Source of the DNA: Acutalibacteraceae bacterium
GTDB lineage: Bacteria > Bacillota > Clostridia > Oscillospirales > Acutalibacteraceae
Direction of reading: 5' to 3'
DNA: 51,180 nucleotides
Assembly (NCBI GenBank): GCA_045576915.1
Contig: JAZNHK010000213.1
Span: 1 to 51,180, forward strand
Shown: positions 1 to 51,180 of the stretch, one piece after another
How positions within the stretch are numbered: the stretch's first letter is position 1
How the letters are laid out: every line of letters starts with the position of its first letter
Notes under the pieces: model-generated
Seen by the model: only the letters and a program-made list of their open reading frames with translations
Database searches by the model: none
What the model was told of the DNA's origin: nothing
Made by a program: the position numbers and the translations under genes

Positions 1-3000
1 CCGTCACCGTCAAGGTCATATTTCACTATATCATCATAGCTTGCAGTTTCGGTCTGAGTGTGTCCTTCTGAAACAGCCATATTAACAAGTGCCTGATAGT
101 CGGTTACATCAACTGTTCCGTCACCGTTTGTATCACCAACATTTGCAACGGAGTAGTTACCTGTTTCGCCTACTGTTACAACCTTGTAAAGCTCATTTGA
201 TGTGAACATAGGCTTTGCACCTGTTTGGTTATTATCCTGACCCCATACCTGTTCAGTATTACCTTGTTGGAGAAGGTATGCAACCTCACCGCTTGCAAAT
301 TGATCAGGAGTCTTGGTACTTGTGTTGGTGTAGATCTGATTTGCCGTATCCCGTTTACCATAGAAATTGAGACCATCGTCCTCGCACCAGTAGATGTTGG
401 TAAAGGTAGAGGTGTAGCCGTCGGTAGCCTGATAGCCCACGATGGCACCAGCCGCGCCGTTAGCAGTATCGGTGGTGGTGACATTGCCGACGTAAGCCAC
501 ATTGGTGATGTCGAAATACTGATTACCATTCCAGCCCTGACCCACCAAACCACCTGCGTTATAGCCGGTCACATTGGCATACACGGCACAGTTTTCAATC
601 TTGGAATACTGCGTGCTATTGTGCTGACCGCCGAAGTAGCCCACCAAACCGCCCGCATTACCACCTGTTGTGCAGGTGTTGGTTACATTTACGGTACTGA
701 GCACGCCGCTGACGGTGGTGCGGTACATGGAAGCTGCAACAGCACCCACATTGCCCGTGGTGTTCACGGCGAGGTAACCGTCCAGAAACAGATTCTTAAT
801 CACGCTGTAATTGCAGATGCCGAACAGACCGTAGTTGGCGGAAACCTGCTCGGAGCCGTAATCTAGTTTAAGCGTAACGGTGTTGCCCCCACCGTCGAAG
901 GTGTAATTACCGCCCCAGCCGATGGGAATCCATTCCGTTTTGGAATTGTCAAGGGTAATATCATTCATCAACACGATACTGCCGCTGATTTCACCTATCC
1001 GATTCCGCTCGGAGTACCAGTAGAGATTAGATGTGTTTTTGATTGCATAATAGCCCACATAGCTGCTGTCCAAGCCGAGGTCATTGCAATTCTCCGCAGT
1101 CACAAAGATTGCCGGTTCGTAGTTGCCGCAGTTAGTACAGCAATAGTCGGAGCCGAAATTGTGACTGTCAAAATCGTCGTCAGTTGTAGAATAGAAAGTA
1201 TCGCCGCCACAGATATTCTCATAGACGGTTTCGCCGCCGCGCAGAACGGGGAGCGTTCCCTGTCCCCAGGCACTACCCAGCAGATATGTTACCTCACCGG
1301 AGGCAAACTGGCTTTCAGCACGAATACCGCAATCCATATGTGTGCCGGCGTAGCTACCAACGTAGTTTCCGTAATTGGTATAGCAGTTGGTCATCGTGCC
1401 GACTCTGTCGCCTTCGGTATCAGCACGGTTATCGCCCACAACGCCGCCCGAACGCCCCGCCGCCATAGTCAGATTATATACATAACAGTTGGCAACGGTA
1501 CCGCCGTAGTTACAGCCCGCAATGCCGCCTGCAACGCCGTTGGTGGTGTTCACCTGTGTGTTGATATCGGAGCCCACAGCGTAGCAGTTTTCCACTTTAC
1601 CGCCGATGAGCTGACCGACGATACTGCCTACACGGGTATCCTTGCCTGCACCGGTGTATGTAAAGTTATCCATGCCGAGGTTCTTCACCGTACCGCTGAC
1701 GGTACCGAACAGACCGAAGGAAACATCCTCCGTTGTTGAGCCGATAACAGAGAGATTTTTAATCACATAGCCATCGCCGTTAAAGGTTCCGGCATAGCCC
1801 GCGTCGGGATATGCACCGTCGGAATAGTCGCTACTGTAATACAAAGCGGTGGAACAGATGGGTGTCCATTCAATGCCGGTCATGTCGATATCTGCCACAA
1901 GAATTGCGTTGGCATTCTTCGCAATCGCACCGCTGTTGATCTGCTCCGCAAACCAATAGAGCTGGCCTGCGTTGCTGATCTCATAAATGCCGCTTTCGTT
2001 CAGCACGGCGGGCTGGTAATGCATTTCGCTCTCCACAGCGGTGCAGATGCCATTGATATAGCTGTGGGGCTTCTCAGAGGAAATCTCCGTATTGGTGTAG
2101 ACTGCCGTTGCATCGTTTGCGCAGGAAGCATAGCCGGAGTAAACCTTCTTGCCGCCAAGGACGGGATAGGTGTCGGTGTCGATCAGCTGACCCCAGACGT
2201 GGGTTTCCTGTTCGCCCTGAAGCAGATAAGCCACTTCGCCGTTTAAGAACTGTTCCTTGGATTTTCCCTCAACTTTTCCTGCTTCATCAGCATTAGTGGA
2301 ATGTCCGCTCTCGACGTTACCTGTCAGATAATAGCAATTATTGAGTACGATATTATTTGTTCCTCCGACTATACCGCCTAAACTTAAAACAGCTGAGCTT
2401 CCGTAAAGCTTCGCATCGCTGTAACAGTTATTGATCTCACTGGAAGATAACTGACTATCTCCCGAAATTCCGCCGCCTCTGTAAGTGGTTACAACTGTAC
2501 CAATGAAAGCACAGTTCGAAATAACGCCGCCTTGATGTGTAGCTGCAATTCCGCCCACGCTACCATTTTCATGCAACGTGCAAAAATATGAATCCACAAC
2601 TGTTAAGTTCTTCACCGTACCGCCAAGTAAATAACCCACAAGGCCCATTTGATACCTTTCAGAAGTGTTACCGTAAATTCCGGAAATAGTATAATTCGCA
2701 CCATCAATAGTTCCCTTAAAATACGGCCAGCCGCCATTTCTCCATCCAATGGGAGTCCATGAAAGGAAGGAATCTCCGTTGGTAACGTTACCCTCTTCAT
2801 CGAAGGTCAAGCTGTCAAGAAGGTTCTCGTTGACTTTAATATCTGCCGTCAGACGGGCTTTTCCCGTTGTTTCTCCTCCATTGACCTTAGCTGCAAACCA
2901 AAAGAGCTTTCCGGCATTATCTATCTGATAATATCCACCGGATTTAACGGGGGTTTCATATCCACCGCATACAACACAAAAGCCGTTTGTATACGTTCCG

Positions 3001-3140
3001 GTACAGTCTGTAGTTGACATGCAGGCGTCACCGTCTGCCGCACTTACATTCAATGACACTGCTGGCACATAGCTCATTACAAGAGCAAGGCAAAGTGCTA
3101 TACTCAATATCTTTTTTATTGTTTTGTTTGTTGTTTTCAT
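1..3140 (-). CDS. Secreted GLUG-repeat protein with C-terminal dockerin. The gene is partial because its 3' end lies beyond the window.
   Basis: It is absent from the ORF track because it has no stop codon inside the window. The reverse frame opens with ATG at 3140-3138, and I translated it without a stop down to nt 3, giving at least 1046 codons. The N-terminus MKTTNKTIKKILSIALCLALVMSYVPAVSLNVSAADG is a Sec signal peptide. Three modules of roughly 330 aa carry GLUG-type motifs (GGIAG, GGLVG, GGIVG followed by NCY). Each module ends in QF.SGEV.YLL...WGQ. The last residues, GDTNGDGTVDVTDYQALVNM...YDLDGDG, form a type-I dockerin Ca-binding repeat pair that the window edge cuts. Confidence 0.8.
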   Translation of the reverse strand, partial: MKTTNKTIKKILSIALCLALVMSYVPAVSLNVSAADGDACMSTTDCTGTYTNGFCVVCGGYETPVKSGGYYQIDNAGKLFWFAAKVNGGETTGKARLTADIKVNENLLDSLTFDEEGNVTNGDSFLSWTPIGWRNGGWPYFKGTIDGANYTISGIYGNTSERYQMGLVGYLLGGTVKNLTVVDSYFCTLHENGSVGGIAATHQGGVISNCAFIGTVVTTYRGGGISGDSQLSSSEINNCYSDAKLYGSSAVLSLGGIVGGTNNIVLNNCYYLTGNVESGHSTNADEAGKVEGKSKEQFLNGEVAYLLQGEQETHVWGQLIDTDTYPVLGGKKVYSGYASCANDATAVYTNTEISSEKPHSYINGICTAVESEMHYQPAVLNESGIYEISNAGQLYWFAEQINSGAIAKNANAILVADIDMTGIEWTPICSTALYYSSDYSDGAYPDAGYAGTFNGDGYVIKNLSVIGSTTEDVSFGLFGTVSGTVKNLGMDNFTYTGAGKDTRVGSIVGQLIGGKVENCYAVGSDINTQVNTTNGVAGGIAGCNYGGTVANCYVYNLTMAAGRSGGVVGDNRADTEGDRVGTMTNCYTNYGNYVGSYAGTHMDCGIRAESQFASGEVTYLLGSAWGQGTLPVLRGGETVYENICGGDTFYSTTDDDFDSHNFGSDYCCTNCGNYEPAIFVTAENCNDLGLDSSYVGYYAIKNTSNLYWYSERNRIGEISGSIVLMNDITLDNSKTEWIPIGWGGNYTFDGGGNTVTLKLDYGSEQVSANYGLFGICNYSVIKNLFLDGYLAVNTTGNVGAVAASMYRTTVSGVLSTVNVTNTCTTGGNAGGLVGYFGGQHNSTQYSKIENCAVYANVTGYNAGGLVGQGWNGNQYFDITNVAYVGNVTTTDTANGAAGAIVGYQATDGYTSTFTNIYWCEDDGLNFYGKRDTANQIYTNTSTKTPDQFASGEVAYLLQQGNTEQVWGQDNNQTGAKPMFTSNELYKVVTVGETGNYSVANVGDTNGDGTVDVTDYQALVNMAVSEGHTQTETASYDDIVKYDLDGD

Positions 3141-3191
3141 AAATGCACCTCTAAAAAATAAGGATAAATGGTTCATTTTCGTTTATATGCT

Positions 3192-3899
3192 CTAACTATG
3201 GTTTTCTGCATCTATGAGCATTTGTTCAAAGGTTTCCTCTGTTGTTTTATCAACATATTCTTTAAACTCTTTGAAAATTCGCTCTCCGATATGTTTATAA
3301 TCATAGCTTAATGCTTTTTTGATTTTGGTTTCACGAATTTTTTTCGGAACATTATATACATATAATATTTTATCAAGAGCTTCTGCTATTCGTGTTTCAA
3401 GGGAAACATGTTCATCAAGACTCATAAGCGTTGCATATTCAATTCCTGAAACTAAAATTTCCGCTTCTTCAAACTGTTCGTCAGTCCAACCCTTACAATA
3501 TTCTTTGTATACCTCTTTAGAACGCTCTGTATCATTTTCACGGATTTTTTTTAATGTCATAGGACTCTGATATGAAGAAATAAAAAAATCCTTTGCAATA
3601 GGGTTGCTCTCACAAGCCGATGCCATTGTCATAAGTTCAAGGCAGATTGACATTACCGAGCTTATTCCATCCTTTGCCTCATACTCAATAAGCTTCCATT
3701 GGAATTTACAAAGGTCATCAACAAGTATTGCCAACAAATGCTCTTTAGTCGGAAAATAATACGTCAGATTTCCTGTACTCATACCAAGCGCTTTTGCTAT
3801 TACATTTGGTGATGTTTCGGAATAACCTTTTTCAAAAAACAGCTGTATTGCCATTTTCAATATATCGTGCTTTGTTTTTTCTGATTTTTTCAACGCCAT
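3192..3899 (-). CDS. TetR/AcrR-family transcriptional regulator
   Basis: The N-terminal HTH signature is HDILKMAIQLFFEKGYSETSPNVIAKALGMSTGNLTYYFPTKEHLL. The size is 235 aa. Confidence 0.85.
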   Translation of the reverse strand: MALKKSEKTKHDILKMAIQLFFEKGYSETSPNVIAKALGMSTGNLTYYFPTKEHLLAILVDDLCKFQWKLIEYEAKDGISSVMSICLELMTMASACESNPIAKDFFISSYQSPMTLKKIRENDTERSKEVYKEYCKGWTDEQFEEAEILVSGIEYATLMSLDEHVSLETRIAEALDKILYVYNVPKKIRETKIKKALSYDYKHIGERIFKEFKEYVDKTTEETFEQMLIDAENHS

Positions 3900-3914
3900 A
3901 CACTAAATCCCTCG

Positions 3915-3971
3915 TTTTTTCGCACTTGTACTAAATATCTTTTGGTTGATTTTAGCACAAGTGCGAAAAAA
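3915..3971. repeat. 15-bp perfect inverted repeat (TTTTTTCGCACTTGT, 27-nt gap, ACAAGTGCGAAAAAA) in the divergent TetR / HTH-flavoprotein intergenic region
   Basis: Read directly from the sequence. The arms are at 3915-3929 and 3957-3971, starting 16 nt upstream of the TetR start codon. Confidence 0.7.
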
Positions 3972-4255
3972 TTGCAACGTTTTTTTTGAAATTTTTCTAA
4001 ATCTACTGCAAAACCTATGTTTTCATGACCATATCCTTTCCATAATATTTTTAAAAATTTATAAAAATCCCGAAAGCAAAACGTGCAATCATATTTTTCA
4101 TTTTATAAAATTTTTGTATATAAATAAAACTATGGATATCCTTCTTTTCATATGATATAATCATACCGATGAATAAACTCTTTTTTATTCAAATGTTAAT
4201 ATCCGTTGCTTGTAAATATCGTATTTATCATCTATAATGAATAAAGGAAGATTTT

Positions 4256-5839
4256 ATGTTCAGCTATAATGTAAAAAAATTCAGAAAATTAAAAAATCTT
4301 TCCCAGGAGGATTTGGCTTTAAAATTATGTGTTGTAAGGCAAACCGTGTCTAAATGGGAAAAAGGATTATCTGTACCTGATATTGAACTCTTACTGAAAA
4401 TTGCAGAAGTTTTAGATGTATCCGTAAATCAACTTTTAAACAATGAATGTATTATAAAGAAGGTAGATGAGCAAATGAAATACGATGTAATTATTATCGG
4501 AGCCGGTCCCGGAGGAATTTTTGCTGCCTATGAGCTTGTGCAACAAAAACCTGAATTGAACGTAGCTGTTTTCGAAGCCGGACATTCATTAGATAAGCGT
4601 AAATGTCCTATCGATGGAGAAAATATCAAGTCCTGTATCAACTGCAAAAGCTGTAGTATTATGAGTGGTTTTGGCGGTGCTGGTGCTTTTTCTGACGGCA
4701 AATACAATATCACCAATGATTTTGGTGGCACTTTATATGAATATATCGGCAAAAAGCATGCCTTGGATTTAATGAAATATGTTGACCAAATCAACTTAAA
4801 ATATGGTGGCGAAGGCACAAAATTATATACAACTGCCGGAACTCGCTTCAAAACTGTTTGTATTCAGAATGACCTTCATCTGCTCGATGCTTCGGTACGT
4901 CACCTTGGAACAGATATCAACTACATTGTTCTAGAGAATATGTATAAGTATCTGAAAGAAAAAGTTCAATTTTTCTTTGACACACCTGTTCTTTCTGTTG
5001 TTGATAACGAAGATTCTTATGAAATCATCTGCAAAGATGCAACTTACGAGTGCAACAAGTGTATTATTTCTGTCGGAAGAAGTGGTAGCAAATGGATGGA
5101 ATCTGTTTGTAAAGAATTGAATATCACCACTAAATCCAACCGTGTGGATATTGGTGTTCGTGTTGAATTACCTGCTTCAGTTTTTGCTCATCTTACTGAT
5201 GAGCTTTATGAAAGTAAAATTGTTTATCGTACCGAAAAATACGGAGATAAAGTCCGAACCTTCTGTATGAATCCCAAAGGTGCAGTTGTAAACGAAAACA
5301 CAAATGGTATTATTACCGTAAATGGTCACAGCTATGAAGACCCTGCCAAGCAGACAAATAACACTAACTTTGCTTTATTGGTCGCAAAACATTTCTCTGA
5401 ACCATTCAAAGATTCAAATGGTTACGGTGAATCTATAGCTCGCCTTAGCAATATGCTTGGCGGTGGCGTTATTGTACAGCGATTCGGTGATTTGATTCGT
5501 GGCCGTCGTTCTACACCAAACCGTATTGAAGAGGCATTTATCACTCCAACATTAAATGCAACTCCGGGTGATTTGAGCCTGGTGCTTCCTAAACGTATTT
5601 TAGACGGTATTATCGAAATGATTTATGCACTGGATAAAGTTGCACCGGGTACAGCTAATGAAGACACACTTCTTTATGGCGTTGAGGTAAAATTTTATAA
5701 TATGGAAGTTGAAGTTGACGAACATTTAGAGTCAAACCACAAAGGTTTATATATCATTGGCGACGGAAGTGGCATCACCCACTCTCTTTCTCATGCTTCT
5801 GCAAGCGGTGTTCACGTTGCACGTGATATTGTACGATAA
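4256..5839 (+). CDS. Fusion protein joining an N-terminal XRE-type HTH to an FAD-dependent dehydrogenase (COG2509-like)
   Basis: Residues 5-62, VKKFRKLKNLSQEDLALKLCVVRQTVSKWEKGLSVPDIELLLKIAEVLDVSVNQLL, form a classic HTH_3 domain. A Rossmann FAD motif, YDVIIIGAGPGGIFAA, follows. The C-terminal GDGSG motif is typical of this flavoprotein family. Confidence 0.7.
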   Translation: MFSYNVKKFRKLKNLSQEDLALKLCVVRQTVSKWEKGLSVPDIELLLKIAEVLDVSVNQLLNNECIIKKVDEQMKYDVIIIGAGPGGIFAAYELVQQKPELNVAVFEAGHSLDKRKCPIDGENIKSCINCKSCSIMSGFGGAGAFSDGKYNITNDFGGTLYEYIGKKHALDLMKYVDQINLKYGGEGTKLYTTAGTRFKTVCIQNDLHLLDASVRHLGTDINYIVLENMYKYLKEKVQFFFDTPVLSVVDNEDSYEIICKDATYECNKCIISVGRSGSKWMESVCKELNITTKSNRVDIGVRVELPASVFAHLTDELYESKIVYRTEKYGDKVRTFCMNPKGAVVNENTNGIITVNGHSYEDPAKQTNNTNFALLVAKHFSEPFKDSNGYGESIARLSNMLGGGVIVQRFGDLIRGRRSTPNRIEEAFITPTLNATPGDLSLVLPKRILDGIIEMIYALDKVAPGTANEDTLLYGVEVKFYNMEVEVDEHLESNHKGLYIIGDGSGITHSLSHASASGVHVARDIVR

Positions 5840-5867
5840 GAATACCAAACTAATTGTAACATAACAA

Positions 5868-5910
5868 AAACATTCTCCCCCGGTATGCTACCAAGGGAGA
5901 ATGTTTTATT
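5868..5910. terminator. Bidirectional intrinsic terminator between convergent genes
   Basis: A 12-bp stem pairs AAACATTCTCCC with GGGAGAATGTTT. It is flanked by an A-run and a T-run. Confidence 0.7.
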
Positions 5911-5928
5911 TAATGGAAGGATTTTGGA

Positions 5929-7362
5929 TTATTTTAACACAGAGATTGCATCACTTATTGTTTTCTCAAATGCTTCTCTGCCATATTTATCTACTTCTGC
6001 TTTATTCTTTTCACCATGAGTAAGGCAACCTGCACCGCCGATACATCCGCCTACGCAAGCCATACCTTCAATGAAGTTTGCATTAAGTGCATTCTTACTT
6101 TTCTTAAGAAGAGCAATTCTGCATTCTTCAATGCCATCACAAGATACAGGATTAAATTCGAAATCTGTTAATTTCTGTTCTTTAATCGCCTGAGTCACAG
6201 CATCTGTAAGACCTCCACTTCGAGCAAAAATCCTACCGAAATATGAGGCGTTATCAAGCACGTCTTCATCAAGAGTTGTGATATCAATATCACGACTATC
6301 AAAAAGAGCCTGAAGTTCTTCAAAGGTTAAAACTGCATCCACATAAGGCTTTGCACTTTCAAGCTGAGCTTCTGCTTTTTTTGCAGTACAAGGACCGATG
6401 AAAATTGTTTTTGCATTTGCGTCCGTTTCTTTTATATATTTTGAAATCTCAACCATTGGTGAACAGTTATGAGAAATCAAAGGCACTAAATCAGGGAAGC
6501 TTGATTTGATATAGGAAACAAATGCAGGACAACAAGAGCTGGTAAGGAAGCCTTTTTCTGTCAACTCCTTAGCCTCACTCATAGCAACCATATCTGCACC
6601 AAGAGCTGCTTCAACAACTGTATGGAAACCCATTTTTTTAAGCCCTGTTATAACCTGACCTAATTTGGCATAGGCGAACTGGCTTGAAATTGAGGGTGCA
6701 ACAACTGCATAAAGCTTGTAGCTTCTGCCCTGTTCACTCTTTTTAATAAGGTCAACAACATTAAGAATGTATGACTTATCAGAAATAGCACCGAAAGGAC
6801 ATTGATAAACACAAGCACCACAAGCAGTACATTTATCGTTATCAATGGATGCAGCATTATCATCATTTATTGAAATCGCCTTAACCTTACAAGCAATCTG
6901 ACAGGGTCTTTTGCGGTTAACAATTGCAGAGTAAGGGCAAACCTTTGCACACTGACCACATTCAACACATTTTGATTTATCAATGTGAGCAACGTGATTA
7001 TGGTCAAAAGAAATTGCACCACGCTTACAAACATCTTCGCAACGATGAGCAAGGCATCCCCTGCAAGAATCTGTTACCTCATAACCTGCTGCAGGACACT
7101 CATCACAAGCAATATCAATAACCTCAATAACATTTGGATTTTCTATATCTCCACCCATTGCAATTTTAACGCGTTCAGATAGAATCGCTCTTTCCTTATA
7201 AACGCAACAACGCATTGTGGAGGTTTTGCCGGGGACGATTTTTTTAGGTATTTCGAGAATATTTTCAAGAAGAGTATCATTCCATGCTTCTCTTGCAACC
7301 TCTCTTAAAACCTTATATTTAAGATATTGTACTTTTGTATCAAATTTTCTTATATTATTCAT
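5929..7362 (-). CDS. [FeFe]-hydrogenase-family protein with N-terminal Fe-S cluster domains (HydA2/HfsD-like)
   Basis: Two ferredoxin motifs are present, CVECGQCAKVCP and CTACGACVYQCP. The H-cluster motifs are TSSCCPAFV, IGPCTAKKAEA and EGMACVGGCIGGAG. Confidence 0.8.
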   Translation of the reverse strand: MNNIRKFDTKVQYLKYKVLREVAREAWNDTLLENILEIPKKIVPGKTSTMRCCVYKERAILSERVKIAMGGDIENPNVIEVIDIACDECPAAGYEVTDSCRGCLAHRCEDVCKRGAISFDHNHVAHIDKSKCVECGQCAKVCPYSAIVNRKRPCQIACKVKAISINDDNAASIDNDKCTACGACVYQCPFGAISDKSYILNVVDLIKKSEQGRSYKLYAVVAPSISSQFAYAKLGQVITGLKKMGFHTVVEAALGADMVAMSEAKELTEKGFLTSSCCPAFVSYIKSSFPDLVPLISHNCSPMVEISKYIKETDANAKTIFIGPCTAKKAEAQLESAKPYVDAVLTFEELQALFDSRDIDITTLDEDVLDNASYFGRIFARSGGLTDAVTQAIKEQKLTDFEFNPVSCDGIEECRIALLKKSKNALNANFIEGMACVGGCIGGAGCLTHGEKNKAEVDKYGREAFEKTISDAISVLK

Positions 7363-7364
7363 AA

Positions 7365-8537
7365 TTAAAAATAACTCACTTTAATTCGTTTACCCATTTG
7401 CTTCAAGCATTTGGAAAGTTCTTCAACAAGATTCATTTTAATATTGAAGTTTATAGGCAAATCAGGGTTTTGATGAGCAGGATTAATTGCTCTGCCTACA
7501 TAGAAGTTTATATCTGTTGCCTCTTCAAAAAGCAATCTGCTTATGAGTGAAGCTCCGTCTTTCTTAAAACTCCAATGCTCGTAGTGCTTATTTTCACCTA
7601 AATAATCCTGAGCATATTCAACAACCTTATTAACAGTGATGACACCTTCTGTTACAAGGTCAACGCCCTCGATTTCTGCAATAGGCGGAACATCACTATG
7701 TTCGAAATTAAGGGTCGGTTTCAATGGTTTTCTCAAAAATTTTGAGGCAATTGTTGAAGTTGTACCGCCACAGATAATGTGTTTGCCCTCTTTCGAGAAG
7801 AAAAGGCTCATCATTCTATCTGCATCATCTCTGTTTGATGGCGGTCCAAAAAGCATATTCATAGGAACTCTTTTGCGAATTTTCACAACACACGCAGTCG
7901 CATCATCCCCAGGTTTATGACCATAAAGCTTATCACACTCATCAATGAGCATTGTTGATAAAGTCTTCGCGGTATAGCCAACCGGAGCAAGAGTTTCAAG
8001 AAAACTTGCAATATCTTCACGCTTCCATCCGAAATTATATGCAGTACCTATACCTGCGTGAGGACAACCATCGCTCATAGCAATAAAAATATCATTTTCC
8101 TGCAACTGAATAACGGATTTAAAAATCTTCTTACCACCAATATTCATTTCAGTTTTAGGATAATCCCAATTTTTATCATTACGAATGATTATTGTATGTG
8201 GATTATCATACTGAATAAGCTCAGCTGTCTGGTTATTCTTTAAATGAATAATGGTAAATGTTGAATAAGCCACACCACGAACAGAACAAACGGGTAAGGT
8301 CGCAGCAATTGTTTCAACACATTCTTCCAATGAAAGACCTTCCGCAAGCATTGTGGAAATGATTTTTGATGTAAGTGTTGAAAGTATACTCGCTTTAACA
8401 CCACTACCAAGACCATCAGAAAGTACCACAACTGTTGACTCGTCATCCGGCTCAACAATATCAATATGGTCTCCGCAAAGCTGTTCACCGTAGTGATTTA
8501 TACTTTTGTAACCGATATCTGCACATAAATCATTCAT
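7365..8537 (-). CDS. SpoIIE/PP2C-type serine phosphatase with an uncharacterised C-terminal domain of about 160 aa
   Basis: The PP2C core is CGDHIDIV...VVVLSDGLGSGVKASILS...MSDGCPHAG. The start overlaps the upstream hydS stop by 8 nt. Confidence 0.75.
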   Translation of the reverse strand: MNDLCADIGYKSINHYGEQLCGDHIDIVEPDDESTVVVLSDGLGSGVKASILSTLTSKIISTMLAEGLSLEECVETIAATLPVCSVRGVAYSTFTIIHLKNNQTAELIQYDNPHTIIIRNDKNWDYPKTEMNIGGKKIFKSVIQLQENDIFIAMSDGCPHAGIGTAYNFGWKREDIASFLETLAPVGYTAKTLSTMLIDECDKLYGHKPGDDATACVVKIRKRVPMNMLFGPPSNRDDADRMMSLFFSKEGKHIICGGTTSTIASKFLRKPLKPTLNFEHSDVPPIAEIEGVDLVTEGVITVNKVVEYAQDYLGENKHYEHWSFKKDGASLISRLLFEEATDINFYVGRAINPAHQNPDLPINFNIKMNLVEELSKCLKQMGKRIKVSYF

Positions 8538-10209
8538 CAGAAATCGACTCCTTTAATTTTGCAAGTGCGATTTTTGTTTCTGCTGCAGTTTCACCTAAAA
8601 GTGATGCAATTTCCTGAACAATTCGCATCTGCTTGTCAACAACTTTGTCGGCAACCTCAATGGTTTGTCGGCTTATATTTTCTTTTCTTTCTTTTTGCTC
8701 TTCCTCTGCGGTAACATCTCTCATAATACCGATAAGAAGATGAGAATCTCTGTCATAAACAACAGTCTGCTCAACAAACCTCTTATATTCTGCAAGATAA
8801 ACTCGCTGGTCGCTTACGCCCCTACCTGTTTTAAGAACATTTTCGAAAACTGCAGGGTCAAGAATACGAATAACATTATCACCCAGAATATCGGAAGCAT
8901 AGCGAATATTCATAATTTCTCTTGCAGCTCTGTTAATTTGCTGAACCTCAAGATTCTCATTAAGAACAATAAGACCATTTGGTGAACTGTTTACAATAGT
9001 GTCAGAAAAGCTTTCTGCTTTATCCTTAAGGAAAGGAAGGCACATTGAAATCTCCGCCTTACCCTGACAAATAGCCGCCGCTTTTTCACGGCAGGTATTA
9101 TAGCCACAAGAACCACAGTTAAGCTCCTGTGAAGGCTTAAATTTACCCATCTGACGAAGAACAGCGTTAATTTCTGTTTCTGTGGGTTGTGGATATCTTT
9201 GCTCAATATATTCAAACTGCTTTTTTAATTCCGAAGTTTTAGGCTGAGAAACCTCGAAATCCTTTTTACCTGCATAGTTTACGATAGTAATATAATCCTT
9301 GATCGTTTCCGTGTGGTGATATTTTTCCATAACAGGACCACCCATACAGCTACCAACGCAAGCTGACATTTCAATAAAGCATTTATGAACTTTTCCGCTT
9401 TCAATGTCTTTAAGAGCAGCTACACAGTTTTCCACACCATCAAGGGCAATATATGTATATCCTGGTGCATCCTGTGCCATTGTTTTAAGCACACCACCTG
9501 TTGTGGGGAAGAAACGTGCACGACTGAAATCATCATTATCTTTTTCAGGTTCAAACTCAATATTTTCACTTTTAAGCCATGTTGTAAGCTCTTCGAATGT
9601 AAGAACTGCATCAACTATACCCTGATAATGCTCTGCTTCATCCTTCTTTGAAACACAAGGTCCGACAAAAACTGTTTTTGCATCGGGATGGCGTTTCTTT
9701 ATATCCATACAATGAGCCTGCATAGGTGAAAGAACATCTGCAAGATATTCAAGTGATGCAGGGAAATATTTCTGTATAAGTAAGTTTATAGAATGACAGC
9801 AAGAGGTTATGATTATATCTCTGTCATCCTCTTCGAGCATTCTCTCATATTCATTTTTTACAATTGTTGCACCGATAGCTGTTTCTTCAACATCATAAAA
9901 GCCCAGCTTTTTAAGGGCTTTTCTCATTGAATTTATACCAACGCCATCGTAATTTGCAACGAATGAAGGAGCAAGACTTACTATAACCTTTTCTCTTGCC
10001 TGTAAAAATACTTTTACTTTTTCGGTTTCATCAACAATCTCTTTTGCATTTTGAGGGCACACAACAAAGCACTGACCGCAAAGAATACATTCGTTGCCAA
10101 TAATATGTGCCTGGTTTCCCGAAAAACGGATAGCTTTAACGGGACAATGACGAATACATTTATAACAGTTTTTGCAATTGGATTTTTTTAATGTTAAGCA
10201 ATTGGGCAT
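8530..10209 (-). CDS. hydS: Sensory group-C-type [FeFe]-hydrogenase with a C-terminal PAS domain (HydS/HfsB-like)
   Basis: Two CxxCxxCxxxCP motifs are present. The H-domain motifs are TSCCHS, GPCVSKKDE and EMSACVGSCMGG. An extra Cx2Cx4Cx16C motif (CGSCGYNTC, 16 residues, C) precedes a PAS-like C-terminal region. Confidence 0.8.
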   Translation of the reverse strand: MPNCLTLKKSNCKNCYKCIRHCPVKAIRFSGNQAHIIGNECILCGQCFVVCPQNAKEIVDETEKVKVFLQAREKVIVSLAPSFVANYDGVGINSMRKALKKLGFYDVEETAIGATIVKNEYERMLEEDDRDIIITSCCHSINLLIQKYFPASLEYLADVLSPMQAHCMDIKKRHPDAKTVFVGPCVSKKDEAEHYQGIVDAVLTFEELTTWLKSENIEFEPEKDNDDFSRARFFPTTGGVLKTMAQDAPGYTYIALDGVENCVAALKDIESGKVHKCFIEMSACVGSCMGGPVMEKYHHTETIKDYITIVNYAGKKDFEVSQPKTSELKKQFEYIEQRYPQPTETEINAVLRQMGKFKPSQELNCGSCGYNTCREKAAAICQGKAEISMCLPFLKDKAESFSDTIVNSSPNGLIVLNENLEVQQINRAAREIMNIRYASDILGDNVIRILDPAVFENVLKTGRGVSDQRVYLAEYKRFVEQTVVYDRDSHLLIGIMRDVTAEEEQKERKENISRQTIEVADKVVDKQMRIVQEIASLLGETAAETKIALAKLKESISDE

Positions 10210-10215
10210 TTCCCG

Positions 10216-10476
10216 TTACTTCCTTTCAACATTTAAACGTGCTAGAACATTATCATTGAGAAAGTCTTTGAAATTTTCTTTGGTTACACCTGTATAAACT
10301 TCGTCATCAACCTGTACAGTTACCCCAATGCGGTTACACTTGCCGATGCAAAAGCTACCGACAAGTGTTACCTGATTTTCCAAATGATAATCTTCAACGG
10401 CTTTTTGTAAAAGCTCAACAATTTCCTGAGAGCCTTTTAAGTGGCATGAGCTGCCAACACAAACCTGAATAATCAT
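10216..10476 (-). CDS. Thioredoxin-like [2Fe-2S] ferredoxin, tandem copy 2
   Basis: The four-Cys pattern is VCVGSSCH...FCIGKC, spaced Cx4C...Cx3C. The size is 86 aa. Confidence 0.7.
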   Translation of the reverse strand: MIIQVCVGSSCHLKGSQEIVELLQKAVEDYHLENQVTLVGSFCIGKCNRIGVTVQVDDEVYTGVTKENFKDFLNDNVLARLNVERK

Positions 10477-10477
10477 C

Positions 10478-10717
10478 TTATATCTTACCTTTTACGTTTT
10501 CTTCAAAAAACTCTGTTACTGTTTCGGGAGTTACTGAATAAAAATCATCATTAACAGTTACGCAAACACCCTGCTGACATTTACCCATACAAAATGTTCC
10601 GCCTAATTCTACTTTATCACCTAAATTGTTTTCTTTAATAAGGTACTGAAGCTGTTCAACAACCTGACGAGAACCTTTGATATGGCAAGAGCTACCGATA
10701 CAAACTGTAATTTTCAT
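10478..10717 (-). CDS. Thioredoxin-like [2Fe-2S] ferredoxin, tandem copy 1
   Basis: The four-Cys pattern is VCIGSSCH...FCMGKC. The protein is 79 aa and roughly half identical to the neighbouring copy. Confidence 0.7.
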   Translation of the reverse strand: MKITVCIGSSCHIKGSRQVVEQLQYLIKENNLGDKVELGGTFCMGKCQQGVCVTVNDDFYSVTPETVTEFFEENVKGKI

Positions 10718-10739
10718 TATATTTATCTCCTCTTTTTAA

Positions 10740-11489
10740 TTATTCGTAATCAACAACATTCACCCAGGAAAGAAGGAACTCTCTTTCTTTTTCGTTGCCT
10801 TTAACTGACTGAGAAGCAGCAACGATAGGCATCCACTTCTGAACATACTGTTTTGCAGTGTTGCTCTTTTTACAAAATAAATCAAGATACTTTTTAGCAC
10901 CTTCGATATCGCCATTGAGCCAGAAAAGAAGATATGTTCTTGCAGCATCTGCAGAAGCGTTACCCTGAGTTGCGTGTGACCAGTCTAAAATGTAAGGAGT
11001 ACCATCCTCTGCAACTATAATATTGGAGGGGTTGAAGTCACCGTGACAAACTTTGTTATGCTTGGGCATGCCCTCAAGTCTTGTGTGAAGGTCGTAGCGT
11101 GTTGTAGCATCAAGCTCAGATGCACTGATTTTACGATTCATTTTATCTTTAAGCTTGTTAAGGAGAGGGCAAACTTTTGAATGAACATCCAACTGAATAT
11201 CAACGAGCAATTCTATGTATTCGTCTTTCTTTTCAGCATCCTCATCCATAAGCTGCTGAAGAGTTTTGCCCTTAATGTATTCTGAAACAATTGCCCATTT
11301 ACCATCAACCATTGTTACCTCAGCAACTTTGGGTATGTTGAGACCTGTTTCTTCGATTCTTGCCTGATTCAAAGCTTCATTAAGAACATCTGCTTTTGAA
11401 TAATCTGTGTTGAAAACTTTTACACATTTATCACCATCGCGATAAATAGTTTTGTCATTTCTTACTGCAATAACTCTGTCAAGTTTCAT
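10740..11489 (-). CDS. Protein-kinase-fold phosphotransferase (APH/ChoK-like), a putative Ser/Thr kinase of the hydrogenase-sensing module
   Basis: The catalytic loop is HGDFNPSNIIV, followed by ILDWSHA. The size is 249 aa. Confidence 0.6.
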   Translation of the reverse strand: MKLDRVIAVRNDKTIYRDGDKCVKVFNTDYSKADVLNEALNQARIEETGLNIPKVAEVTMVDGKWAIVSEYIKGKTLQQLMDEDAEKKDEYIELLVDIQLDVHSKVCPLLNKLKDKMNRKISASELDATTRYDLHTRLEGMPKHNKVCHGDFNPSNIIVAEDGTPYILDWSHATQGNASADAARTYLLFWLNGDIEGAKKYLDLFCKKSNTAKQYVQKWMPIVAASQSVKGNEKEREFLLSWVNVVDYE

Positions 11490-11507
11490 TTTAATATCTC
11501 CCTTCTC

Positions 11508-14207
11508 TTACGCTTTTTTACCCTTGTTGTAGGGTGCTTTAACTACATTTACTTCTACACCTGCTGCAAGGTCTGCTGCTGTGGGTTTTGCTTTTTCAAC
11601 AAAATGTTTACCGTAGTATGCATTAAGATACATTTCTTTCAATTCACTCATAAGAGGATAACGGGGGTTAGCACCTGTACACTGGTCATCAAATGCCTGT
11701 TCAACCATTTCGTCAAGGTTGTCAAGGAATACTTTTTCATCAATACCGTAATCCTTGATTGTTTCTTTAATACCAACCTTTACTTTAAGGTCGTTGATTG
11801 CTTTAATAAGGTTTTCAAGTTTTTCGTTGTCATCCTTACCGCCAAGACCAAGATAATCTGCAATTTCTGCATAGCGAGCAAGAGTGTGAGGATGATCGTA
11901 CTGTGAGAATGTACCCATCTTTGCGGGTGCTTCACAAGCATTGAAGCGGATAACCTCTTCAATCATAAGTGCGTTTGCTACACCATGAGGAAGGTGGTGG
12001 AAAGCACCGAGCTTATGTGCCATTGAGTGACAAATACCAAGGAATGCGTTAGCAAATGCCATACCTGCCATTGTTGCAGCGTTAGCCATTTTTTCTCTTG
12101 CTTCTACGTCTGTCTGGCCATTGTCATAAGCACGAGGGAGATATTTGAAAATATTTTTAAGAGCCTGGAGTGCAAGACCATCTGTGTAATCAGTTGCAAG
12201 CATTGCAGCGTAAGCTTCAACTGCGTGAGTTACAGCGTCGATACCTGATGCAGCTGTAAGACCCTTAGGAGCAGACATATGGAAATCAGTATCAATAATT
12301 GCCATATTGGGAAGAAGCTCATAGTCTGCAAGAGGATATTTTACACCAGTTGATTCATCTGTAATAACTGCAAAGGGTGTTACCTCTGAACCTGTACCTG
12401 CAGATGTGGGAACAGCAATAAAGTATGCTTTTTCACCCATTTTGGGGAATGTGTAAACTCTCTTACGGATATCAATGAAACGCATTGCCATATCCATAAA
12501 GTCTGCTTCGGGATGCTCATAAAGAACCCACATGATTTTTGCTGCGTCCATTGCAGAACCGCCACCAAGAGCGATAATTGTATCGGGCTTGAATGCTGCC
12601 ATCTGTGCTGCACCGCTTTTTGCATTTTTAAGAGTGGGGTCAGGCTGAACATCAAAGAATGTTGTATGAGCAATACCCATTTCGTCAAGTTTATCTGTAA
12701 TGGGCTTTGTATAGCCGTTTTCATAAAGGAATGTGTCTGTAACGATAAATGCTTTCTTTGCTCCTCTTACTGTTTTGAGCTCGTCAAGAGCAACCGGTAA
12801 GCATCCTTTCTTGATATATACCTTTTCGGGTGCTCTGAACCAAAGCATATTTTCCCTTCTTTCTGCAACTGTTTTGGTATTTATAAGATGTTTAACGCCA
12901 ACGTTTTCTGATACGGAGTTACCACCCCAGGAACCGCAACCTAATGTAAGAGAGGGAGCAAGTTTGAAGTTGTAAAGGTCACCGATACCACCGTGTGAAG
13001 AAGGTGTGTTAACAAGAATACGGCAAGTTTTCATACGAGCTGCAAACTCATTGATTTTTTCTGTTTCAGTTACTTCATTAAGGTATACTGAAGATGTATG
13101 ACCATAACCGCCATCTGCAACGAGCTGTTCTGCTTTATCAAGGGCATCAGAGAAAGATGTTGCTTTGTACATAGCAAGAACGGGTGAAAGCTTTTCGTGT
13201 GCAAACTCTTCGCTGATATCAACGCTTTCAACTTCACCGATAAGGATTTTTGTTCCTTCGGGAACTGTTACGCCTGAAAGCTCTGCAATTTTTGCAGCGG
13301 ACTGACCAACGATTTTTGCATTAAGAGCACCGTTGATGATAATTGTTTTTCTTACTTTTTCTGTTTCTGCATCATTAAGGAAATAACATCCTCTGCTAGC
13401 GAATTCAGTTTTAACTGCGTCATAGATATTTTCAAGAACGATAACTGACTGCTCAGAAGCACAAATCATACCGTTGTCAAATGTTTTTGAGTGAATGATT
13501 GAGTTAACAGCAAGAAGAATATCTGCAGATTCATCAATGATTGCAGGAGTGTTACCTGCACCAACGCCAAGAGCAGGTTTACCGCTTGAATAAGCAGCCT
13601 TAACCATACCAGGACCACCTGTTGCAAGAATTATATCTGCTTCTTTCATTACTGTATTTGTCATTTCAAGAGAAGGAACGTCAATCCAATCAATAATTCC
13701 TTCGGGAGCACCTGCTGCTACTGCTGCTTCAAGCACAAGCTTCGCTGCTGCAATTGTGCAGTTTTTTGCTCTGGGGTGAGGAGAGATAATAATTGCATTT
13801 CTTGTTTTAAGAGCAAGAAGACATTTGAAAATTGCAGTTGATGTGGGGTTTGTTGTAGGAATAACTGCTGCAACAACACCGATGGGCTCTGCAATCTTTT
13901 TAGTACCAAAAGCCTTGTCCTCTTCGATTACACCACAAGTTTTTGTTTCCTTATAGGCATTGTAGATATATTCTGAAGCGTAGTTATTTTTAATAACCTT
14001 ATCTTCAACAATACCCATACCGGTTTCTTCAACAGCCATTTTTGCAAGAGGGATTCTTGCTTTGTTTGCTGCAGAAGCCGCTGCTAAAAAGATTTTATCA
14101 ACCTGTTCCTGAGTGTATGTAGCAAACTTCTTCTGAGCCTCTCTTGTGCGTTCAATTGCTTCCTGAAGTTTTTCTACACAATCAATGATTTCGTACTTGT
14201 TGTCCAT
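11508..14207 (-). CDS. adhE: Bifunctional acetaldehyde-CoA/alcohol dehydrogenase
   Basis: The 899-aa protein has an N-terminal aldehyde dehydrogenase domain and a C-terminal iron-type alcohol dehydrogenase domain (GGGSAMDAAK and HSMAHKLG motifs). A GGAGGA RBS precedes the ATG. Confidence 0.95.
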   Translation of the reverse strand: MDNKYEIIDCVEKLQEAIERTREAQKKFATYTQEQVDKIFLAAASAANKARIPLAKMAVEETGMGIVEDKVIKNNYASEYIYNAYKETKTCGVIEEDKAFGTKKIAEPIGVVAAVIPTTNPTSTAIFKCLLALKTRNAIIISPHPRAKNCTIAAAKLVLEAAVAAGAPEGIIDWIDVPSLEMTNTVMKEADIILATGGPGMVKAAYSSGKPALGVGAGNTPAIIDESADILLAVNSIIHSKTFDNGMICASEQSVIVLENIYDAVKTEFASRGCYFLNDAETEKVRKTIIINGALNAKIVGQSAAKIAELSGVTVPEGTKILIGEVESVDISEEFAHEKLSPVLAMYKATSFSDALDKAEQLVADGGYGHTSSVYLNEVTETEKINEFAARMKTCRILVNTPSSHGGIGDLYNFKLAPSLTLGCGSWGGNSVSENVGVKHLINTKTVAERRENMLWFRAPEKVYIKKGCLPVALDELKTVRGAKKAFIVTDTFLYENGYTKPITDKLDEMGIAHTTFFDVQPDPTLKNAKSGAAQMAAFKPDTIIALGGGSAMDAAKIMWVLYEHPEADFMDMAMRFIDIRKRVYTFPKMGEKAYFIAVPTSAGTGSEVTPFAVITDESTGVKYPLADYELLPNMAIIDTDFHMSAPKGLTAASGIDAVTHAVEAYAAMLATDYTDGLALQALKNIFKYLPRAYDNGQTDVEAREKMANAATMAGMAFANAFLGICHSMAHKLGAFHHLPHGVANALMIEEVIRFNACEAPAKMGTFSQYDHPHTLARYAEIADYLGLGGKDDNEKLENLIKAINDLKVKVGIKETIKDYGIDEKVFLDNLDEMVEQAFDDQCTGANPRYPLMSELKEMYLNAYYGKHFVEKAKPTAADLAAGVEVNVVKAPYNKGKKA

Positions 14208-14271
14208 ATATATCCTCCTAATAAAAATTACAGATTTAATCGGGCAGCCTTGGCCTCGCCCTTGCTTAACT

Positions 14272-14289
14272 TTGTTATTATTTTAACAA
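14272..14289. promoter_or_regulatory. Rex (NADH/NAD+ redox repressor) operator candidate upstream of adhE
   Basis: TTGTTATTATTTTAACAA compared with the clostridial Rex consensus TTGTTAANNNNTTAACAA has one mismatch in the 14 constrained positions. The site lies 65-82 nt upstream of the adhE ATG. Confidence 0.6.
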
Positions 14290-14390
14290 CCCTAAGGCAA
14301 ATATGGAATTCTTAAAACATATAACTAGTGTTATCATTTTTGATAACACCTTCTTTTTGCTGTAAATTACTGACCTTTAACAACATAAAA

Positions 14391-15311
14391 TTATAAATGC
14401 TTCCTTTTGGATTCGCACAAAGCTGTAATAAACTGCCTGTCCAATTTGGAAAGCCTATACCCGTTTTTATAAATCAGAATATCTTTATAAACTTTTTTGT
14501 TATCCTTGCATTTTTTCTGCACAAGGTTATATCTTTTCAATAAACTTTCGGGTGCCGGTGAAACCCACATAAAGGTTTGCGGATTGATAGAAAGCAAATC
14601 GAACTGACTTGCCCTTTCAAAAATAAAAATTCTGCGGTTAATATTATCCGGCAACTCTTCTTTAACAACTTTAGAAAGTGGCATTGACGGAACATAAGGG
14701 TCTGCGTGGGCAATTTCAATATAATCCTTCAAATCATCAAAGGTTATTTCATCCTTTTGTGAAAGTGGATTTTCAACACTCATAAGTAAAGAATATGTAA
14801 ACTCTGTTACCAATTCATATTGAAAGCCCTTTTCCTCCAGCATAGATTTGAAATATCTGTCATAATTTTCTGCATATCTGATAATACCCAACTTATAATC
14901 GTGCTCAAGCATATTACGTATTGTTCGTTGGGAATTTGTTTCTTTATAAAATATTTCTGCCGCATCTTCGGAAAGTGATTTTGAAAACTCAGCAAAAGCT
15001 TCAGAGATATAACAAGCACGGGGGACAGAAATTGAAAACTCTTGTTTTTTGGCTACTCCGTTTTTATAAAAATCTTCAATATGTTCTATCTGACTCAGAA
15101 TACCCTTTGCAAAGCTTATAAACTCCTCCCCTTCAGGAGTAAGCTCCATACCTTTAGTGGTACGCTCAAAAATAGTTATTCCCAAGTCTGATTCAAGTTC
15201 TTTTATCGAACGGCTTATATTGGGCGTTGCAATAAGCAAGGTTTCTGAAGCCTTTCCTAAAGACCCTAACCTTGCAACTTCAACGGCATATTTCATATGA
15301 AGTAAATTCAT
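14391..15311 (-). CDS. LysR-family transcriptional regulator
   Basis: The HTH is MNLLHMKYAVEVARLGSLGKASETLLIATPNISRSIKELESDLGITIFERT. I moved the start to the internal Met, because the track ORF starts 18 codons earlier. Confidence 0.8.
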   Translation of the reverse strand: MNLLHMKYAVEVARLGSLGKASETLLIATPNISRSIKELESDLGITIFERTTKGMELTPEGEEFISFAKGILSQIEHIEDFYKNGVAKKQEFSISVPRACYISEAFAEFSKSLSEDAAEIFYKETNSQRTIRNMLEHDYKLGIIRYAENYDRYFKSMLEEKGFQYELVTEFTYSLLMSVENPLSQKDEITFDDLKDYIEIAHADPYVPSMPLSKVVKEELPDNINRRIFIFERASQFDLLSINPQTFMWVSPAPESLLKRYNLVQKKCKDNKKVYKDILIYKNGYRLSKLDRQFITALCESKRKHL

Positions 15312-15514
15312 TCCGGTACACCACCCTTTTTTTCCGATTATAGCACCGGAATATATAAAAATCAATTAGAAATATAAAGCATAATAATATCTCATATTGA
15401 AATCTTTAATATAAGTATTGTATAATTATTTTCAATCAGAAATTTCAAAAACCACCGAACCCCTTCTTTTTATTTTCACAAATATTTACAAACACTTTAA
15501 CCGGAGGAAATTAT

Positions 15515-16120
15515 ATGAAACTGATTTTATCATCTTATGATTTTCTTAAAGTAGAATCTAAAAACCTTATAACTGAACACCTGACGAAGCCGTTAAACGA
15601 ATGTCGCATACTTTTTATCCCCGATGAAACTGCTACTTCAGAAATTATAGAAAGTGATTTCTATTACAAGAATTTGTGCGAATACGGCTTCAAACGTGAA
15701 AATATTTTTATTTTCAATCACACAAAAGCCCAAAAATTCACTAATCTACCAATAGATGTTATATACGTAGGTGGCGGAAACACTTTCGGTATAATTGATA
15801 AAATCCGTAAATGCAATTTTGATACTGCCATAATAAACTATGTAAAAGCAGGAGTTGTATACATAGGTGTCAGTGCAGGTGCACATATTGTTACACAAAA
15901 CATTGAACACATTCTGGAATATGATGATAACAACGTAAATTTAACGGATTTCAGCGGTCTTGGACTTTATGACGGTATCATTGTTTGCCACTACACCTAC
16001 CACCGTAAAGACCATCTGGATAGACTGATAGCAGAAAAAAAGTACAAAGTAGACTATTTAACAGATTCTGATTGTATTGTTCACACAGATAAAGAAACAT
16101 TCACTTACCAATGGTGGTAA
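15515..16120 (+). CDS. Peptidase S51 (dipeptidase E-like)
   Basis: Motifs YVGGGNTF and GVSAGAHIV are present in a 201-aa protein. A GGAGGA RBS precedes the start. Confidence 0.65.
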   Translation: MKLILSSYDFLKVESKNLITEHLTKPLNECRILFIPDETATSEIIESDFYYKNLCEYGFKRENIFIFNHTKAQKFTNLPIDVIYVGGGNTFGIIDKIRKCNFDTAIINYVKAGVVYIGVSAGAHIVTQNIEHILEYDDNNVNLTDFSGLGLYDGIIVCHYTYHRKDHLDRLIAEKKYKVDYLTDSDCIVHTDKETFTYQWW

Positions 16121-16139
16121 GTGAATGTTTTTTGCTATA

Positions 16140-17360
16140 TTACTCGCCTTCAACCAACTCAAAGGTATCCTGAGCAATCATAAGTTCTTCGTTTGTTGGA
16201 ATTACGAACATTTTAATTTTTGACTCAGATGTAGAAAACTCTATTTCTTCGCCTCGGGTATTGTTTTTAGCTTCATCTATTTCCACGCCCATAAAAGCGA
16301 GTTTTTCTGCAACAGCTTTCCTGTATTTGGGGTTATTTTCACCTATACCACCTGTGAAAACAATTGCATCAACGCCACCCATTGCAGCTGCAAAGGAGCC
16401 TACATATTTCGTAAGCTGATGGCAAAGCATTTTTTCTACAAGAATTGCTTTTTCATTACCATCTTTAATAAGTTTTTCTATCGCAATGTTGTCACTGGTT
16501 TTTTGGGTAATACCCAACATTCCTGACTTTTTGTTTAATACCTCATCAACTTGCTTAACTGTAAGCTTCTCTTTTTCCATAAGCACACCCACAATTGCAG
16601 GGTCAATGCTACCGCAACGAGTACCCATCATAATACCCTCAAGAGGTGTAAGACCCATTGTTGTATCAAAGCATTTACCATCAACAATGGCAGAAATAGA
16701 GGAACCGTTACCAAGATGGCAGGTTATAATTTTACTATGCTCAGGGTCACCTAAAAGCTCATTGCAACGCCTTGAAACAAATCTGTGAGAGGTTCCGTGA
16801 AAACCATATTTACGAATACCATAGTTTTCATAATATTCATAAGGCAATGCATACATATATGCAAAATCCGGCATTGTCTGATGAAATGCAGTATCAAAAA
16901 CAGCTACCTGAGGAACACCGGGTAAAAGCTCTTCAAAAGCCTTAATGCCTGTTAAGTTTGCAGGATTGTGCAATGGTCCTAAAGGAATACATTCTTCAAT
17001 AGCTTTTTTTACATCCTCATTAACAACAACAGATTCGCTGAATTTTTCACCAGCGTGAAGAACTCTATGTCCCACAGCGTGTATTTCAGAAAGCTCTTTT
17101 ACAACCCCAACAACAGGATGCTTAAGAATTTCAACAAGATCTTCTATAGCTTCATAATGAGTCATTTTTTCTTTAAGCTGCTCTTTATCGAGTACTTTTA
17201 TAAACTCATCATCGGAACCCGGTATCTTGTGGGTAACTGTTGCAACTGAGGTTGATTCAAGCTGAGAAAATATACCCGTACACAAAACATTACCACTGGG
17301 CATAGCAAAAACAGTATATTTAAGTGATGAACTACCACAATTTATTACTAAAACTTTCAT
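16140..17360 (-). CDS. ackA: Acetate kinase
   Basis: MKVLVINCGSSSLKY is the canonical N-terminus, and GFHGTSH and GGIGEN motifs are present. The start is trimmed to the Met that has an AAGGTG RBS. Confidence 0.93.
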   Translation of the reverse strand: MKVLVINCGSSSLKYTVFAMPSGNVLCTGIFSQLESTSVATVTHKIPGSDDEFIKVLDKEQLKEKMTHYEAIEDLVEILKHPVVGVVKELSEIHAVGHRVLHAGEKFSESVVVNEDVKKAIEECIPLGPLHNPANLTGIKAFEELLPGVPQVAVFDTAFHQTMPDFAYMYALPYEYYENYGIRKYGFHGTSHRFVSRRCNELLGDPEHSKIITCHLGNGSSISAIVDGKCFDTTMGLTPLEGIMMGTRCGSIDPAIVGVLMEKEKLTVKQVDEVLNKKSGMLGITQKTSDNIAIEKLIKDGNEKAILVEKMLCHQLTKYVGSFAAAMGGVDAIVFTGGIGENNPKYRKAVAEKLAFMGVEIDEAKNNTRGEEIEFSTSESKIKMFVIPTNEELMIAQDTFELVEGE

Positions 17361-17473
17361 ACTAAACACCTTCAAAATAAATTTATATAAATACTTTAAA
17401 TCCTCTTTAGATAAGTCGCCCATTCAAACCTCGTCTCCTCATAATATTTTAACACATAGAGCTTCAAAGTCAA

Positions 17474-19135
17474 TCAAAACACTGAACAATCCTCAAGATC
17501 AAATTCATAGGAATTCTTTTTACACCATTTCTTAAAGGCGGCATAAATGAATTCATTTGAATCGATACTTCGGTTATCCTTTAAATACGCCTGAATTATA
17601 TTATTGCTTTCGGTATCAACTTGTATAGCTGCAACATACTTCCCGAATTTCAAAACACCAACTACCGGAGTATCAAACTCTTCAGCACCTAAGCAGTTAT
17701 CAAGCTCTTGTCCTGCTATCAGATAGTCATTCATTGATTTCAACGGAGAAAAAACAAGACCATCCACCCGTTGCACAGGAATCCCTTCTGCTAAATCACG
17801 CTCGGGTATATTCAAAAAATACTGTGAAACGCCATTACCGAAACGCATACATCTGCAAGATGTCAGTTTAAGCCTTTCCTTTTCATCCTCTCTTTTTTTG
17901 TCACTCAACGATGCGTAAATCAAGGCATACTCGTTAACCGACTCGGGATAATCCGCCAGCATATTTTTAAAAGGAACATACAAATCCTCTTTGCAAATAT
18001 CCTCATATAATCTTGAAATTACAGGGAAATCGTGTAAAAAGCGTAAATTTGAAAACACGTGCTTATTATCCAAAAAAGCTCCAAAAAAATTAGGCTCTTT
18101 TCCCGTACATTCCCACAATTTTTCAAGTTCATCAACATAAAAGAACAATGCAGGATTTTTAAACATTTTCTTTCTGATTGATTTCATTTGTGGCAAAGAG
18201 GATTGTTGATAAAGGGATACAATATCATCACTAAAATGCAATTTTAAACTGATATCCTCAAATGATTCATCAATTTCCTTTGTTCCTCGTCTGTAGGGAA
18301 TATAAATATAAAACGAGGTATCCTCGTAACCTATGTATGCTGTTGCCAAAGAGAATGTATATATATCAAGCTGATATTCTCTGAAGGGTAAAGGCTTACC
18401 CCAGAATTCAGCAAAAAGCCTCTTCAGTTTCCTTTTTATCAAGACATTTTTAGAAAGTACATCAATAAGAGGACTTTCAAAATCACAGGCATCCACACCC
18501 ATAGTGATATCTCTTGACATCAAGGTGTTACCTGATAATGTTTTAAGCTCCAATACAGTAGTGCCTTTATTGAAATTGAAGGTTATATATTCACAAAGGG
18601 GAAATTCGTTAATGTTTAAATACTCTTCATTCCAGTTAACATGCACAATATCCCCTATACTCTTCAAAGGATATGAAACGATTACCTCTTCATCTGTTTT
18701 AGTAAATGTCACCAAAACTTTTGATTCATTGCATTTGGATTCAGCACCGCAATGCATACATTTAAAGGTATCTGATTCGGTAATAGGTTTATATAATGGT
18801 ATCACTTTATTACGGGTTTCGAAAAATGACATTGCCTCTTCCAACCACAAACTGGCATCATTTTTTGAAAATAATTTCTTGGGTTCATAATCTCCACGTA
18901 TAAAGTGCATATAAGCAGGGGTCTGCTGTCCACAATGAGGGCACACGACAAAATGTGACGTAAGCTTAACAACATCTTCATTTTTTAAAATTTCAATGCT
19001 TGTATATTTGAATTGATTATTTCCGGAAAGATTTGTGTTAAATGCTGTATAAACATCAACAACTGTAACTTCTTCACAAATTTTGCAGCCTCTGGGTACA
19101 GCAACTACTTCACAATTATTCTCCAACACACTCAC
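17474..19135 (-). CDS. Zn-ribbon protein with a PcfJ-like C-terminal domain. It is the last gene of the accessory operon.
   Basis: Three CxxC pairs are present: CKIC, CPHC and CMHC. The C-terminal stretch FSPLKSMNDYLIAGQELDNCLGAEEFDTPVVGVLKFGKYVAAIQVDTESNNIIQAYLKDN follows the PcfJ-domain pattern as I recall it. The gene starts 5 nt after the preceding gene. Confidence 0.45.
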   Translation of the reverse strand: MSVLENNCEVVAVPRGCKICEEVTVVDVYTAFNTNLSGNNQFKYTSIEILKNEDVVKLTSHFVVCPHCGQQTPAYMHFIRGDYEPKKLFSKNDASLWLEEAMSFFETRNKVIPLYKPITESDTFKCMHCGAESKCNESKVLVTFTKTDEEVIVSYPLKSIGDIVHVNWNEEYLNINEFPLCEYITFNFNKGTTVLELKTLSGNTLMSRDITMGVDACDFESPLIDVLSKNVLIKRKLKRLFAEFWGKPLPFREYQLDIYTFSLATAYIGYEDTSFYIYIPYRRGTKEIDESFEDISLKLHFSDDIVSLYQQSSLPQMKSIRKKMFKNPALFFYVDELEKLWECTGKEPNFFGAFLDNKHVFSNLRFLHDFPVISRLYEDICKEDLYVPFKNMLADYPESVNEYALIYASLSDKKREDEKERLKLTSCRCMRFGNGVSQYFLNIPERDLAEGIPVQRVDGLVFSPLKSMNDYLIAGQELDNCLGAEEFDTPVVGVLKFGKYVAAIQVDTESNNIIQAYLKDNRSIDSNEFIYAAFKKWCKKNSYEFDLEDCSVF

Positions 19136-19140
19136 TCCTT

Positions 19141-19830
19141 TTATTCAATAACAACAACATTGTTATAAAGTATTCTGATGTTATCACTTTCGTTTGCATA
19201 TTTATCCAAATGAAAATGACCTGCAAACCACTTCTTATACTCTACAGTAGTTCTTACATCATCAAGAAAATCTGTAAAATGCTTGTCAGGTTTGTCATCA
19301 ACATCGAAACCGAGCATTCTGATTACGGATGAGGGTAAGGTGTGGGTCATAATATAATCCACTTTGTTACCCACCTTCTCAAGGCTTGCTCTACCCTCAT
19401 TTATTTCATCCTGATTGGGAATCTCTTCATCCCAATAGGAAACATTACGAACTTTGAAACCACGGTCCACACTAAACGCTCCGCCGAAGGTAAAAAAGCT
19501 CTTTCCCTCTATATCAAAAACTTGTCCACGCATAAGGTGAATAATATTTGGGCGAATGCGATGAACCTTCCCTCCGTTCCACTCTTCAACGGGAAATTTT
19601 TTGGTGTCATTCAAAAGAGGAAATCGTTCATGGTTTCCGTCCAGAAACAGAATTGTGTACTTTCTTTCAGTAAGCTTTTCAAAATTGTCGTGGGCAAACT
19701 GAGAATCTGAAAAAAGGAACCCCCAGTCCCCACAAATTATCACGTAATCTTTTTCAGTCGGCTCAAACATCTCTTCAATATACTCGAATTTATCCAAGCC
19801 CCCGTGGGTATCTCCCGTAATAAAAAACAT
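19141..19830 (-). CDS. Calcineurin-like metallophosphoesterase
   Basis: All five motifs are present: ITGDTHG, CGDWGF, DGNHE, MTHT and GHFH. The start is set at the Met preceded by AAAGGAG, because the track ORF starts 7 codons earlier. Confidence 0.8.
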   Translation of the reverse strand: MFFITGDTHGGLDKFEYIEEMFEPTEKDYVIICGDWGFLFSDSQFAHDNFEKLTERKYTILFLDGNHERFPLLNDTKKFPVEEWNGGKVHRIRPNIIHLMRGQVFDIEGKSFFTFGGAFSVDRGFKVRNVSYWDEEIPNQDEINEGRASLEKVGNKVDYIMTHTLPSSVIRMLGFDVDDKPDKHFTDFLDDVRTTVEYKKWFAGHFHLDKYANESDNIRILYNNVVVIE

Positions 19831-19841
19831 AACGGCTCCTT

Positions 19842-21581
19842 TCAGGCACAAAAGCCTTTAATCTTTTTACTTTCAGTTACTTCATCATCTGAATACATTT
19901 CTTTGGCATAAAGCTTTACAAATTCTTCATTCACAACAATAGGTAACTGTTCGCCTTGTTCAATCTGAATATTGACCTCACCTAACAAATGCTCAATCTG
20001 CTGACCCATATTTCTTGCTCCGTAATCCTTTGTGGTTTTAGCAATTGCTAATAAACCATCCTTTGAAAAAACAACCTCGTCATCTGTAAAATTGTATTTT
20101 TTCATATACTTGGGAGCAATAAATTGTTCACCTACTTCAGCTTTTTTATTGAAATCGTATGCAGGTATAGTAAAAATATTACCACGGAACCTGTCTACGA
20201 TATGTTCACTTACACCACTCATATCGTTACAGGTAACAACGAATGTAAAACCATCTACCGGGCAATCATATTCACTGAATCGGTCCTGCAAAACTCTTCT
20301 GTCATCAAAGATACTGTCAAAAGCACTATGGGTATCACCTTCCTTAGTGTTATGTGCAATTTTATCAAGCTCATCCAACAGCACAAGCCCTCTGCCTCTT
20401 GCACGACGGATTTCCTCCAGAACAGTACCATGACGTGCACCATCATAAATTCTGTCGGCTCCCATAAGCTCAAGAGGACTTTTGTTTTTACAAGGAATTG
20501 ATATATATATCAGATGCAGACACTCTGCAATTCCTTTGGCTAAACTGCTTTTACCGGTACCGGGAGGGCCTAAAAGGACAAACACCGTTCCGGTAGTCCT
20601 GTTACGTGCTAACAAACGAATCTGACGGGCAATACCTTCAATGAGCTCATCATCTCCGTGGTGATATTTGCGAAGGATTGTGACGCACTCTTCGTACGAT
20701 GGTGGTTCAACATATCCATCAACATCTTCAAGACAGGTATGCAAAATATCAGAAAGAACCATACCTGCATCCTTACTGGACTTGCTACCTCCACGCATCT
20801 CTTTAATAAGAGATTTACATTTCACCCTTAATTCAGGTGAAAGAGAATTTTCGCAAAGGCTGAACATTGTCTGGAGAGCTTTGCTGTCAGTTAATACTTC
20901 CTTCGTGTTTGAAAATAATAATTCTTCTTCATTCTCTTCTACGATTTCTTTCTGAGCATTTTTCAGAATAAAATCCTTAATATCGGGTGAGCAATCAGCA
21001 AAATTTGAAATATTCGAAGCTCGGGAATCGAGATCCTCAAAAATAAAAAAGTATTTATATGTTTCAGGATGTACCAGACACAAAACGCTACCGGTAAGCT
21101 GCTGGGTATGTCTGTTTCTTTTGTATTCAAAAATACACTCGTAATCACCGGGTTCAACAACATCAAGTAAAGTAGAAGAATCGTTTATATCAGCATTAAA
21201 AATTCCTGCTGACTCGGCAAAAACATTTACCTTTGTACCTTTAAGATTTTTGACATCCTGAATATAAAGCGTTGTTGATGCAATATGTCTTCTGTATCTT
21301 TCATAAACCTCTTCAGGACTATAGCCGAAATCAGGGTCATCATCCAAATCAATTTCAAGAGTATCATCACTCACACTTGAATATGTATTAGAAGCAACAC
21401 GCTCAGTCACAACGTCGGTTTTATTTCCCACAATATTTTCATCCTTCTCAGAGTGCTTCGTATCAGCGTTTTTAAGCTCATCCCTTTTTTTATATTCAAT
21501 AAAAATCTCACCAACTGAAACAATATAGCTGACAAGCTTTGTAAAAGTACCAATCTTACGTTTTTTCTTTGAAACTCCCAT
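19842..21581 (-). CDS. Lon-type AAA+ ATPase without a protease domain, carrying a unique N-terminal region of about 300 aa
   Basis: Walker A is LLGPPGTGKSSLAKGIAE and Walker B is VLLDELDK. The segment is colinear with the LonA ATPase and lid (HHGDDELIEGI...FVVTCN...IVDRF...YGARNMGQQIE). The protein ends at residue 579 with no Ser-Lys peptidase domain. Confidence 0.7.
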   Translation of the reverse strand: MGVSKKKRKIGTFTKLVSYIVSVGEIFIEYKKRDELKNADTKHSEKDENIVGNKTDVVTERVASNTYSSVSDDTLEIDLDDDPDFGYSPEEVYERYRRHIASTTLYIQDVKNLKGTKVNVFAESAGIFNADINDSSTLLDVVEPGDYECIFEYKRNRHTQQLTGSVLCLVHPETYKYFFIFEDLDSRASNISNFADCSPDIKDFILKNAQKEIVEENEEELLFSNTKEVLTDSKALQTMFSLCENSLSPELRVKCKSLIKEMRGGSKSSKDAGMVLSDILHTCLEDVDGYVEPPSYEECVTILRKYHHGDDELIEGIARQIRLLARNRTTGTVFVLLGPPGTGKSSLAKGIAECLHLIYISIPCKNKSPLELMGADRIYDGARHGTVLEEIRRARGRGLVLLDELDKIAHNTKEGDTHSAFDSIFDDRRVLQDRFSEYDCPVDGFTFVVTCNDMSGVSEHIVDRFRGNIFTIPAYDFNKKAEVGEQFIAPKYMKKYNFTDDEVVFSKDGLLAIAKTTKDYGARNMGQQIEHLLGEVNIQIEQGEQLPIVVNEEFVKLYAKEMYSDDEVTESKKIKGFCA

Positions 21582-21605
21582 TATAAAAACCTCCTTTTAA
21601 CTGCT

Positions 21606-22679
21606 TCAAACCGCTTTTTCTTCATTTAAATATTTATCTATCAGTCTGTAATATTCCTTTACAGAGCTTTTTGCGTATTTAGCAGAATTTATCTCCGAAA
21701 CCTGAGTTATATATCCTATTAAATCCTCATCTGCCGAAACATAATTTTTAAAATCATCCTCATAGGCCTGAGAGTTTGAAAAAACAATCATATTCTTGTA
21801 TTTTGCATCTACGCTGTTAAATAATTCGACTTCATTATGCTCGTACGCATGAAAAATTTCGTGGCACAAGGTTTCCAATACATCCTCTGCCAGACTTGAT
21901 TCAATATGTCTGTGATTTATAACCACAGAATGTTCCTTATGGCTGTAATAGCCTAAAACTCCGTCATCCATAACTCCTGCTGACAGGTGTACTTTGTGAG
22001 GAATTCCAAGATAAGCCACTTCAATGTTCCGTATAACCTTCAACACCTCAAGTTTTTCATCTACAGAAAGCTTTTTCCAATCGTCCTCTCTCAGAAGCTT
22101 TACTGTATCAATATTATTTTTAACAGTCCATTGCTCTGCAGATTCGGAATTTGCACCCTCAAGTGCATAATCATCAGACTTTGCAAGTTGCACACCATAG
22201 ATAGAAAACAGAACTGAAACACCAAGAAGCACACAAGCTAAAGCACCTGCAATTGCCCTTATTCCATTAAGAGCAAAGCCCACTCTGTGTCTGACTATTC
22301 TTTTAGCATTTTGCTTGTTTTTGATTTTTTTAAAAACAACAATACAAAAATACAATGCTGACAAAACAACAATTACTGCTACAAAAGCACCTATGTATTT
22401 ATTATAGGCTGATGAATATGTAATTAAAAAATATGGAATATAAGCCAATGCAACATTAAAAACGACATTATATTCGTTTCTTTTTCTAGCCGGTGTTATT
22501 AAAGAAAATATAAACCAGATTACCTGATTACAACCAAAATACATCAGTTTTGATTTCATTACACTGGCACCGGGAATATGAACAAACAAGAAAACATAAT
22601 AAAGAGCACAAACCACAAAGGCTACATTTAAATGCCGCAAAAAATATTCGATATATGGCATACATTTTTTCTTTTTCAT
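21606..22679 (-). CDS. Polytopic membrane protein with a C-terminal HExxH (zincin-like) domain
   Basis: About five hydrophobic helices occupy residues 15-165. A soluble domain follows, containing GVLGYYSHKEHSVVINHRHI...TLCHEIFHAYEH. A GGAGG RBS precedes the start. Confidence 0.55.
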   Translation of the reverse strand: MKKKKCMPYIEYFLRHLNVAFVVCALYYVFLFVHIPGASVMKSKLMYFGCNQVIWFIFSLITPARKRNEYNVVFNVALAYIPYFLITYSSAYNKYIGAFVAVIVVLSALYFCIVVFKKIKNKQNAKRIVRHRVGFALNGIRAIAGALACVLLGVSVLFSIYGVQLAKSDDYALEGANSESAEQWTVKNNIDTVKLLREDDWKKLSVDEKLEVLKVIRNIEVAYLGIPHKVHLSAGVMDDGVLGYYSHKEHSVVINHRHIESSLAEDVLETLCHEIFHAYEHNEVELFNSVDAKYKNMIVFSNSQAYEDDFKNYVSADEDLIGYITQVSEINSAKYAKSSVKEYYRLIDKYLNEEKAV

Positions 22680-22726
22680 TTATTACGCCTCCTTATAATT
22701 ACCTAAAACGTAATGGTTACATCAGT

Positions 22727-23125
22727 TTATTCCTCTTCAGGATAAATCTCCAAAACCTCGTAACCCATATACTCACAATCTTCATCAGGTTCAACAAGCG
22801 ATTCTTTTGTAAAGTAAAAAAATTTAAGCTTCATATATACAGTTGCATTTATATTTTCATCACCGTACTTTTCAATAAAGCTGTCCAGAACAGCGCCGCT
22901 TAAATACAAATCAAAAAAAACGACTTTATCATTTTCATTGTCTATTACTTTGGCTGTCGCTCTTACTGTATCACCCGGTTTCATTTTAATTACCTTGGCC
23001 TCATCAATCCAAACTCTGATTAAACATCCCTTAATATGAACAGGTACTCTGTCAAGCTCTTTTCCGTTATATACTGCTGGTCTTAACTCCAACTTTTTAA
23101 CTTCCTTATAAAATGTTTTTTCCAT
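22727..23125 (-). CDS. Hypothetical 132-aa protein, the first gene of the accessory operon
   Basis: The start is chosen at MEKTFYKEV because a GGAGGA motif sits 8 nt upstream. I recognise no motif in the protein. Confidence 0.5.
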   Translation of the reverse strand: MEKTFYKEVKKLELRPAVYNGKELDRVPVHIKGCLIRVWIDEAKVIKMKPGDTVRATAKVIDNENDKVVFFDLYLSGAVLDSFIEKYGDENINATVYMKLKFFYFTKESLVEPDEDCEYMGYEVLEIYPEEE

Positions 23126-23283
23126 TTTTCTTTCCTCCATTTTAAATTTAAAAATGTACAAAACAGTTTGTTGATTCGTAGAAATAAAGTTTGTTTTTAG
23201 TCGAAAAAACAAAAACTCACATATCCCTGATTTTAAAAATAATACACGAAACTTCCAATTCTCAATTACTTACCACAAAAAAT

Positions 23284-23304
23284 TTATCACACTTGTTGTG
23301 ATAA
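23284..23304. promoter_or_regulatory. Perfect palindrome TTATCACA-N5-TGTGATAA upstream of the accessory operon, a candidate operator
   Basis: Read directly from the sequence. A third half-site-like TTTGTGAT follows immediately. The palindrome lies about 160 nt upstream of the 22727-23125 gene start. Confidence 0.5.
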
Positions 23305-23349
23305 TTTGTGATCGCTTTCAAAAAAACATTTTTCTTTATTGTTTTTCTT

Positions 23350-23619
23350 TTATAAGTAATCAAGATGAATACCGGCTTCAACTATACGTTTTAACATTTC
23401 GAACTTATTTTTAGCATCTTCTTTTTCTATGTTATTCAGTTCGTATAAATGAGGAATTTCTTCTTTTTTATTGTACTTAGCGAAATTAACCTCTTCCCCC
23501 GCTTCATAAACAATAACAATAAAATCATCGCAAGAATTGCTGATTTCAATGATCTTGATATATTCAGCGATATCACCATATCTGTTTACACATCTGAATA
23601 AGTTTGTAGGTTTATCCAT
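23350..23619 (-). CDS. Hypothetical 89-aa protein
   Basis: The start at MDKPTNLF is preceded by GGAGGTG. I recognise no motif in the protein. Confidence 0.45.
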   Translation of the reverse strand: MDKPTNLFRCVNRYGDIAEYIKIIEISNSCDDFIVIVYEAGEEVNFAKYNKKEEIPHLYELNNIEKEDAKNKFEMLKRIVEAGIHLDYL

Positions 23620-23765
23620 AAGTTCACCTCCCCTATAAATAATTATAAGAATGGCTTTTTCACCTCTCAATAACATTAAATATCAAAAAACTTTTCTTTT
23701 TGTGAAAAAGACTTGATTTTTAATAGATTATGTTATATTCTCAAAAAAGCAAAGGAGGTCGTATT

Positions 23766-25193
23766 ATGGGTAAATCTACAAAAAGCCAAAAAGGTTTATG
23801 TATATGGATGTGGCAATATTTTGTAAAGTTGGGAGTATCCCGCAGTTTTACAAAAACTATGCAACTTCTTTTCAATGTAGGAAGCGAAGAAACCGACAGA
23901 GGTTATCACACCCGTTTCAAACAAGACAGACTTCCTCAACACCTTTTTGATCCAAAACACGATTTGCTTTCATATTTTGAAAACACGTTATATTATAAAT
24001 TGAAAGAAAAAAATGGCGGTGACTTCGGTGAGCTGTACGCTATTTTATATAACAGTCTTCAATTATTAACAGGGGATGATTGTGACTACACTATCCCCGA
24101 CAGATTGAAAAAATCCAGTTCTATAGCACTGGATAGTTTAATTGATTATGTAAAAAGAAGAAACAGCTCAATTGACATTAATAGCAGTATTTTCTTCGCA
24201 CAACATTTATATAGTGTAATTTACTTTTTCGGTAAAGGCTTCTGTCCACCATCGAAGTCTGATGAAATATTCCAATTGGCTGATTGCAGAACAGAGCTGA
24301 TGGAACGCGTTATTCTGCCTTTTGGCTTATCCACAAAGCCCGGTATGTATCAGGTTATCAAGCTTGCCGAAGAGGGCAATCCCTTGGCATTGTATGAATG
24401 CAGCGGATTATATTATTATGGAATAATCTGCCCTGAGCCCAATTATCAGAAATCCTTTGATTATTGCCTTAGGGCAATAAAGGCAACTCCCCCTGCACCC
24501 ATAGCATTCTGGGATTATGGATATATGCTCTACAACTACAAAAGGCCGGGCACAGAGTTAGAAAATGCGTTTATTGCCCAATTGGAGTATATGGATCCTA
24601 TTGACAGAATCCGCTTAGCAATAAGCTATGAGCATAAGGCTGCTGCTTGCGGAATTGTTGCAGCATTCAATGTTCTTGGTAATATGGCAAATGACCCGAA
24701 TGTTCCTATGGAAATAAAAAAGGAATTCAACCTTACAGATCCCGAAAAGCTCTGGAAAAAAGCAGCTGACAACAATTACGTATTCTCTCTTGGCAACCTG
24801 AGTGAATTATATGAGCAACGTGCTTTAAAGGAAGAGAACCCTGAAAAGAAAAAAGAGCTTATGGATTTATCCTTTGATTACCTGATAAAGGCAGCAGACC
24901 AATATGGTGCATGGGCTAACAACACTCTGGGGTTGAAGTATTATAAAAAGAATCAATTTCCCGAAGCATATAATCACTTCAGCAGAGCAAAGACCGTCGA
25001 TTATATCTGGGGTTACTACAATCTTCTTGAAAAATACCATTTACCCTCTTATCTGACAGGAAATAGCCCATCATATCTGGATAAAGAAATCAAAATTGAA
25101 GATTTAATAAAGGTTTGCATAAACGCAAAAAACCAAGAAGTTGCCGAAAGAACAAAAGATTTATTAAAGAACCATCCTGAATTACTTAAATAA
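23766..25193 (+). CDS. Sel1-like/TPR repeat protein
   Basis: Repeats of the form AEEGNPLALYECSGLYYYG, AAACGIVAAFNVLGNM and AADQYGAWANNTLGLKYY are present. The start is set at the Met after AAAGGAGG. Confidence 0.6.
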   Translation: MGKSTKSQKGLCIWMWQYFVKLGVSRSFTKTMQLLFNVGSEETDRGYHTRFKQDRLPQHLFDPKHDLLSYFENTLYYKLKEKNGGDFGELYAILYNSLQLLTGDDCDYTIPDRLKKSSSIALDSLIDYVKRRNSSIDINSSIFFAQHLYSVIYFFGKGFCPPSKSDEIFQLADCRTELMERVILPFGLSTKPGMYQVIKLAEEGNPLALYECSGLYYYGIICPEPNYQKSFDYCLRAIKATPPAPIAFWDYGYMLYNYKRPGTELENAFIAQLEYMDPIDRIRLAISYEHKAAACGIVAAFNVLGNMANDPNVPMEIKKEFNLTDPEKLWKKAADNNYVFSLGNLSELYEQRALKEENPEKKKELMDLSFDYLIKAADQYGAWANNTLGLKYYKKNQFPEAYNHFSRAKTVDYIWGYYNLLEKYHLPSYLTGNSPSYLDKEIKIEDLIKVCINAKNQEVAERTKDLLKNHPELLK

Positions 25194-25210
25194 TTTTCAA
25201 ATTATTAGAG

Positions 25211-25253
25211 AAAAAAACCAAGAGCATTGCGATTGCAATGCTCTTGGTTTTTG
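25211..25253. terminator. Bidirectional intrinsic terminator
   Basis: A 13-bp perfect stem pairs CCAAGAGCATTGC with GCAATGCTCTTGG. It is flanked by an A-run and a T-run. Confidence 0.8.
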
Positions 25254-25264
25254 CTTTAGTCAAA

Positions 25265-26011
25265 TCAGATAACATTATTCTTTGCAATAATAGATGTTTT
25301 GCCATTGAACGAAAGCGGTTTGCCATCAAATGTTGTTACAACACCGCCTGCTTCCTCAACAAGCAATTTACCTGCTGCAAAATCCCATGGAGAAACCTGT
25401 AATTCAAAATACAGGTCGGCTCTGCCTGACGCAACAGAACACAAATCCAATGCCGCTGAACCACATCTTCTGATATCAAGGGCATCATTGAGATATTGTG
25501 CGGCAATCTGAAATGTTTTTTCAGAAAGAGTTTTATCATAAGGTGATGTACCAAACAAAACAAGAGCATTACTTAACGGTGCTGAAGAAACCTTTATTTT
25601 ATTGCCATTACAAAAAGCACCACAGCCCTTTATAGCATAAAAGATTTCATTGAGATAAGGATTATAAACAACACCTGCCTCAGGCTCGCCATCCTTCAAC
25701 AACGCCACAGAAATTGCACTTATGTGATAATCCTTAATAAAGTTTGTTGTACCGTCAATGGGATCAACAACAAAGGCATAGCCCTCTGATGTCAACTCAT
25801 CACTTGAGCCCTCTTCACCTATTAACTTTGCTTCTGGCAAAATCTTTTTCAAGCCCTCAAAAAGCTGTTTCTGAATTTTTGTATCATATTCTGTAACCAG
25901 ATCTGCAATACCTGACTTTGTATCAATCGCCATTTTTTCTCTATCGGCATTAAGTATTACCTTGCCACATTCTTTTACTAAATTACAAATTTCGTTTATT
26001 ATTTTCATCAT
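25265..26011 (-). CDS. Inositol monophosphatase-family protein
   Basis: The FVVDPIDGTTNF signature is present, and the length is about 248 aa from the MMKII start. Confidence 0.8.
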   Translation of the reverse strand: MMKIINEICNLVKECGKVILNADREKMAIDTKSGIADLVTEYDTKIQKQLFEGLKKILPEAKLIGEEGSSDELTSEGYAFVVDPIDGTTNFIKDYHISAISVALLKDGEPEAGVVYNPYLNEIFYAIKGCGAFCNGNKIKVSSAPLSNALVLFGTSPYDKTLSEKTFQIAAQYLNDALDIRRCGSAALDLCSVASGRADLYFELQVSPWDFAAGKLLVEEAGGVVTTFDGKPLSFNGKTSIIAKNNVI

Positions 26012-26159
26012 AAATCTATCACCAACATTTTTAATTATTGACATATTATATCAACAAAAATATTACTTTTCAATAAAAACTCTTTCTTTATTGAAAAGCT
26101 TTTACCAGAATGATATAATAGTATATTGATAATAAAATTATTAGCTAGGTTGTGAAACT

Positions 26160-28490
26160 ATGTCAACAAAACTTTGGTATGATGAATTTGTAAACGAATG
26201 GATGTGGGCTTTGCCATTAGGTAACGGCAGAATAGGTGCTATGGCTTATGGTAATCCCGACTGTGAACAAATTGAAATAAATGAAGAATCTCTTTGGAGT
26301 GGCAAGCAGATTCAGGAAAAATACCATGCTTCACCCGAGGCATTAGCAAAAATTCGTCAGCTTATCCACGAAGAAAAGCTTAAAGAAGCTGCTCAACTGG
26401 CTCGTGAAACATTTTTATCCGACCCACCTGTTGTGCGTTCCTATGAAAGCTTCGGAGAAATTTTTGTTGATTTCCTCGATAAATCCCCCTACTCCAACTA
26501 CCGCAAGGAGTTGGAACTAAGTGAAGCTATTGCACGAGTTTATTGGACAAAGAGCAAGGCAAATTACAAAAGTGAATGTTTTATAAGCACAGATTTTGAT
26601 AGCTTTGTTTATAAGGTTGAAACTGATGGGAAGCCCTTTTCCTGCAACGTAACAGTAAAGAGAAAACAGGATGCTTACAGTGCTTGTATTGCACCCGACA
26701 CAATTATTATGAACGGCAGAACAGCCTACAATACCCACCACTATTATGGTGAGGGTGGTGAGGGTATGTCCTTTGGTGCAAAGCTCCGTATTAAAACAGA
26801 TGGTGAGCTTACCTCTGACCACAGCACAATTACTGTTATCAATGCAACATACGTTATAATTTTCAGTGCATTTGAAACAAACTATGACGTTAACAAATAC
26901 GATATTGATGAAACAATCAATTTCAAAAATAAATTAACCGAAACCATTGAGAAACTCTGTAGTGCAGAATATGAGGATATAAAAGAAAACCATATTTCAA
27001 CTCATAAAAAATGGTTCGGTAATGTTGAACTTAAGCTCGAAGAAACACCAATAAGTGCTCTCCCAACAAACAAAAGACTCAAAGAGCTTAAATGGGATGA
27101 ATACGACCCTGATTTATTCGCTCTTTACTATAATTTCGGCAGATATCTTTTAATTGAAAGCTCGGGCAAAAATGCTCGTCTTCCTGCCAACCTGCAGGGC
27201 ATCTGGTGTCACGATTTCAATCCACCCTGGGGTAGCGATTTCCACACCAATATAAATCTTCAGATGAACTATTGGCCAAGTGAAAGTGCAAACCTTTCAG
27301 GCACAAGTGCACCATTTATACATTTTATGAAAATGGTAAGCTCCTTTGGTTCCAAAACCGCAAAAGAGCTTTTTGGTGCAAGGGGTTGGGTAATTAACCA
27401 CACAACCGATGCTTTCGGCAGAACCGGTGTTCACGACAGTGTTGATTGTGGTTTCTTCCCTATGGCAGGTCCTTGGCTTTGTCTTAATCTCTGGGAGCAT
27501 TACGAATACACCAACAGCAAAGAATACCTTGAAGAAATATACCCTATTTTAAAAGGTTCCTGCGAATTTGTTCAGGATTATTTAACAGAAAACGAAAATG
27601 GTGAGCTCATCACCTCGCCCTCCAATTCGCCCGAAAACGAATTTCATTACATAGACGCCAATGGCGAAAAGCAAGAGAGTATGTTCACCGAGGGTGCAAC
27701 AATAGATTTCCAGATTATTTACGCTCTTTTCACCCGCACTGCTCACGCTTGCAAGGTGCTTGGTATTGACGAAGATTTTTCAAAAACGCTTTTTGAAGTT
27801 TTAGATAAGCTTCCCCCTATGGAAATAAGCGAACGTTACGGAACAATACGTGAATGGATTAAGGATTATGAAGAAACCGAACCCGGACACCGTCATATTT
27901 CTCACCTTTTTGGTCTTTTCCCTGCCGATCAGATTAACGAAAGTAACCCTGAAATATATGAGGCTGCAAAAAGAACTATTGCACGAAGAATTGAAAACGG
28001 CGGTGGTTCAACAGGTTGGTCCAGAGCCTGGACAATCTGCTTCTACACACGTCTTAAGGATGCTAAGAACTCTTACACTCACCTGAAATACCTGCTTGAA
28101 AAATGCACCGCCAACAACCTTTTTGACATTCATCCACCATTCCAGATTGATGGTAACTTTGGCGGTGTTGCAGCAATTACAGAAATGCTTCTTCAAAGTC
28201 ATCTGGGTTCACCCGACAACAGAATTGCAGAGCTTTTACCCGCTTTACCCGATGAATGGACTAATGGCTCAGTTAAGGGAATCAGAGCAAGAGGCAATTT
28301 AACCTTTGATTTAAGTTGGAACAATTCGCTTCTCAAAGAAGCAAAGGTTACCGCCGCACAAGACTCTGTAATAACCATTAAGTTAAATGATAAAACAAAG
28401 AATCTTAAATCAGACAAAGTTTTCACTATTGAAGATAACCTCTTTAAAGCAGAACTTTCTGCAGGTGAAACCATTACATTAACGAATTAA
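26160..28490 (+). CDS. Glycoside hydrolase family 95 (alpha-L-fucosidase-like)
   Basis: The N-terminus LWYDE...WMWALPLGNGRIGAMAYGN...EINEESLWSG is typical of GH95. The size is 776 aa. Confidence 0.8.
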   Translation: MSTKLWYDEFVNEWMWALPLGNGRIGAMAYGNPDCEQIEINEESLWSGKQIQEKYHASPEALAKIRQLIHEEKLKEAAQLARETFLSDPPVVRSYESFGEIFVDFLDKSPYSNYRKELELSEAIARVYWTKSKANYKSECFISTDFDSFVYKVETDGKPFSCNVTVKRKQDAYSACIAPDTIIMNGRTAYNTHHYYGEGGEGMSFGAKLRIKTDGELTSDHSTITVINATYVIIFSAFETNYDVNKYDIDETINFKNKLTETIEKLCSAEYEDIKENHISTHKKWFGNVELKLEETPISALPTNKRLKELKWDEYDPDLFALYYNFGRYLLIESSGKNARLPANLQGIWCHDFNPPWGSDFHTNINLQMNYWPSESANLSGTSAPFIHFMKMVSSFGSKTAKELFGARGWVINHTTDAFGRTGVHDSVDCGFFPMAGPWLCLNLWEHYEYTNSKEYLEEIYPILKGSCEFVQDYLTENENGELITSPSNSPENEFHYIDANGEKQESMFTEGATIDFQIIYALFTRTAHACKVLGIDEDFSKTLFEVLDKLPPMEISERYGTIREWIKDYEETEPGHRHISHLFGLFPADQINESNPEIYEAAKRTIARRIENGGGSTGWSRAWTICFYTRLKDAKNSYTHLKYLLEKCTANNLFDIHPPFQIDGNFGGVAAITEMLLQSHLGSPDNRIAELLPALPDEWTNGSVKGIRARGNLTFDLSWNNSLLKEAKVTAAQDSVITIKLNDKTKNLKSDKVFTIEDNLFKAELSAGETITLTN

Positions 28491-28509
28491 CTCTATTGGA
28501 GGTCCTTCA

Positions 28510-29658
28510 ATGTCAGAATTAAAGGATTTTATAACTAAGATTTTTGACAATGAAATAAACAAGGCGGTTATTAGCAAACCCATTTCAAAGCAAGGCGAAT
28601 TCAAAAAAATTACCATAAGCAGAATGCCTAAATTTTTCCAGATTGCAAAGCATACAGAAAAACAAGTTTTCCACGAAAATGTGCAATTTGATGAGGCTGC
28701 AAGTCGTGCATCCGAGCTTATGAAAAATGATTTTTTACAATTCAACGCGTGGGATAATGATAAAGAATATTACATAACCGCATCTAAAAACGGTAAACTT
28801 TTTTATAAAACAAGAAACACAGGTAACGAAACACCCTCTGCACCCGTTCAGCACAATCGTCAGAAAAAATATCTTCTCCCCGAAGGTAAGGTTATTGAAC
28901 CACTTGTTGATATGGGCATTTTCACAAAGGACGGCAAGGTTGTTAACTCAATGTATGACAAATACAAGCAGATTAACCGCCTTATTGAAATAATTGATGA
29001 TGGTGTGCGTCAGCAGAATTTAACTAGATTAAATATTATTGATTTCGGATGTGGTAAATCTTATTTAACTTTTATCGTTTACTATTATTTAACCGAAATT
29101 AAAAAAATTGATACTACCATAATCGGCCTTGACTTAAAAAAAGATGTTATTGAAAAATGCAACAAAGCAGCCCTGAAATACGGCTATAAAAATCTCCGCT
29201 TCGAGTTAGGCGATATCAATGGTTACAAATGTCCTTTTGATGTTGATATGGTAATTACTCTACACGCTTGTGACACCGCAACAGATTTTGCACTTTACAA
29301 CGCAGTTAACTGGGGTGCAAAAATGATATTCTCCGTACCCTGTTGCCAACACGAATTAAACCAGCAGATAAAAACCGAAAATCTTTCTGTTTTAACCCGT
29401 TACGGAATTATTCAGGAACGATTTTCTGCTTTGCTAACAGACAGTATCAGAGGAAATCTTCTTGAATACTGCGGTTATAAAACTCAGCTTTTAGAATTCA
29501 TTGATTTTGCACACACGCCTAAGAACATTCTTATCCGTGCAGTGCTTAAGGGCACTAACCCCAAATCCGCAAAGGAAAAGGCTTTGGGCGAAGTAAAAAA
29601 GGCTATGGAAGAATTCAACGTTGAGCCGACATTATACAAGTTACTTTTAGGTGATTAA
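28510..29658 (+). CDS. Class I SAM-dependent methyltransferase
   Basis: Motif I is IIDFGCGKSYLTF. A GGAGG RBS precedes the start. Confidence 0.65.
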   Translation: MSELKDFITKIFDNEINKAVISKPISKQGEFKKITISRMPKFFQIAKHTEKQVFHENVQFDEAASRASELMKNDFLQFNAWDNDKEYYITASKNGKLFYKTRNTGNETPSAPVQHNRQKKYLLPEGKVIEPLVDMGIFTKDGKVVNSMYDKYKQINRLIEIIDDGVRQQNLTRLNIIDFGCGKSYLTFIVYYYLTEIKKIDTTIIGLDLKKDVIEKCNKAALKYGYKNLRFELGDINGYKCPFDVDMVITLHACDTATDFALYNAVNWGAKMIFSVPCCQHELNQQIKTENLSVLTRYGIIQERFSALLTDSIRGNLLEYCGYKTQLLEFIDFAHTPKNILIRAVLKGTNPKSAKEKALGEVKKAMEEFNVEPTLYKLLLGD

Positions 29659-29661
29659 ATT

Positions 29662-30048
29662 ATGGATGATATCTTACTGCTTGGTGGTTTTTCATTAAGT
29701 ATCATTTTTGCTGTTTCGATTGGTATATGGATTGCTAAAATTACTAAAAAGCAACGAAAAGAATTGAAAAATGAAATCCCCAAAGAAATCAATTTAGACG
29801 AACCGCCCACAGAACCTTTAGTAAGAGCTGTAAAGGTAATTGACCAAAGTTGTTGTGCAAAGGTTGTGGGAACAAAACGTCCAAAAGCAGTTGAACAATT
29901 TATTATAACCCTTGAAGAACCTGACGGAAACATTTTTGATTTAGCAGTTCCCCACGAATGCTATGATGGTTTTGAAATCGGTCAGGTAGGAAAACTCTCA
30001 ACTGTAAATGGCGAACTTTACGGATTTGAACTTGAAGAAAAGAGATAA
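29662..30048 (+). CDS. Small membrane-anchored protein, DUF2500-like
   Basis: An N-terminal transmembrane helix is followed by a short soluble domain. The call rests on recall of the family pattern. Confidence 0.45.
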   Translation: MDDILLLGGFSLSIIFAVSIGIWIAKITKKQRKELKNEIPKEINLDEPPTEPLVRAVKVIDQSCCAKVVGTKRPKAVEQFIITLEEPDGNIFDLAVPHECYDGFEIGQVGKLSTVNGELYGFELEEKR

Positions 30049-30051
30049 TTT

Positions 30052-31215
30052 ATGAAAGAAAAAACTTCTTTAGTTTTCACAGGTGATATTGGCTTTGACC
30101 GATATTTTTACGGCAAATGGGATGACGAAAAGCTGATTTCAGAAGAAATTCTTGCTTTTCTGCACAGTGCTGACCACGTTATTCCTAATGTGGAGGGACC
30201 CATTGCTGATGCAGAACAAAACACCACCCGGAGTGGTGTTCAGCAATTGCTTCATACAATAGACCCAAAAGCCGTAAAGGTTCTGAAAAACATGGGTGCA
30301 GATATCTGGAATATCTGCAATAATCATATTATGGATGCAGGGCCTTATGGTATTGAAAGCACTTTAAAAGAAGCAAAAAACTTTGGTGCACAAACTATCG
30401 GTGCGGGAATGAATATTCTGGAAGCACGAAAGCCTGTTATCATTGATGAAGCGGGCGGAATCGGTCTTTTTGGTGTTGGTTACCAGCGTGCCTGCCGAAA
30501 GGCGGACGTTGACAAACCTGGTTGCTATAGCTGGAGTGACCTTGATGCAATTCAGGACACCATAAACGAAATTAAAACAAAATGTCGTTGGTGTATTGTT
30601 GTTGCCCACGCGGGTGAGGAATTCACGCCCCTTCCCTCTCCCTACACAAGAGAACGTTATCACAAATATCTTGAAATGGGTGCCGATATTGTTGTTGGCC
30701 ACCACCCCCACGTACCAATGAACTATGAAACCGTAGGGGATAAAATAATTTTCTATTCTTTAGGGAATTTTATTTTTGATACAGACTACCAACGTTCACA
30801 ATTCAATACTGAATTCGGTATTATTGTTAAGCTGAATTTTACCGAGAATGAATTTTCTTACGAACCTATGGGTCTTAAAATTGTTCGTGGTGAGGAACGC
30901 ATTGTAAAAGATGAGTTACCGAGAATTTTTGTTGATGTTCAGGAAGAAGAATATAATTTGCTTTCTCCCCTTTCTGCAAAAATGCATATTGAAGCTACAA
31001 AACGTCAGATGACCTACCTGAAGCCTGAAGAATTCAAGGGTGCAACAGAAGAAAAATGGAAAGAACATTTTTCCGAGGAATTGAGGACAGGGCGTGTCCC
31101 CGGCGAAACACTTGATTTTTTTATTCTTTGTCCATTAGCCCAGAAAGCTGAAAATGACGACTGGAAAAAGAGCAAGCTTGAAGACGTAAAAAAATATATT
31201 TTAGAACAAATGTAA
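30052..31215 (+). CDS. CapA-family metallophosphatase-fold protein (poly-gamma-glutamate capsule synthesis-like)
   Basis: Motifs FTGDIGFDR, NVEGPI, NNHIMD, VVAHAGEEF, VVGHHPHV and SLGNFIFD are present. Confidence 0.7.
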   Translation: MKEKTSLVFTGDIGFDRYFYGKWDDEKLISEEILAFLHSADHVIPNVEGPIADAEQNTTRSGVQQLLHTIDPKAVKVLKNMGADIWNICNNHIMDAGPYGIESTLKEAKNFGAQTIGAGMNILEARKPVIIDEAGGIGLFGVGYQRACRKADVDKPGCYSWSDLDAIQDTINEIKTKCRWCIVVAHAGEEFTPLPSPYTRERYHKYLEMGADIVVGHHPHVPMNYETVGDKIIFYSLGNFIFDTDYQRSQFNTEFGIIVKLNFTENEFSYEPMGLKIVRGEERIVKDELPRIFVDVQEEEYNLLSPLSAKMHIEATKRQMTYLKPEEFKGATEEKWKEHFSEELRTGRVPGETLDFFILCPLAQKAENDDWKKSKLEDVKKYILEQM

Positions 31216-31222
31216 AAAAGCA

Positions 31223-31256
31223 ACTCACACTCCAAAAAGGAATGTGAGTCTTTTTT
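31223..31256. terminator. Intrinsic terminator between convergent genes
   Basis: The stem pairs ACTCACACTCC with GGAATGTGAGT, with one mismatch. A TTTTTT run follows. Confidence 0.65.
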
Positions 31257-32046
31257 ATATGCACAAATTAAATTTATCGCTTTCTTGTAAATCAAGATTT
31301 GTAATGATATTTTCAAAATTTTCTTTCGCACCGTCAAGTGCTTCTGTTTTGTGGGAATCGCTACCCAAATAGAACTTGCATCCGCAATCCTTTGCTATGT
31401 AATACGGGCGAAGCATTATGCTCTTTTCCTCTTCGGAAGAAAAAATACTTTTCATATTAAGCTCAATTCCCACACCCTTTTTTGCACATTTACTAAAAAC
31501 GTCATAAAGGCTTTCATCAGTAAGCAGTTTAATAACCTCTGCAGTTCTGTTTTTAAAAATATGTCCACATGTAAGGTGAGCAACACCTGTTTTATGCCAA
31601 GGTAAATTTTTCTCTGTTAAAGCATTTAACCTTTCAATCCAATGTTTTGCTGCTTCCTCGGGTGTTTCTATCTTTTTTCTAACAGTATTACCTGCAAGGT
31701 GCAAATGAGTTGTTGAAACAATTATAAAATCAAGGGTATCAAATCTTTTTTCGCTTACGCCAACAATATGATCAAAATCCATATCAACCTCTGCACCCAA
31801 TAAAAATTTTGTGTTTTTGCTTTGGGGCAAAGGCAAAACCGATGTTATGCAAGAAAATCGTTGTTTTTCGTGCCACTCTGCTTTACTGTCAACCAATTCA
31901 TCCCACAAATGATTGGTAAGGCAGATTTTTTTAAGACTGTTTTCCTGTGCATATTGAAAAATTCTTTCAGGTGTTTGGTTTTCATCGTGGCAACAAGGGG
32001 AAACAGTTGAATGTATATGAAAATCGTGGTCCGCAATATATCTCAT
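31255..32046 (-). CDS. PHP-domain phosphoesterase (histidinol-phosphatase-like)
   Basis: The DFHIHSTVSPC motif lies at the N-terminus of a 263-aa protein. Confidence 0.6.
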   Translation of the reverse strand: MRYIADHDFHIHSTVSPCCHDENQTPERIFQYAQENSLKKICLTNHLWDELVDSKAEWHEKQRFSCITSVLPLPQSKNTKFLLGAEVDMDFDHIVGVSEKRFDTLDFIIVSTTHLHLAGNTVRKKIETPEEAAKHWIERLNALTEKNLPWHKTGVAHLTCGHIFKNRTAEVIKLLTDESLYDVFSKCAKKGVGIELNMKSIFSSEEEKSIMLRPYYIAKDCGCKFYLGSDSHKTEALDGAKENFENIITNLDLQESDKFNLCI

Positions 32047-32164
32047 AAAATCATCTCCGTAAATATATTAACACAAGTATTTTTTTATATCAATAAATAA
32101 AAATATTGCTTTATCATTTAAAATGGTATATTCTATATTAAGAGTATCTACGGAGGAGAAAATC

Positions 32165-33277
32165 ATGGCTTTAAAATTTGATTCAAAGGGTAAATTTAAA
32201 ATAATGCACATTACGGACACTCATATTGAGGATGAAAACATCGATATGTCCCTCTGGCTTATAAATGAATCCTTAAAAAAGGAGAAACCCCATATTGCAG
32301 TTGTTACAGGAGACAATGTCCAGAATTATCCTGATGCAGAAAAAACCAAGGGCTACATCACCCGTCTTATGAATATATTTTCAGAACATAATATTCCCGT
32401 CGCAATAACATTCGGTAACCACGATTCCGAAACGGGTGCATTATCAAGAGAAGAGCTTATGGAATATTATAATTCCTTCTCTTGCTCTGTCAGCAAAGAT
32501 TTGAAAAACCTTCCCGACTGTGCTACATACAATGTTCCTGTGCTTTCCTCTGATGGTTCAAAGGTTAAATTTAATCTTTGGGTTTTTGATTCCAATGATT
32601 ATGATGATGAGGGCCACTATGGCTGCGTTCTTCCAAATCAGGTGGATTGGTACAAAACAAAGTCAGACGAGATAACCGCAGAAAATGGTGGAGAAAAGGT
32701 ATACTCTCTGGCTTTCCAGCACATTATTGTTGATGATATTTACGAAGCACTTACAAAGGTAACAAAAAGAAAGCTTTATTCATTCCCTCACATGTATAAC
32801 AAAAAAGACTTCTATATGTTCAATCCAAAATTCAAGAATTTCGGCACGCTTAATGAAACACCCTGTAGCGGCTTCCATAACTACGGTCAGTTTGCAGCAA
32901 TGGTAGAAAAAGGTAATGTTCTCGGTATTTTCACAGGTCACGACCACACTAATGCTTTCGGTGTAAAGTATAAAGGAATTGATATTGTAAACTCATTAAG
33001 CACCCGTTATAATGATGACAGATTTTCTTCTCAATATGGCTATCGTATTCTTGAGGTCGATGAAAATGACACATCAAAATACACAAGCAGGGTTGAACGT
33101 TGGTATAATATGTTCACCTTTAAGGATTTAAAGAAAATCAAAGAAAACGGAAGCGAATTTGATTACAAAACTGCAAAAAGCGTTACAATCAAGGGTATTC
33201 CCCAAAGAATTTACACAAAAACAGGCAGAGTTTTCTGCCACCTTGTAACAGGAAGAAAAAATACTTACAAACACTAA
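32165..33277 (+). CDS. Metallophosphoesterase (Dcr2-like), paralog A
   Basis: Motifs KFKIMHITDTH, VVTGDNV, FGNHD and GHDHTNAF are present. The start is set after GGAGGAG. Confidence 0.75.
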   Translation: MALKFDSKGKFKIMHITDTHIEDENIDMSLWLINESLKKEKPHIAVVTGDNVQNYPDAEKTKGYITRLMNIFSEHNIPVAITFGNHDSETGALSREELMEYYNSFSCSVSKDLKNLPDCATYNVPVLSSDGSKVKFNLWVFDSNDYDDEGHYGCVLPNQVDWYKTKSDEITAENGGEKVYSLAFQHIIVDDIYEALTKVTKRKLYSFPHMYNKKDFYMFNPKFKNFGTLNETPCSGFHNYGQFAAMVEKGNVLGIFTGHDHTNAFGVKYKGIDIVNSLSTRYNDDRFSSQYGYRILEVDENDTSKYTSRVERWYNMFTFKDLKKIKENGSEFDYKTAKSVTIKGIPQRIYTKTGRVFCHLVTGRKNTYKH

Positions 33278-33350
33278 AACACCTACCCTCTCTTTTTCAT
33301 ATTATAGTAAGGTACAAAAACCATCACTTTATGAAAAGGAGAGGATTTTT

Positions 33351-33833
33351 TTGCGAGAAAAAATTTATGACAGAATTTCCGCGGTAGCTTATGCACGAAG
33401 ATGGGCATTGAGCAGAAACCCGGATTTTTATGACTTTCACGGCATTGGCGGTGATTGCACCAATTTTGTTTCACAATGCATTTACGCAGGGGCAAATATA
33501 ATGAATTATACCCCTGTTTTCGGTTGGTATTACATTTCGCTTTCCGACCGTGCACCTGCCTGGAGTGGTGTGGAATTTTTATATAATTTTCTGACAACCA
33601 ACACATCTGTGGGGCCTTATGCCCGAGAAGTAACCGAAGCAGAAATTCAACCCGGCGATATTATTCAATTAGGAAGAGCTGACGGAGATTATTACCATAC
33701 TCTTGTTGTTACCGAAACTACTCCGCAAATCCTTATTGCCGCTCATACCAATGATGCTCTTGACAGACCCTTATCATCATATAATTATTACACAGCCCGA
33801 TTTTTGCACATTGATGGTGTAAGAATCTGGTGA
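33351..33833 (+). CDS. Putative amidase-domain protein (Amidase_6-like)
   Basis: The AVAYARRWALSRNPDFYDF...GGDCTNFVSQCIYAG pattern is present. The start codon is TTG and follows AAGGAGAGG. Confidence 0.6.
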   Translation: MREKIYDRISAVAYARRWALSRNPDFYDFHGIGGDCTNFVSQCIYAGANIMNYTPVFGWYYISLSDRAPAWSGVEFLYNFLTTNTSVGPYAREVTEAEIQPGDIIQLGRADGDYYHTLVVTETTPQILIAAHTNDALDRPLSSYNYYTARFLHIDGVRIW

Positions 33834-33839
33834 AATTTA

Positions 33840-33878
33840 AAAACCGAGGATTTAATTTTTCGTTAAATCCTCGGTTTT
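33840..33878. terminator. Bidirectional intrinsic terminator
   Basis: A 16-bp stem pairs AAAACCGAGGATTTAA with TTAAATCCTCGGTTTT. Confidence 0.8.
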
Positions 33879-33882
33879 ACAT

Positions 33883-34767
33883 TTAATCTTCAACCATATT
33901 TTTAATTTTTTCAGGTGTTGGCAAATTCTCAAAATTATAGAATTTTCTTGCATTTTCGCCTAAAAGTAATTTTTTATCACATTCAGAAATTTCGGTTGTT
34001 TTTTCAATAAAATCAAGGCTCATTTTGTAGGTTATGGCAGTCATTGTACGAGGATAGTCGCTCCCCCACATAAGTTTTTCAAAACCAACAAGCGCTGCCG
34101 CTTCTTTAATTGCCTTAATTGCTGATGGATATGGGTAAAACTCACTATTGAAAAGCCAGGTTATTCCACCACTTTCAATAAAAACATTTTTGTTTTTTGC
34201 AAGTTTTATCTGCTCCAACCAACCCGCTCTTGTAACCATTCCAAAATGTCCGATTGCAATTCTCAAATCCGGGAATTGAGAAATAATTTTCCGCATCATT
34301 TCAGTCTGCTCATCACCATCTGCCAAATCAATAGAAATAAACTTACCATTTTCATTTGCAATTTTAAAAGGCTCTATGTGATTAAGTAAATTTTTATCTT
34401 TAAGCCTTGAAGCACATATTTTTATTCCGTCAAATCTTGAAATGTCACCCATTTTCTTTTCTTCATACAAAGCACAAATTTTAAGACGACCGCCAAAAGC
34501 CTTTTTACTTTCAAAAAGATATTCATCCTGATTACCGTCTATATATTCCTGCGTAATAACCGCACCGGAAACTCCCGCATAATCCATATTTGCAATAAAT
34601 ATCCGAGCAGAGTTTTCACCATCAGTCATATATGGTGGCATCATCTGACGAATTTCTCCGCCAAAATCACTTTTACCACCGCCAATATTGTAAACAGGTT
34701 TACCATTTACTATACCATTCTGCTTTTTCCACAAATGAGCGTGTGCGTCAATAATCATTTTAATCAC
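33883..34767 (-). CDS. Amidohydrolase-2 family TIM-barrel hydrolase (COG3618-like, possibly a sugar lactonase)
   Basis: The IIDAHAHLW N-terminus is present in a 294-aa protein. The start overlaps the upstream dehydrogenase stop by 8 nt. Confidence 0.6.
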   Translation of the reverse strand: MIKMIIDAHAHLWKKQNGIVNGKPVYNIGGGKSDFGGEIRQMMPPYMTDGENSARIFIANMDYAGVSGAVITQEYIDGNQDEYLFESKKAFGGRLKICALYEEKKMGDISRFDGIKICASRLKDKNLLNHIEPFKIANENGKFISIDLADGDEQTEMMRKIISQFPDLRIAIGHFGMVTRAGWLEQIKLAKNKNVFIESGGITWLFNSEFYPYPSAIKAIKEAAALVGFEKLMWGSDYPRTMTAITYKMSLDFIEKTTEISECDKKLLLGENARKFYNFENLPTPEKIKNMVED

Positions 34768-35779
34768 CGATTTTTATAAGAATTTTTGCAAGAGTTCCGT
34801 CATTATCAGCCAATGCCTTGAATGCATCCAGAGCGTCTGCCATATCATAAACTCTGCTTACCATTTTCATAACATCGCATTTACCATCTGCAACAAGGTC
34901 TATATTGTTTATAAAATCTTCTTTAAGAGCATTTCTGCTACCGTAAATATTCAGTTCCTTTTTGAGAATGATTGAATGAACAAAACTGGTTTCTCTTTTC
35001 CCGTTCCCGATAAGAATAACATTACCTGCAAATGCACAGCACTCGATGCATCCTAAAAATGTTTCGGGTGCACCGCAAGCTTCAATGCAAACATCGAAGC
35101 CTTTACCGTGTGTAAATTCATTTGTAAACTCTTCAAGTGACCGTGTTCTTGTGTTAACAACCGCAGTAGCACCATATTCCTTTGCAAGCTCAAGGCGGTT
35201 ATCAAGTATATCCGCAACAATAACCTTTTTACATTTTGCCTTTGCCGCAAGAAGAGCAAAAAGCCCGATAGGTCCTGCACCGATAACAAGAACACTATCA
35301 CTTTCTTTTATTATCGCACGGGAAATTGCGTGCTGTGAGATGGAAAATGGTTCAATTAACGCCAATTCCTCTGCACTTAAACCTTTACCTTTATAAATTC
35401 TTTCAACAGGCATTGATATATACTCGCAAAAAGCACCGTCACGCTGTACACCCATTGTTTGATTATCTGTGCAGCAGTTCACAAAACCACGCTCACAGGA
35501 ATAGCAAGTGCCACAGTTAAAATAAGGGTTGCACGTTACAATATCACCCTTTTTCAAGCCCTTATCATTTTCGGGAATTTCAACAATTTCAGCTGAAAAT
35601 TCGTGACCCGGAATTCTTGGATATGTAGTAAAAGGTTGGTTACCCGTAAAGGATGCCACATCCGCACCACAGATACCCACATACTTCACTTTTAAAAGAG
35701 CTTCACCCTCTTTTACTTCAGGCATCGGCACTTCTATTATTTCAATTTCATTTGGATTTGGTATAACAATTGCTTTCAT
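34760..35779 (-). CDS. Zn-dependent medium-chain dehydrogenase (sorbitol/threonine dehydrogenase-like)
   Basis: Motifs GICGADV and GHEFSAE are present, along with the structural-Zn motif CGTCYSCERGFVNCC and the NAD-binding motif VIGAGPIG. Confidence 0.8.
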   Translation of the reverse strand: MKAIVIPNPNEIEIIEVPMPEVKEGEALLKVKYVGICGADVASFTGNQPFTTYPRIPGHEFSAEIVEIPENDKGLKKGDIVTCNPYFNCGTCYSCERGFVNCCTDNQTMGVQRDGAFCEYISMPVERIYKGKGLSAEELALIEPFSISQHAISRAIIKESDSVLVIGAGPIGLFALLAAKAKCKKVIVADILDNRLELAKEYGATAVVNTRTRSLEEFTNEFTHGKGFDVCIEACGAPETFLGCIECCAFAGNVILIGNGKRETSFVHSIILKKELNIYGSRNALKEDFINNIDLVADGKCDVMKMVSRVYDMADALDAFKALADNDGTLAKILIKIGD

Positions 35780-35793
35780 TTTTATCTGCCCTC

Positions 35794-37023
35794 TTATTTA
35801 TTTTCATCAATAAAATCCTTATTCCATATAACACCGGTTTTCAAAGGTGCTCCCTTGCAGAAAATTTTATTTTCATAGGCATCAAGGGGGTCTTTTATAA
35901 ATTCAGCTTTATCTATAAGCTCCACAACCTCATCATAACGGCTGTCAACAAGCACCTCAATAGCCTTTTCCATATGAGCCTGACGGAAGTTGATTGATGC
36001 AAAAATCAAGTGATTTTCAAATCCGAATGGCATTGTATCATACTGAACCTTCGGACCGAGAGAGAAAGAGTTATAAATACCATTACAGCCCAAAACCTTA
36101 TATTGGAATGCAACTCTATGTTCAATATTTGTTCCGCTTGTGCCAACAAACATCGTAGCTCTTCCACCAATTTTTTCCATAATCTTTTCTGCGGTTTCTT
36201 CCTCGGTAAGACCTGAGGTGCAAAGATAATCTGCGTTTACAATTTCTTTTGAGAAAACAACCTTTTTACTGTCCCGGTCACTTCTGCCAACAAAAAGTAT
36301 TTGTGCATCAGGATGATTTCTTCTTATCTGGTCCGCAATAAAAAGGCCTGTCATCCCCAAGCCAAAAACCACAGTTTTCGAGAAAATGTTTTCTTTTGCA
36401 AGTTTTCTTGCTTCCGCTTCAGAGCATTTGTTTTTAGCCATTTCTACTCTGAAATTCTGTGCCTCACCCAAATCCTCCATTCTTTCCAGCTGAAAGATTG
36501 CACAAGCATAAGGGTCTGCAAAAGAAAGCTTTTTAGCAACAGATACAGGTAATTTTTCAAGATTATTATATTTTTCAGGAAGAGGAAGAAGCATATCAGG
36601 ATTAAAATAGTTTTTATCGCAGAAAAGACCATCTGCACCATCGCACCCATATTCAAAATATGTTTCATCCTCTGTATATCTGGTCGGGTCGTAGCTATCT
36701 CCGCCACGAATTAAGACGATGGCAAAACGATTCTGAGACGGCACCCAAACAACACCTTCGTGTCCGTTTATAAGTCGGTTTTCACCTTTTGGAAATTTGG
36801 GATTGAGTTTATGCTCTCTGCCCATTTTCATCAATTCAAAATCAGTTCCGCAAAAGCCCTGAAAAACAGGTAAGGCCTCAATACCCTTTAACAAAGGTTC
36901 GCCTCTTAAACGTTGACTTTCAGGATTTATTAAGTTAATTTCACCATATTTAATAGGTAAATTTTTATCATTCTGAAAATATGTGCCGTAAGTCTTCATT
37001 TTTTTCACACTCCACACAGACAA
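35794..37023 (-). CDS. MDR-superfamily dehydrogenase, glucose-1-dehydrogenase-like
   Basis: The Zn-ligand motifs FCGTDFE and NGHEGVV are present. The size is 409 aa. Confidence 0.5.
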   Translation of the reverse strand: MSVWSVKKMKTYGTYFQNDKNLPIKYGEINLINPESQRLRGEPLLKGIEALPVFQGFCGTDFELMKMGREHKLNPKFPKGENRLINGHEGVVWVPSQNRFAIVLIRGGDSYDPTRYTEDETYFEYGCDGADGLFCDKNYFNPDMLLPLPEKYNNLEKLPVSVAKKLSFADPYACAIFQLERMEDLGEAQNFRVEMAKNKCSEAEARKLAKENIFSKTVVFGLGMTGLFIADQIRRNHPDAQILFVGRSDRDSKKVVFSKEIVNADYLCTSGLTEEETAEKIMEKIGGRATMFVGTSGTNIEHRVAFQYKVLGCNGIYNSFSLGPKVQYDTMPFGFENHLIFASINFRQAHMEKAIEVLVDSRYDEVVELIDKAEFIKDPLDAYENKIFCKGAPLKTGVIWNKDFIDENK

Positions 37024-37095
37024 TGTTAGGCTTGTATACCATAATTAAATTCATTTTATCATAAGAAGCAAAGACCTTCAACACATTTATGCTAA

Positions 37096-38226
37096 TTATT
37101 GCCATACAACTTTTCCATCTATAATTGTCAGATAAACACGAGAAAATATATCAAAGGGATTTCCTTCAAAAATAACGAAATCCGCATCTTTCCCTACTGT
37201 CAGGCTACCCAATCTGTGGTCAACTCTGCAGATTTTTGCCGCATCAATTGTAATAGCTTTCAAGGCATCATACTCGCCCAGACCCTCTTTTGCCGCCAGA
37301 CCTGCACACAAGGGCAGATACTGTATTCTTGAAACGGGATGGTCGGTAGTTATTGCAACAGTTACGCCTGTTTTTTTGAGTATTCCTGCGGTTTTAAAAT
37401 CCGACTGACTTACTTCCTTTTTATTTCGCGAAGCTAATGACGGACCAACAATTGCAGGAAAACCGCTTTTTGCAATTTTCTCGGCTATCAGATGACCTTC
37501 GGTACAATGGTCCAATGTTAAATCCAAGTTAAATTCTTTTGCTATTCTTATGGCGGTTAAAATATCATCCGTTCTGTGCACATGAGCTTTAAGTGGGATT
37601 TTACCACTGAACAAATCCCGATAGCTTTCCAACAAAAAATCTTTTTCATTATTTTCTTCATTTTCAAAATACTGCTTCGCTCTGTATAATTCCTCTCTTA
37701 TAAGCGATGCAGTACCCATTCTTGAAGATGGTGTGTTACCGTTCAACCCGTAATTTGTCATTGGGTTTTCGCCTAATGCAATTTTTATTGCTGCAGGTGC
37801 AAGCACTATCATATCGTCCACGCATCTGCCATAGGTTTTGATAAACGCAAACTGTCCCCCGATTGGATTAGAGCTACCCGGCCCCACCATAACACCGGTG
37901 ATGCCCGATGCCAAGGCATTGTGAAAAGCACTATCCATTGGATTTACTCCATCAATTCCTCTGACAGCAGGTGTTATGGGCGTGGTGTTCTCATTACTTT
38001 CATCAACCTGAACGCTTGCTTTTTCCTCGCAAATTCCCAAATGACTATGTGCATCAATAAATCCCGGAAAAATGTTTTTTCCTTGTGCATCAATTACCTT
38101 TACATCCTCATCAACCTGTATATTCTGAGAAATTTCAGCAATTTTTCCCTTTTTAACAAGCAAATCCGCTTTTATGGGCTCCGCTGTTTCCATTGTGTAT
38201 AAAAATCCATTTTTCACTAAAAGCAT
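37096..38226 (-). CDS. Amidohydrolase-family metallo-hydrolase
   Basis: The PGFIDAHSHLG motif is present. The start is set at MLLVKNG, which is preceded by GGAGG. Confidence 0.7.
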   Translation of the reverse strand: MLLVKNGFLYTMETAEPIKADLLVKKGKIAEISQNIQVDEDVKVIDAQGKNIFPGFIDAHSHLGICEEKASVQVDESNENTTPITPAVRGIDGVNPMDSAFHNALASGITGVMVGPGSSNPIGGQFAFIKTYGRCVDDMIVLAPAAIKIALGENPMTNYGLNGNTPSSRMGTASLIREELYRAKQYFENEENNEKDFLLESYRDLFSGKIPLKAHVHRTDDILTAIRIAKEFNLDLTLDHCTEGHLIAEKIAKSGFPAIVGPSLASRNKKEVSQSDFKTAGILKKTGVTVAITTDHPVSRIQYLPLCAGLAAKEGLGEYDALKAITIDAAKICRVDHRLGSLTVGKDADFVIFEGNPFDIFSRVYLTIIDGKVVWQ

Positions 38227-38368
38227 AATAAATTTCCTCCCGATTTGTTGTGAATAGTTTTCCGCAAACAAGGCAAACTATACTTAGAGTAAACGAGTTT
38301 AAACCTTTTATGGTTTAAAGAAAACATTTTACTCTTTATCAGCACCAGAATTTTTGGAGGTGAAAACC

Positions 38369-38497
38369 ATGGATAACAAACAGCAGAACAACCAGAACAA
38401 CCAGAACAGACAGAACCAGAACGACCAGAACAGACAGAATCAGCAGAACAAACAAAACAAGCAGAACAGACAGAATCAGAATGACCAGAACAGATAA
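38369..38497 (+). CDS. 42-aa Gln/Asn-rich microprotein (MDNKQQNNQNNQNRQNQNDQNRQNQQNKQNKQNRQNQNDQNR)
   Basis: The ORF is below the track cutoff. A GGAGGTG motif sits 7 nt upstream of the ATG, and a strong hairpin terminator follows immediately downstream. The ORF contains a 33-nt direct repeat at 38402-38434 and 38462-38494. Confidence 0.55.
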   Translation: MDNKQQNNQNNQNRQNQNDQNRQNQQNKQNKQNRQNQNDQNR

Positions 38498-38505
38498 CTG
38501 TCAAT

Positions 38506-38552
38506 AAAAAACGAGAAGGTTGGGCTTTCCCAATCTTCTCGTAATTTTTATT
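38506..38552. terminator. Bidirectional intrinsic terminator
   Basis: A 14-bp stem pairs ACGAGAAGGTTGGG with CCCAATCTTCTCGT, with one mismatch. It is flanked by an A-run and a T-run. Confidence 0.75.
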
Positions 38553-40799
38553 TTATATTTTAAAACTATAGTGACCGCCGGTTACATTCTGAGTAATATT
38601 ATCTCTTGCGTTCAATATAATCAGAGCTTGTGAACCTTCAGGAATTTGTATTTCTACATTAAATCCACCATTTTCACCCTTTTCCCAATGGCATTTTATT
38701 TCACCATAGGGTGTATTGACTGAAGCTTTTACAAAATCTAGACCACAATCCAACAACGGTGAAATGGTGAACTCTTTATATCCGTCTTTTACATTTTTAA
38801 TTCCTGCAAAATGGGTAAAGAAAACCTCATCATAAGAACCAAGGAAATAATGGTCCTGAGAACGGGTGGTTGTTTCCCAGCTTTCCCAGGCAGAATCCGC
38901 ACCATTTTCAAGCCAGAAGCACCAGCTCGGGTATGTTTTCTGAGTTAAAACCTTGTACGCAACATCATTGTAACCATTATCATACAAAACAGGAAGAACA
39001 AATTTAACACCTGTGCAACCTGTGTCGAAATGGTAATCTTTTTTTATGATATCATTCACCAGATTTTCAACAACTGATTTTTTATATTCTTGTGGAACCA
39101 TATCAAAAGCTAAAGGTAAAAGATTTGATGTCTGTCTGTATTTGGTTCTTAAACCTTTTTGCTCCCAGAATGTTGTTTCATAAATCTTCAATTCTTTATT
39201 ATAGAACTTTTCATTAAATGCTTTATAAATATTTTTACAAGCATTTTCGAAAACATCTACATCTTCTGTTTTACCGAGAATATTTGCAATTTTTGTCATA
39301 CTTTTGAGCATTTTGAAAATAAATGCTGTGCCGCAAATTTCGCACCCTTCAGAAGAACCTGGATCAATTTCTCCATCCTCTTTGCCCATAGGTGAAAGCC
39401 AGTCTGCAAGACCTCTTTGCCCCCATATCCACTCTTGATTTTTAAGAGTTTCAATATCAATCATCGCAAATTTTTTCAGATTAGGATACAAACTTTCAAC
39501 ATAATCTTTTTCATTGCAGTAGTCAAGAAGTGCTTCGCAGGAGAATACATAAACAGTATTCCACACAGGTGAATTATCGACACCCCATTCTGCTGCAGGA
39601 ACCATTACGGGAACATTCCCATAAGCCTCAAAGCAGTCGTTCATTACACCAACAAAGTTTTTGAGGTACTCTGCCATCCGGAAATTGAACATTATTGAAA
39701 GCAGACCACAACTGAAATCTCCCAACCAACCATTTTTCTCCCAAACAGGAGTATCGGTGGGCTTACCCTGAAAATTATTGAAAAGTGTTCTCTGCATTAT
39801 TTCGTGAAGCTTATTAACGCTTTCATTTGAGCACTCAAATTGGGAGATAACCTTCATATCATTTGCCACACGGTAGATTGTTATATTATCATTTGTAATT
39901 TCCACCGGACAATTTTCCACCTGAATATAACGGAAACCTTTATAACTGAATTTAGGCTCTAATTCGCAAAACTCACCATTACCGATAAATGTATCCTGCT
40001 GTATGTACTCATCAGGCCACCAAGGTCCATCGTGACCTTCATATTTTCCGATTTTTTGTATATAGCCATCTTCCTTGAGCTTTTCGCTGTAAACTACTTT
40101 TATTTCAATATTCAATGGTAATTGCAAATCAAATTTTGCCCATCCGGTTATCATTTCAGGAGCAATAATAATATATGTACCATTACCTTTATCAATTATT
40201 TCCTTTGGCTTGAATTCACCGATTCTTCTTATAGGTGGCATATTCTGAGGTTTTAATTTACCCTCGGGAGCATCAACTAAAACCGCCTTTTCCCATTTAA
40301 AATCAGTATTTCTTAAATCGTGAATTTCGCCGTAGTAAATACTGTTTTTTGTTATCTTACCATCAAGAGTGTATTGCCAATTATCATTGGTAAAAATGCT
40401 TTCAACTTCGCCATTTTCATAAGTGATATTTAAATCTGCTATAAGCTTAGGTGAAGAACGCCAGGAAGCTTTATGCCAATCCCAAACAGTCGTTGTTTCA
40501 TTAAAAAAGCTATGACCTAATTCCACAGTTATTAGATTTTCGCCTGAAACAAGCAAATCTGAAATATCAAAACTTCTGTATAAAACAGTACGATTATATT
40601 GAGTATGGGCAGGATTAAGAACAGTATCATCCGGAAGCTTACCGTTGATTTTAAGTTCAAAAAGTCCAAGACCGCAAATAAGCAATTCTGCTTTTTTTAT
40701 TTCTTTTTCAATTGTAAAGGTCTTTTTGAATACAGGTGCTCGGCGGTCTTCAACCGTCATATCTGTACCAATCCATTTACCTTTAAAAATATAGTCCAT
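38553..40799 (-). CDS. Alpha-L-rhamnosidase (GH78-like)
   Basis: The N-terminal pattern is GKWIG...FKKTF...AELLICGLGLFELKINGK...LNPAHTQYNRTVLYRSFDISDLL, in a 748-aa protein. Confidence 0.7.
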   Translation of the reverse strand: MDYIFKGKWIGTDMTVEDRRAPVFKKTFTIEKEIKKAELLICGLGLFELKINGKLPDDTVLNPAHTQYNRTVLYRSFDISDLLVSGENLITVELGHSFFNETTTVWDWHKASWRSSPKLIADLNITYENGEVESIFTNDNWQYTLDGKITKNSIYYGEIHDLRNTDFKWEKAVLVDAPEGKLKPQNMPPIRRIGEFKPKEIIDKGNGTYIIIAPEMITGWAKFDLQLPLNIEIKVVYSEKLKEDGYIQKIGKYEGHDGPWWPDEYIQQDTFIGNGEFCELEPKFSYKGFRYIQVENCPVEITNDNITIYRVANDMKVISQFECSNESVNKLHEIMQRTLFNNFQGKPTDTPVWEKNGWLGDFSCGLLSIMFNFRMAEYLKNFVGVMNDCFEAYGNVPVMVPAAEWGVDNSPVWNTVYVFSCEALLDYCNEKDYVESLYPNLKKFAMIDIETLKNQEWIWGQRGLADWLSPMGKEDGEIDPGSSEGCEICGTAFIFKMLKSMTKIANILGKTEDVDVFENACKNIYKAFNEKFYNKELKIYETTFWEQKGLRTKYRQTSNLLPLAFDMVPQEYKKSVVENLVNDIIKKDYHFDTGCTGVKFVLPVLYDNGYNDVAYKVLTQKTYPSWCFWLENGADSAWESWETTTRSQDHYFLGSYDEVFFTHFAGIKNVKDGYKEFTISPLLDCGLDFVKASVNTPYGEIKCHWEKGENGGFNVEIQIPEGSQALIILNARDNITQNVTGGHYSFKI

Positions 40800-40802
40800 A
40801 AC

Positions 40803-41312
40803 TTATTTCCCCGTTTCAACCATCTTCATTTTTGTTGCTTTTTGTCCCCAGGAGTTTGCCCAAGCCTCGCAAAAAAGCTTGTAATAGGAAACATTGTTTT
40901 TTTCTCTGTATTTTGCAAAGAAATTACACCATATAACTGATGGGATGGCAATTACTACATAATATAGCGGACCCAAAAGAAGGCACTGCCAAGTGTGACC
41001 ATATTCGTGAATACGGGTGTTATAGGTCCAGGGATTTACTTCTTTTCTGTCTTTGATAAATATAAAAAGACCCATTGAAAGTCCACCCGCGTTCCAGGGA
41101 AGGTAAACGATATTTGCATAACCGAATTTACTGTGAGGTCTTTTGAGAATTTTCGTGCAAATTAAATATGCAATCCCACCAACAATATTAACAGGAAGCC
41201 CCCAAGTCCATTGAACAACGTAAAAAAGAATGTCTTTTATTGTATTTTTTAAATTCTTTTCTTTAGGAGTAGGTTCTGTTTTTGTTATATCAACATTTTT
41301 AATATTTTCCAT
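40803..41312 (-). CDS. Small membrane protein with an HExxH motif (DUF3267-like putative zincin)
   Basis: HEYGHTW lies between hydrophobic helices. The ATG is 1 nt after the transporter stop, and a GGAGG RBS is present. Confidence 0.45.
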   Translation of the reverse strand: MENIKNVDITKTEPTPKEKNLKNTIKDILFYVVQWTWGLPVNIVGGIAYLICTKILKRPHSKFGYANIVYLPWNAGGLSMGLFIFIKDRKEVNPWTYNTRIHEYGHTWQCLLLGPLYYVVIAIPSVIWCNFFAKYREKNNVSYYKLFCEAWANSWGQKATKMKMVETGK

Positions 41313-41313
41313 A

Positions 41314-42966
41314 TTATTCTGCCTCCGCAAGTTGTTTTTTCTTAAGGTTTTCCACTTCGAGAAGAATTATATATTCACCATTCACATTCTTATCAAGAGT
41401 ATGTATTTCGTTTTCGTCATTTTCCTTGCCCAGCCAAGTTTTCTCCAACTTATAACCGGTAAGCAATTCGCAACGTTCTCTTTCATAATCAGTAAGAGTA
41501 ACAGTACCATATTTGTGCTTTGTGGCAATTGCCGCACGAATCATTGTGTGATCATCCTTTGTCATTTTAAAACGCCTGAGTAAAAGGTATGCAACAATCG
41601 CACTTACCATAGGAAGTACAGAAACACATATACGAATACCTAACAAAGCAATAGAATTCTGTTCAATATAAACACCCTCGTTGCCTGTTACAAGTCCGAA
41701 ATATTTCAAAACAGTACCAACAAGGAAGGTCATAACACCACCAACAACCTGTTTTACCATTGTGTTGCAGGTACTTATAACTCCCTCACGGCGTCTGCCG
41801 GTAATAAGCTCATCCACATCAGTAAGGTCGGGAAGAACATTGTTACCAACAAAACCAAGACCACTCATACCAAAGGGATAAAGTACCGCACCGCCTAAAA
41901 TCATAAGAACAAGAGGCATTATTGAAGAATTACCTTCAGGACTACCCGTTTTAACAAAAAGAAGAAGTCCGAGACCGATAATCATAAATGGAGTTACCAC
42001 CGCACCGCATTTACTTTTGCCTTTTTTCATAGTGAGTGCATAGTTCAATGGGAATGCAAGGGATTCAAACACACCTGCAAAGGTATTATAAATAGGATAA
42101 TATTTATAAAGATTTGCAAGGTAGGTTATGAAATAAATACTTGATGTTGAATAAAAGCTTCTTGCCATCTGCCAAAAGAAGGACATTGAAAAATAATCTC
42201 TGAAAGCCTTACTTCTGAACACCTGAATGTATTCATCAATAGCAAATTTCAAATCCAGTTTTGGTGGCTTGTCATCAAGTGAGCTTGGCTCTTTAACAGT
42301 TTTAAATGTTGCATAAACTGAAATTGCATAAACTATTGAGAGAACAACACCCGTTAACATAAAGGGCAATTTTGATTCTTTTGAAAGACCACCTGAAGAA
42401 CCAAATACCGAAAGGAATATAAGAAGAATTATGTAAGATGGAATCATACCAACGGAGTTAAAAATATAGCTGACCGAGGTATATTGCGTTCTTTTGTTAT
42501 ATTCGGGTGCCAGCGTGGGAAGCATTGCACTATGAGGAACTTCAATCATTGTGTAAGCAGTTTTATAAAGAATATACGCAAAAGCATAATACATTACACA
42601 AACAGTGGGATGTTCCTTTGCATCAAGTCCGAAGGAGTTCCAGAGCATTGAATATGCTACCATAAGAATTGGAATACTCCACAAAAGATATCTTCGGTGT
42701 CTTCCGTATTTTGAACGGGTACGGTCGGTAATAATACCCATCAACGGGTCGTTTATGCCATCACATATTGTTGCTATCATTATGATAAATGTGGCGTGTT
42801 GCAAATCCATTCCCACAACATTTGTCAGGAAAACCGTGAAATACATACTGATTATGTAACCACCGCCACCAAGATAAATATTAGCAAAGCAATATTGAAT
42901 CATAGGCCATACTGTATCAACAAATCTGCCCTCAACACCTATTGCCTTTTTAAATCTTTCACCCAA
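41314..42966 (-). CDS. GPH-family glycoside/cation symporter (MelB-like) with a C-terminal tail of about 90 aa
   Basis: The GINDPLMGIITDRTRSKYGRHRRYLLW signature is present, along with about 12 hydrophobic helices. Confidence 0.8.
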   Translation of the reverse strand: MGERFKKAIGVEGRFVDTVWPMIQYCFANIYLGGGGYIISMYFTVFLTNVVGMDLQHATFIIMIATICDGINDPLMGIITDRTRSKYGRHRRYLLWSIPILMVAYSMLWNSFGLDAKEHPTVCVMYYAFAYILYKTAYTMIEVPHSAMLPTLAPEYNKRTQYTSVSYIFNSVGMIPSYIILLIFLSVFGSSGGLSKESKLPFMLTGVVLSIVYAISVYATFKTVKEPSSLDDKPPKLDLKFAIDEYIQVFRSKAFRDYFSMSFFWQMARSFYSTSSIYFITYLANLYKYYPIYNTFAGVFESLAFPLNYALTMKKGKSKCGAVVTPFMIIGLGLLLFVKTGSPEGNSSIMPLVLMILGGAVLYPFGMSGLGFVGNNVLPDLTDVDELITGRRREGVISTCNTMVKQVVGGVMTFLVGTVLKYFGLVTGNEGVYIEQNSIALLGIRICVSVLPMVSAIVAYLLLRRFKMTKDDHTMIRAAIATKHKYGTVTLTDYERERCELLTGYKLEKTWLGKENDENEIHTLDKNVNGEYIILLEVENLKKKQLAEAE

Positions 42967-42983
42967 AGATTATCACACTTTCC

Positions 42984-44060
42984 TTAATATTTTCCTAAAT
43001 CTGTAATCTGCGGAATTTCAATTGATTCTGTATAAAGCTCTCTCGGATTATTTTCATCAAGAACAATGAGTCTTCCGCCATGCTCTTTACCATAGGTGAA
43101 ATAGCCTGCACCGAGAGTCTGATAAAGGTCAATTCCGTCAACAGTCATCTTAAAATCGTTAACATGGTCGTGACCAAAGAAAGCTGCAAAAACATCCCCG
43201 GTTTTTTTCCAGGATTCAAACTGCTGAGTATAATCCTTATTCATATTTGGAGGACAAGGAACCTCTCTTACTCTGCCTTCAAGGATTTCATGACCTAATA
43301 CATAATAGTTGCCATCTCTCTCGAAAGTGTATTCATCATTTTTTGTAGCTTCTCTATAGCCATATAATTCCTGCTGAACGGGAATATGCTGGAAAAGGAT
43401 TGCAGGAAGAGGTTCGCCGCCATTAGCTTCCTTTAATTCTGCCGCACGTTTTTCATACCAGGCAATCTGGTCCTCATGAACATGGTCATATCCATTATTA
43501 CCATCAGGATTTTCTTCATAATCGTTAGAGTCCATAAGCCATATTGCAAAAGCGTCTTTATCTTCTTTGCTGCTTTTGATTGTTACACAGCAATTACCTG
43601 TGCCATAAACATCTGCATCATTGAGATTTGAACGGCAGTTAGAGTATTCCATATACATAAGCATCTGAAATTCTGTGTGGAAGCCAACCTCACCATCATG
43701 GTTACCGAAAACTACACAGAGAGGAATATTTCTCTCTCTTATAGGCTTTGTGATTTTTTTGATTGTGCTTTCAACATAGTTATATGTGAATTCTTCCCAG
43801 TAACCACTGATGTTGTCACCGCCAAAAACTACCAAATCAGGATTTGTTTTTGCAACAAGGCTTTCGATAACATTGAGTGTTTCAATATCTCTTCTCTCGG
43901 GAATTGAACGGTCCTCGTCATCATCCATTATAGGTTCAACATCGTGAATATCGGTAATATGTAAAATTTTGAATTTGCCATCTGCACCGAATTTAAGCGG
44001 TGCAGGTGCTTCTCTTTTAAATCTGTCTGTTTTCCATTTTTTAGGGTAGCCCATTGCCAT
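42984..44060 (-). CDS. Metallophosphoesterase (Dcr2-like), paralog B
   Basis: Motifs KFKILHITDIH, VFGGDNI, FGNHDG and FGHDHVNDF are present. The protein is colinear with the 32165-33277 product. Confidence 0.75.
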   Translation of the reverse strand: MAMGYPKKWKTDRFKREAPAPLKFGADGKFKILHITDIHDVEPIMDDDEDRSIPERRDIETLNVIESLVAKTNPDLVVFGGDNISGYWEEFTYNYVESTIKKITKPIRERNIPLCVVFGNHDGEVGFHTEFQMLMYMEYSNCRSNLNDADVYGTGNCCVTIKSSKEDKDAFAIWLMDSNDYEENPDGNNGYDHVHEDQIAWYEKRAAELKEANGGEPLPAILFQHIPVQQELYGYREATKNDEYTFERDGNYYVLGHEILEGRVREVPCPPNMNKDYTQQFESWKKTGDVFAAFFGHDHVNDFKMTVDGIDLYQTLGAGYFTYGKEHGGRLIVLDENNPRELYTESIEIPQITDLGKY

Positions 44061-44100
44061 AGTGCATCAACCTTTCTCTTTCTAAAAAGTAAAATCCTAT

Positions 44101-44270
44101 TCACCAAAGGTGAATATCATATTTTCGCAGAAAATATATCATAAAACTTGTTTTATATAATGTTGCCGTCAGGCAATATATCATTTAAAATGATATCCGT
44201 CTACGACGGATGATATACCTTCGGCATGATATTCGCTCCGCGAATGATATATTTTGCGAAGCAAAATATT
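44101..44270. repeat. Mirror-symmetric array of about 8 mini-hairpins, each followed by the heptamer ATATCAT (left half) or ATGATAT (right half)
   Basis: ATATCAT occurs at 44114, 44136 and 44178, with a degenerate copy at 44155. ATGATAT occurs at 44190, 44210, 44226 and 44244. The units are separated by 3-5 bp stems with 3-4 nt loops: ACCaaaGGT, TTCgcaGAA, TTGCCgtcaGGCAA, CCGTCtacGACGG, CGCtccGCG and TTTGCgaaGCAAA. Confidence 0.7.
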
Positions 44271-44271
44271 T

Positions 44272-45498
44272 TTAAAACGCCCAATTACCATCCTTGAATA
44301 TAGGATATTCAACACCATCTTTGTATCCTGTTATCTGCAAATCAGGTGCACCAATCATAAAATCAACGTGAATCATACTGTCATTGATACCCATAGCCTG
44401 ACACTCTTCAAGAGATTTTTCTTCAAATCCATCAATAGTATCACAGAATCCTCTGCCCAGAGCCACATGGCAGCTTGCATTTTCATCAAAAAGTGTATTG
44501 TAAAAAAGTATGCCAGTGTCTGCAATTGGACTGTTATAGGGAATAAGTGCCAACTCACCTAAATATTTTGCCCCCTCGTCCATAGAGAGCATTTTATCAA
44601 GTAAATCCTTACCCTCTTCAGCTTCCCATTCAACTGCTTTTCCGTCCTTGAAGGTTATGGAGAAATTGTTGATAATCTGACCTTGGTAGGAAAGTGGCTT
44701 TGTTGAAACAAGTCTACCTTCTGCAAAGCCTTTTCGTGGTGAAATAAAAACCTCTTCAGTTGGTAAGTTAGGATTAAAGAAATTACCGGAAAGAGTATTC
44801 TCTCCGCCGCCACACCAATGACTTTCAGGAATAAGACTTGCTTTGAAATCTGTTCCGTTGGAGCTTTTATATTCAAGATAATCAAACTTTTTATCAGTAA
44901 GGTATTTTGTTCTTGATTTTAAATCCGCATTGTGATTTTTCCAGGCTTCTTCAGGGTCATTGTCCTTTGTAACATAAACTGTTTTAAGAATTGCATCCCA
45001 AAGCATATTGTAAGCCTTGTTTTTTGTTTCGTTAGGAAAAACCTTTTTTGCCCAAGCATAAGATGGAACCGCCGCAATACACCATTGATCTTTATTTTCA
45101 AGTGCATCGCTGTATTTTTTAGTTACCTTGTATCGTGCCATCTGAGATTTTTGCATTTTCTCACGGTTAACACCCTTAAGTCCGTCGGGGTCTTGGCTTT
45201 CGATATAAATTCTGCAAGGAACTTCCTCAACCATAAGCTTGAGTCTTTCTTCTTGCCAAATGGGAACTTCACTCAAGATTTCAAGGGAGCAATGCTTGAA
45301 ATTAAGCTTGTTAATTGACTGAAAACTGAAATCCACAGCAACCTTTGAAGCACCTGCTTTGTAACACTCGCCAACAAGAATTGTAACAAACTCGTGTTGG
45401 TCTGCTTCTGCATATATTCTTACAGGTTGCCCTTTCTTTATATTTGCACCCACTCTCGCAATAAGACGGGCATATTTTTTCTGCATTGTTTTATTCAT
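44272..45498 (-). CDS. M29-family aminopeptidase (PepS/AmpS-like)
   Basis: The N-terminus is MQKKYARLIARVGANIKKGQPV, and the size is about 408 aa. The start is set at the Met after GAGG. Confidence 0.7.
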   Translation of the reverse strand: MNKTMQKKYARLIARVGANIKKGQPVRIYAEADQHEFVTILVGECYKAGASKVAVDFSFQSINKLNFKHCSLEILSEVPIWQEERLKLMVEEVPCRIYIESQDPDGLKGVNREKMQKSQMARYKVTKKYSDALENKDQWCIAAVPSYAWAKKVFPNETKNKAYNMLWDAILKTVYVTKDNDPEEAWKNHNADLKSRTKYLTDKKFDYLEYKSSNGTDFKASLIPESHWCGGGENTLSGNFFNPNLPTEEVFISPRKGFAEGRLVSTKPLSYQGQIINNFSITFKDGKAVEWEAEEGKDLLDKMLSMDEGAKYLGELALIPYNSPIADTGILFYNTLFDENASCHVALGRGFCDTIDGFEEKSLEECQAMGINDSMIHVDFMIGAPDLQITGYKDGVEYPIFKDGNWAF

Positions 45499-45678
45499 AA
45501 AATCGCCTCGAAACAATTAAATTTACACATAATAAGTTTACCACACTAATAATGTAAATACAACAAAAATAATGGTAATTCACCTCAATATAAATGAAAA
45601 TATAAAAGCAAAAAGGAGAAACATCTCCAATGAGAGTTTCCCCTTTTCTCGATTTAAAAAGCAATTCACAAGCTACGA

Positions 45679-45885
45679 TTAAACGTTGCCGTTTTCGTAT
45701 GCACTGATCATCTTTTTAACCATCTGGCCGCCGATGCTACCTGCCTCACGAGATGTGAGGTCGCCGTTATAACCCTGCTTGAGGTTAACGCCAACTTCCT
45801 GAGCAGCCTCCATCTTTACCTGATTGAGGATTTCCTTTGCACTGGATTTTGAGCTTGCGGGCATACCATTGTTATTTGAAGCCAT
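45679..45885 (-). CDS. Alpha/beta-type small acid-soluble spore protein
   Basis: The protein reads MASNNN...EILNQVKMEAAQEVGVNLKQGYNGDLTSREAGSIGGQMVKKMI. An AAGGAG RBS is present, a CATAATA -10-like box lies upstream, and a hairpin terminator sits at about 45611-45647. Confidence 0.9.
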   Translation of the reverse strand: MASNNNGMPASSKSSAKEILNQVKMEAAQEVGVNLKQGYNGDLTSREAGSIGGQMVKKMISAYENGNV

Positions 45886-46000
45886 TTTCTTTACACTCCT
45901 TCGCAATTAAATCTTGCGTTTGCATTTTTATTATGAGTTTTATATTCAAAATTATTGCAAGAAAATTTTGACAGAGTGAATTGAATATTATATAATTATT

Positions 46001-47173
46001 TTGGTGATAAAATTGATTACACGAAAATTAGAAAAAGAAAAAGATTTTGAACAATTTGCTGAAGTTTCTTCTTCTGCATACATTCACGATGCTGCAGAAA
46101 CTACATTCAATGAAGATGAAGATATTTTCGGAACATTTGTTGATGACGGAAAAACACTTATTTCACAAATCGAAAGTATAACAAGAAATTTGTGGTATGG
46201 CGAAACTCTCATTCCCTGCACTTTGGTTGGCGGAGTGGCAAGCAAACCCGAATACAGAAGAATGGGCGGAGTCCGCGAAACCTTTAAAATCGTTTTTGAA
46301 CACGCTTTGGACAAAGGCTCACTTGTAAGTATTTTATACCCGTTTTCAATAAGCTATTATCGTAAATTCGGCTATGAAATAATAGGCAATTATTACGATG
46401 CTCAATGTTCTTTTTTATGCTTTAAAAATATTGATAGATTTACCGATGTTACTCTTTTAAAAGAGCAGAACAAAGAAGAATTTTTCAAGGTTTATACTGA
46501 AATTTGCAAAAAATACAATATGATGTTTGAAAGAAAGAATTTTGAAGAATTTTCTCTTACACCATATAATGATTGTAATTTCACGTATTTTGTAAACGAC
46601 GGAGATTCAAAAGGTTATTTATCGGTTAAACCTATTCGTGCAAATCGTACTATTGAAGTAACTGAAACAGGGCATACAGATAAAAACGCCCTTTTAAAAC
46701 TTCTGGGATTTTTACGAACCTACGAGGGCAATTACGATTTTGTGAATTTCAAAAAGCTTCCCCAAAATTCTGTAATTCCCGATGTATTGGATTTTGAAAA
46801 TCGTGTATTCAAACGTACAATGTTCAAGGATGGTGCCGGGCGTATACTCGATGTAAAAGCTTTTCTTGAAAAATGTATTTACCCCCAGGAAGATGGTTGC
46901 TTTAGTTTAAAGATTACCGATGAACAAATTGAAAGAAATAATGGAATTTTTACTGTTTGCTACAAAAACAAAAAAGCAACCGTAACAAAATCCCAGGATG
47001 GTGACTATGATATCGTTTTTGATATCGCTACTGCTTCGCGTATTATTCTCGGCAGAGAAGGACTTACACTTGACCAGATATCTTATTTATCCGGTACGCA
47101 AATCAAGAATCCATCTCACGATTTTATAAAAGCATTTCCTAAAGCTACCACTCAATTCTTTGACGAATTTTAA
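46001..47173 (+). CDS. GNAT acetyltransferase with a C-terminal SCP2-like domain (Eis-like)
   Basis: The acetyl-CoA motif is VASKPEYRRMGGVRETF. The length is 390 aa, and the start codon is non-ATG (TTG or GTG). Confidence 0.6.
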   Translation: MVIKLITRKLEKEKDFEQFAEVSSSAYIHDAAETTFNEDEDIFGTFVDDGKTLISQIESITRNLWYGETLIPCTLVGGVASKPEYRRMGGVRETFKIVFEHALDKGSLVSILYPFSISYYRKFGYEIIGNYYDAQCSFLCFKNIDRFTDVTLLKEQNKEEFFKVYTEICKKYNMMFERKNFEEFSLTPYNDCNFTYFVNDGDSKGYLSVKPIRANRTIEVTETGHTDKNALLKLLGFLRTYEGNYDFVNFKKLPQNSVIPDVLDFENRVFKRTMFKDGAGRILDVKAFLEKCIYPQEDGCFSLKITDEQIERNNGIFTVCYKNKKATVTKSQDGDYDIVFDIATASRIILGREGLTLDQISYLSGTQIKNPSHDFIKAFPKATTQFFDEF

Positions 47174-47196
47174 TTTGCAGCTAAGAAAAAACAATC

Positions 47197-47238
47197 GCCG
47201 TTCCTTGTGTTTTTGCACAAGAGAACGGCTTTAGTTTT
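47197..47238 (+). terminator. Intrinsic terminator after the GNAT gene
   Basis: The stem pairs GCCGTTCCTTGTG with CACAAGAGAACGGC. A TTTAGTTTT run follows. Confidence 0.7.
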
Positions 47239-47373
47239 GTAAATTTTATATGATAGATAGAACTTTTTTAAATGGGCTATTTTTTTGTTGCCAACAAACA
47301 AACAGAATGATAATATATATTGGAAATAAAAGCGAAATTCCCCAAACAAATTATATTTTCAGGAGAATGTATT

Positions 47374-48687
47374 ATGGTTAAAGTTCTTAAATTCGGTGGC
47401 AGCTCTCTTGCAGATGCTGAGCAGTTCAAAAAGGTTGCCGCAATAATCAAGGCAGAGCCCGAAAGAAGATATGTTGTTGCTTCCGCTCCGGGTAAAAGAT
47501 TTTCCGACGATATCAAGGTAACAGATATGCTTTATGATTGCTACAAGCTTGTTAAAGCAAATCAGCCTATCGACGATGCTTTCAAACTTATTGAAGACCG
47601 TTACAACGGCATTATCAAAGATTTGGGTATCAAACTCTGGCTTCAGCCTGAGTTTGATAGAATCAAAAATGCAATTGTTCACCACGCAGGTCGTGACTAT
47701 ATTGCAAGCCGTGGCGAATATCTTAACTCAATGGTTCTTGCTGCATATCTTGAATATGATTTCATTGATGCTGAAGAAGGTATTTTCTTTAAAGAAAACG
47801 GTACACTTGATACAGAAAAAACAAACGAAGAGCTTACAGCAATTCTCGCAAAGCACGAACATGCAGTTATCCCCGGTTTCTATGGTGTAATGCCTAACGG
47901 AACAATCAAAACTTTCTCTCGCGGTGGTAGCGATATCACAGGCTCTATCGTAGCACGTGCAATCAAAGCAGATATCTACGAAAACTGGACAGACGTTTCA
48001 GGTATGCTTATGGCTGACCCCAGATGCGTTGAAAACCCCCAGGTTATTACAACAATCACATACAGCGAGCTTCGTGAGCTCTCATACATGGGTGCAACTG
48101 TTATGCACGAGGATGCTATTTTCCCTGTTCGTGAAATGGGTATTCCGATTAACATCAGAAACACTAATGCTCCCGAAGATGCAGGTACAATGATTGTTTC
48201 ATCTGTTGAAAGCAACAAAGTTGACACAGTTATTACAGGCGTTGCAGGTAAAAAAGGATTCTCTGTTATTGCTATCGAAAAAGATATGATGAATGCAGAG
48301 GTTGGCTTCGGCAGAACTGTTCTTGAAGTTCTTGAAAACTACAATCTTTGCTTTGAGCATCTTCCCTCAGGTATTGACACAATGTCTGTTGTTGTTAATG
48401 ATACCGATTTCCTTCCTGTTAAGGATAATGTTGTTAACGATATTATCAGAAGAACAAAGGCAGACTCCGTAACTGTTAATGGCGGTATTGCTCTTGTTGC
48501 AGTTGTTGGTAGAGGTATGGCTGGTTCAAAGGGTACTGCAGGCAGACTATTCAAAGCAATTGCAGAAAACGATATCAACATTAAAATGATTGACCAGGGT
48601 TCAAGTGAACTCAACATTATCGTTGGTATTTCTGAAGAGGATTATATCAAAACACTCAATGCAATTTACCACGAATTTGTTGGTTAA
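47374..48687 (+). CDS. lysC: Aspartate kinase
   Basis: The N-terminus is MVKVLKFGGSSLADA, and C-terminal ACT domains are present (VAVVGRGM...INIKMIDQGSSELNI). The start is set at the ATG after AGGAGAA. Confidence 0.88.
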   Translation: MVKVLKFGGSSLADAEQFKKVAAIIKAEPERRYVVASAPGKRFSDDIKVTDMLYDCYKLVKANQPIDDAFKLIEDRYNGIIKDLGIKLWLQPEFDRIKNAIVHHAGRDYIASRGEYLNSMVLAAYLEYDFIDAEEGIFFKENGTLDTEKTNEELTAILAKHEHAVIPGFYGVMPNGTIKTFSRGGSDITGSIVARAIKADIYENWTDVSGMLMADPRCVENPQVITTITYSELRELSYMGATVMHEDAIFPVREMGIPINIRNTNAPEDAGTMIVSSVESNKVDTVITGVAGKKGFSVIAIEKDMMNAEVGFGRTVLEVLENYNLCFEHLPSGIDTMSVVVNDTDFLPVKDNVVNDIIRRTKADSVTVNGGIALVAVVGRGMAGSKGTAGRLFKAIAENDINIKMIDQGSSELNIIVGISEEDYIKTLNAIYHEFVG

Positions 48688-48702
48688 AAAGAATTTATAA
48701 AT

Positions 48703-48787
48703 AACAGGGTGTATAAAACAAAATGTTTATACACCCTGTTATCATATAAAAAGCGTATTCGGCAAAAACCGAATACGCTTTTGTTTT
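48703..48787. terminator. Two tandem hairpin terminators between convergent genes
   Basis: A 15-bp stem pairs AACAGGGTGTATAAA with TTTATACACCCTGTT. A 14-bp stem pairs AAAAGCGTATTCGG with CCGAATACGCTTTT and is followed by a T-run. Confidence 0.8.
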
Positions 48788-48790
48788 TAA

Positions 48791-50269
48791 TTATGCAAAC
48801 AATCCACCGATTAACTGAGGAATCATTTTAATGTAGGTAACAATAAGGCCGAGAATCTCTGTGAGGAAGTTTGCAACAGAACCATCAATTGTGCCGAGGG
48901 CATCTGTGGGAAGCTTTGATTCTTCATCATTCGCTTCTGCTTTTTTAGTTTTCTTGATTGCATATTCATCAATCTTTGTTACTTCCTGAGTTTCATCATC
49001 AACAACATAAGCTTCGTAAACAAGCTTACCACCATCAATATAAATGTTAGCGAAGCAACCACCTAAATCTCTTGTGGAAAGCTTAACATCTGCACATTCG
49101 TTAATGGGGTCAATGGGATTTTCATTTACTGTATATCTCTTTGTTCCTGCTGTTGAGGGAAGAATGTAAACTGCACCATCAGGATTCTTTGCGAATGTTG
49201 TACTCTGGCCATTGAATTTTTCTGTTACATAAGTAACATCTTCAACAACTGCATCGCCCTTAACCTGTTTTGTTCTGAAATACATATGGTCGTGACCGGA
49301 AAGAACAACGTCAACATCTGTCTGGTCAACTATTTCAATAATTGTTTCTCTCATAGCAAGAGTATCAGGCTTATTGATGTTTTTACCAGCAGAGTAAACT
49401 GCACGGTGCATAAGAAGGAACTTCCACTGAGCGTCAGAGTTTTTAAGGTCGTTGATAATCCAGTTTCTCTGAGCTTCAACCATAGGATACATATCGTTGG
49501 AGTTAACAACACAGAAGTGAGCGTTGCCATAATCGTAAGAATAGTAAACACCATTTACACCATTACCAGCACCTTCGCCTGCTTCAAGGTTGAACATACT
49601 TGCAAACCAACCAACGTTAAGCTTGTTAGTAATGTTACCCTCGTGGTTACCTGCAACGGGAACGAGTGTAAGGTTTGTGTTTGCTTTTTCAAATGCCTGA
49701 CCATACCAGTTCCATTCTTCGTTTGTACAATCGTTTACAAAGTCACCAAGGTTAACAACAAACTCTGCATTTTTGTTGGATTCCATAGCTGCATCCATAA
49801 CAAGAGCTGCTTTTTCAAAGTTTTCAAGGCTACTTGCCTGAACGTCTGCAATAGCAATAAATGAGAATTTCTTATCGCCATCGTCAGTAACAAATTTACC
49901 TGTTTTGCTCCAAACGCCTTCATTCAAGCTACCAACACGATAGAAGTAAGTTGTACCTGCCTCAAGACCTGAAGCAACAACCTTATGGCAATAATAATCC
50001 TTGAAAACAGTAGTATCACCAATGAATGTGTATGCATTGTTGAATGTTCCGTCAAAATCAGCTTCCTTAACAACCTGAATTGTTGTGTCGCAATGATTTT
50101 CTGTGTACCAGGTGAAGCCACGCTGTGATGTAGTATCACCATACATTGTGCAATTAACACGAAGTGTTTCATAACCTGTGCTCTCTGCAGAAACGCTTAT
50201 ACCAATGCAGCTGAAAAGCATAATAACTGCAAGTAAAGCGGCAAGAGATCTCTTTGCTGTCTTTTTCAT
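48791..50269 (-). CDS. Secreted metallophosphoesterase with a purple-acid-phosphatase-type N-terminal domain
   Basis: The signal peptide is MKKTAKRSLAALLAVIMLFSCIGISVSAES. The N-terminal domain is FN3-like (RGFTWYTE...TYFYRVGS). Motifs GDFVND, AGNHE and GHDHMYFR are present, and the C-terminal tail is hydrophobic. Confidence 0.8.
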   Translation of the reverse strand: MKKTAKRSLAALLAVIMLFSCIGISVSAESTGYETLRVNCTMYGDTTSQRGFTWYTENHCDTTIQVVKEADFDGTFNNAYTFIGDTTVFKDYYCHKVVASGLEAGTTYFYRVGSLNEGVWSKTGKFVTDDGDKKFSFIAIADVQASSLENFEKAALVMDAAMESNKNAEFVVNLGDFVNDCTNEEWNWYGQAFEKANTNLTLVPVAGNHEGNITNKLNVGWFASMFNLEAGEGAGNGVNGVYYSYDYGNAHFCVVNSNDMYPMVEAQRNWIINDLKNSDAQWKFLLMHRAVYSAGKNINKPDTLAMRETIIEIVDQTDVDVVLSGHDHMYFRTKQVKGDAVVEDVTYVTEKFNGQSTTFAKNPDGAVYILPSTAGTKRYTVNENPIDPINECADVKLSTRDLGGCFANIYIDGGKLVYEAYVVDDETQEVTKIDEYAIKKTKKAEANDEESKLPTDALGTIDGSVANFLTEILGLIVTYIKMIPQLIGGLFA

Positions 50270-50280
50270 AACTACCTCCG

Positions 50281-50560
50281 TTAGAGTGAGTGTGTTCGAA
50301 CCAAATATGCCTTAAATGCCCGAATTCACGCACCTTTGTAATTTTTTTGTCTTGTAATACGTCAGTATTGCTTCGCCAAAGAAAATCCCAAATGCACGCA
50401 AATTCGGACATTTCAGGTTCTGCGAAGTTTAATACTTGGCAATTTTGTCTGTAACAAGGCAAAACTCGCAGGAAGGCTTTCTCCTTTCAAGAGTTTTAAC
50501 GATGTTACAGGGAAAAGTGACTGTATTAAACCATATGTGGTTCGAACACACTCACTCTAA
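50281..50560. repeat. 280-bp element bounded by 23-bp perfect inverted repeats (TTAGAGTGAGTGTGTTCGAACCA). It could be an invertible promoter, a MITE or a structured leader.
   Basis: The arms are at 50281-50303 and 50538-50560, and extend to 29 bp with one mismatch. The left arm ends 1 nt from the GGAGG RBS of the 48791-50269 gene. Confidence 0.75.
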
Positions 50561-50825
50561 ACAAATTACAAATTTGGGCAGACAGTACCGCCCATTTTTA
50601 TAAATACCATTATACAACCATTTTCCTTTTATTTCAATATAAAAAGTAAATTTATAACAATTGCTAATATTGTAGTAATTTTTTTGGGTAAAAGTTATAT
50701 AAGTGATGCCAGGAATGTTACAACAACTTTATCGTTCTAAATTTTCTTATATCTTATTTTTATTTAAGAAAAAATTTGGGACAATAATGTTGCAATTATG
50801 AATAATCACGTCTGGCGACTGGTAG

Positions 50826-50853
50826 CTAAAAAGGACGGCTTTCGCCGTCCTTT
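50826..50853 (-). terminator. Intrinsic terminator of the GH38-like gene
   Basis: On the minus strand the hairpin GGACGGC gaaa GCCGTCC is followed by TTTTTA. Confidence 0.75.
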
Positions 50854-50862
50854 CCAGTAAAA

Positions 50863-51180
50863 TTATTTAACTTTAACTTTATAGCACTTAATCTCGAAGG
50901 GATTGATTTCGAAGTTGAGTGTTTTGCCGTTTGCAATATCAACTGCTACATCGTTTCTTTCAAGAAGGTCGCATTCTGCAACACTTGCAATTTCTGCAAA
51001 GAGCTCTGCAGAAACTTTAGTTCTGCTACCTGCTTTTTCAACGAAACGGATGATGTAAGCATCTTCGTCTTCGCATTTCTTAACTGCTTCAAGAGTAACG
51101 TTCTTGCCGTCAACACTGATGAATGACTTAGCATCATCACCCTTTGCAGCGCCGTTAATTTCAACCGCAACTGCGGGGTT
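50863..51180 (-). CDS. C-terminal 105 codons of a glycoside hydrolase, alpha-mannosidase (GH38)-like. The gene is partial because its 5' end lies beyond the window.
   Basis: The reverse frame is open from the window edge to TAA at 50865-50863. The tail ...DAYIIRFVEKAGSRTKVSAELF...ECDLLERND...LNFEINPFEIKCYKVKVK resembles GH38 C-terminal beta-sandwich ends. Confidence 0.4.
   Translation of the reverse strand, partial: NPAVAVEINGAAKGDDAKSFISVDGKNVTLEAVKKCEDEDAYIIRFVEKAGSRTKVSAELFAEIASVAECDLLERNDVAVDIANGKTLNFEINPFEIKCYKVKVK

What the first reader, a model, noticed from the sequence alone, without database searches (positions are those of the whole stretch)
17474..25193. Compact accessory operon with a divergent Sel1-repeat gene: best candidate for an undescribed defence or stress system
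Five co-oriented minus-strand genes are packed with gaps of 47, 24, 11 and 5 nt. In order they encode:
- a small protein (22727-23125);
- a polytopic membrane protein with an HExxH domain (21606-22679);
- a Lon-type AAA+ ATPase lacking a protease domain (19842-21581);
- a metallophosphoesterase (19141-19830);
- a Zn-ribbon/PcfJ-like protein (17474-19135).

A palindromic operator-like site, an additional 89-aa gene and a divergently transcribed Sel1-repeat protein lie upstream. The block is wedged between housekeeping genes, ackA on one side and an inositol monophosphatase on the other. It contains no biosynthetic or transport logic.

Pairing an ATPase with a separately encoded protease-like protein, a phosphoesterase/nuclease-fold enzyme and a PcfJ-like domain known from conjugative elements is reminiscent of ATPase-plus-effector antiphage systems. 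Examples are ATPase-protease pairs such as IetAS and the Lon-like BrxL of BREX. This gene set does not match any named system I can recall: there is no PglX or PglZ, no methylase, no helicase and no HNH nuclease. No integrase is present, and I see no intrinsic terminator before ackA (17361-17473), so read-through into ackA is possible.
Basis: partly seen in the sequence, partly recalled or inferred. Interest (0 to 1): 0.85.

Follow-up and report, generated by a model that had tools for sequence, protein, structure and literature searches.

The report
Conserved PcfJ-like five-gene cassette beside ackA
A tightly packed five-gene cassette recurs as a unit in several uncultured gut Clostridia, matches no catalogued defence system, and has distant relatives on mobile elements and in defence islands, so it is a credible but unproven new accessory system.

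Summary
Five co-oriented minus-strand genes lie at 17474-23125 with gaps of 47, 24, 11 and 5 nt. They encode a small protein, a polytopic HExxH membrane protein, a Lon-type AAA+ ATPase without a protease domain, a metallophosphoesterase with an intact active site, and a Zn-ribbon/PcfJ-like protein.

The set is not a one-off. Four or five of the genes recur together in at least six diverged metagenomic lineages.
- In five of these lineages the set sits next to ackA.
- It is absent from the 80 nearest ackA loci among GTDB species representatives.

The PcfJ-like protein belongs to an unnamed family of at least 461 clusters. Its distant members sit in mobilisable transposons and defence islands. 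There they again lie beside a ring ATPase (Lon-, FtsH- or CbbX-type, or a T4SS coupling protein), a phosphoesterase, a membrane zincin, or Sel1 proteins.

PADLOC recognises only weak, partial AAA+ similarity.

My best reading, at about 0.4 confidence, is a mobile-element-derived conflict cassette now fixed in the chromosome. Defence itself is not shown. Housekeeping envelope or proteostasis roles and conjugation-relic roles remain open. Interest is moderate to high. I rate the novelty as a new variant of a known kind.

The parts
23730..25193 (+). p7: 487-aa protein with a Sel1/TPR-like C-terminal region, transcribed divergently from the operon
   Evidence: ORF. Pfam TPR_1 E 0.0018 and Sel1 E 0.0064, both below threshold. 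Residues 156-481 are 29% identical (E 7e-35) to a 708-aa protein lying divergently upstream of the distant cassette in L128. Non-homologous small Sel1 proteins accompany the cassettes in L006, L260, L001 and L090.
23642..23670 (-). Promoter-like site (TTGAGA-17-TATAAT, 11 of 12 matches) in the 110-nt divergent intergenic region, upstream of p6
   Evidence: Consensus scan only. A GGAGGTG Shine-Dalgarno sequence precedes the p6 ATG.
23350..23619 (-). p6: 89-aa ORF of unknown function, possibly the first gene of the transcription unit
   Evidence: ORF. No Pfam, PADLOC or NCBIfam hit. No homologue in any related locus. Membership of the cassette is therefore unsupported.
23281..23307 (.). Palindrome AATTTATCACA-N5-TGTGATAATTT between p6 and p1, just upstream of weak promoter-like sites. 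Candidate operator.
   Evidence: The core TTATCACA-N5-TGTGATAA is perfect. It is not conserved at the equivalent place in L001, L003 or L260.
22727..23125 (-). p1: 132-aa soluble protein, a conserved family with no recognisable domain
   Evidence: Homologues of 29-42% identity occupy the cassette in L001, L003, L089 and L260. The start at 23125 is supported by the alignment.
21606..22679 (-). p2: polytopic membrane protein (about 5 TM, N-terminus inside) with a C-terminal zincin-like domain (H273-E274-xx-H277), predicted to be extracytoplasmic
   Evidence: HExxH and about 45 other columns are invariant in 4 homologues. Hydropathy scan. SprT-like E 0.002 (18.4 bits against a 25.6-bit cut-off) and phrog_6445 E 6e-5. 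Topology is inferred from the positive-inside rule.
19842..21581 (-). p3: 579-aa Lon-type AAA+ ATPase without a protease domain. It has a disordered acidic N-terminus, a family-specific beta/helical N-domain (about 97-326) and an AAA+ module (332-560).
   Evidence: TIGR00763 E 9e-29 at residues 324-551. PDB Lon proteins E 2e-21. Foldseek top hits are LONP1/LonA, E 4e-21. Walker A G338-K344, Walker B D403/E404, N452 and R464 are invariant. AF2 pLDDT 71.
19141..19830 (-). p4: 229-aa calcineurin-like metallophosphoesterase with a complete set of metal ligands
   Evidence: PF00149 E 4e-11 and phrog_1649 E 3e-37. D7, H9, D35, N66, H67, H163, H205 and H207 are invariant in 6 homologues. No sequence relative among solved structures.
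17474..19135 (-). p5: 553-aa protein with an N-terminal beta-rich Zn-ribbon domain (C63, C66, C124, C127), a helical middle and a C-terminal PcfJ-like alpha/beta domain (N478-C479-L480, Q513, N519). It is the signature gene of the cassette.
   Evidence: The family has 461 clusters at E<=1e-3, nearly all full length. PF14284 is hit in 16 of 31 members, best E 2e-5, with the window protein at E 0.2. AF2 pLDDT 78. Foldseek BFVD top hits are phage PcfJ-like proteins, E 3e-10 and 3e-6. There is no significant PDB match.
17446..17473 (-). Promoter-like site (TTGACT-16-TAAAAT with an extended TG) in the 113-nt p5-ackA spacer. No terminator is detected there.
   Evidence: consensus scan only.
16140..17360 (-). 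ackA (acetate kinase), the conserved downstream neighbour of the cassette
   Evidence: PF00871 E 1e-142. ackA lies directly after p5 homologues in L001, L003, L089 and L260.
16095..16130 (-). Strong hairpin (16 pairs) after ackA, the first terminator-like site downstream of the cassette

Best explanation
The block is a real, conserved five-gene cassette (p1-p5) whose signature gene is a full-length PcfJ-like Zn-ribbon protein. I read it as a module descended from a mobile genetic element. In this uncultured Oscillospirales-like lineage it has become a stable chromosomal fixture upstream of ackA. Its most likely role is in genetic conflict: host defence against, or exclusion of, incoming phage or conjugative DNA.

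Proposed working, all inferred:
1. A membrane-embedded zincin detects or processes something at the envelope. This is p2, whose HExxH domain faces outwards. In other lineages an M50-type intramembrane protease takes its place. The Sel1/TPR protein may help.
2. The event is coupled to a cytoplasmic hexameric Lon-type AAA+ unfoldase or translocase (p3).
3. The output is delivered by the catalytically intact metallophosphoesterase (p4) together with the PcfJ-like protein (p5). p5 would supply target recognition, probably of nucleic acid, through its Zn ribbon.

Shown: the gene set, the domains, intact catalytic motifs, co-occurrence across lineages, modular replacement of components, mobile-element and defence-island contexts of distant family members, and the lack of a match to catalogued systems.

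Inferred: the direction of benefit (host versus element), the substrate, and the order of events.
For: **1. Co-occurrence of the gene set**
- p1-p5 recur together in L001/L002, and p1, p3, p4 and p5 in L003-5.
- In L089 the order is p3-p2-p1-p5-ackA-p4.
- In L260, p2 is divergent and is followed by p1-p3-x-p4-p5-ackA.
- p2-p5 recur in L006.

**2. Distant p5 homologues (about 30% identity) sit in mobile or defence contexts**
- L090: serine recombinase, TnpW, TnpV, ParB and RepA_N, with the order AAA-p5-Sel1.
- L094: recombinase, relaxase, NikA, an FtsH-like AAA-M41 protein, WYL, PDC-S26 (E 2e-45), MPE-p5 and TnpV.
- L092: dGTPase (E 4e-46) directly upstream, PDC-S02 (E 1e-96), NERD, an AriA/PtuA-like ATPase and a methylase.
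- L097: MoxR, DUF2201, a 1141-aa IetA-like AAA-M41 protein (E 2e-39), an M50-like protein, two MPEs, Cas6 and TnpV.
- L128: an orphan T4SS coupling protein (E 7.5e-42) in the ATPase slot, plus an M50-like protein, MPE, p5 and a p7 homologue.

**3. Non-homologous displacement within fixed slots**
- Membrane zincin slot: p2-type or M50-type.
- Ring ATPase slot: Lon-, FtsH- or CbbX-type, or a T4CP.
- This pattern is typical of conflict systems.

**4. Uneven divergence**
- Between L001 and L003, ackA is 91% identical and p4 is 88%.
- Over the same distance p5, p3 and p1 are only 51-53%, and p2 has been swapped for the M50-type module.

**5. Patchy distribution**
- The 80 nearest GTDB ackA loci have no p1-p7 homologue.

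**6. No catalogue match**
- PADLOC finds no model for p1, p2, p4 or p5.

**7. Intact catalytic motifs**
- The ATPase, phosphoesterase and HExxH motifs are all conserved.
Against: - There is no experimental or direct computational evidence of defence.
- The cassette is syntenic with ackA across lineages whose ackA proteins are only 48-55% identical. It shows no GC anomaly, integrase or flanking repeats in the window. Mobile defence loci do not usually behave this way; a physiological operon would.
- Canonical PcfJ-like proteins are encoded by conjugative plasmids and phages themselves (and the Pfam family name), so the ancestral role may serve the element.
- No recognisable toxin or nuclease effector is present beyond an unclassified phosphoesterase.
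- p4's wider family is common in phage contigs without p5.
- Context evidence rests on about 12 independent loci, chosen by what the look-up tools returned.
Confidence: 0.4

Rival explanations
1. Lineage-specific housekeeping operon. The membrane zincin or site-2-type protease, the Lon-type unfoldase and a phosphatase form an envelope-stress, regulated-proteolysis or sporulation-type signalling pathway. It is co-expressed with ackA and has no role in genetic conflict.
For: - The position directly upstream of, and co-oriented with, ackA is conserved in five lineages, including very deep ones.
- No terminator lies before ackA.
- GC content is normal and no mobility genes are present in the window.
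- p4 and ackA diverge in step.
- An extracytoplasmic zincin or M50 protease paired with a cytoplasmic AAA+ protein resembles regulated intramembrane proteolysis cascades (established knowledge).
- In L001 the upstream neighbours are a PBP, FtsW/RodA and a PP2C phosphatase.
Against: - The block is absent from the 80 closest GTDB ackA loci.
- Components are swapped between lineages with 91% identical ackA.
- The p5 family also sits on mobilisable transposons and in defence islands without ackA.
- The cassette contains no sigma or anti-sigma factor or other transcription factor.
- p5's only relatives are PcfJ-like proteins of plasmids and phages.
Confidence: 0.25
2. Domesticated or decaying remnant of a conjugative or mobilisable element module that serves the element. 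It would handle DNA processing, transfer, establishment or anti-defence, in line with pcfJ lying in the transfer region of pCF10. It would not serve host defence.
For: - p5 is PcfJ-like.
- In L128 the ATPase slot holds a T4SS coupling protein.
- In L094 p5 lies within 8 kb of a relaxase and NikA, and it is flanked by TnpV, TnpW and a serine recombinase in L090 and L094.
- p2's SprT-like zincin recalls the metalloprotease domain of ArdC anti-restriction proteins (my own knowledge; not tested here).
Against: - The window has no relaxase, T4SS, recombinase or oriT-like context.
- All catalytic motifs are intact and the set is maintained across deep divergence, so it is not decaying.
- L128 has no other T4SS genes within 18.8 kb.
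- No hit was found in 72,556 plasmids or 50,697 phage genomes.
Confidence: 0.2
3. Prophage remnant. The four larger proteins all hit PHROG families, so the block could be leftover phage accessory genes.
For: PHROG hits: phrog_15585 (E 3e-29), phrog_1649 (E 3e-37), phrog_16315 (E 8e-7) and phrog_6445 (E 6e-5). p4-like MPEs are abundant in IMG/VR contigs at 37-48% identity.
Against: - No structural, lysis or integrase genes lie nearby.
- p5 and its subfamilies are absent from INPHARED and IMG/VR.
- Of 80 viral loci anchored on p4-like MPEs, none carries p5, p3, p2 or p1.
- The p3 phage hits cover only the generic Lon AAA+ module.
Confidence: 0.05

Closest known systems
PcfJ-like proteins (Pfam PF14284), named after pcfJ of the Enterococcus faecalis conjugative plasmid pCF10 and also annotated in phages such as Acinetobacter phage vB_AbaM_ME3
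   Same: p5 has the same length class (about 545-550 aa). The C-terminal domain matches the PcfJ profile at family level (16 of 31 members, best E 2e-5). The whole-protein model matches predicted phage PcfJ-like structures (E 3e-10 and 3e-6). Distant family members are carried on mobile elements.
   Different: - The window protein itself is below Pfam's threshold (11.9 bits against 25).
- The subfamily was not found in the plasmid or phage collections searched.
- It comes with a fixed set of partner genes and is chromosomal, next to ackA.
- No function is known for PcfJ. Literature searches found no functional study.
LonA proteases, and protease-bearing Lon-like ATPases of defence systems (BrxL of BREX)
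   Same: p3's AAA+ module and the helical bundle before it are Lon-type. Like BrxL, it sits in an accessory multi-gene cluster.
   Different: - p3 has no S16 protease domain and no LAN domain. It has a family-specific N-domain instead.
- There is no PglZ, PglX, BrxA, BrxB or BrxC gene, and no PADLOC BREX hit.
Two-gene ATPase-plus-effector defence systems: IetAS and Dodola (DolAB)
   Same: An AAA+ ATPase is paired with separately encoded hydrolase-type proteins. Weak PADLOC similarity exists: DolB E 1e-7 and IetA E 9e-6. The AAA partners of distant p5 homologues hit IetA more strongly (E 8e-21 and 2e-39).
   Different: - The hits cover only the P-loop region or part of the ATPase.
- No IetS subtilase or DolA (DUF6414) is present.
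- The cassette has five genes, including a membrane zincin, an MPE and a PcfJ-like protein, none of which is in PADLOC.
FtsH and regulated-intramembrane-proteolysis cascades (site-1 protease, M50 site-2 protease, then a cytoplasmic AAA+ protease)
   Same: A membrane-bound HExxH protein accompanies a hexameric AAA+ ATPase. In relatives the membrane slot holds a true M50-type protein with HExxH inside a TM helix, and the ATPase slot can hold an AAA-M41 fusion.
   Different: - In the window the ATPase and the zincin are separate proteins.
- The zincin domain is predicted to lie outside the cell.
- No anti-sigma/sigma pair is present.
- The extra MPE and PcfJ-like components have no counterpart in these cascades.
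Streptococcal comY/comG late-competence operon with ackA at its 3' end
   Same: ackA lies immediately downstream of, and is co-induced with, an operon for a membrane-associated machine that handles DNA. SMU.1978 follows comG genes in the S. mutans competence regulon (PMC5069739).
   Different: No gene is homologous. This is a parallel in synteny only and says nothing about function.

Membership tests
BREX (BrxL-containing) | PglZ phosphatase, PglX methyltransferase and BrxC ATPase present in the cluster | tested here: not met
   PADLOC scan of all seven proteins gave no Pgl or Brx hit. No methyltransferase lies in the block.
BREX (BrxL-containing) | Lon-like protein carries a C-terminal Lon protease-like domain | tested here: not met
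   p3 ends about 25 residues after the AAA+ module. TIGR00763 aligns only model positions 346-568 of 795. There is no PF05362 hit.
IetAS | IetA ATPase plus adjacent IetS subtilisin-like protease | tested here: not met
   The IetA hit is E 9e-6 over residues 299-357 only. No IetS or S8 protease is present.
Dodola (DolAB) | DolA (DUF6414) next to the ClpB-like DolB | tested here: not met
   DolB scores 29.6 bits, E 1e-7, a partial match. No DolA hit appears in any protein.
LonA protease (endopeptidase La) | N-terminal LAN domain, AAA+ module and S16 Ser-Lys protease domain in one chain | tested here: not met
   Only the AAA+ module matches: 100.5 bits against the 608-bit cut-off. Foldseek aligns about 340-370 columns of the ATPase part.
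AAA+ ATPase (functional) | Walker A, Walker B, sensor-1 and arginine finger conserved | tested here: met
   GPPGTGKS at 338-345, D403/E404, N452 and R464 are invariant in 7 homologues. PF00004 scores 46.5 bits against 21.2.
Calcineurin-like metallophosphoesterase (PF00149) | Profile match above threshold, plus the GDxHG / GD / GNHE / H / GHxH metal-ligand motifs | tested here: met
   44 bits against 21.5. D7, H9, D35, N66, H67, H163, H205 and H207 are invariant. The subfamily (nuclease, protein phosphatase or nucleotide phosphodiesterase) is not resolved, because no solved relative was found.
PcfJ-like (PF14284) | Profile match at or above the gathering score | tested here: inconclusive
   The window p5 scores 11.9 bits, E 0.2, against a 25-bit cut-off. 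16 of 31 family members match at E<=1, best E 2.2e-5.
PcfJ-like (PF14284) | Fold resembles annotated PcfJ-like proteins | tested here: met
   Foldseek against BFVD: four of the top six hits are annotated PcfJ-like phage proteins, E 3e-10 to 2e-3, probability 0.82-1.00. TM-scores are low (0.17-0.27), as expected for a flexible multi-domain model.
SprT-like / zincin metallopeptidase | HExxH motif plus a profile match | tested here: inconclusive
   HEIFH is invariant in 4 homologues. PF10263 scores 18.4 bits against 25.6. NCBIfam SprT is at E 0.0025. PDB Spartan is at E 1.8.
Sel1 repeat proteins (p7) | Sel1/TPR repeats above threshold | tested here: inconclusive
   Sel1 scores 17.5 bits against 30.7, and TPR_1 scores 18.5 against 27.8.
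Conjugative transfer (T4SS/Dtr) module | Relaxase, coupling protein, VirB4-type ATPase or oriT nearby | tested here: not met
   None is present in the window block or its flanks. A coupling protein occurs only in the distant locus L128.
Defence island residency | Known defence genes within the immediate neighbourhood | tested here: not met
   The window flanks are ackA, an S51 peptidase, LysR, AdhE, an inositol monophosphatase, GH95 and a methyltransferase. The feature is met only for the distant p5 homologues in L092, L094 and L097.

The most novel reading that the evidence does not exclude
The cassette is the chromosomal form of a previously undescribed, modular conflict system.
- **Invariant core:** a PcfJ-like Zn-ribbon protein plus a metallophosphoesterase.
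- **Interchangeable accessories:** a polymer-threading ring ATPase (Lon-type, FtsH-type, CbbX-type, or even a T4SS coupling protein) and a membrane zincin (ectodomain type or M50 intramembrane type).
- **Proposed action:** it senses DNA entry at the envelope, from phage injection or conjugation, and destroys or blocks the incoming nucleic acid.

If true, this would give the first function to the PcfJ family, which is found on plasmids and phages.
Probability: 0.3. Interest if true: 0.8.

Novelty: new variant of a known kind. Interest (0 to 1): 0.62.

Why it matters
- **An uncharacterised family gains a testable context.** In the papers I could search, PcfJ-like proteins have no functional study, although they occur on conjugative plasmids, phages and, as shown here, hundreds of protein clusters from gut Clostridia. 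This cassette gives the family a defined set of partner genes with intact catalytic motifs, and hence obvious point mutants.
- **It would add a defence or exclusion system outside current catalogues.** If it is such a system, the "slot" logic is informative: one role is filled by a Lon-, FtsH- or CbbX-type AAA+ protein or a T4SS coupling protein, and another by two unrelated membrane zincins. That shows how such systems are assembled.
- **The alternative is also useful.** If it is a physiological operon tied to ackA, it would be a rare documented case of a mobile-element module being domesticated into core metabolism-linked regulation.

Tried and rejected
- **Exact-sequence look-up of p3:** not on record.
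- **GTDB species-representative scan with p5 patterns from the close family:** 0 loci. This shows only that the close subfamily is absent, because the patterns were narrow.
- **The search for related loci with broader p5 alignments (A2, A3, A4):** No systematic neighbourhood census of the 461-cluster family was therefore possible. Context evidence comes from 12 look-ups and one p4-anchored scan.
- **tblastn of p5 and of the mobile-element-type homologue P0279 against INPHARED phages and PLSDB plasmids:** no match. IMG/VR scans with A1, P0279 and P0311 also found none.
- **p4-anchored scans:** 160 loci were returned but only one (L128) carried p5, so p4's wider family is not a marker of the cassette.
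- **PDB sequence and profile searches for p2, p4 and p5, and Foldseek-PDB for p5:** nothing significant. The best hits were weak GNAT/MprF-C-like local matches at E 0.2, which I do not rely on.
- **The PcfJ-like gene of Acinetobacter phage ME3:** not found in the first 50 kb of the record, so I dropped this line.
- **Literature searches on PcfJ:** no functional study found.
- **Rejected reading, chance juxtaposition:** ruled out by the co-occurrence across lineages.
- **Rejected reading, membership of BREX, IetAS or Dodola:** partner genes are missing and only partial ATPase hits exist.
- **Rejected reading, a cytoplasmic split FtsH-like p2/p3 protease:** the p2 zincin domain is predicted to face outside.

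Full report
**1. Observation check**

The ORF scan reproduces every gene in the finding. On the minus strand these are:
- p6, 23350-23619 (89 aa)
- p1, 22727-23125 (132 aa)
- p2, 21606-22679 (357 aa)
- p3, 19842-21581 (579 aa)
- p4, 19141-19830 (229 aa)
- p5, 17474-19135 (553 aa)
- ackA, 16140-17360

On the plus strand lies p7, 23730-25193 (487 aa).

The gaps between p1, p2, p3, p4 and p5 are 47, 24, 11 and 5 nt. The starts chosen for p1 and p4 agree with alignments of their homologues.

They comprise:
- acetate kinase (PF00871, E 1e-142)
- an inositol monophosphatase (E 3e-68)
- an S51 peptidase, a LysR regulator and AdhE
- a GH95 glycosidase and a methyltransferase

Further points on the block:
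- Its GC content (0.30-0.40) does not stand out from the window average.
- The palindrome is real: 23281-23307, AATTTATCACA-N5-TGTGATAATTT.
- A strong promoter-like site lies at 23670-23642 and a Shine-Dalgarno sequence precedes p6.
- The 113-nt spacer before ackA holds a promoter-like site but no terminator-like hairpin.
- The first strong hairpin follows ackA.

**2. What the proteins are**

- **p3** carries a Lon-type AAA+ module.
  - The matches are TIGR00763 E 9e-29, PDB Lon proteins E 2e-21, and Foldseek top hits LONP1/LonA at E 4e-21.
  - It scores 100 bits against the 608-bit cut-off for a true Lon and ends just after the ATPase, so it has no protease domain.
  - Walker A, Walker B, sensor-1 and the arginine finger are invariant in seven homologues.
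  - The AlphaFold model (pLDDT 71) shows a disordered acidic N-terminus and a family-specific beta and helical domain at residues 97-326.
- **p4** is a calcineurin-like metallophosphoesterase.
  - The matches are PF00149 E 4e-11 and phrog_1649 E 3e-37, and every metal ligand is invariant.
  - It has no sequence relative among solved structures.
  - I therefore cannot say whether it is a nuclease, a protein phosphatase or a nucleotide phosphodiesterase.
- **p2** has a lysine-rich N-terminus, several hydrophobic segments, a strongly basic loop (KKIKNKQNAKRIVRHR) before the last one, and then a 190-residue soluble domain with an invariant HExxH.
  - Similarity to SprT-like zincins is consistent but below threshold.
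  - By the positive-inside rule the zincin domain should face outwards. This is an inference.
- **p5** has two invariant CxxC pairs (C63/C66 and C124/C127), a helical middle and a conserved C-terminal alpha/beta domain containing N478-C479-L480, Q513 and N519.
  - Pfam PcfJ is not significant for the window protein (E 0.2), but it is hit in 16 of 31 family members (best E 2e-5) over the same C-terminal stretch.
  - The AlphaFold model (pLDDT 78) has no significant PDB match.
  - Its best matches among predicted viral structures are phage proteins annotated PcfJ-like and of the same length, at E 3e-10 and 3e-6.
- **p1** is a conserved small soluble protein with no recognisable domain.
- **p7** has only sub-threshold Sel1/TPR hits.
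- **p6** has no hit and no homologue in related loci.

**3. The genes co-occur elsewhere**

p3 has only six close relatives among 5.8 billion proteins. The word-indexed search gave p5 only six. Their contigs show the same gene set:

| Locus | Content and order |
|---|---|
| L001/L002 | p1-p2-p3-p4-p5, a small AbrB/MraZ-like gene, then ackA. Identities to the window: p1 42%, p2 54%, p3 52%, p4 66%, p5 57%, ackA 82% |
| L003-L005 | p1, an M50-like membrane protein plus a 128-aa membrane protein in place of p2, then p3-p4-p5, the small gene, ackA |
| L089 | p3-p2-p1-p5-ackA-p4 |
| L260 | p2 divergent, then p1-p3-(278 aa)-p4-p5-ackA |
| L006 | p2, p3, p4 and a split p5 in another order, without ackA |
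| L096 | M50-like, small membrane protein, p4, p5 |

**4. Distribution**

- The closest ackA among 185,579 GTDB species representatives is only 70% identical. These are Acutalibacteraceae- and Oscillospiraceae-type MAGs.
- The host lineage is therefore not represented among the GTDB species representatives.
- None of the 80 best ackA loci has a homologue of p1-p7 within the flanks held.
- The block is thus not universally conserved at this locus. It is held by a narrow set of uncultured lineages.

**5. The p5 family is large and its distant members are mobile**

A profile of the close family found 461 representatives at 50% clustering with E<=1e-3. Of these, 265 have E<=1e-30, and nearly all are full length at 540-560 aa. 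None carries a name. The contexts of distant members (about 30% identity) are:

| Locus | Context |
|---|---|
| L090 | Large serine recombinase, TnpW, TnpV, ParB, RepA_N; the order AAA(664 aa)-p5-Sel1(229 aa) |
| L094 | Recombinase, TnpW, relaxase, NikA, an FtsH-like AAA-M41 protein (IetA-like, E 8e-21), WYL, PDC-S26 (E 2e-45), a different MPE, p5, TnpV |
| L092 | WYL, DUF2201, AAA(669 aa), PDC-S02 (E 1e-96), a Cas4-like protein, a defence-type dGTPase (E 4e-46) directly upstream of p5; then NERD, an AriA/PtuA-like ATPase, Macro, Fic and a methylase |
| L097 | MoxR, DUF2201, a 1141-aa double-AAA-M41 protein (IetA-like, E 2e-39), an M50-like protein, small membrane proteins, p5, two MPEs, Cas6, IS200, TnpV |
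| L128 | A p7 homologue placed divergently (E 7e-35), an OmpA-like protein, an M50-like protein, a small membrane protein, an orphan T4SS coupling protein (E 7.5e-42), a p4-family MPE, p5 |

Tally across the twelve independent contexts:
- A ring ATPase is present in all eleven that are long enough to judge.
- An MPE is present in ten.
- A membrane HExxH protein is present in nine (five p2-type, four M50-type).
- A Sel1/TPR protein is present in six.

No p5 relative was found in INPHARED phages, PLSDB plasmids or IMG/VR.

**6. Rates and swaps**

- Between L001 and L003, ackA is 91% identical and p4 is 88%.
- Over the same distance p5 is 53%, p3 51% and p1 51%.
- The p2 slot is filled by a non-homologous module.
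- Fast divergence and slot replacement at a fixed site are what one sees in conflict loci. Unconstrained proteins of unknown function can also drift quickly, so this is only suggestive.

**7. The ackA link is unexplained**

- Five of the six loci that carry the Lon-type p3 place ackA directly beside the cassette. In L089 ackA even sits between p5 and p4.
- The ackA proteins of L089 and L260 are only 48-55% identical to each other and to those of the window clade.
- Synteny held over that distance argues for co-inheritance with selection for linkage, or for co-transfer of ackA with the cassette. I cannot tell which.
- A parallel in synteny exists in Streptococcus mutans. There ackA follows the comG/comY competence operon and is induced with it (PMC5069739). 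No gene is homologous, so this is only an analogy.

**8. Most likely working**

I commit to a mobile-element-derived conflict cassette that has become fixed in the chromosome (confidence 0.4). The inferred steps are:
1. A membrane zincin acts at or in the envelope, either as an ectodomain type (p2) or as an intramembrane M50 type.
2. A cytoplasmic hexameric ATPase that threads polymers converts this event into remodelling or translocation of a target.
3. The intact phosphoesterase and the PcfJ-like Zn-ribbon protein form the output, with p5 probably providing nucleic-acid or target recognition.

In one relative a T4SS coupling protein fills the ATPase slot. Other relatives place p5 beside a relaxase. 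Both point to incoming or outgoing DNA as the likely target.

Nothing here shows whether the host or a mobile element benefits.

**9. Rivals**

- **A lineage-specific housekeeping pathway for envelope signalling or proteolysis, co-expressed with ackA (0.25).** The stable synteny, normal GC and lack of mobility genes favour it. The patchy distribution, module swaps and mobile contexts of the family count against it.
- **A relic of a conjugation module that serves the element (0.2).** PcfJ ancestry and the coupling protein in L128 favour it. The intact motifs, deep conservation and absence from plasmid collections count against it.
- **A prophage remnant (0.05).** Only PHROG similarity supports it. 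p4-like MPEs are common in viral contigs, but p5, p3, p2 and p1 never accompany them there.

**10. Comparison with known systems**

- PADLOC 2.0 has no model for p1, p2, p4 or p5. For p3 it gives only partial AAA+ hits: DolB E 1e-7 and IetA E 9e-6.
- The defining partners of BREX, IetAS and Dodola are all absent, so the cassette belongs to none of them.
- It works like the broad class of ATPase-plus-effector accessory systems.
- Its nearest relatives by descent are the uncharacterised PcfJ-like proteins of plasmids and phages.

**11. Verdict**

- The cassette is a new variant of a known kind and a good candidate for experiment.
- Its function is not established.
- Current DefenseFinder and PADLOC releases could not be run here, so a match to a system named after 2023 is not excluded.

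Noticed in passing
window 3-3182 (minus strand): An ORF of more than 1060 aa runs off the window start. It has a signal-peptide-like N-terminus, glycine-rich repeats and a C-terminal dockerin-like motif (DTNGDGTVDVTDYQALV). Its GC content is about 0.5 against about 0.37 for the rest of the window. It has no Pfam hit at E<=1e-5, and the region contains no rRNA or tRNA.
   Followed up: partly
window 5929-10209 (minus strand): Two Fe-S-rich [FeFe]-hydrogenase-like proteins (477 and 559 aa, the second with a PAS-like tail) flank a SpoIIE/PP2C-type phosphatase (7365-8537, PF07228, E 4e-14). The arrangement looks like a sensory-hydrogenase signalling cluster. Only the phosphatase was checked against Pfam.
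   Followed up: partly
window 16140-17360, with L001, L003, L089 and L260: ackA lies directly beside the cassette in five lineages whose ackA proteins are as little as 48-55% identical. In L089 it sits between p5 and p4. The reason for this linkage is unexplained.
   Followed up: partly
L006 1-7313 and L260 1-8955: In these two loci the cassette is extended. It gains a divergent E1-like ThiF protein (PADLOC E1-E2, E 5e-15), a 120-aa Zn-ribbon protein and a 170-aa Sel1 protein. It also gains an XRE-type HTH protein, a 661-aa RelA/SpoT-like protein (HD_4 + TGS) and a small Fic-like protein. TGS-domain fragments homologous to the RelA/SpoT-like protein also lie downstream of ackA in L001.
   Followed up: partly
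L128 8119-9981: An orphan VirD4/TraG-type T4SS coupling protein lies inside a p5 cassette. No other T4SS or relaxase gene occurs within 18.8 kb.
   Followed up: partly
L001 14138-14509 and L003 11863-12252: A 123-129-aa protein with an MraZ/AbrB-like N-terminal motif lies between p5 and ackA in the two sister lineages. It is missing from the window, where only a 113-nt spacer remains.
   Followed up: no
proteins P0009-P0075: A large family of about 494-aa protease-less Lon-like AAA ATPases occurs in Lachnospiraceae (Sellimonas, Enterocloster). It is 27% identical to p3 over the ATPase only. Its genomic context was not examined.
   Followed up: no
L259 3186-10392: A truncated or split p3 homologue is followed by a 1090-aa SNF2-type helicase (DrmD-like, E 1e-17), a 379-aa protein and a DUF2201 protein, without p5. 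DUF2201 proteins also lie near p5 homologues in L092 and L097.
   Followed up: no
whole window (host identity): The best ackA match among GTDB species representatives is 70% identical, to MAGs labelled Bacteroidaceae that are probably mislabelled Clostridia. The host therefore appears to belong to a lineage with no GTDB species representative.
   Followed up: partly

What the first reader, a model, noticed from the sequence alone, without database searches (positions are those of the whole stretch)
19842..21581. LonA-type AAA+ module with no S16 protease domain and a novel N-terminal half
Residues from about 300 to 560 are colinear with the LonA ATPase and alpha-helical lid. This covers the pre-Walker HHGDDELIEGI segment, GPPGTGKSSLAKGIAE, VLLDELDK, FVVTCN, IVDRF and YGARNMGQQIE. 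The protein stops at residue 579, so the Ser-Lys peptidase domain is missing. The first 300 or so residues begin with a basic and hydrophobic stretch, MGVSKKKRKIGTFTKLVSYIVSVGEIFI, and otherwise match nothing I recognise. Protease-less Lon ATPases would need a partner effector, and the adjacent HExxH membrane protein is an obvious candidate.
Basis: partly seen in the sequence, partly recalled or inferred. Interest (0 to 1): 0.6.

Follow-up and report, generated by a model that had tools for sequence, protein, structure and literature searches.

The report
Protease-less Lon motor with ClpP-docking tail
A very rare bacterial protein keeps the ATP-driven unfolding motor of the Lon protease but has lost Lon's own cutting domain and instead ends in a short tail that looks like, and is predicted to dock like, the loop other motors use to plug into the separate ClpP protease.

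Summary
The ORF 19842-21581 (minus strand, 579 aa) carries a complete LonA-type AAA+ module. By fold, the LonA three-helix bundle is included too (residues 232-563, Z 27.6 to E. coli LonA). It stops exactly where Lon's S16 protease would begin. No protease remnant exists in the window. All ATPase and pore-loop motifs are conserved.

Residues 97-230 form a confident domain with no detectable relative outside about 10 family clusters among 1.84 billion representatives.

New here: every full-length family member (10 of 10) ends in a disordered tail with an invariant Gly-Phe, resembling the ClpX (L/I/V)-G-(F/L) loop. A complex prediction puts this tail in the ClpP hydrophobic pocket (score 0.62, best control 0.02).

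The gene sits in a tight operon with a membrane SprT-like zincin, a metallophosphoesterase and a PcfJ-like zinc-ribbon protein. Shared contig lengths suggest the three rare families travel together.

The zincin's HExxH domain is predicted to lie outside the cell, so it is a poor candidate for the motor's protease.

The cassette lies in a variable chromosomal slot. It was not found in 60 same-genus genomes or about 1000 wider genomes. Its biological role is unknown; a conflict or mobile-element role is suspected.

The parts
19842..21581 (-). Gene for the 579-aa protease-less LonA-type AAA+ protein (P0001)
   Evidence: ORF and translation. AAGGAGG ribosome-binding site 8 nt upstream of the ATG. 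Best matches are Lon.
21294..21581 (-). Residues 1-96: variable N-terminal segment with a basic/hydrophobic helix followed by an acidic low-complexity linker
   Evidence: pLDDT under 50 for 1-96, with a helix at 11-39. No segment reaches the KD 1.6 transmembrane threshold in the 6 family members scanned. The sequence is not conserved across the family.
20892..21293 (-). Residues 97-230: family-specific domain (beta strands at about 98-170, then helices 172-209); presumed substrate or adaptor-binding domain
   Evidence: pLDDT above 90 over P0001 residues 99-199 in the domain-only model. phmmer of residues 90-310 against 1.84 billion representatives finds only this family. No PDB fold match: Foldseek best E 0.018, and no VIA wide hit on this part. 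Atlas score 0.76, which is noise level.
20712..20891 (-). Residues 231-290: LonA-type three-helix bundle preceding the ATPase
   Evidence: VIA alignments start at model residue 232, equal to Lon 245-250. The 4ypn 'LonA fragment containing the 3-helix bundle and the AAA-alpha/beta domain' gives Z 21.9. In the domain-only model, 4ypn gives Z 6.3 among generic 3-helix bundles.
19896..20711 (-). Residues 291-562: AAA+ alpha/beta domain and alpha-helical lid
   Evidence: Walker A GPPGxGK, Walker B DExDK, pore-loop-1 Tyr379, sensor-1 TxN, Arg464 and sensor-2 G(A/V/M)R are conserved in the 10 full-length members. Pfam AAA 6e-12.
19845..19895 (-). Residues 563-579: disordered C-terminal tail ending KKIKGFCA. 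Gly576-Phe577 (19851-19856) is the proposed ClpP-docking motif
   Evidence: pLDDT under 50. G576 and F577 are invariant in 10 of 10 full-length members within otherwise variable tails. Residues 571-579 form the whole predicted interface with ClpP.
21606..22679 (-). Upstream operon gene P0102: 357-aa membrane protein (about 5 TM helices) with a C-terminal SprT-like HExxH domain predicted to be extracytoplasmic
   Evidence: Pfam SprT-like 2e-3. Five of six homologues carry precomputed PF10263. The profile matches the Spartan SprT domain at E 0.046 with a shared HEMxHAY. H273, E274 and H277 are invariant. Topology.
19141..19830 (-). Downstream operon gene P0104: calcineurin-like metallophosphoesterase. 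The likely ATG start is at 19830; the listed ORF starts at TTG 19851
   Evidence: Pfam Metallophos 4e-11. phrog_1649 metallo-phosphoesterase 1.3e-37. The TGA stop of P0001 abuts an AAGGAG site, with the ATG 4 nt further on.
17474..19135 (-). Last operon gene P0103: 551-553-aa Cys-rich (zinc-ribbon-like) protein with a PcfJ-like C-terminal domain
   Evidence: Atlas: 30 of 30 hits fall in the PcfJ set, score 0.96. Pfam PcfJ only E 0.2 over 430-523. phrog_16315 7.5e-7. Invariant Cys pairs C65/C68 and C126/C129, and the NCLG motif. AAGGAG site before the GTG start.
22727..23676 (-). Two small upstream ORFs (161 aa and 108 aa) of unknown function; membership in the cassette is not established
   Evidence: No Pfam, NCBIfam or PADLOC hits.

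Best explanation
P0001 is a LonA-derived hexameric AAA+ protein unfoldase and translocase. It has lost both the canonical Lon N-domain and the in-cis S16 peptidase.

Proposed parts and roles:
- A family-specific N-terminal domain (residues 97-230) is proposed to select substrates or adaptors.
- The LonA three-helix bundle and ATPase ring pull the polypeptide through the pore using the conserved pore-loop Tyr379.
- Where the Lon protease domain would start, a flexible basic tail carries an invariant Gly-Phe. This tail is proposed to act like the (L/I/V)-G-(F/L) loops of ClpX, ClpA and ClpC. Six tails would plug into the hydrophobic pockets between ClpP subunits, so that the host's ClpP supplies the proteolytic chamber in trans.

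The gene works within a four-gene accessory operon: an extracytoplasmic SprT-like zincin, this motor, a metallophosphoesterase and a PcfJ-like zinc-ribbon protein. The products of these genes are the likeliest adaptors, regulators or substrates.

Shown: the sequence and predicted-fold identity of the module, the absence of a protease domain, motif conservation, tail conservation and operon structure.

Inferred: hexamer formation, unfoldase activity, ClpP docking (prediction only), and every statement about substrates and biological role.
For: LonA identity:
- TIGR00763 scores 100.5 bits.
- PDB LonA chains score 1.8e-21.
- VIA gives Z 27.6 to 6n2i over model 232-563, including the LonA 3-helix bundle. 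Clp D2 reaches only about Z 18.8.

No protease.

Active-site integrity: across 10 full-length members (24-49% identity to P0001), Walker A and B, Tyr379, sensor-1, Arg464 and sensor-2 are all kept.

Tail:
- G576 and F577 are invariant in 10 of 10 members, in tails that otherwise vary in sequence and length (KGFCA, KGFGS, MGFVA, MGFRLEA, IGFNSNF, IGFSPDD..., and MGF at the very end).
- The genome's own ClpX loop reads KTVLGFGAE.
- A separate 494-aa protease-less Lon-like family lacks such a tail.
- The tail starts where the model's alignment to LonA ends, at Lon residue 584. That is the face of the ring that contacts the peptidase in Lon (inference).

ClpP:
- The genome encodes tig-clpP-clpX-lon on contig C65.
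- Complex prediction used 3 ClpP copies plus P0001 residues 520-579. Median score 0.62; best of 3 controls 0.02.
- That mark was reached by 116 of 157 solved complexes and 2 of 215 mismatched pairs. The tool says these counts hold only roughly here, because my own alignments and a multi-copy set-up were used.
- The runs agree in at least 75% of contacts. Partner pLDDT is at least 56.
- The interface is residues 571-579 only. F577 contacts ClpP positions 49 and 83 of one subunit and 61, 63, 91, 93, 113, 115 and 190 of the neighbouring subunit; G576 contacts 29 of that neighbour.
- A ClpXP cryo-EM preprint names Ile28, Leu49, Tyr63, Phe83, Ile90 and Leu115 as the pocket residues shared by IGF loops and ADEP (10.1101/638692, passages read).
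- The (L/I/V)-G-(F/L) consensus and the pocket lying between two adjacent ClpP monomers are stated in PMC8745299 (passages read).

Operon: gaps are 24, about 11 and about 5-11 nt, each with an AAGGAG(G) site.
Against: - ClpP docking is a prediction only. ClpX-ClpP complexes are solved, so the pass may reflect likeness to IGF loops 'from memory' rather than real binding (caveat stated).
- In P0001 and its three nearest relatives the residue before Gly is Lys (IKGF or VKGF), not the canonical hydrophobic residue. Only 6 of the 10 members have I or M there.
- No known ClpP partner carries its motif on a C-terminal tail or has a Lon-type module (recalled, plus searches, which found nothing).
- The numbering match to the published pocket residues is by number only. 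I did not align the ClpP sequences.
- Hexamer formation and ATPase activity are untested.
- No cassette partner was tested as the tail's target.
- One pair of linked homologues (P0114 and P0119) shares a contig length of 4472 nt. That is too short to hold a full AAA+ gene and the phosphoesterase between them, so an AAA-less version of the cassette may exist.
Confidence: 0.5

Rival explanations
1. Stand-alone remodeller. P0001 is a non-proteolytic unfoldase or segregase that remodels, activates or disassembles one of the cassette proteins (the PcfJ-like protein, the phosphoesterase, or the cytoplasmic loops of the membrane zincin). The Gly-Phe tail binds that partner or a neighbouring subunit rather than ClpP.
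For: - The operon is tight, with coupled genes.
- The three rare families appear to co-occur on the same contigs.
- The acidic linker of P0001 could meet the very basic cytoplasmic loop of P0102.
- Many AAA+ proteins work without a peptidase (general knowledge).
Against: - The invariant G-F in a disordered tail at the peptidase-facing end has the form of a ClpP-docking motif and is predicted to sit in the ClpP pocket.
- The motif is kept in distant members (24-25% identity) whose neighbouring genes are unknown.
Confidence: 0.3
2. First reader's model. The adjacent membrane HExxH protein is the protease effector of the Lon-type ATPase, giving an FtsH-like split machine.
For: - The genes are adjacent (24-nt gap).
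- HExxH homologues share contig lengths with AAA+ homologues: 204154 and 6894.
- The HExxH motif is invariant.
Against: - The charge pattern in all 7 family members puts the HExxH domain outside the membrane, while P0001 has no transmembrane segment.
- The zincin resembles monomeric SprT/Spartan-type domains, not a self-compartmentalised chamber.
- The tail motif points to ClpP.
- This pair was not put through complex prediction.
Confidence: 0.1
3. Role-level rival. The four-gene cassette is an anti-phage or anti-plasmid defence system, or a counter-defence or addiction module left by a mobile element. In this view the ATPase is its sensor or executor, comparable in logic to IetA or DolB ATPases.
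For: - Extremely patchy distribution: found in 0 of 60 other same-genus genomes, in only G000 among 201 family and 401 order genomes, and in 0 of 399 other class genomes scored.
- It lies in a 10.8-kb variable slot whose content differs in relative G976.
- All four proteins hit PHROG families.
- PcfJ-like proteins are typical of plasmids, phages and defence islands (earlier AI notes, unchecked).
- Weak PADLOC hits: DolB 1e-7 and IetA 9e-6.
Against: - There is no integrase, recombinase or known defence gene in the 51-kb window.
- GC content is not anomalous.
- The IetA hits cover only the stretch up to the P-loop (residues 299-362, about 60 aa); the DolB hit spans 317-504 but is weak (1e-7, 29.6 bits), as expected between any two AAA+ modules.
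- No match for P0103 in phage or plasmid collections.
- This rival concerns the biological role and is compatible with either molecular mechanism above.
Confidence: 0.35
4. Decaying remnant. The gene is a truncated, non-functional leftover of a Lon gene.
For: It lacks two of the three LonA regions.
Against: - Intact ORFs of 538-629 aa occur in 10 full-length family sequences down to 24% identity. All catalytic motifs, a conserved private N-domain and a conserved tail are kept.
- It has a strong ribosome-binding site and sits in an operon.
- The genome has its own canonical Lon elsewhere.
Confidence: 0.02

Closest known systems
LonA (endopeptidase La; E. coli Lon, B. subtilis LonA, human LONP1)
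   Same: Three-helix bundle plus AAA+ alpha/beta domain plus alpha lid, colinear over P0001 residues 232-563 (Z 27.6, rmsd 3.1, 324 aligned residues, 21% identity). Same Walker, pore-loop, sensor and Arg-finger positions.
   Different: No PF02190 LON N-domain and no S16 Ser-Lys protease domain. A private N-terminal domain. A C-terminal Gly-Phe tail. The score is far below the family cut-off (100.5 against 608 bits).
ClpX, ClpA, ClpC and ClpE, the AAA+ partners of ClpP
   Same: An unfoldase separate from its peptidase. It has a flexible element with a G-F motif like (L/I/V)-G-(F/L), predicted to occupy the inter-subunit hydrophobic pocket of ClpP. The genome's own ClpX has LGF.
   Different: The ATPase is Lon-type, not ClpX- or Hsp100-type. 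The motif sits on the C-terminal tail, not on an internal loop of the large domain. Lys precedes Gly in P0001 itself. No zinc-binding or Clp N-domain.
HslU and proteasomal ATPases (PAN, Mpa, Cdc48), which use C-terminal tails to dock on and open HslV or the 20S particle
   Same: The same logic: a C-terminal tail with a hydrophobic or aromatic residue inserting between peptidase subunits (general knowledge; the HslU C-terminal tail paper PMC4106860 was seen only in the search listing).
   Different: Different motif (HbYX or GQYL against xGF), different peptidase and different AAA+ clade. G000 was not searched for HslV or 20S genes.
The 494-aa 'AAA family ATPase' of one Clostridia family (for example P0058, named by NCBI for Sellimonas intestinalis)
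   Same: Also a Lon-like AAA+ module without a protease domain (27% identity over P0001 residues 290-541), annotated only as an AAA ATPase.
   Different: - Unrelated N-terminal half.
- No Gly-Phe tail.
- Found in 4 of 9 sampled genomes of one family at 63-74% identity.
- Stands alone among unrelated neighbours in the two loci inspected.
IetA (IetAS) and DolB (Dodola) defence ATPases
   Same: AAA+ ATPases in small accessory cassettes. Weak PADLOC hits (DolB 1e-7, IetA 9e-6).
   Different: The IetA hits cover only the stretch up to the P-loop; the DolB hit is longer but weak. The partner genes (IetS S8 protease, DolA) are absent. Lon is a far better match.

Membership tests
LonA / endopeptidase La (TIGR00763) | LonA-type AAA+ module (alpha/beta domain plus lid) with intact ATPase and pore-loop motifs | tested here: met
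LonA / endopeptidase La (TIGR00763) | Three-helix bundle immediately before the ATPase | tested here: met
   Model 232-290 aligns to Lon 245-300. 4ypn gives Z 21.9. On its own the bundle is not distinctive (Z 6.3 among generic bundles).
LonA / endopeptidase La (TIGR00763) | N-terminal LON substrate-binding domain (PF02190) | tested here: not met
   No Pfam hit even at E up to 10 for residues 1-300. phmmer of 90-310 finds only the private family. The fold search is inconclusive for the beta part.
LonA / endopeptidase La (TIGR00763) | C-terminal S16 Ser-Lys peptidase domain (PF05362) | tested here: not met
   No Pfam hit. The protein ends at the Lon 584-595 equivalent. tblastn of the genome's Lon protease domain against the window gives a best E of 0.65.
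LonA / endopeptidase La (TIGR00763) | Score above the curated family cut-off | tested here: not met
   100.5 bits against a cut-off of 608.
ClpP-partner AAA+ unfoldases | (L/I/V)-G-(F/L) motif on a flexible element at the peptidase-facing side | tested here: inconclusive
   G-F is invariant in 10 of 10 members. The preceding residue is I or M in 6 and K in 4, including P0001. The element is a C-terminal tail, not a loop. The consensus is taken from PMC8745299.
ClpP-partner AAA+ unfoldases | The motif occupies the hydrophobic pocket between adjacent ClpP subunits | tested here: inconclusive
   This is an in-silico result only. Score 0.62 against best control 0.02, with interface residues 571-579 and F577 in a two-subunit pocket. 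The model supports binding but does not show it, and it may reflect memory of ClpXP structures.
ClpP-partner AAA+ unfoldases | ClpP-dependent, ATP-dependent degradation of substrates | not testable with these tools
   Needs biochemistry.
SprT-like zincins (PF10263), for neighbour P0102 | HExxH helix in an SprT/Spartan-like core | tested here: inconclusive
   P0102 itself scores 18.4 bits, below the 25.6 cut-off. Five of six homologues carry precomputed PF10263. The profile against Spartan gives E 0.046. The third metal ligand was not identified.
PcfJ-like (PF14284), for neighbour P0103 | PcfJ domain | tested here: inconclusive
   Pfam E 0.2, 11.9 bits against a cut-off of 25. In the genome search, 14 bits. 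The Atlas feature search gives 30 of 30 hits in the PcfJ set at 0.96, but only 14-44% of members of the three top clusters carry the Pfam family.
Known defence systems (PADLOC IetAS, Dodola) | Full-length match to the system's ATPase and presence of its partner gene | tested here: not met
   Only weak or partial hits to the AAA region (DolB 29.6 bits, IetA 23.3 bits). No PADLOC hit for any of the other six neighbouring proteins tested.

The most novel reading that the evidence does not exclude
A Lon-derived ATPase has swapped its built-in protease for a short C-terminal ClpX-like Gly-Phe tail and now drives the host's ClpP. This would be the first Lon-type partner of ClpP and a natural example of rewiring between the two main bacterial AAA+ protease systems by gain of a short linear motif. 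The private N-domain and the cassette partners (PcfJ-like zinc-ribbon protein, phosphoesterase, extracytoplasmic SprT-like zincin) would then form a rare accessory, probably conflict-related, system. That system would redirect ClpP proteolysis towards specific targets.
Probability: 0.4. Interest if true: 0.8.

Novelty: new variant of a known kind. Interest (0 to 1): 0.62.

Why it matters
As far as I recall, in described systems LonA is always an ATPase fused to its own peptidase, and ClpP is served only by ClpX- and Hsp100-type ATPases. A Lon-type motor that docks on ClpP through a tail motif would show that these systems can be recombined in nature by loss of a domain and gain of a few residues.

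It would add a new class of ClpP partner. This is relevant to ClpP-targeting antibiotics such as ADEPs, which use the same pocket. It would also give a compact model for how unfoldase-peptidase pairings evolve.

The conserved cassette further links a PcfJ-like protein, a widespread mobile-element family with no known function, to regulated unfolding or proteolysis. That could offer a first experimental handle on the family.

If ClpP docking is wrong, the finding is still a clean, very rare, protease-less LonA derivative with a new N-terminal domain in a new four-gene cassette.

Tried and rejected
Fetching DNA context for the close homologues failed:
- Genome contigs with alignment A1: 85 pattern matches, 0 confirmed.
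- Genome contigs with P0004: 34 matches, 1 relative at 26% identity (Olavius symbiont, probably Lon, not followed up).
- Metagenome contigs: 595 pattern matches, 104 relatives, 80 kept, all 24-44% identity over the AAA region only.
- Viral contigs with A1: 3 distant AAA matches.
- Viral contigs with A2: 0 confirmed of 32 matches.

tblastn searches:
- P0103 against phages and plasmids: no match.
- P0001 against phages: 9 records, all Lon-like AAA matches at 24-30% identity.

Other negative or uninformative results:
- PADLOC: only weak or partial AAA-region hits.
- N-domain: Foldseek against PDB gives no hit at E up to 1e-3. The best is the DnaK substrate-binding domain at E 0.018, TM 0.18, rmsd about 17, which I do not trust. 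VIA wide gives a best Z of 7.0, and the list is filled by generic three-helix bundles, so the beta part was barely tested. The Atlas gives 0.76, noise level.
- P0104 against PDB sequences: none at E up to 0.01. The A2 profile against PDB: nothing meaningful.
- Sequencing runs: none was listed, and no RNA holder was listed.
- Earlier-findings look-ups by place, by sequence and by combined words: nothing.

Literature:
- 'PcfJ' returned only C. elegans pCFJ plasmids.
- 'PcfJ-like / PF14284 / PcfJ domain' returned 3 papers that mention it in passing; listing only.
- 'Lon-like' plus lacking-protease-domain phrases: 0 papers.
- 'Lon-like, anti-phage, ATPase': 13 papers hold the terms, 10 listed, mostly on BREX or defence reviews; listing only.
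- 'IGF loop, ClpP, Lon, C-terminal tail': 5 papers, none describing a Lon-type ClpP partner; listing only.

I considered and dropped the idea that the Gly-Phe is the leftover of Lon's own 'LGxPK(F/Y)' linker. In the genome's Lon that segment follows directly after 'NLEEF'. The P0001 counterpart is 'EEFVKLYAKEMY', and the Gly-Phe lies 12 residues further on.

I also considered mis-binning of the contig. It was rejected because the window's aspartokinase is 97% identical to that of a same-genus genome, and 9.2 kb of flanks align at 77-85% to G976.
Full report
**1. The observation**

The ORF at 19842-21581 exists on the minus strand. It encodes 579 aa and starts at ATG, with AAGGAGG 8 nt upstream.

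Pfam sees only generic AAA families (PF00004, 6e-12, residues 335-469) and no Lon_C. NCBIfam ranks 'lon' TIGR00763 first. It scores 100.5 bits, with residues 324-551 against model positions 346-568 of 795. That is far below the 608-bit cut-off, because two thirds of the model are unmatched. ClpX, ClpV and ClpB follow at E 6e-6 or worse.

Against PDB sequences the top 32 distinct sequences are all LonA or mitochondrial LONP1 (E 1.8e-21 to 1.7e-11, residues about 301-555). ClpB is next at 4e-8.

An AlphaFold2 model built on a 7-sequence alignment has mean pLDDT 71.9 and pTM 0.56. It aligns to the E. coli LonA AAA+ domain 6n2i with Z 27.6, rmsd 3.1 and 324 residues, model 232-563 against Lon 250-584. 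It aligns to the LonA '3-helix bundle plus alpha/beta domain' fragment 4ypn with Z 21.9. Clp D2 modules reach only Z about 18.8 and start at residue 283 (Foldseek agrees).

The Lon-like part therefore begins at about residue 232, not 300, and includes the LonA-specific three-helix bundle.

The protein ends where the S16 domain would start. The next gene begins 12 nt after the stop codon. The genome's own Lon (813 aa, on contig C65) matches the window only with its residues 324-583. Its protease domain finds nothing in the whole window; the best E is 0.65.

**2. The motor looks functional**

Ten full-length family sequences are 24-49% identical to P0001. Across them the following are conserved:
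- Walker A GxPGxGK(S/T);
- Walker B D-E-x-(D/E)-K;
- the pore-loop-1 Tyr379 in the (R/K)xYxG segment, colinear with Lon's RRTYxGAxPG;
- sensor-1 T-x-N;
- Arg464 in the (D/N/S)RF motif;
- sensor-2 G-(A/V/M)-R.

This is the pattern of an active, substrate-translocating AAA+ ring, not of a decaying remnant.

**3. The N-terminal part**

Residues 1-96 have pLDDT below 50. They include a low-confidence helix at 11-39 followed by an acidic linker. The segment is not conserved in sequence. No segment reaches a Kyte-Doolittle transmembrane threshold in the 6 members scanned. It is therefore at most an amphipathic, membrane-grazing helix.

Residues 97-230 fold confidently. In a domain-only model built from 12 sequences (mean pLDDT 80), pLDDT exceeds 90 for P0001 residues 99-199. 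The fold is a small beta domain followed by helices.

A full phmmer pass of residues 90-310 over 1.84 billion cluster representatives found 12 proteins:
- the query itself;
- 8 members of the same family (401-629 aa);
- 3 multi-stretch hits to long repetitive proteins.

Foldseek against PDB gave no match at E up to 1e-3. VIA against 48,161 representatives gave a best Z of 7.0, all on the three-helix bundle, so the beta part was barely tested. The Atlas gave noise. 'Novel N-terminal half' stands for residues 1-230, with the caveat that the beta sub-domain was not searched on its own.

**4. A conserved C-terminal tail**

After the lid, residues 563-579 are disordered. The tails vary in length and sequence across the family. 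All 10 full-length members nevertheless keep an invariant Gly-Phe, G576-F577 in P0001.

The tail endings are:
- ...KKIKGFCA, ...KAVKGFCA, ...KVVKGFCA and ...KQIKGFGS;
- ...QKTMGFVA and ...TKMGFRLEA;
- ...RSIGFNSNF and ...RSIGFSPDD...;
- ...RKMGF at the very end, in two members.

The two family sequences without the motif (P0007 and P0124) stop in the middle of the AAA module and look like fragments.

ClpP-partner ATPases dock through a (L/I/V)-G-(F/L) tripeptide on a flexible loop. The loop enters hydrophobic pockets between adjacent ClpP monomers (PMC8745299, passages read). This genome's own ClpX loop reads KTVLGFGAE.

The tail leaves the ring where Lon's peptidase would sit. That is an inference from the alignment end at Lon residue 584. 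A separate 494-aa protease-less Lon-like family has no such tail.

**5. Test of the ClpP idea**

The genome has tig-clpP-clpX-lon on contig C65 and a second, weaker ClpP-like ORF on C180.

The result was a median score of 0.62 (runs 0.61, 0.63 and 0.62), against a best of three controls of 0.02. That mark was reached by 116 of 157 solved complexes and 2 of 215 mismatched pairs. The tool warns that these counts hold only roughly here, because my own alignments and a multi-copy design were used. The runs share at least 75% of contacts, and partner pLDDT is at least 56.

The confident interface is residues 571-579 only. Phe577 touches ClpP positions 49 and 83 of one subunit and 61, 63, 91, 93, 113, 115 and 190 of the neighbouring subunit; Gly576 touches 29 of that neighbour. 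A ClpXP cryo-EM preprint lists Ile28, Leu49, Tyr63, Phe83, Ile90 and Leu115 as the pocket residues shared by IGF loops and ADEP (10.1101/638692, passages read). The numbers are the same or adjacent, but I did not align the ClpP sequences.

The tool's verdict is that the model supports binding but does not show it. Because ClpX-ClpP complexes are solved, the pass may only show that the tail resembles an IGF loop. A further weakness is that P0001 and its three closest relatives have Lys rather than a hydrophobic residue before the Gly.

**6. The operon and its partners**

Four minus-strand genes are packed with AAGGAG(G) sites and gaps of 24, about 11 and about 5-11 nt.

- **P0102 (21606-22679).** It has about five transmembrane helices and a C-terminal domain with invariant H273-E274-x-x-H277.
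  - It is SprT-like. Its own Pfam hit is 2e-3, below the cut-off, but five of six homologues carry PF10263. A profile hit to the Spartan SprT domain at E 0.046 shares HEMxHAY.
  - In all 7 family members the N-terminus and the loops at 65-71 and 117-139 are rich in Lys and Arg (3-5, 3-4 and 7-10). The other loops have 0-2, and the segment after the last helix is acidic.
  - The positive-inside rule therefore places the HExxH domain outside the cell.
- **P0001.** The motor described above.
- **P0104 (19141-19830).** An intact calcineurin-like metallophosphoesterase (Pfam 4e-11, phrog_1649 1.3e-37).
- **P0103 (17474-19135).** It has invariant Cys pairs (zinc-ribbon-like) and a C-terminal domain that is PcfJ-like. 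The evidence is the Atlas (30 of 30 hits, 0.96), a weak Pfam hit (E 0.2) and phrog_16315 (7.5e-7).

I found no functional literature on PcfJ. Earlier unchecked AI notes place PcfJ-like proteins on phages, plasmids and defence islands.

**7. Linkage elsewhere**

Each of the three unusual families is tiny:
- 6 close homologues for P0001;
- 6 for P0103;
- 6 for P0102.

These counts come from a database of 5.8 billion clusters. I could not fetch their contigs, but the recorded longest-contig lengths coincide between families (for the cluster members):

| Contig length (nt) | AAA+ homologue | PcfJ-like homologue | HExxH homologue |
|---|---|---|---|
| 35668 | P0003 | P0111 | |
| 5356 | P0002 | P0113 | |
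| 204154 | P0106 | | P0117 |
| 6894 | P0108 | | P0118 |
| 4472 | | P0114 | P0119 |

This is indirect evidence that the genes travel together. The 4472-nt case is too short to hold a full AAA+ gene and the phosphoesterase between the two, so an AAA-less arrangement may exist. The linkage of the phosphoesterase and of the two small upstream ORFs (22727-23676) was not tested.

**8. Distribution and setting**

The N-terminal 300 residues found no match in the following searches:
- 60 other species of the same genus;
- 399 other genomes scored in the class sample, with 1 further genome not scored.

Full-length queries gave the same picture:
- Among 201 family genomes, only G000 had a full-length match. 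The 2 other hits are canonical Lon genes of about 800 aa.
- Among 401 order genomes, 119 matched at E up to 1e-40. All except G000 match only from profile position 191 onward, inside open frames of 645-915 aa, so they are canonical Lon genes.

These are samples, and many of the genomes are incomplete.

The contig does belong to this genus. Its aspartokinase is 97% identical to that of G983. Window 9002-15346 and 26156-29000 align to one contig of G976 at 85% and 77%.

Between these flanks, G976 has 4.4 kb with a 310-aa unknown protein, an oxidoreductase and a Na:Ala symporter. The window instead has 10.8 kb (15347-26155) holding:
- an S51 peptidase;
- an acetate kinase only 49-50% identical to the genus's ackA;
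- the cassette;
- two small ORFs;
- a TPR/Sel1 protein;
- an inositol monophosphatase.

No integrase or known defence gene is present in the window, and GC content is unremarkable. The cassette is an accessory in a variable chromosomal slot.

**9. Reading**

The safest statement, at about 0.9, is that this is a LonA-derived, probably active AAA+ unfoldase without its own peptidase. It has a private N-domain and sits in a new four-gene cassette.

The most likely mechanism, at about 0.5, is trans-proteolysis through ClpP via the Gly-Phe tail.

The biological role is open. The extreme patchiness, the PcfJ-like partner and the PHROG hits for all four proteins lean towards a conflict or mobile-element function. 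No direct evidence was obtained.

**10. Novelty**

Protease-less Lon-like ATPases exist unannotated. One example is the 494-aa family found in 4 of 9 sampled genomes of one family. In the two loci inspected it stands alone among unrelated neighbours.

My searches found no description of a Lon-type ATPase with a ClpP-docking motif, nor of this cassette. From recall, all described ClpP partners are ClpX- or Hsp100-type.

I rate this a new variant of a known kind.

Noticed in passing
window 16140-17423 (-): The acetate kinase next to the cassette is the only ackA found in this (84% complete) genome. It is only 49-50% identical to the ackA of five same-genus genomes, whereas other window genes are 80-97% identical to theirs. 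It may be a xenologous copy carried in the same variable slot.
   Followed up: partly
window 15347-26155: This 10.8-kb segment lies between a conserved LysR/AdhE block and a GH95 block. In same-genus genome G976 it is replaced by an unrelated 4.4-kb segment (a 310-aa unknown protein, a GFO/IDH/MocA oxidoreductase and a Na:Ala symporter). It is a variable chromosomal slot with no recognisable mobility genes.
   Followed up: partly
L141 6138-7625 (+) and L142 4923-6500 (-): A separate family of about 494-aa protease-less Lon-like AAA+ proteins has its own unrelated N-terminal half and no Gly-Phe tail. It was present in 4 of 9 sampled genomes of one Clostridia family at 63-74% identity. In the two loci inspected it stands alone among unrelated neighbours. 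Databases annotate it only as 'AAA family ATPase'.
   Followed up: partly
window 3-3176 (-): An ORF of at least 1058 aa runs off the window's start and has no Pfam family at E up to 1e-5.
   Followed up: no
window 5929-10209 (-): Three consecutive genes: a [FeFe]-hydrogenase-like protein with a PAS domain and an Fe-S domain, a SpoIIE-type phosphatase, and a second hydrogenase-like protein with ferredoxin domains. They look like a sensory hydrogenase signalling unit.
   Followed up: no
window 23730-25193 (+): A 487-aa protein with weak TPR/Sel1 repeat hits and a weak phage-family hit (phrog_8741, 7.7e-5). It is transcribed divergently from the small ORFs upstream of the cassette, and any relation to the cassette is unknown.
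   Followed up: no
G000 contig C180 4769-5263 (-) (locus L104): A second, weaker ClpP-family ORF (259-aa open frame, 73.6 bits) sits apart from the tig-clpP-clpX-lon cluster. It was not examined as an alternative docking partner.
   Followed up: no
G976 contig C23 101350-102687 (-): The aspartokinase orthologue in this same-genus genome shows one in-frame TGA inside the match.
   Followed up: no
L101 10001-11092 (+): An Olavius gutless-worm Gamma 3 symbiont scaffold matches family member P0004 at 26% identity over residues 212-587. It is probably a canonical Lon but was not checked.
   Followed up: no

Follow-up and report, generated by a model that had tools for sequence, protein, structure and literature searches.

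A probable MITE of a dispersed ruminant-gut Clostridia family lies between the promoter and the ribosome binding site of a secreted phosphoesterase gene

Results

The phosphoesterase locus and its inverted repeat

The window analysed here is the whole 51,180-nucleotide stretch of an Acutalibacteraceae contig. On its minus strand, a gene at 48791-50269 encodes a protein of 492 amino acids whose N-terminus resembles a signal peptide and which carries the Pfam domains Metallophos and Pur_ac_phosph_N, in agreement with the secreted phosphoesterase that an earlier note, made from the sequence alone, had read there. Exact-protein look-ups of the phosphoesterase and of the neighbouring aspartokinase gave no match, and the nearest phosphoesterase orthologues were 82-87% identical. 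One orthologous locus, L038, showed the same synteny as the window, with a GH38-like gene upstream and aspartokinase downstream. At the position downstream of the phosphoesterase (window 47374-48687), aspartokinase was present in the window and L038, and a SpoIID-like gene and citrate synthase were present in L039-L042.

A repeat search of the window placed two arms of 35 nt each at 50281-50315 and 50526-50560, with 91% complementarity and a spacer of 210 nt. The perfect 23-mer was found at just two places in the 51-kb window, and the number of matches expected by chance was 0 (100 shuffles). The earlier note had described this 23-bp perfect inverted repeat around 50281-50560, with its proximal arm beside the GGAGG of the 48791-50269 gene, and both observations held. 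The core of the element was refined to 274 bp with terminal inverted repeats of ~32 bp, bracketed by TA on either side, and the outermost T/A pair of the described repeat (50281/50560) is flank and lies outside the element. The features of the locus are as follows.

50284-50557, minus strand: probable MITE core, 274 bp, with its sense on the minus strand of the window and conserved termini GAGTGAGTGT...ACACTCACTC
50282-50283, no strand: gene-proximal TA, putative target-site duplication (16 of 20 full copies have a TA at either end; single TA at the L043 empty site)
50558-50559, no strand: promoter-proximal TA, putative target-site duplication on the same basis
50526-50557, minus strand: B arm, the 5' terminal inverted repeat in sense orientation, forming helix 1 of the fold
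50284-50315, minus strand: A arm, the 3' terminal inverted repeat in sense orientation, ending 4 nt (TAAC) before GGAGG
50427-50531, minus strand: internal hairpin 1 (alignment columns 30-134), nearly invariant, containing TTGTTA-N17-TATTAA (50457-50429)
50310-50417, minus strand: internal hairpin 2 (alignment columns 144-251), more variable, with five pairs changed on both sides in helices 7-8
48791-50269, minus strand: secreted metallophosphoesterase gene of purple-acid-phosphatase type, with the element within its 5' UTR
50267-50279, minus strand: ribosome binding site (RBS) GGAGG (50275-50279) and start codon ATG (50267-50269), with cggaggtagttATG identical in five orthologues
50609-50637, minus strand: native sigma-70-type promoter TTGAAA-N17-TATAAT, 11/12 consensus, outside the element and kept in L038-L041
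50575-50594, minus strand: native leader hairpin GGGCGG...CTGCCC with a T-rich run after it, downstream of the promoter and upstream of the insertion point

We do not claim an extended -10 for the native promoter, as its TG is off the canonical spacing. The orthologues also have a leader hairpin at this position, built on another stem sequence in L039-L041, and in L038-L041 it lies ~30-60 nt upstream of the RBS. Together with the T-rich run it may act as an attenuator or 5' stabiliser. A 14-nt inverted match (93%) was also seen between the internal stretch 50335-50348 (TTTGTAATTTTTTT) and 50559-50572 (AAACAAATTACAAA) in the flank outside the B end, and it may be due to chance.

Dispersed copies of the element

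The earlier note had proposed searching with the arm for further copies and had named a MITE-like insertion as its first alternative. Many dispersed copies were found, and with their unrelated flanks, the empty orthologous sites and the filled and empty alleles described below, that alternative was borne out. The arm 20-mer had 37 occurrences, spread over 22 species-representative MAGs that all came from the ruminant gut and belonged to Acutalibacteraceae, Oscillospiraceae or 'Clostridia bacterium', with up to four contigs or copies per fragmented MAG. Metagenome contigs supplied nine further loci with the arm 20-mer. The family tally came to 47 copies, which represent ~30 independent sites and come from no fewer than 22 MAGs; besides the window, the 274-bp core was present at about 45 places with unrelated flanks. 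By BLAST, ~30 copies were full length (275-280 bp), shared 83-99.6% pairwise identity and had unrelated flanks, and there were shorter derivatives of ~160, ~75 and ~45 bp in which the termini were kept. Ten copies lay at contig ends, as would be expected if the repeat breaks assemblies. Depth over 50281-50560 was 5-20 times the flank depth in four metagenomes, and many different sequences adjoined precisely at 50281 and at 50558-50560 in metagenome contigs. No copies were found in viral contigs or in the plasmid and phage collections.

Two pairs of orthologous sites carried copies of unequal size: 278 bp in L008 and L028 compared with 48 bp in L035, and 160 bp in L017 compared with 75 bp in L005. 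The short hairpin-only forms are thus in-place internal deletions of full copies and not separate insertions. At the other extreme, L007:4363-4642 and L009:5821-6100 were identical 280-bp copies at unrelated sites in the species-level MAGs SVOI01 and JAZSIE01, which implies either very recent transposition with horizontal spread or mis-binned contigs.

The only ORF in the element is 40 codons long (window 50429-50551, minus strand), with a GTG start in the B arm. It has no spaced RBS, was open in 21 of 26 copies and was broken by stops, frameshifts and radical substitutions in the other five. We rejected a small-protein reading of this ORF and regard it as non-coding because of these stops, frameshifts and radical substitutions and the lack of a spaced RBS. 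The element has the small size, terminal inverted repeats, lack of coding capacity, dispersed copies and filled/empty polymorphism with TA by which MITEs are recognised.

TA flanked the element on both sides in 16 of the 20 full copies, often in the contexts TTA...TAA or CTA...TAG, and TTAA, CTAG and CTAA contexts were frequent at the insertion sites. This pattern would fit MITEs mobilised by IS630/Tc1-mariner elements (RUP, Nezha type), whose duplicated TA often lies within NTAN; a search for an IS630-like partner gave no candidate. We also looked for a parent IS by TIR-like ends 0.7-3 kb apart and by recurring ORFs near copies. Neither the ~350 kb of loci examined nor the viral, plasmid and phage collections yielded an autonomous IS with the same terminal inverted repeats or a transposase, in a setting where MAGs assemble IS elements poorly. 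Because no parent IS or transposase was found, we infer the mobilising enzyme: the element would be moved in trans by a transposase encoded elsewhere, most likely of IS630/Tc1-mariner type, given the terminal inverted repeats and the TA duplication.

Another repeat family, related to the first, ~157 bp long and ending in TAGAGTGGGTAAAGCGTATCCGAA...CCACTCTA, was observed at L010:5992-6148, at L043:~4478-4635 and in the B-side flank of L049, placed head to head with the element and with one TA in common. A different short GAGTG...CACTC hairpin occurred in tandem at L016:1186-1223. These observations suggest a superfamily of palindromic repeats, each targeting the ends of others.

Empty and filled sites

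The element was absent from all five orthologous phosphoesterase loci (L038-L042), which read ...aatTAcggaggtagttATG. These empty loci retain the TTGAAA-N17-TATAAT promoter, the leader hairpin and ...TAcggaggtagttATG, whereas the window reads ...tttgtT-TA-[GAGTG...CACTC]-TA-Acggaggtagtt-ATG at the insertion. Flank-matching contigs of three of the four metagenomes and of one metatranscriptome skipped the segment at 50281 and carried L038-type sequence. As the orthologues and the metagenome contigs are empty, the segment arrived later in the lineage of the window, and the native promoter lies outside the repeat. The comparison shows that in this lineage the element entered a TA lying 2-3 nt before the Shine-Dalgarno sequence, downstream of the promoter and the leader hairpin, and it consequently now makes up most of the 5' UTR.

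A second comparison was provided by the L043 locus. In run X54, a contig at flank depth lacked exactly 276 nt, the core and one TA, with a 2-nt overlap, and runs X56 and X58 showed the same empty site with a single TA, ...CACTC-TA-GGGTGAAAGG. Runs X49, X50 and X55 carried the filled allele at this locus, and the flanks were ~99-100% identical across the filled and empty runs. The filled/empty pattern with TA duplication at the L043 locus shows recent mobility. The TA duplication is formally ambiguous because the ends of the element are palindromic, and insertion 3' of TA by an element that itself ends in TA fits equally well.

The L043 site also gave the only pair of copies in opposite orientations. 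L029:1-162 and L043:4631-4913 occupy one and the same TA, their flanks match at 99% identity over 1369 nt, and the arm adjoining the gene is A in L043 and B in L029. The L029 contig begins inside the repeat, and the site is polymorphic for filled and empty alleles. The arm of L029 was swapped in its entirety, as far as 12 nt from the tip; re-insertion accounts for this better than a crossover inside the repeat would, and the L029 junction was missing from all eight runs that contain the locus. Site-specific inversion is a less likely cause here than an assembly artefact or an independent re-insertion at a hot spot. The six other orthologous site pairs shared orientation. We found no strand-change joints in 12 DNA runs, which were examined as assembled contigs rather than reads and did not include the own strain of the window. 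Public runs contained at most 18% of the words of the window locus, mostly from the repeat, and at most 10% of the words of the gene, and none of them carried the window strain at near identity.

Orientation and placement of the copies

Counting independent sites, and defining sense by the gene of the window, all 16 copies of at least 150 bp between co-directional ORFs were in sense orientation and 0 were antisense. The A (downstream) end lay within ~20 nt of the start codon at no fewer than 11 independent sites, compared with one for the B end, and it was usually 0-5 nt from GGTGA or GGAGG. The B (upstream) end often overlapped the preceding stop codon: TA and the first G of the element recreate TAG, and TTA-GAG-TGA provides a stop in a second frame. 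Targeting of TIR-like sequence is suggested, since the RBS-like flank TA-GGTGA resembles the element terminus TA-GAGTGA and some copies abut the terminus of the related 157-bp repeat. We also considered an antisense-orientation terminator as the cause of the orientation bias and rejected it, as there was no terminator-like site on either strand of the element.

Fold, covariation and transcription

On the minus, gene-sense strand, the element was predicted to fold into a three-way junction with an outer stem of 35 bp and two hairpins of ~100 nt (MFE -117.6 kcal/mol, z-score -10.3). The internal stem CCGAATT/AATTCGG that the earlier note had pointed out is part of one of these hairpins. Across 20 aligned copies, 98.3% of structure cells were paired on the sense strand compared with 91.6% on the antisense strand, and the sense strand had the lower MFE in 17 of the 20. 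Eight pairs were changed on both sides, compared with 3.3 ± 1.3 in shuffles (0 of 500 reached eight) and one to two in slid controls. There were 24 pair sites with G-U and seven with A-C on the sense strand (p = 0.003, from copies that are related to one another). The G-U count could be inflated by strand-biased mutation, and compensation could be mimicked by palindrome-templated repair.

Metatranscriptome contigs contained the element, and one contig of 1410 nt spanned a whole copy and both flanks, with DNA carry-over possible. The search of Rfam 15 gave no match near the gathering score, with best scores of 10-23 bits against 38-195. The earlier note had offered a structured 5' leader or ncRNA as its second alternative, with a check for known ncRNAs and riboswitches in Rfam. 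That check returned noise only, and the element is absent from the orthologous leaders; the location in the 5' UTR, the metatranscriptome contigs and the covariation of the fold agree with a structured leader, but the structure belongs to a mobile repeat and is not a conserved leader of this gene.

The promoter-like motif TTGTTA-N17-TATTAA that the same note had placed inside the segment is present and points at the gene. It did not vary among the 26 full copies. However, it is embedded in the conserved stem of hairpin 1 and matches only 8/12 of the consensus, below the threshold of the promoter scan, which detected no site inside the segment. An internal promoter at this motif is no more than possible.

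In partition-function folding, P(unpaired) of GGAGG was 0.39 in the filled leader, compared with 0.8-1.0 in natural and in silico empty leaders, and the outer stem is predicted to extend into part of the Shine-Dalgarno sequence. Transcription from the native promoter, which would still drive the gene, would pass through a 274-nt structure ending 4 nt before the Shine-Dalgarno sequence (TA, then AC), and the transcript would carry a very stable three-way junction just before the RBS. Correia elements can undergo RNase III cleavage, and ERIC and BOX elements have orientation-dependent effects on mRNA (PMC2229807; PMC3049150). By analogy with them, the likely effect of the insertion is altered mRNA processing, stability or RBS access, or a modest change in translation.

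Discussion

The segment is very probably one copy of a small, non-coding and recently mobile MITE family that is present in many ruminant-gut Clostridia, and that in this lineage landed between a native promoter and its RBS. The family is new and is of the Correia/RUP kind. Across the family, selection or a strand-specific insertion mechanism would keep the sense orientation and the intact sense-strand fold, and the family-level biases reflect either selection on the sense transcript or such an insertion mechanism.

The segment could instead be a functional cis-acting RNA or regulatory module that is only incidentally mobile, kept since the sense-strand three-way junction or the internal promoter controls the downstream gene. 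The sense-only orientation, the A end beside the RBS at 11 or more independent sites, the covariation and G-U excess on the sense strand and the invariant hairpin 1, -35/-10-like hexamers included, all suit this reading, as do the presence of the element in transcript contigs and the outer stem predicted to reach into the Shine-Dalgarno sequence. The G-U excess may nevertheless be strand-biased mutation, the compensatory changes may arise by template switching within the palindrome, and the transcript contigs have no strand information and may stem from DNA carried over into RNA libraries. Moreover, in-place decay at orthologous sites has left forms of 160, 75 and 45 bp, the orthologous phosphoesterase genes have no element upstream of them, the downstream genes are mutually unrelated and Rfam holds no such family. 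We consider this explanation unlikely.

A MITE under neutral decay would not be expected to show strict sense orientation, RBS adjacency or compensatory changes. The element may instead be a mobile, orientation-specific leader or intercistronic module that targets the TA directly upstream of Shine-Dalgarno-like GGTGA or GGAGG, which resemble its own GAGTGA terminus, and that is kept as its sense-strand junction or invariant internal -35/-10-like motif sets the expression of the downstream gene. We give this reading little weight, though some. A variant of it, in which copies can also flip, is hinted at by the L029/L043 pair and is less likely.

Mobilisation of the palindrome as single-stranded DNA, REPIN-RAYT-like or as an IS200/IS605-derived PATE, would involve a Y1/HUH transposase that recognises hairpins on one strand, and insertion 3' of TA with no real duplication, and the filled/empty comparison fits it equally well. 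In Firmicutes, replication direction correlates with gene direction, and an orientation bias as strong as the one observed would then follow the direction of replication. This mode of movement would also suit a structure that is better on one strand (24 G-U against seven A-C sites), two large subterminal hairpins kept by compensatory change, and related short hairpin repeats in tandem as in BIME/REP clusters. However, terminal inverted repeats that are long, near-perfect and mutually pairing, with a TA at either side, characterise DDE-transposon MITEs such as Correia and RUP (PMC2229807) rather than IS200/IS605 ends. Gene-strand bias alone would give ~80:20, which is less extreme than the observed 16:0, and the surroundings of the copies showed no Y1 transposase. 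Movement of this kind is quite improbable.

The headline of the earlier note was a phase-variable invertible promoter, in which a site-specific recombinase acting on the 23-35-bp repeats would flip the segment and turn its internal promoter toward or away from the phosphoesterase gene. The geometry of such repeats around ~210 bp beside a secreted-protein gene, the weak but invariant TTGTTA-N17-TATTAA pointing at the gene and the L029/L043 pair fit inversion, but it is highly improbable given the absence of the segment from the five orthologous loci and related metagenome strains, the strong conserved promoter outside it, the single orientation between co-directional genes where a mixture would be expected, the shared orientation of the other site pairs and the lack of strand-switch joints. 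The earlier note had itself taken many dispersed copies as the mark of a MITE, and because such copies were found the inversion reading fails.

Among known systems, the MITE family described here resembles the Correia/NEMIS elements of Neisseria in being non-coding, with terminal inverted repeats of ~24-35 bp, TA termini as the target-site duplication and size variants that differ by an internal segment (PMC2229807; PMC3049150). Correia elements are also often co-transcribed with their neighbours as long stem-loops, and they can lie in 5' UTRs and affect expression or be cut by RNase III (PMC2229807; PMC3049150). They differ in phylum, in size (107-155 bp compared with 274 bp) and in forming a single hairpin rather than a three-way junction, and they have no sequence similarity to our element. 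For its part, our element has a strict sense bias and prefers TA just upstream of an RBS, and an IHF site or outward promoter in it is at most putative.

The RUP element of pneumococcus is, like ours, a Firmicutes MITE with terminal inverted repeats and TA insertion; mobilisation by an IS630-family transposase is proposed for both and is attributed to IS630-Spn1 in RUP (PMC2229807; PMC3049150). RUP is 107 bp, has terminal inverted repeats that match a known IS and tends to enter IS elements, whereas our element, for which the search gave no parent IS, goes into RBS-proximal TA sites and the termini of a related repeat.

ERIC/IRU and BOX are also transcribed intergenic palindromes inside operons with an orientation-dependent effect on mRNA (PMC2229807; PMC3049150), but ERIC copies are found either way round and BOX is built of modules (A-B-C), and our element has a single fixed architecture in sense only. 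REP/BIME and REPIN-RAYT share with it extragenic palindromes that are sometimes in tandem, compensatory upkeep of hairpins and a position between a stop codon and the next gene. REPs are GC-rich units of ~35 nt that go together with a Y1 transposase gene; our element is 274 bp and AT-rich, with long terminal inverted repeats and TA ends, and no RAYT was found.

Invertons of the PhaseFinder type have short inverted repeats around a few hundred bp beside a surface or secreted protein gene (PMC11892184; PMC11602134). In contrast to them, our element is present or absent rather than flipped, occurs in many copies and leaves the promoter outside, with no orientation mixture detected. MITEs with terminal inverted repeats of 20-35 bp beside surface-protein genes mimic invertons in predictors based on sequence only or on inverted repeats, and empty orthologous sites, dispersed copies and a promoter outside the repeat tell the two apart.

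The family has been recently active in abundant uncultured Clostridia of the rumen and hindgut, where it breaks MAG assemblies. Through strain-level presence or absence in 5' UTRs and operon junctions it may contribute to differences in expression between strains. The insertion upstream of the phosphoesterase gene is ordinary in itself, and the part of note is the family-level biases: the strict sense orientation, the RBS-proximal targeting and the upkeep of the sense-strand fold are unusual and bear on the ways in which operons tolerate small repeats or make use of them.
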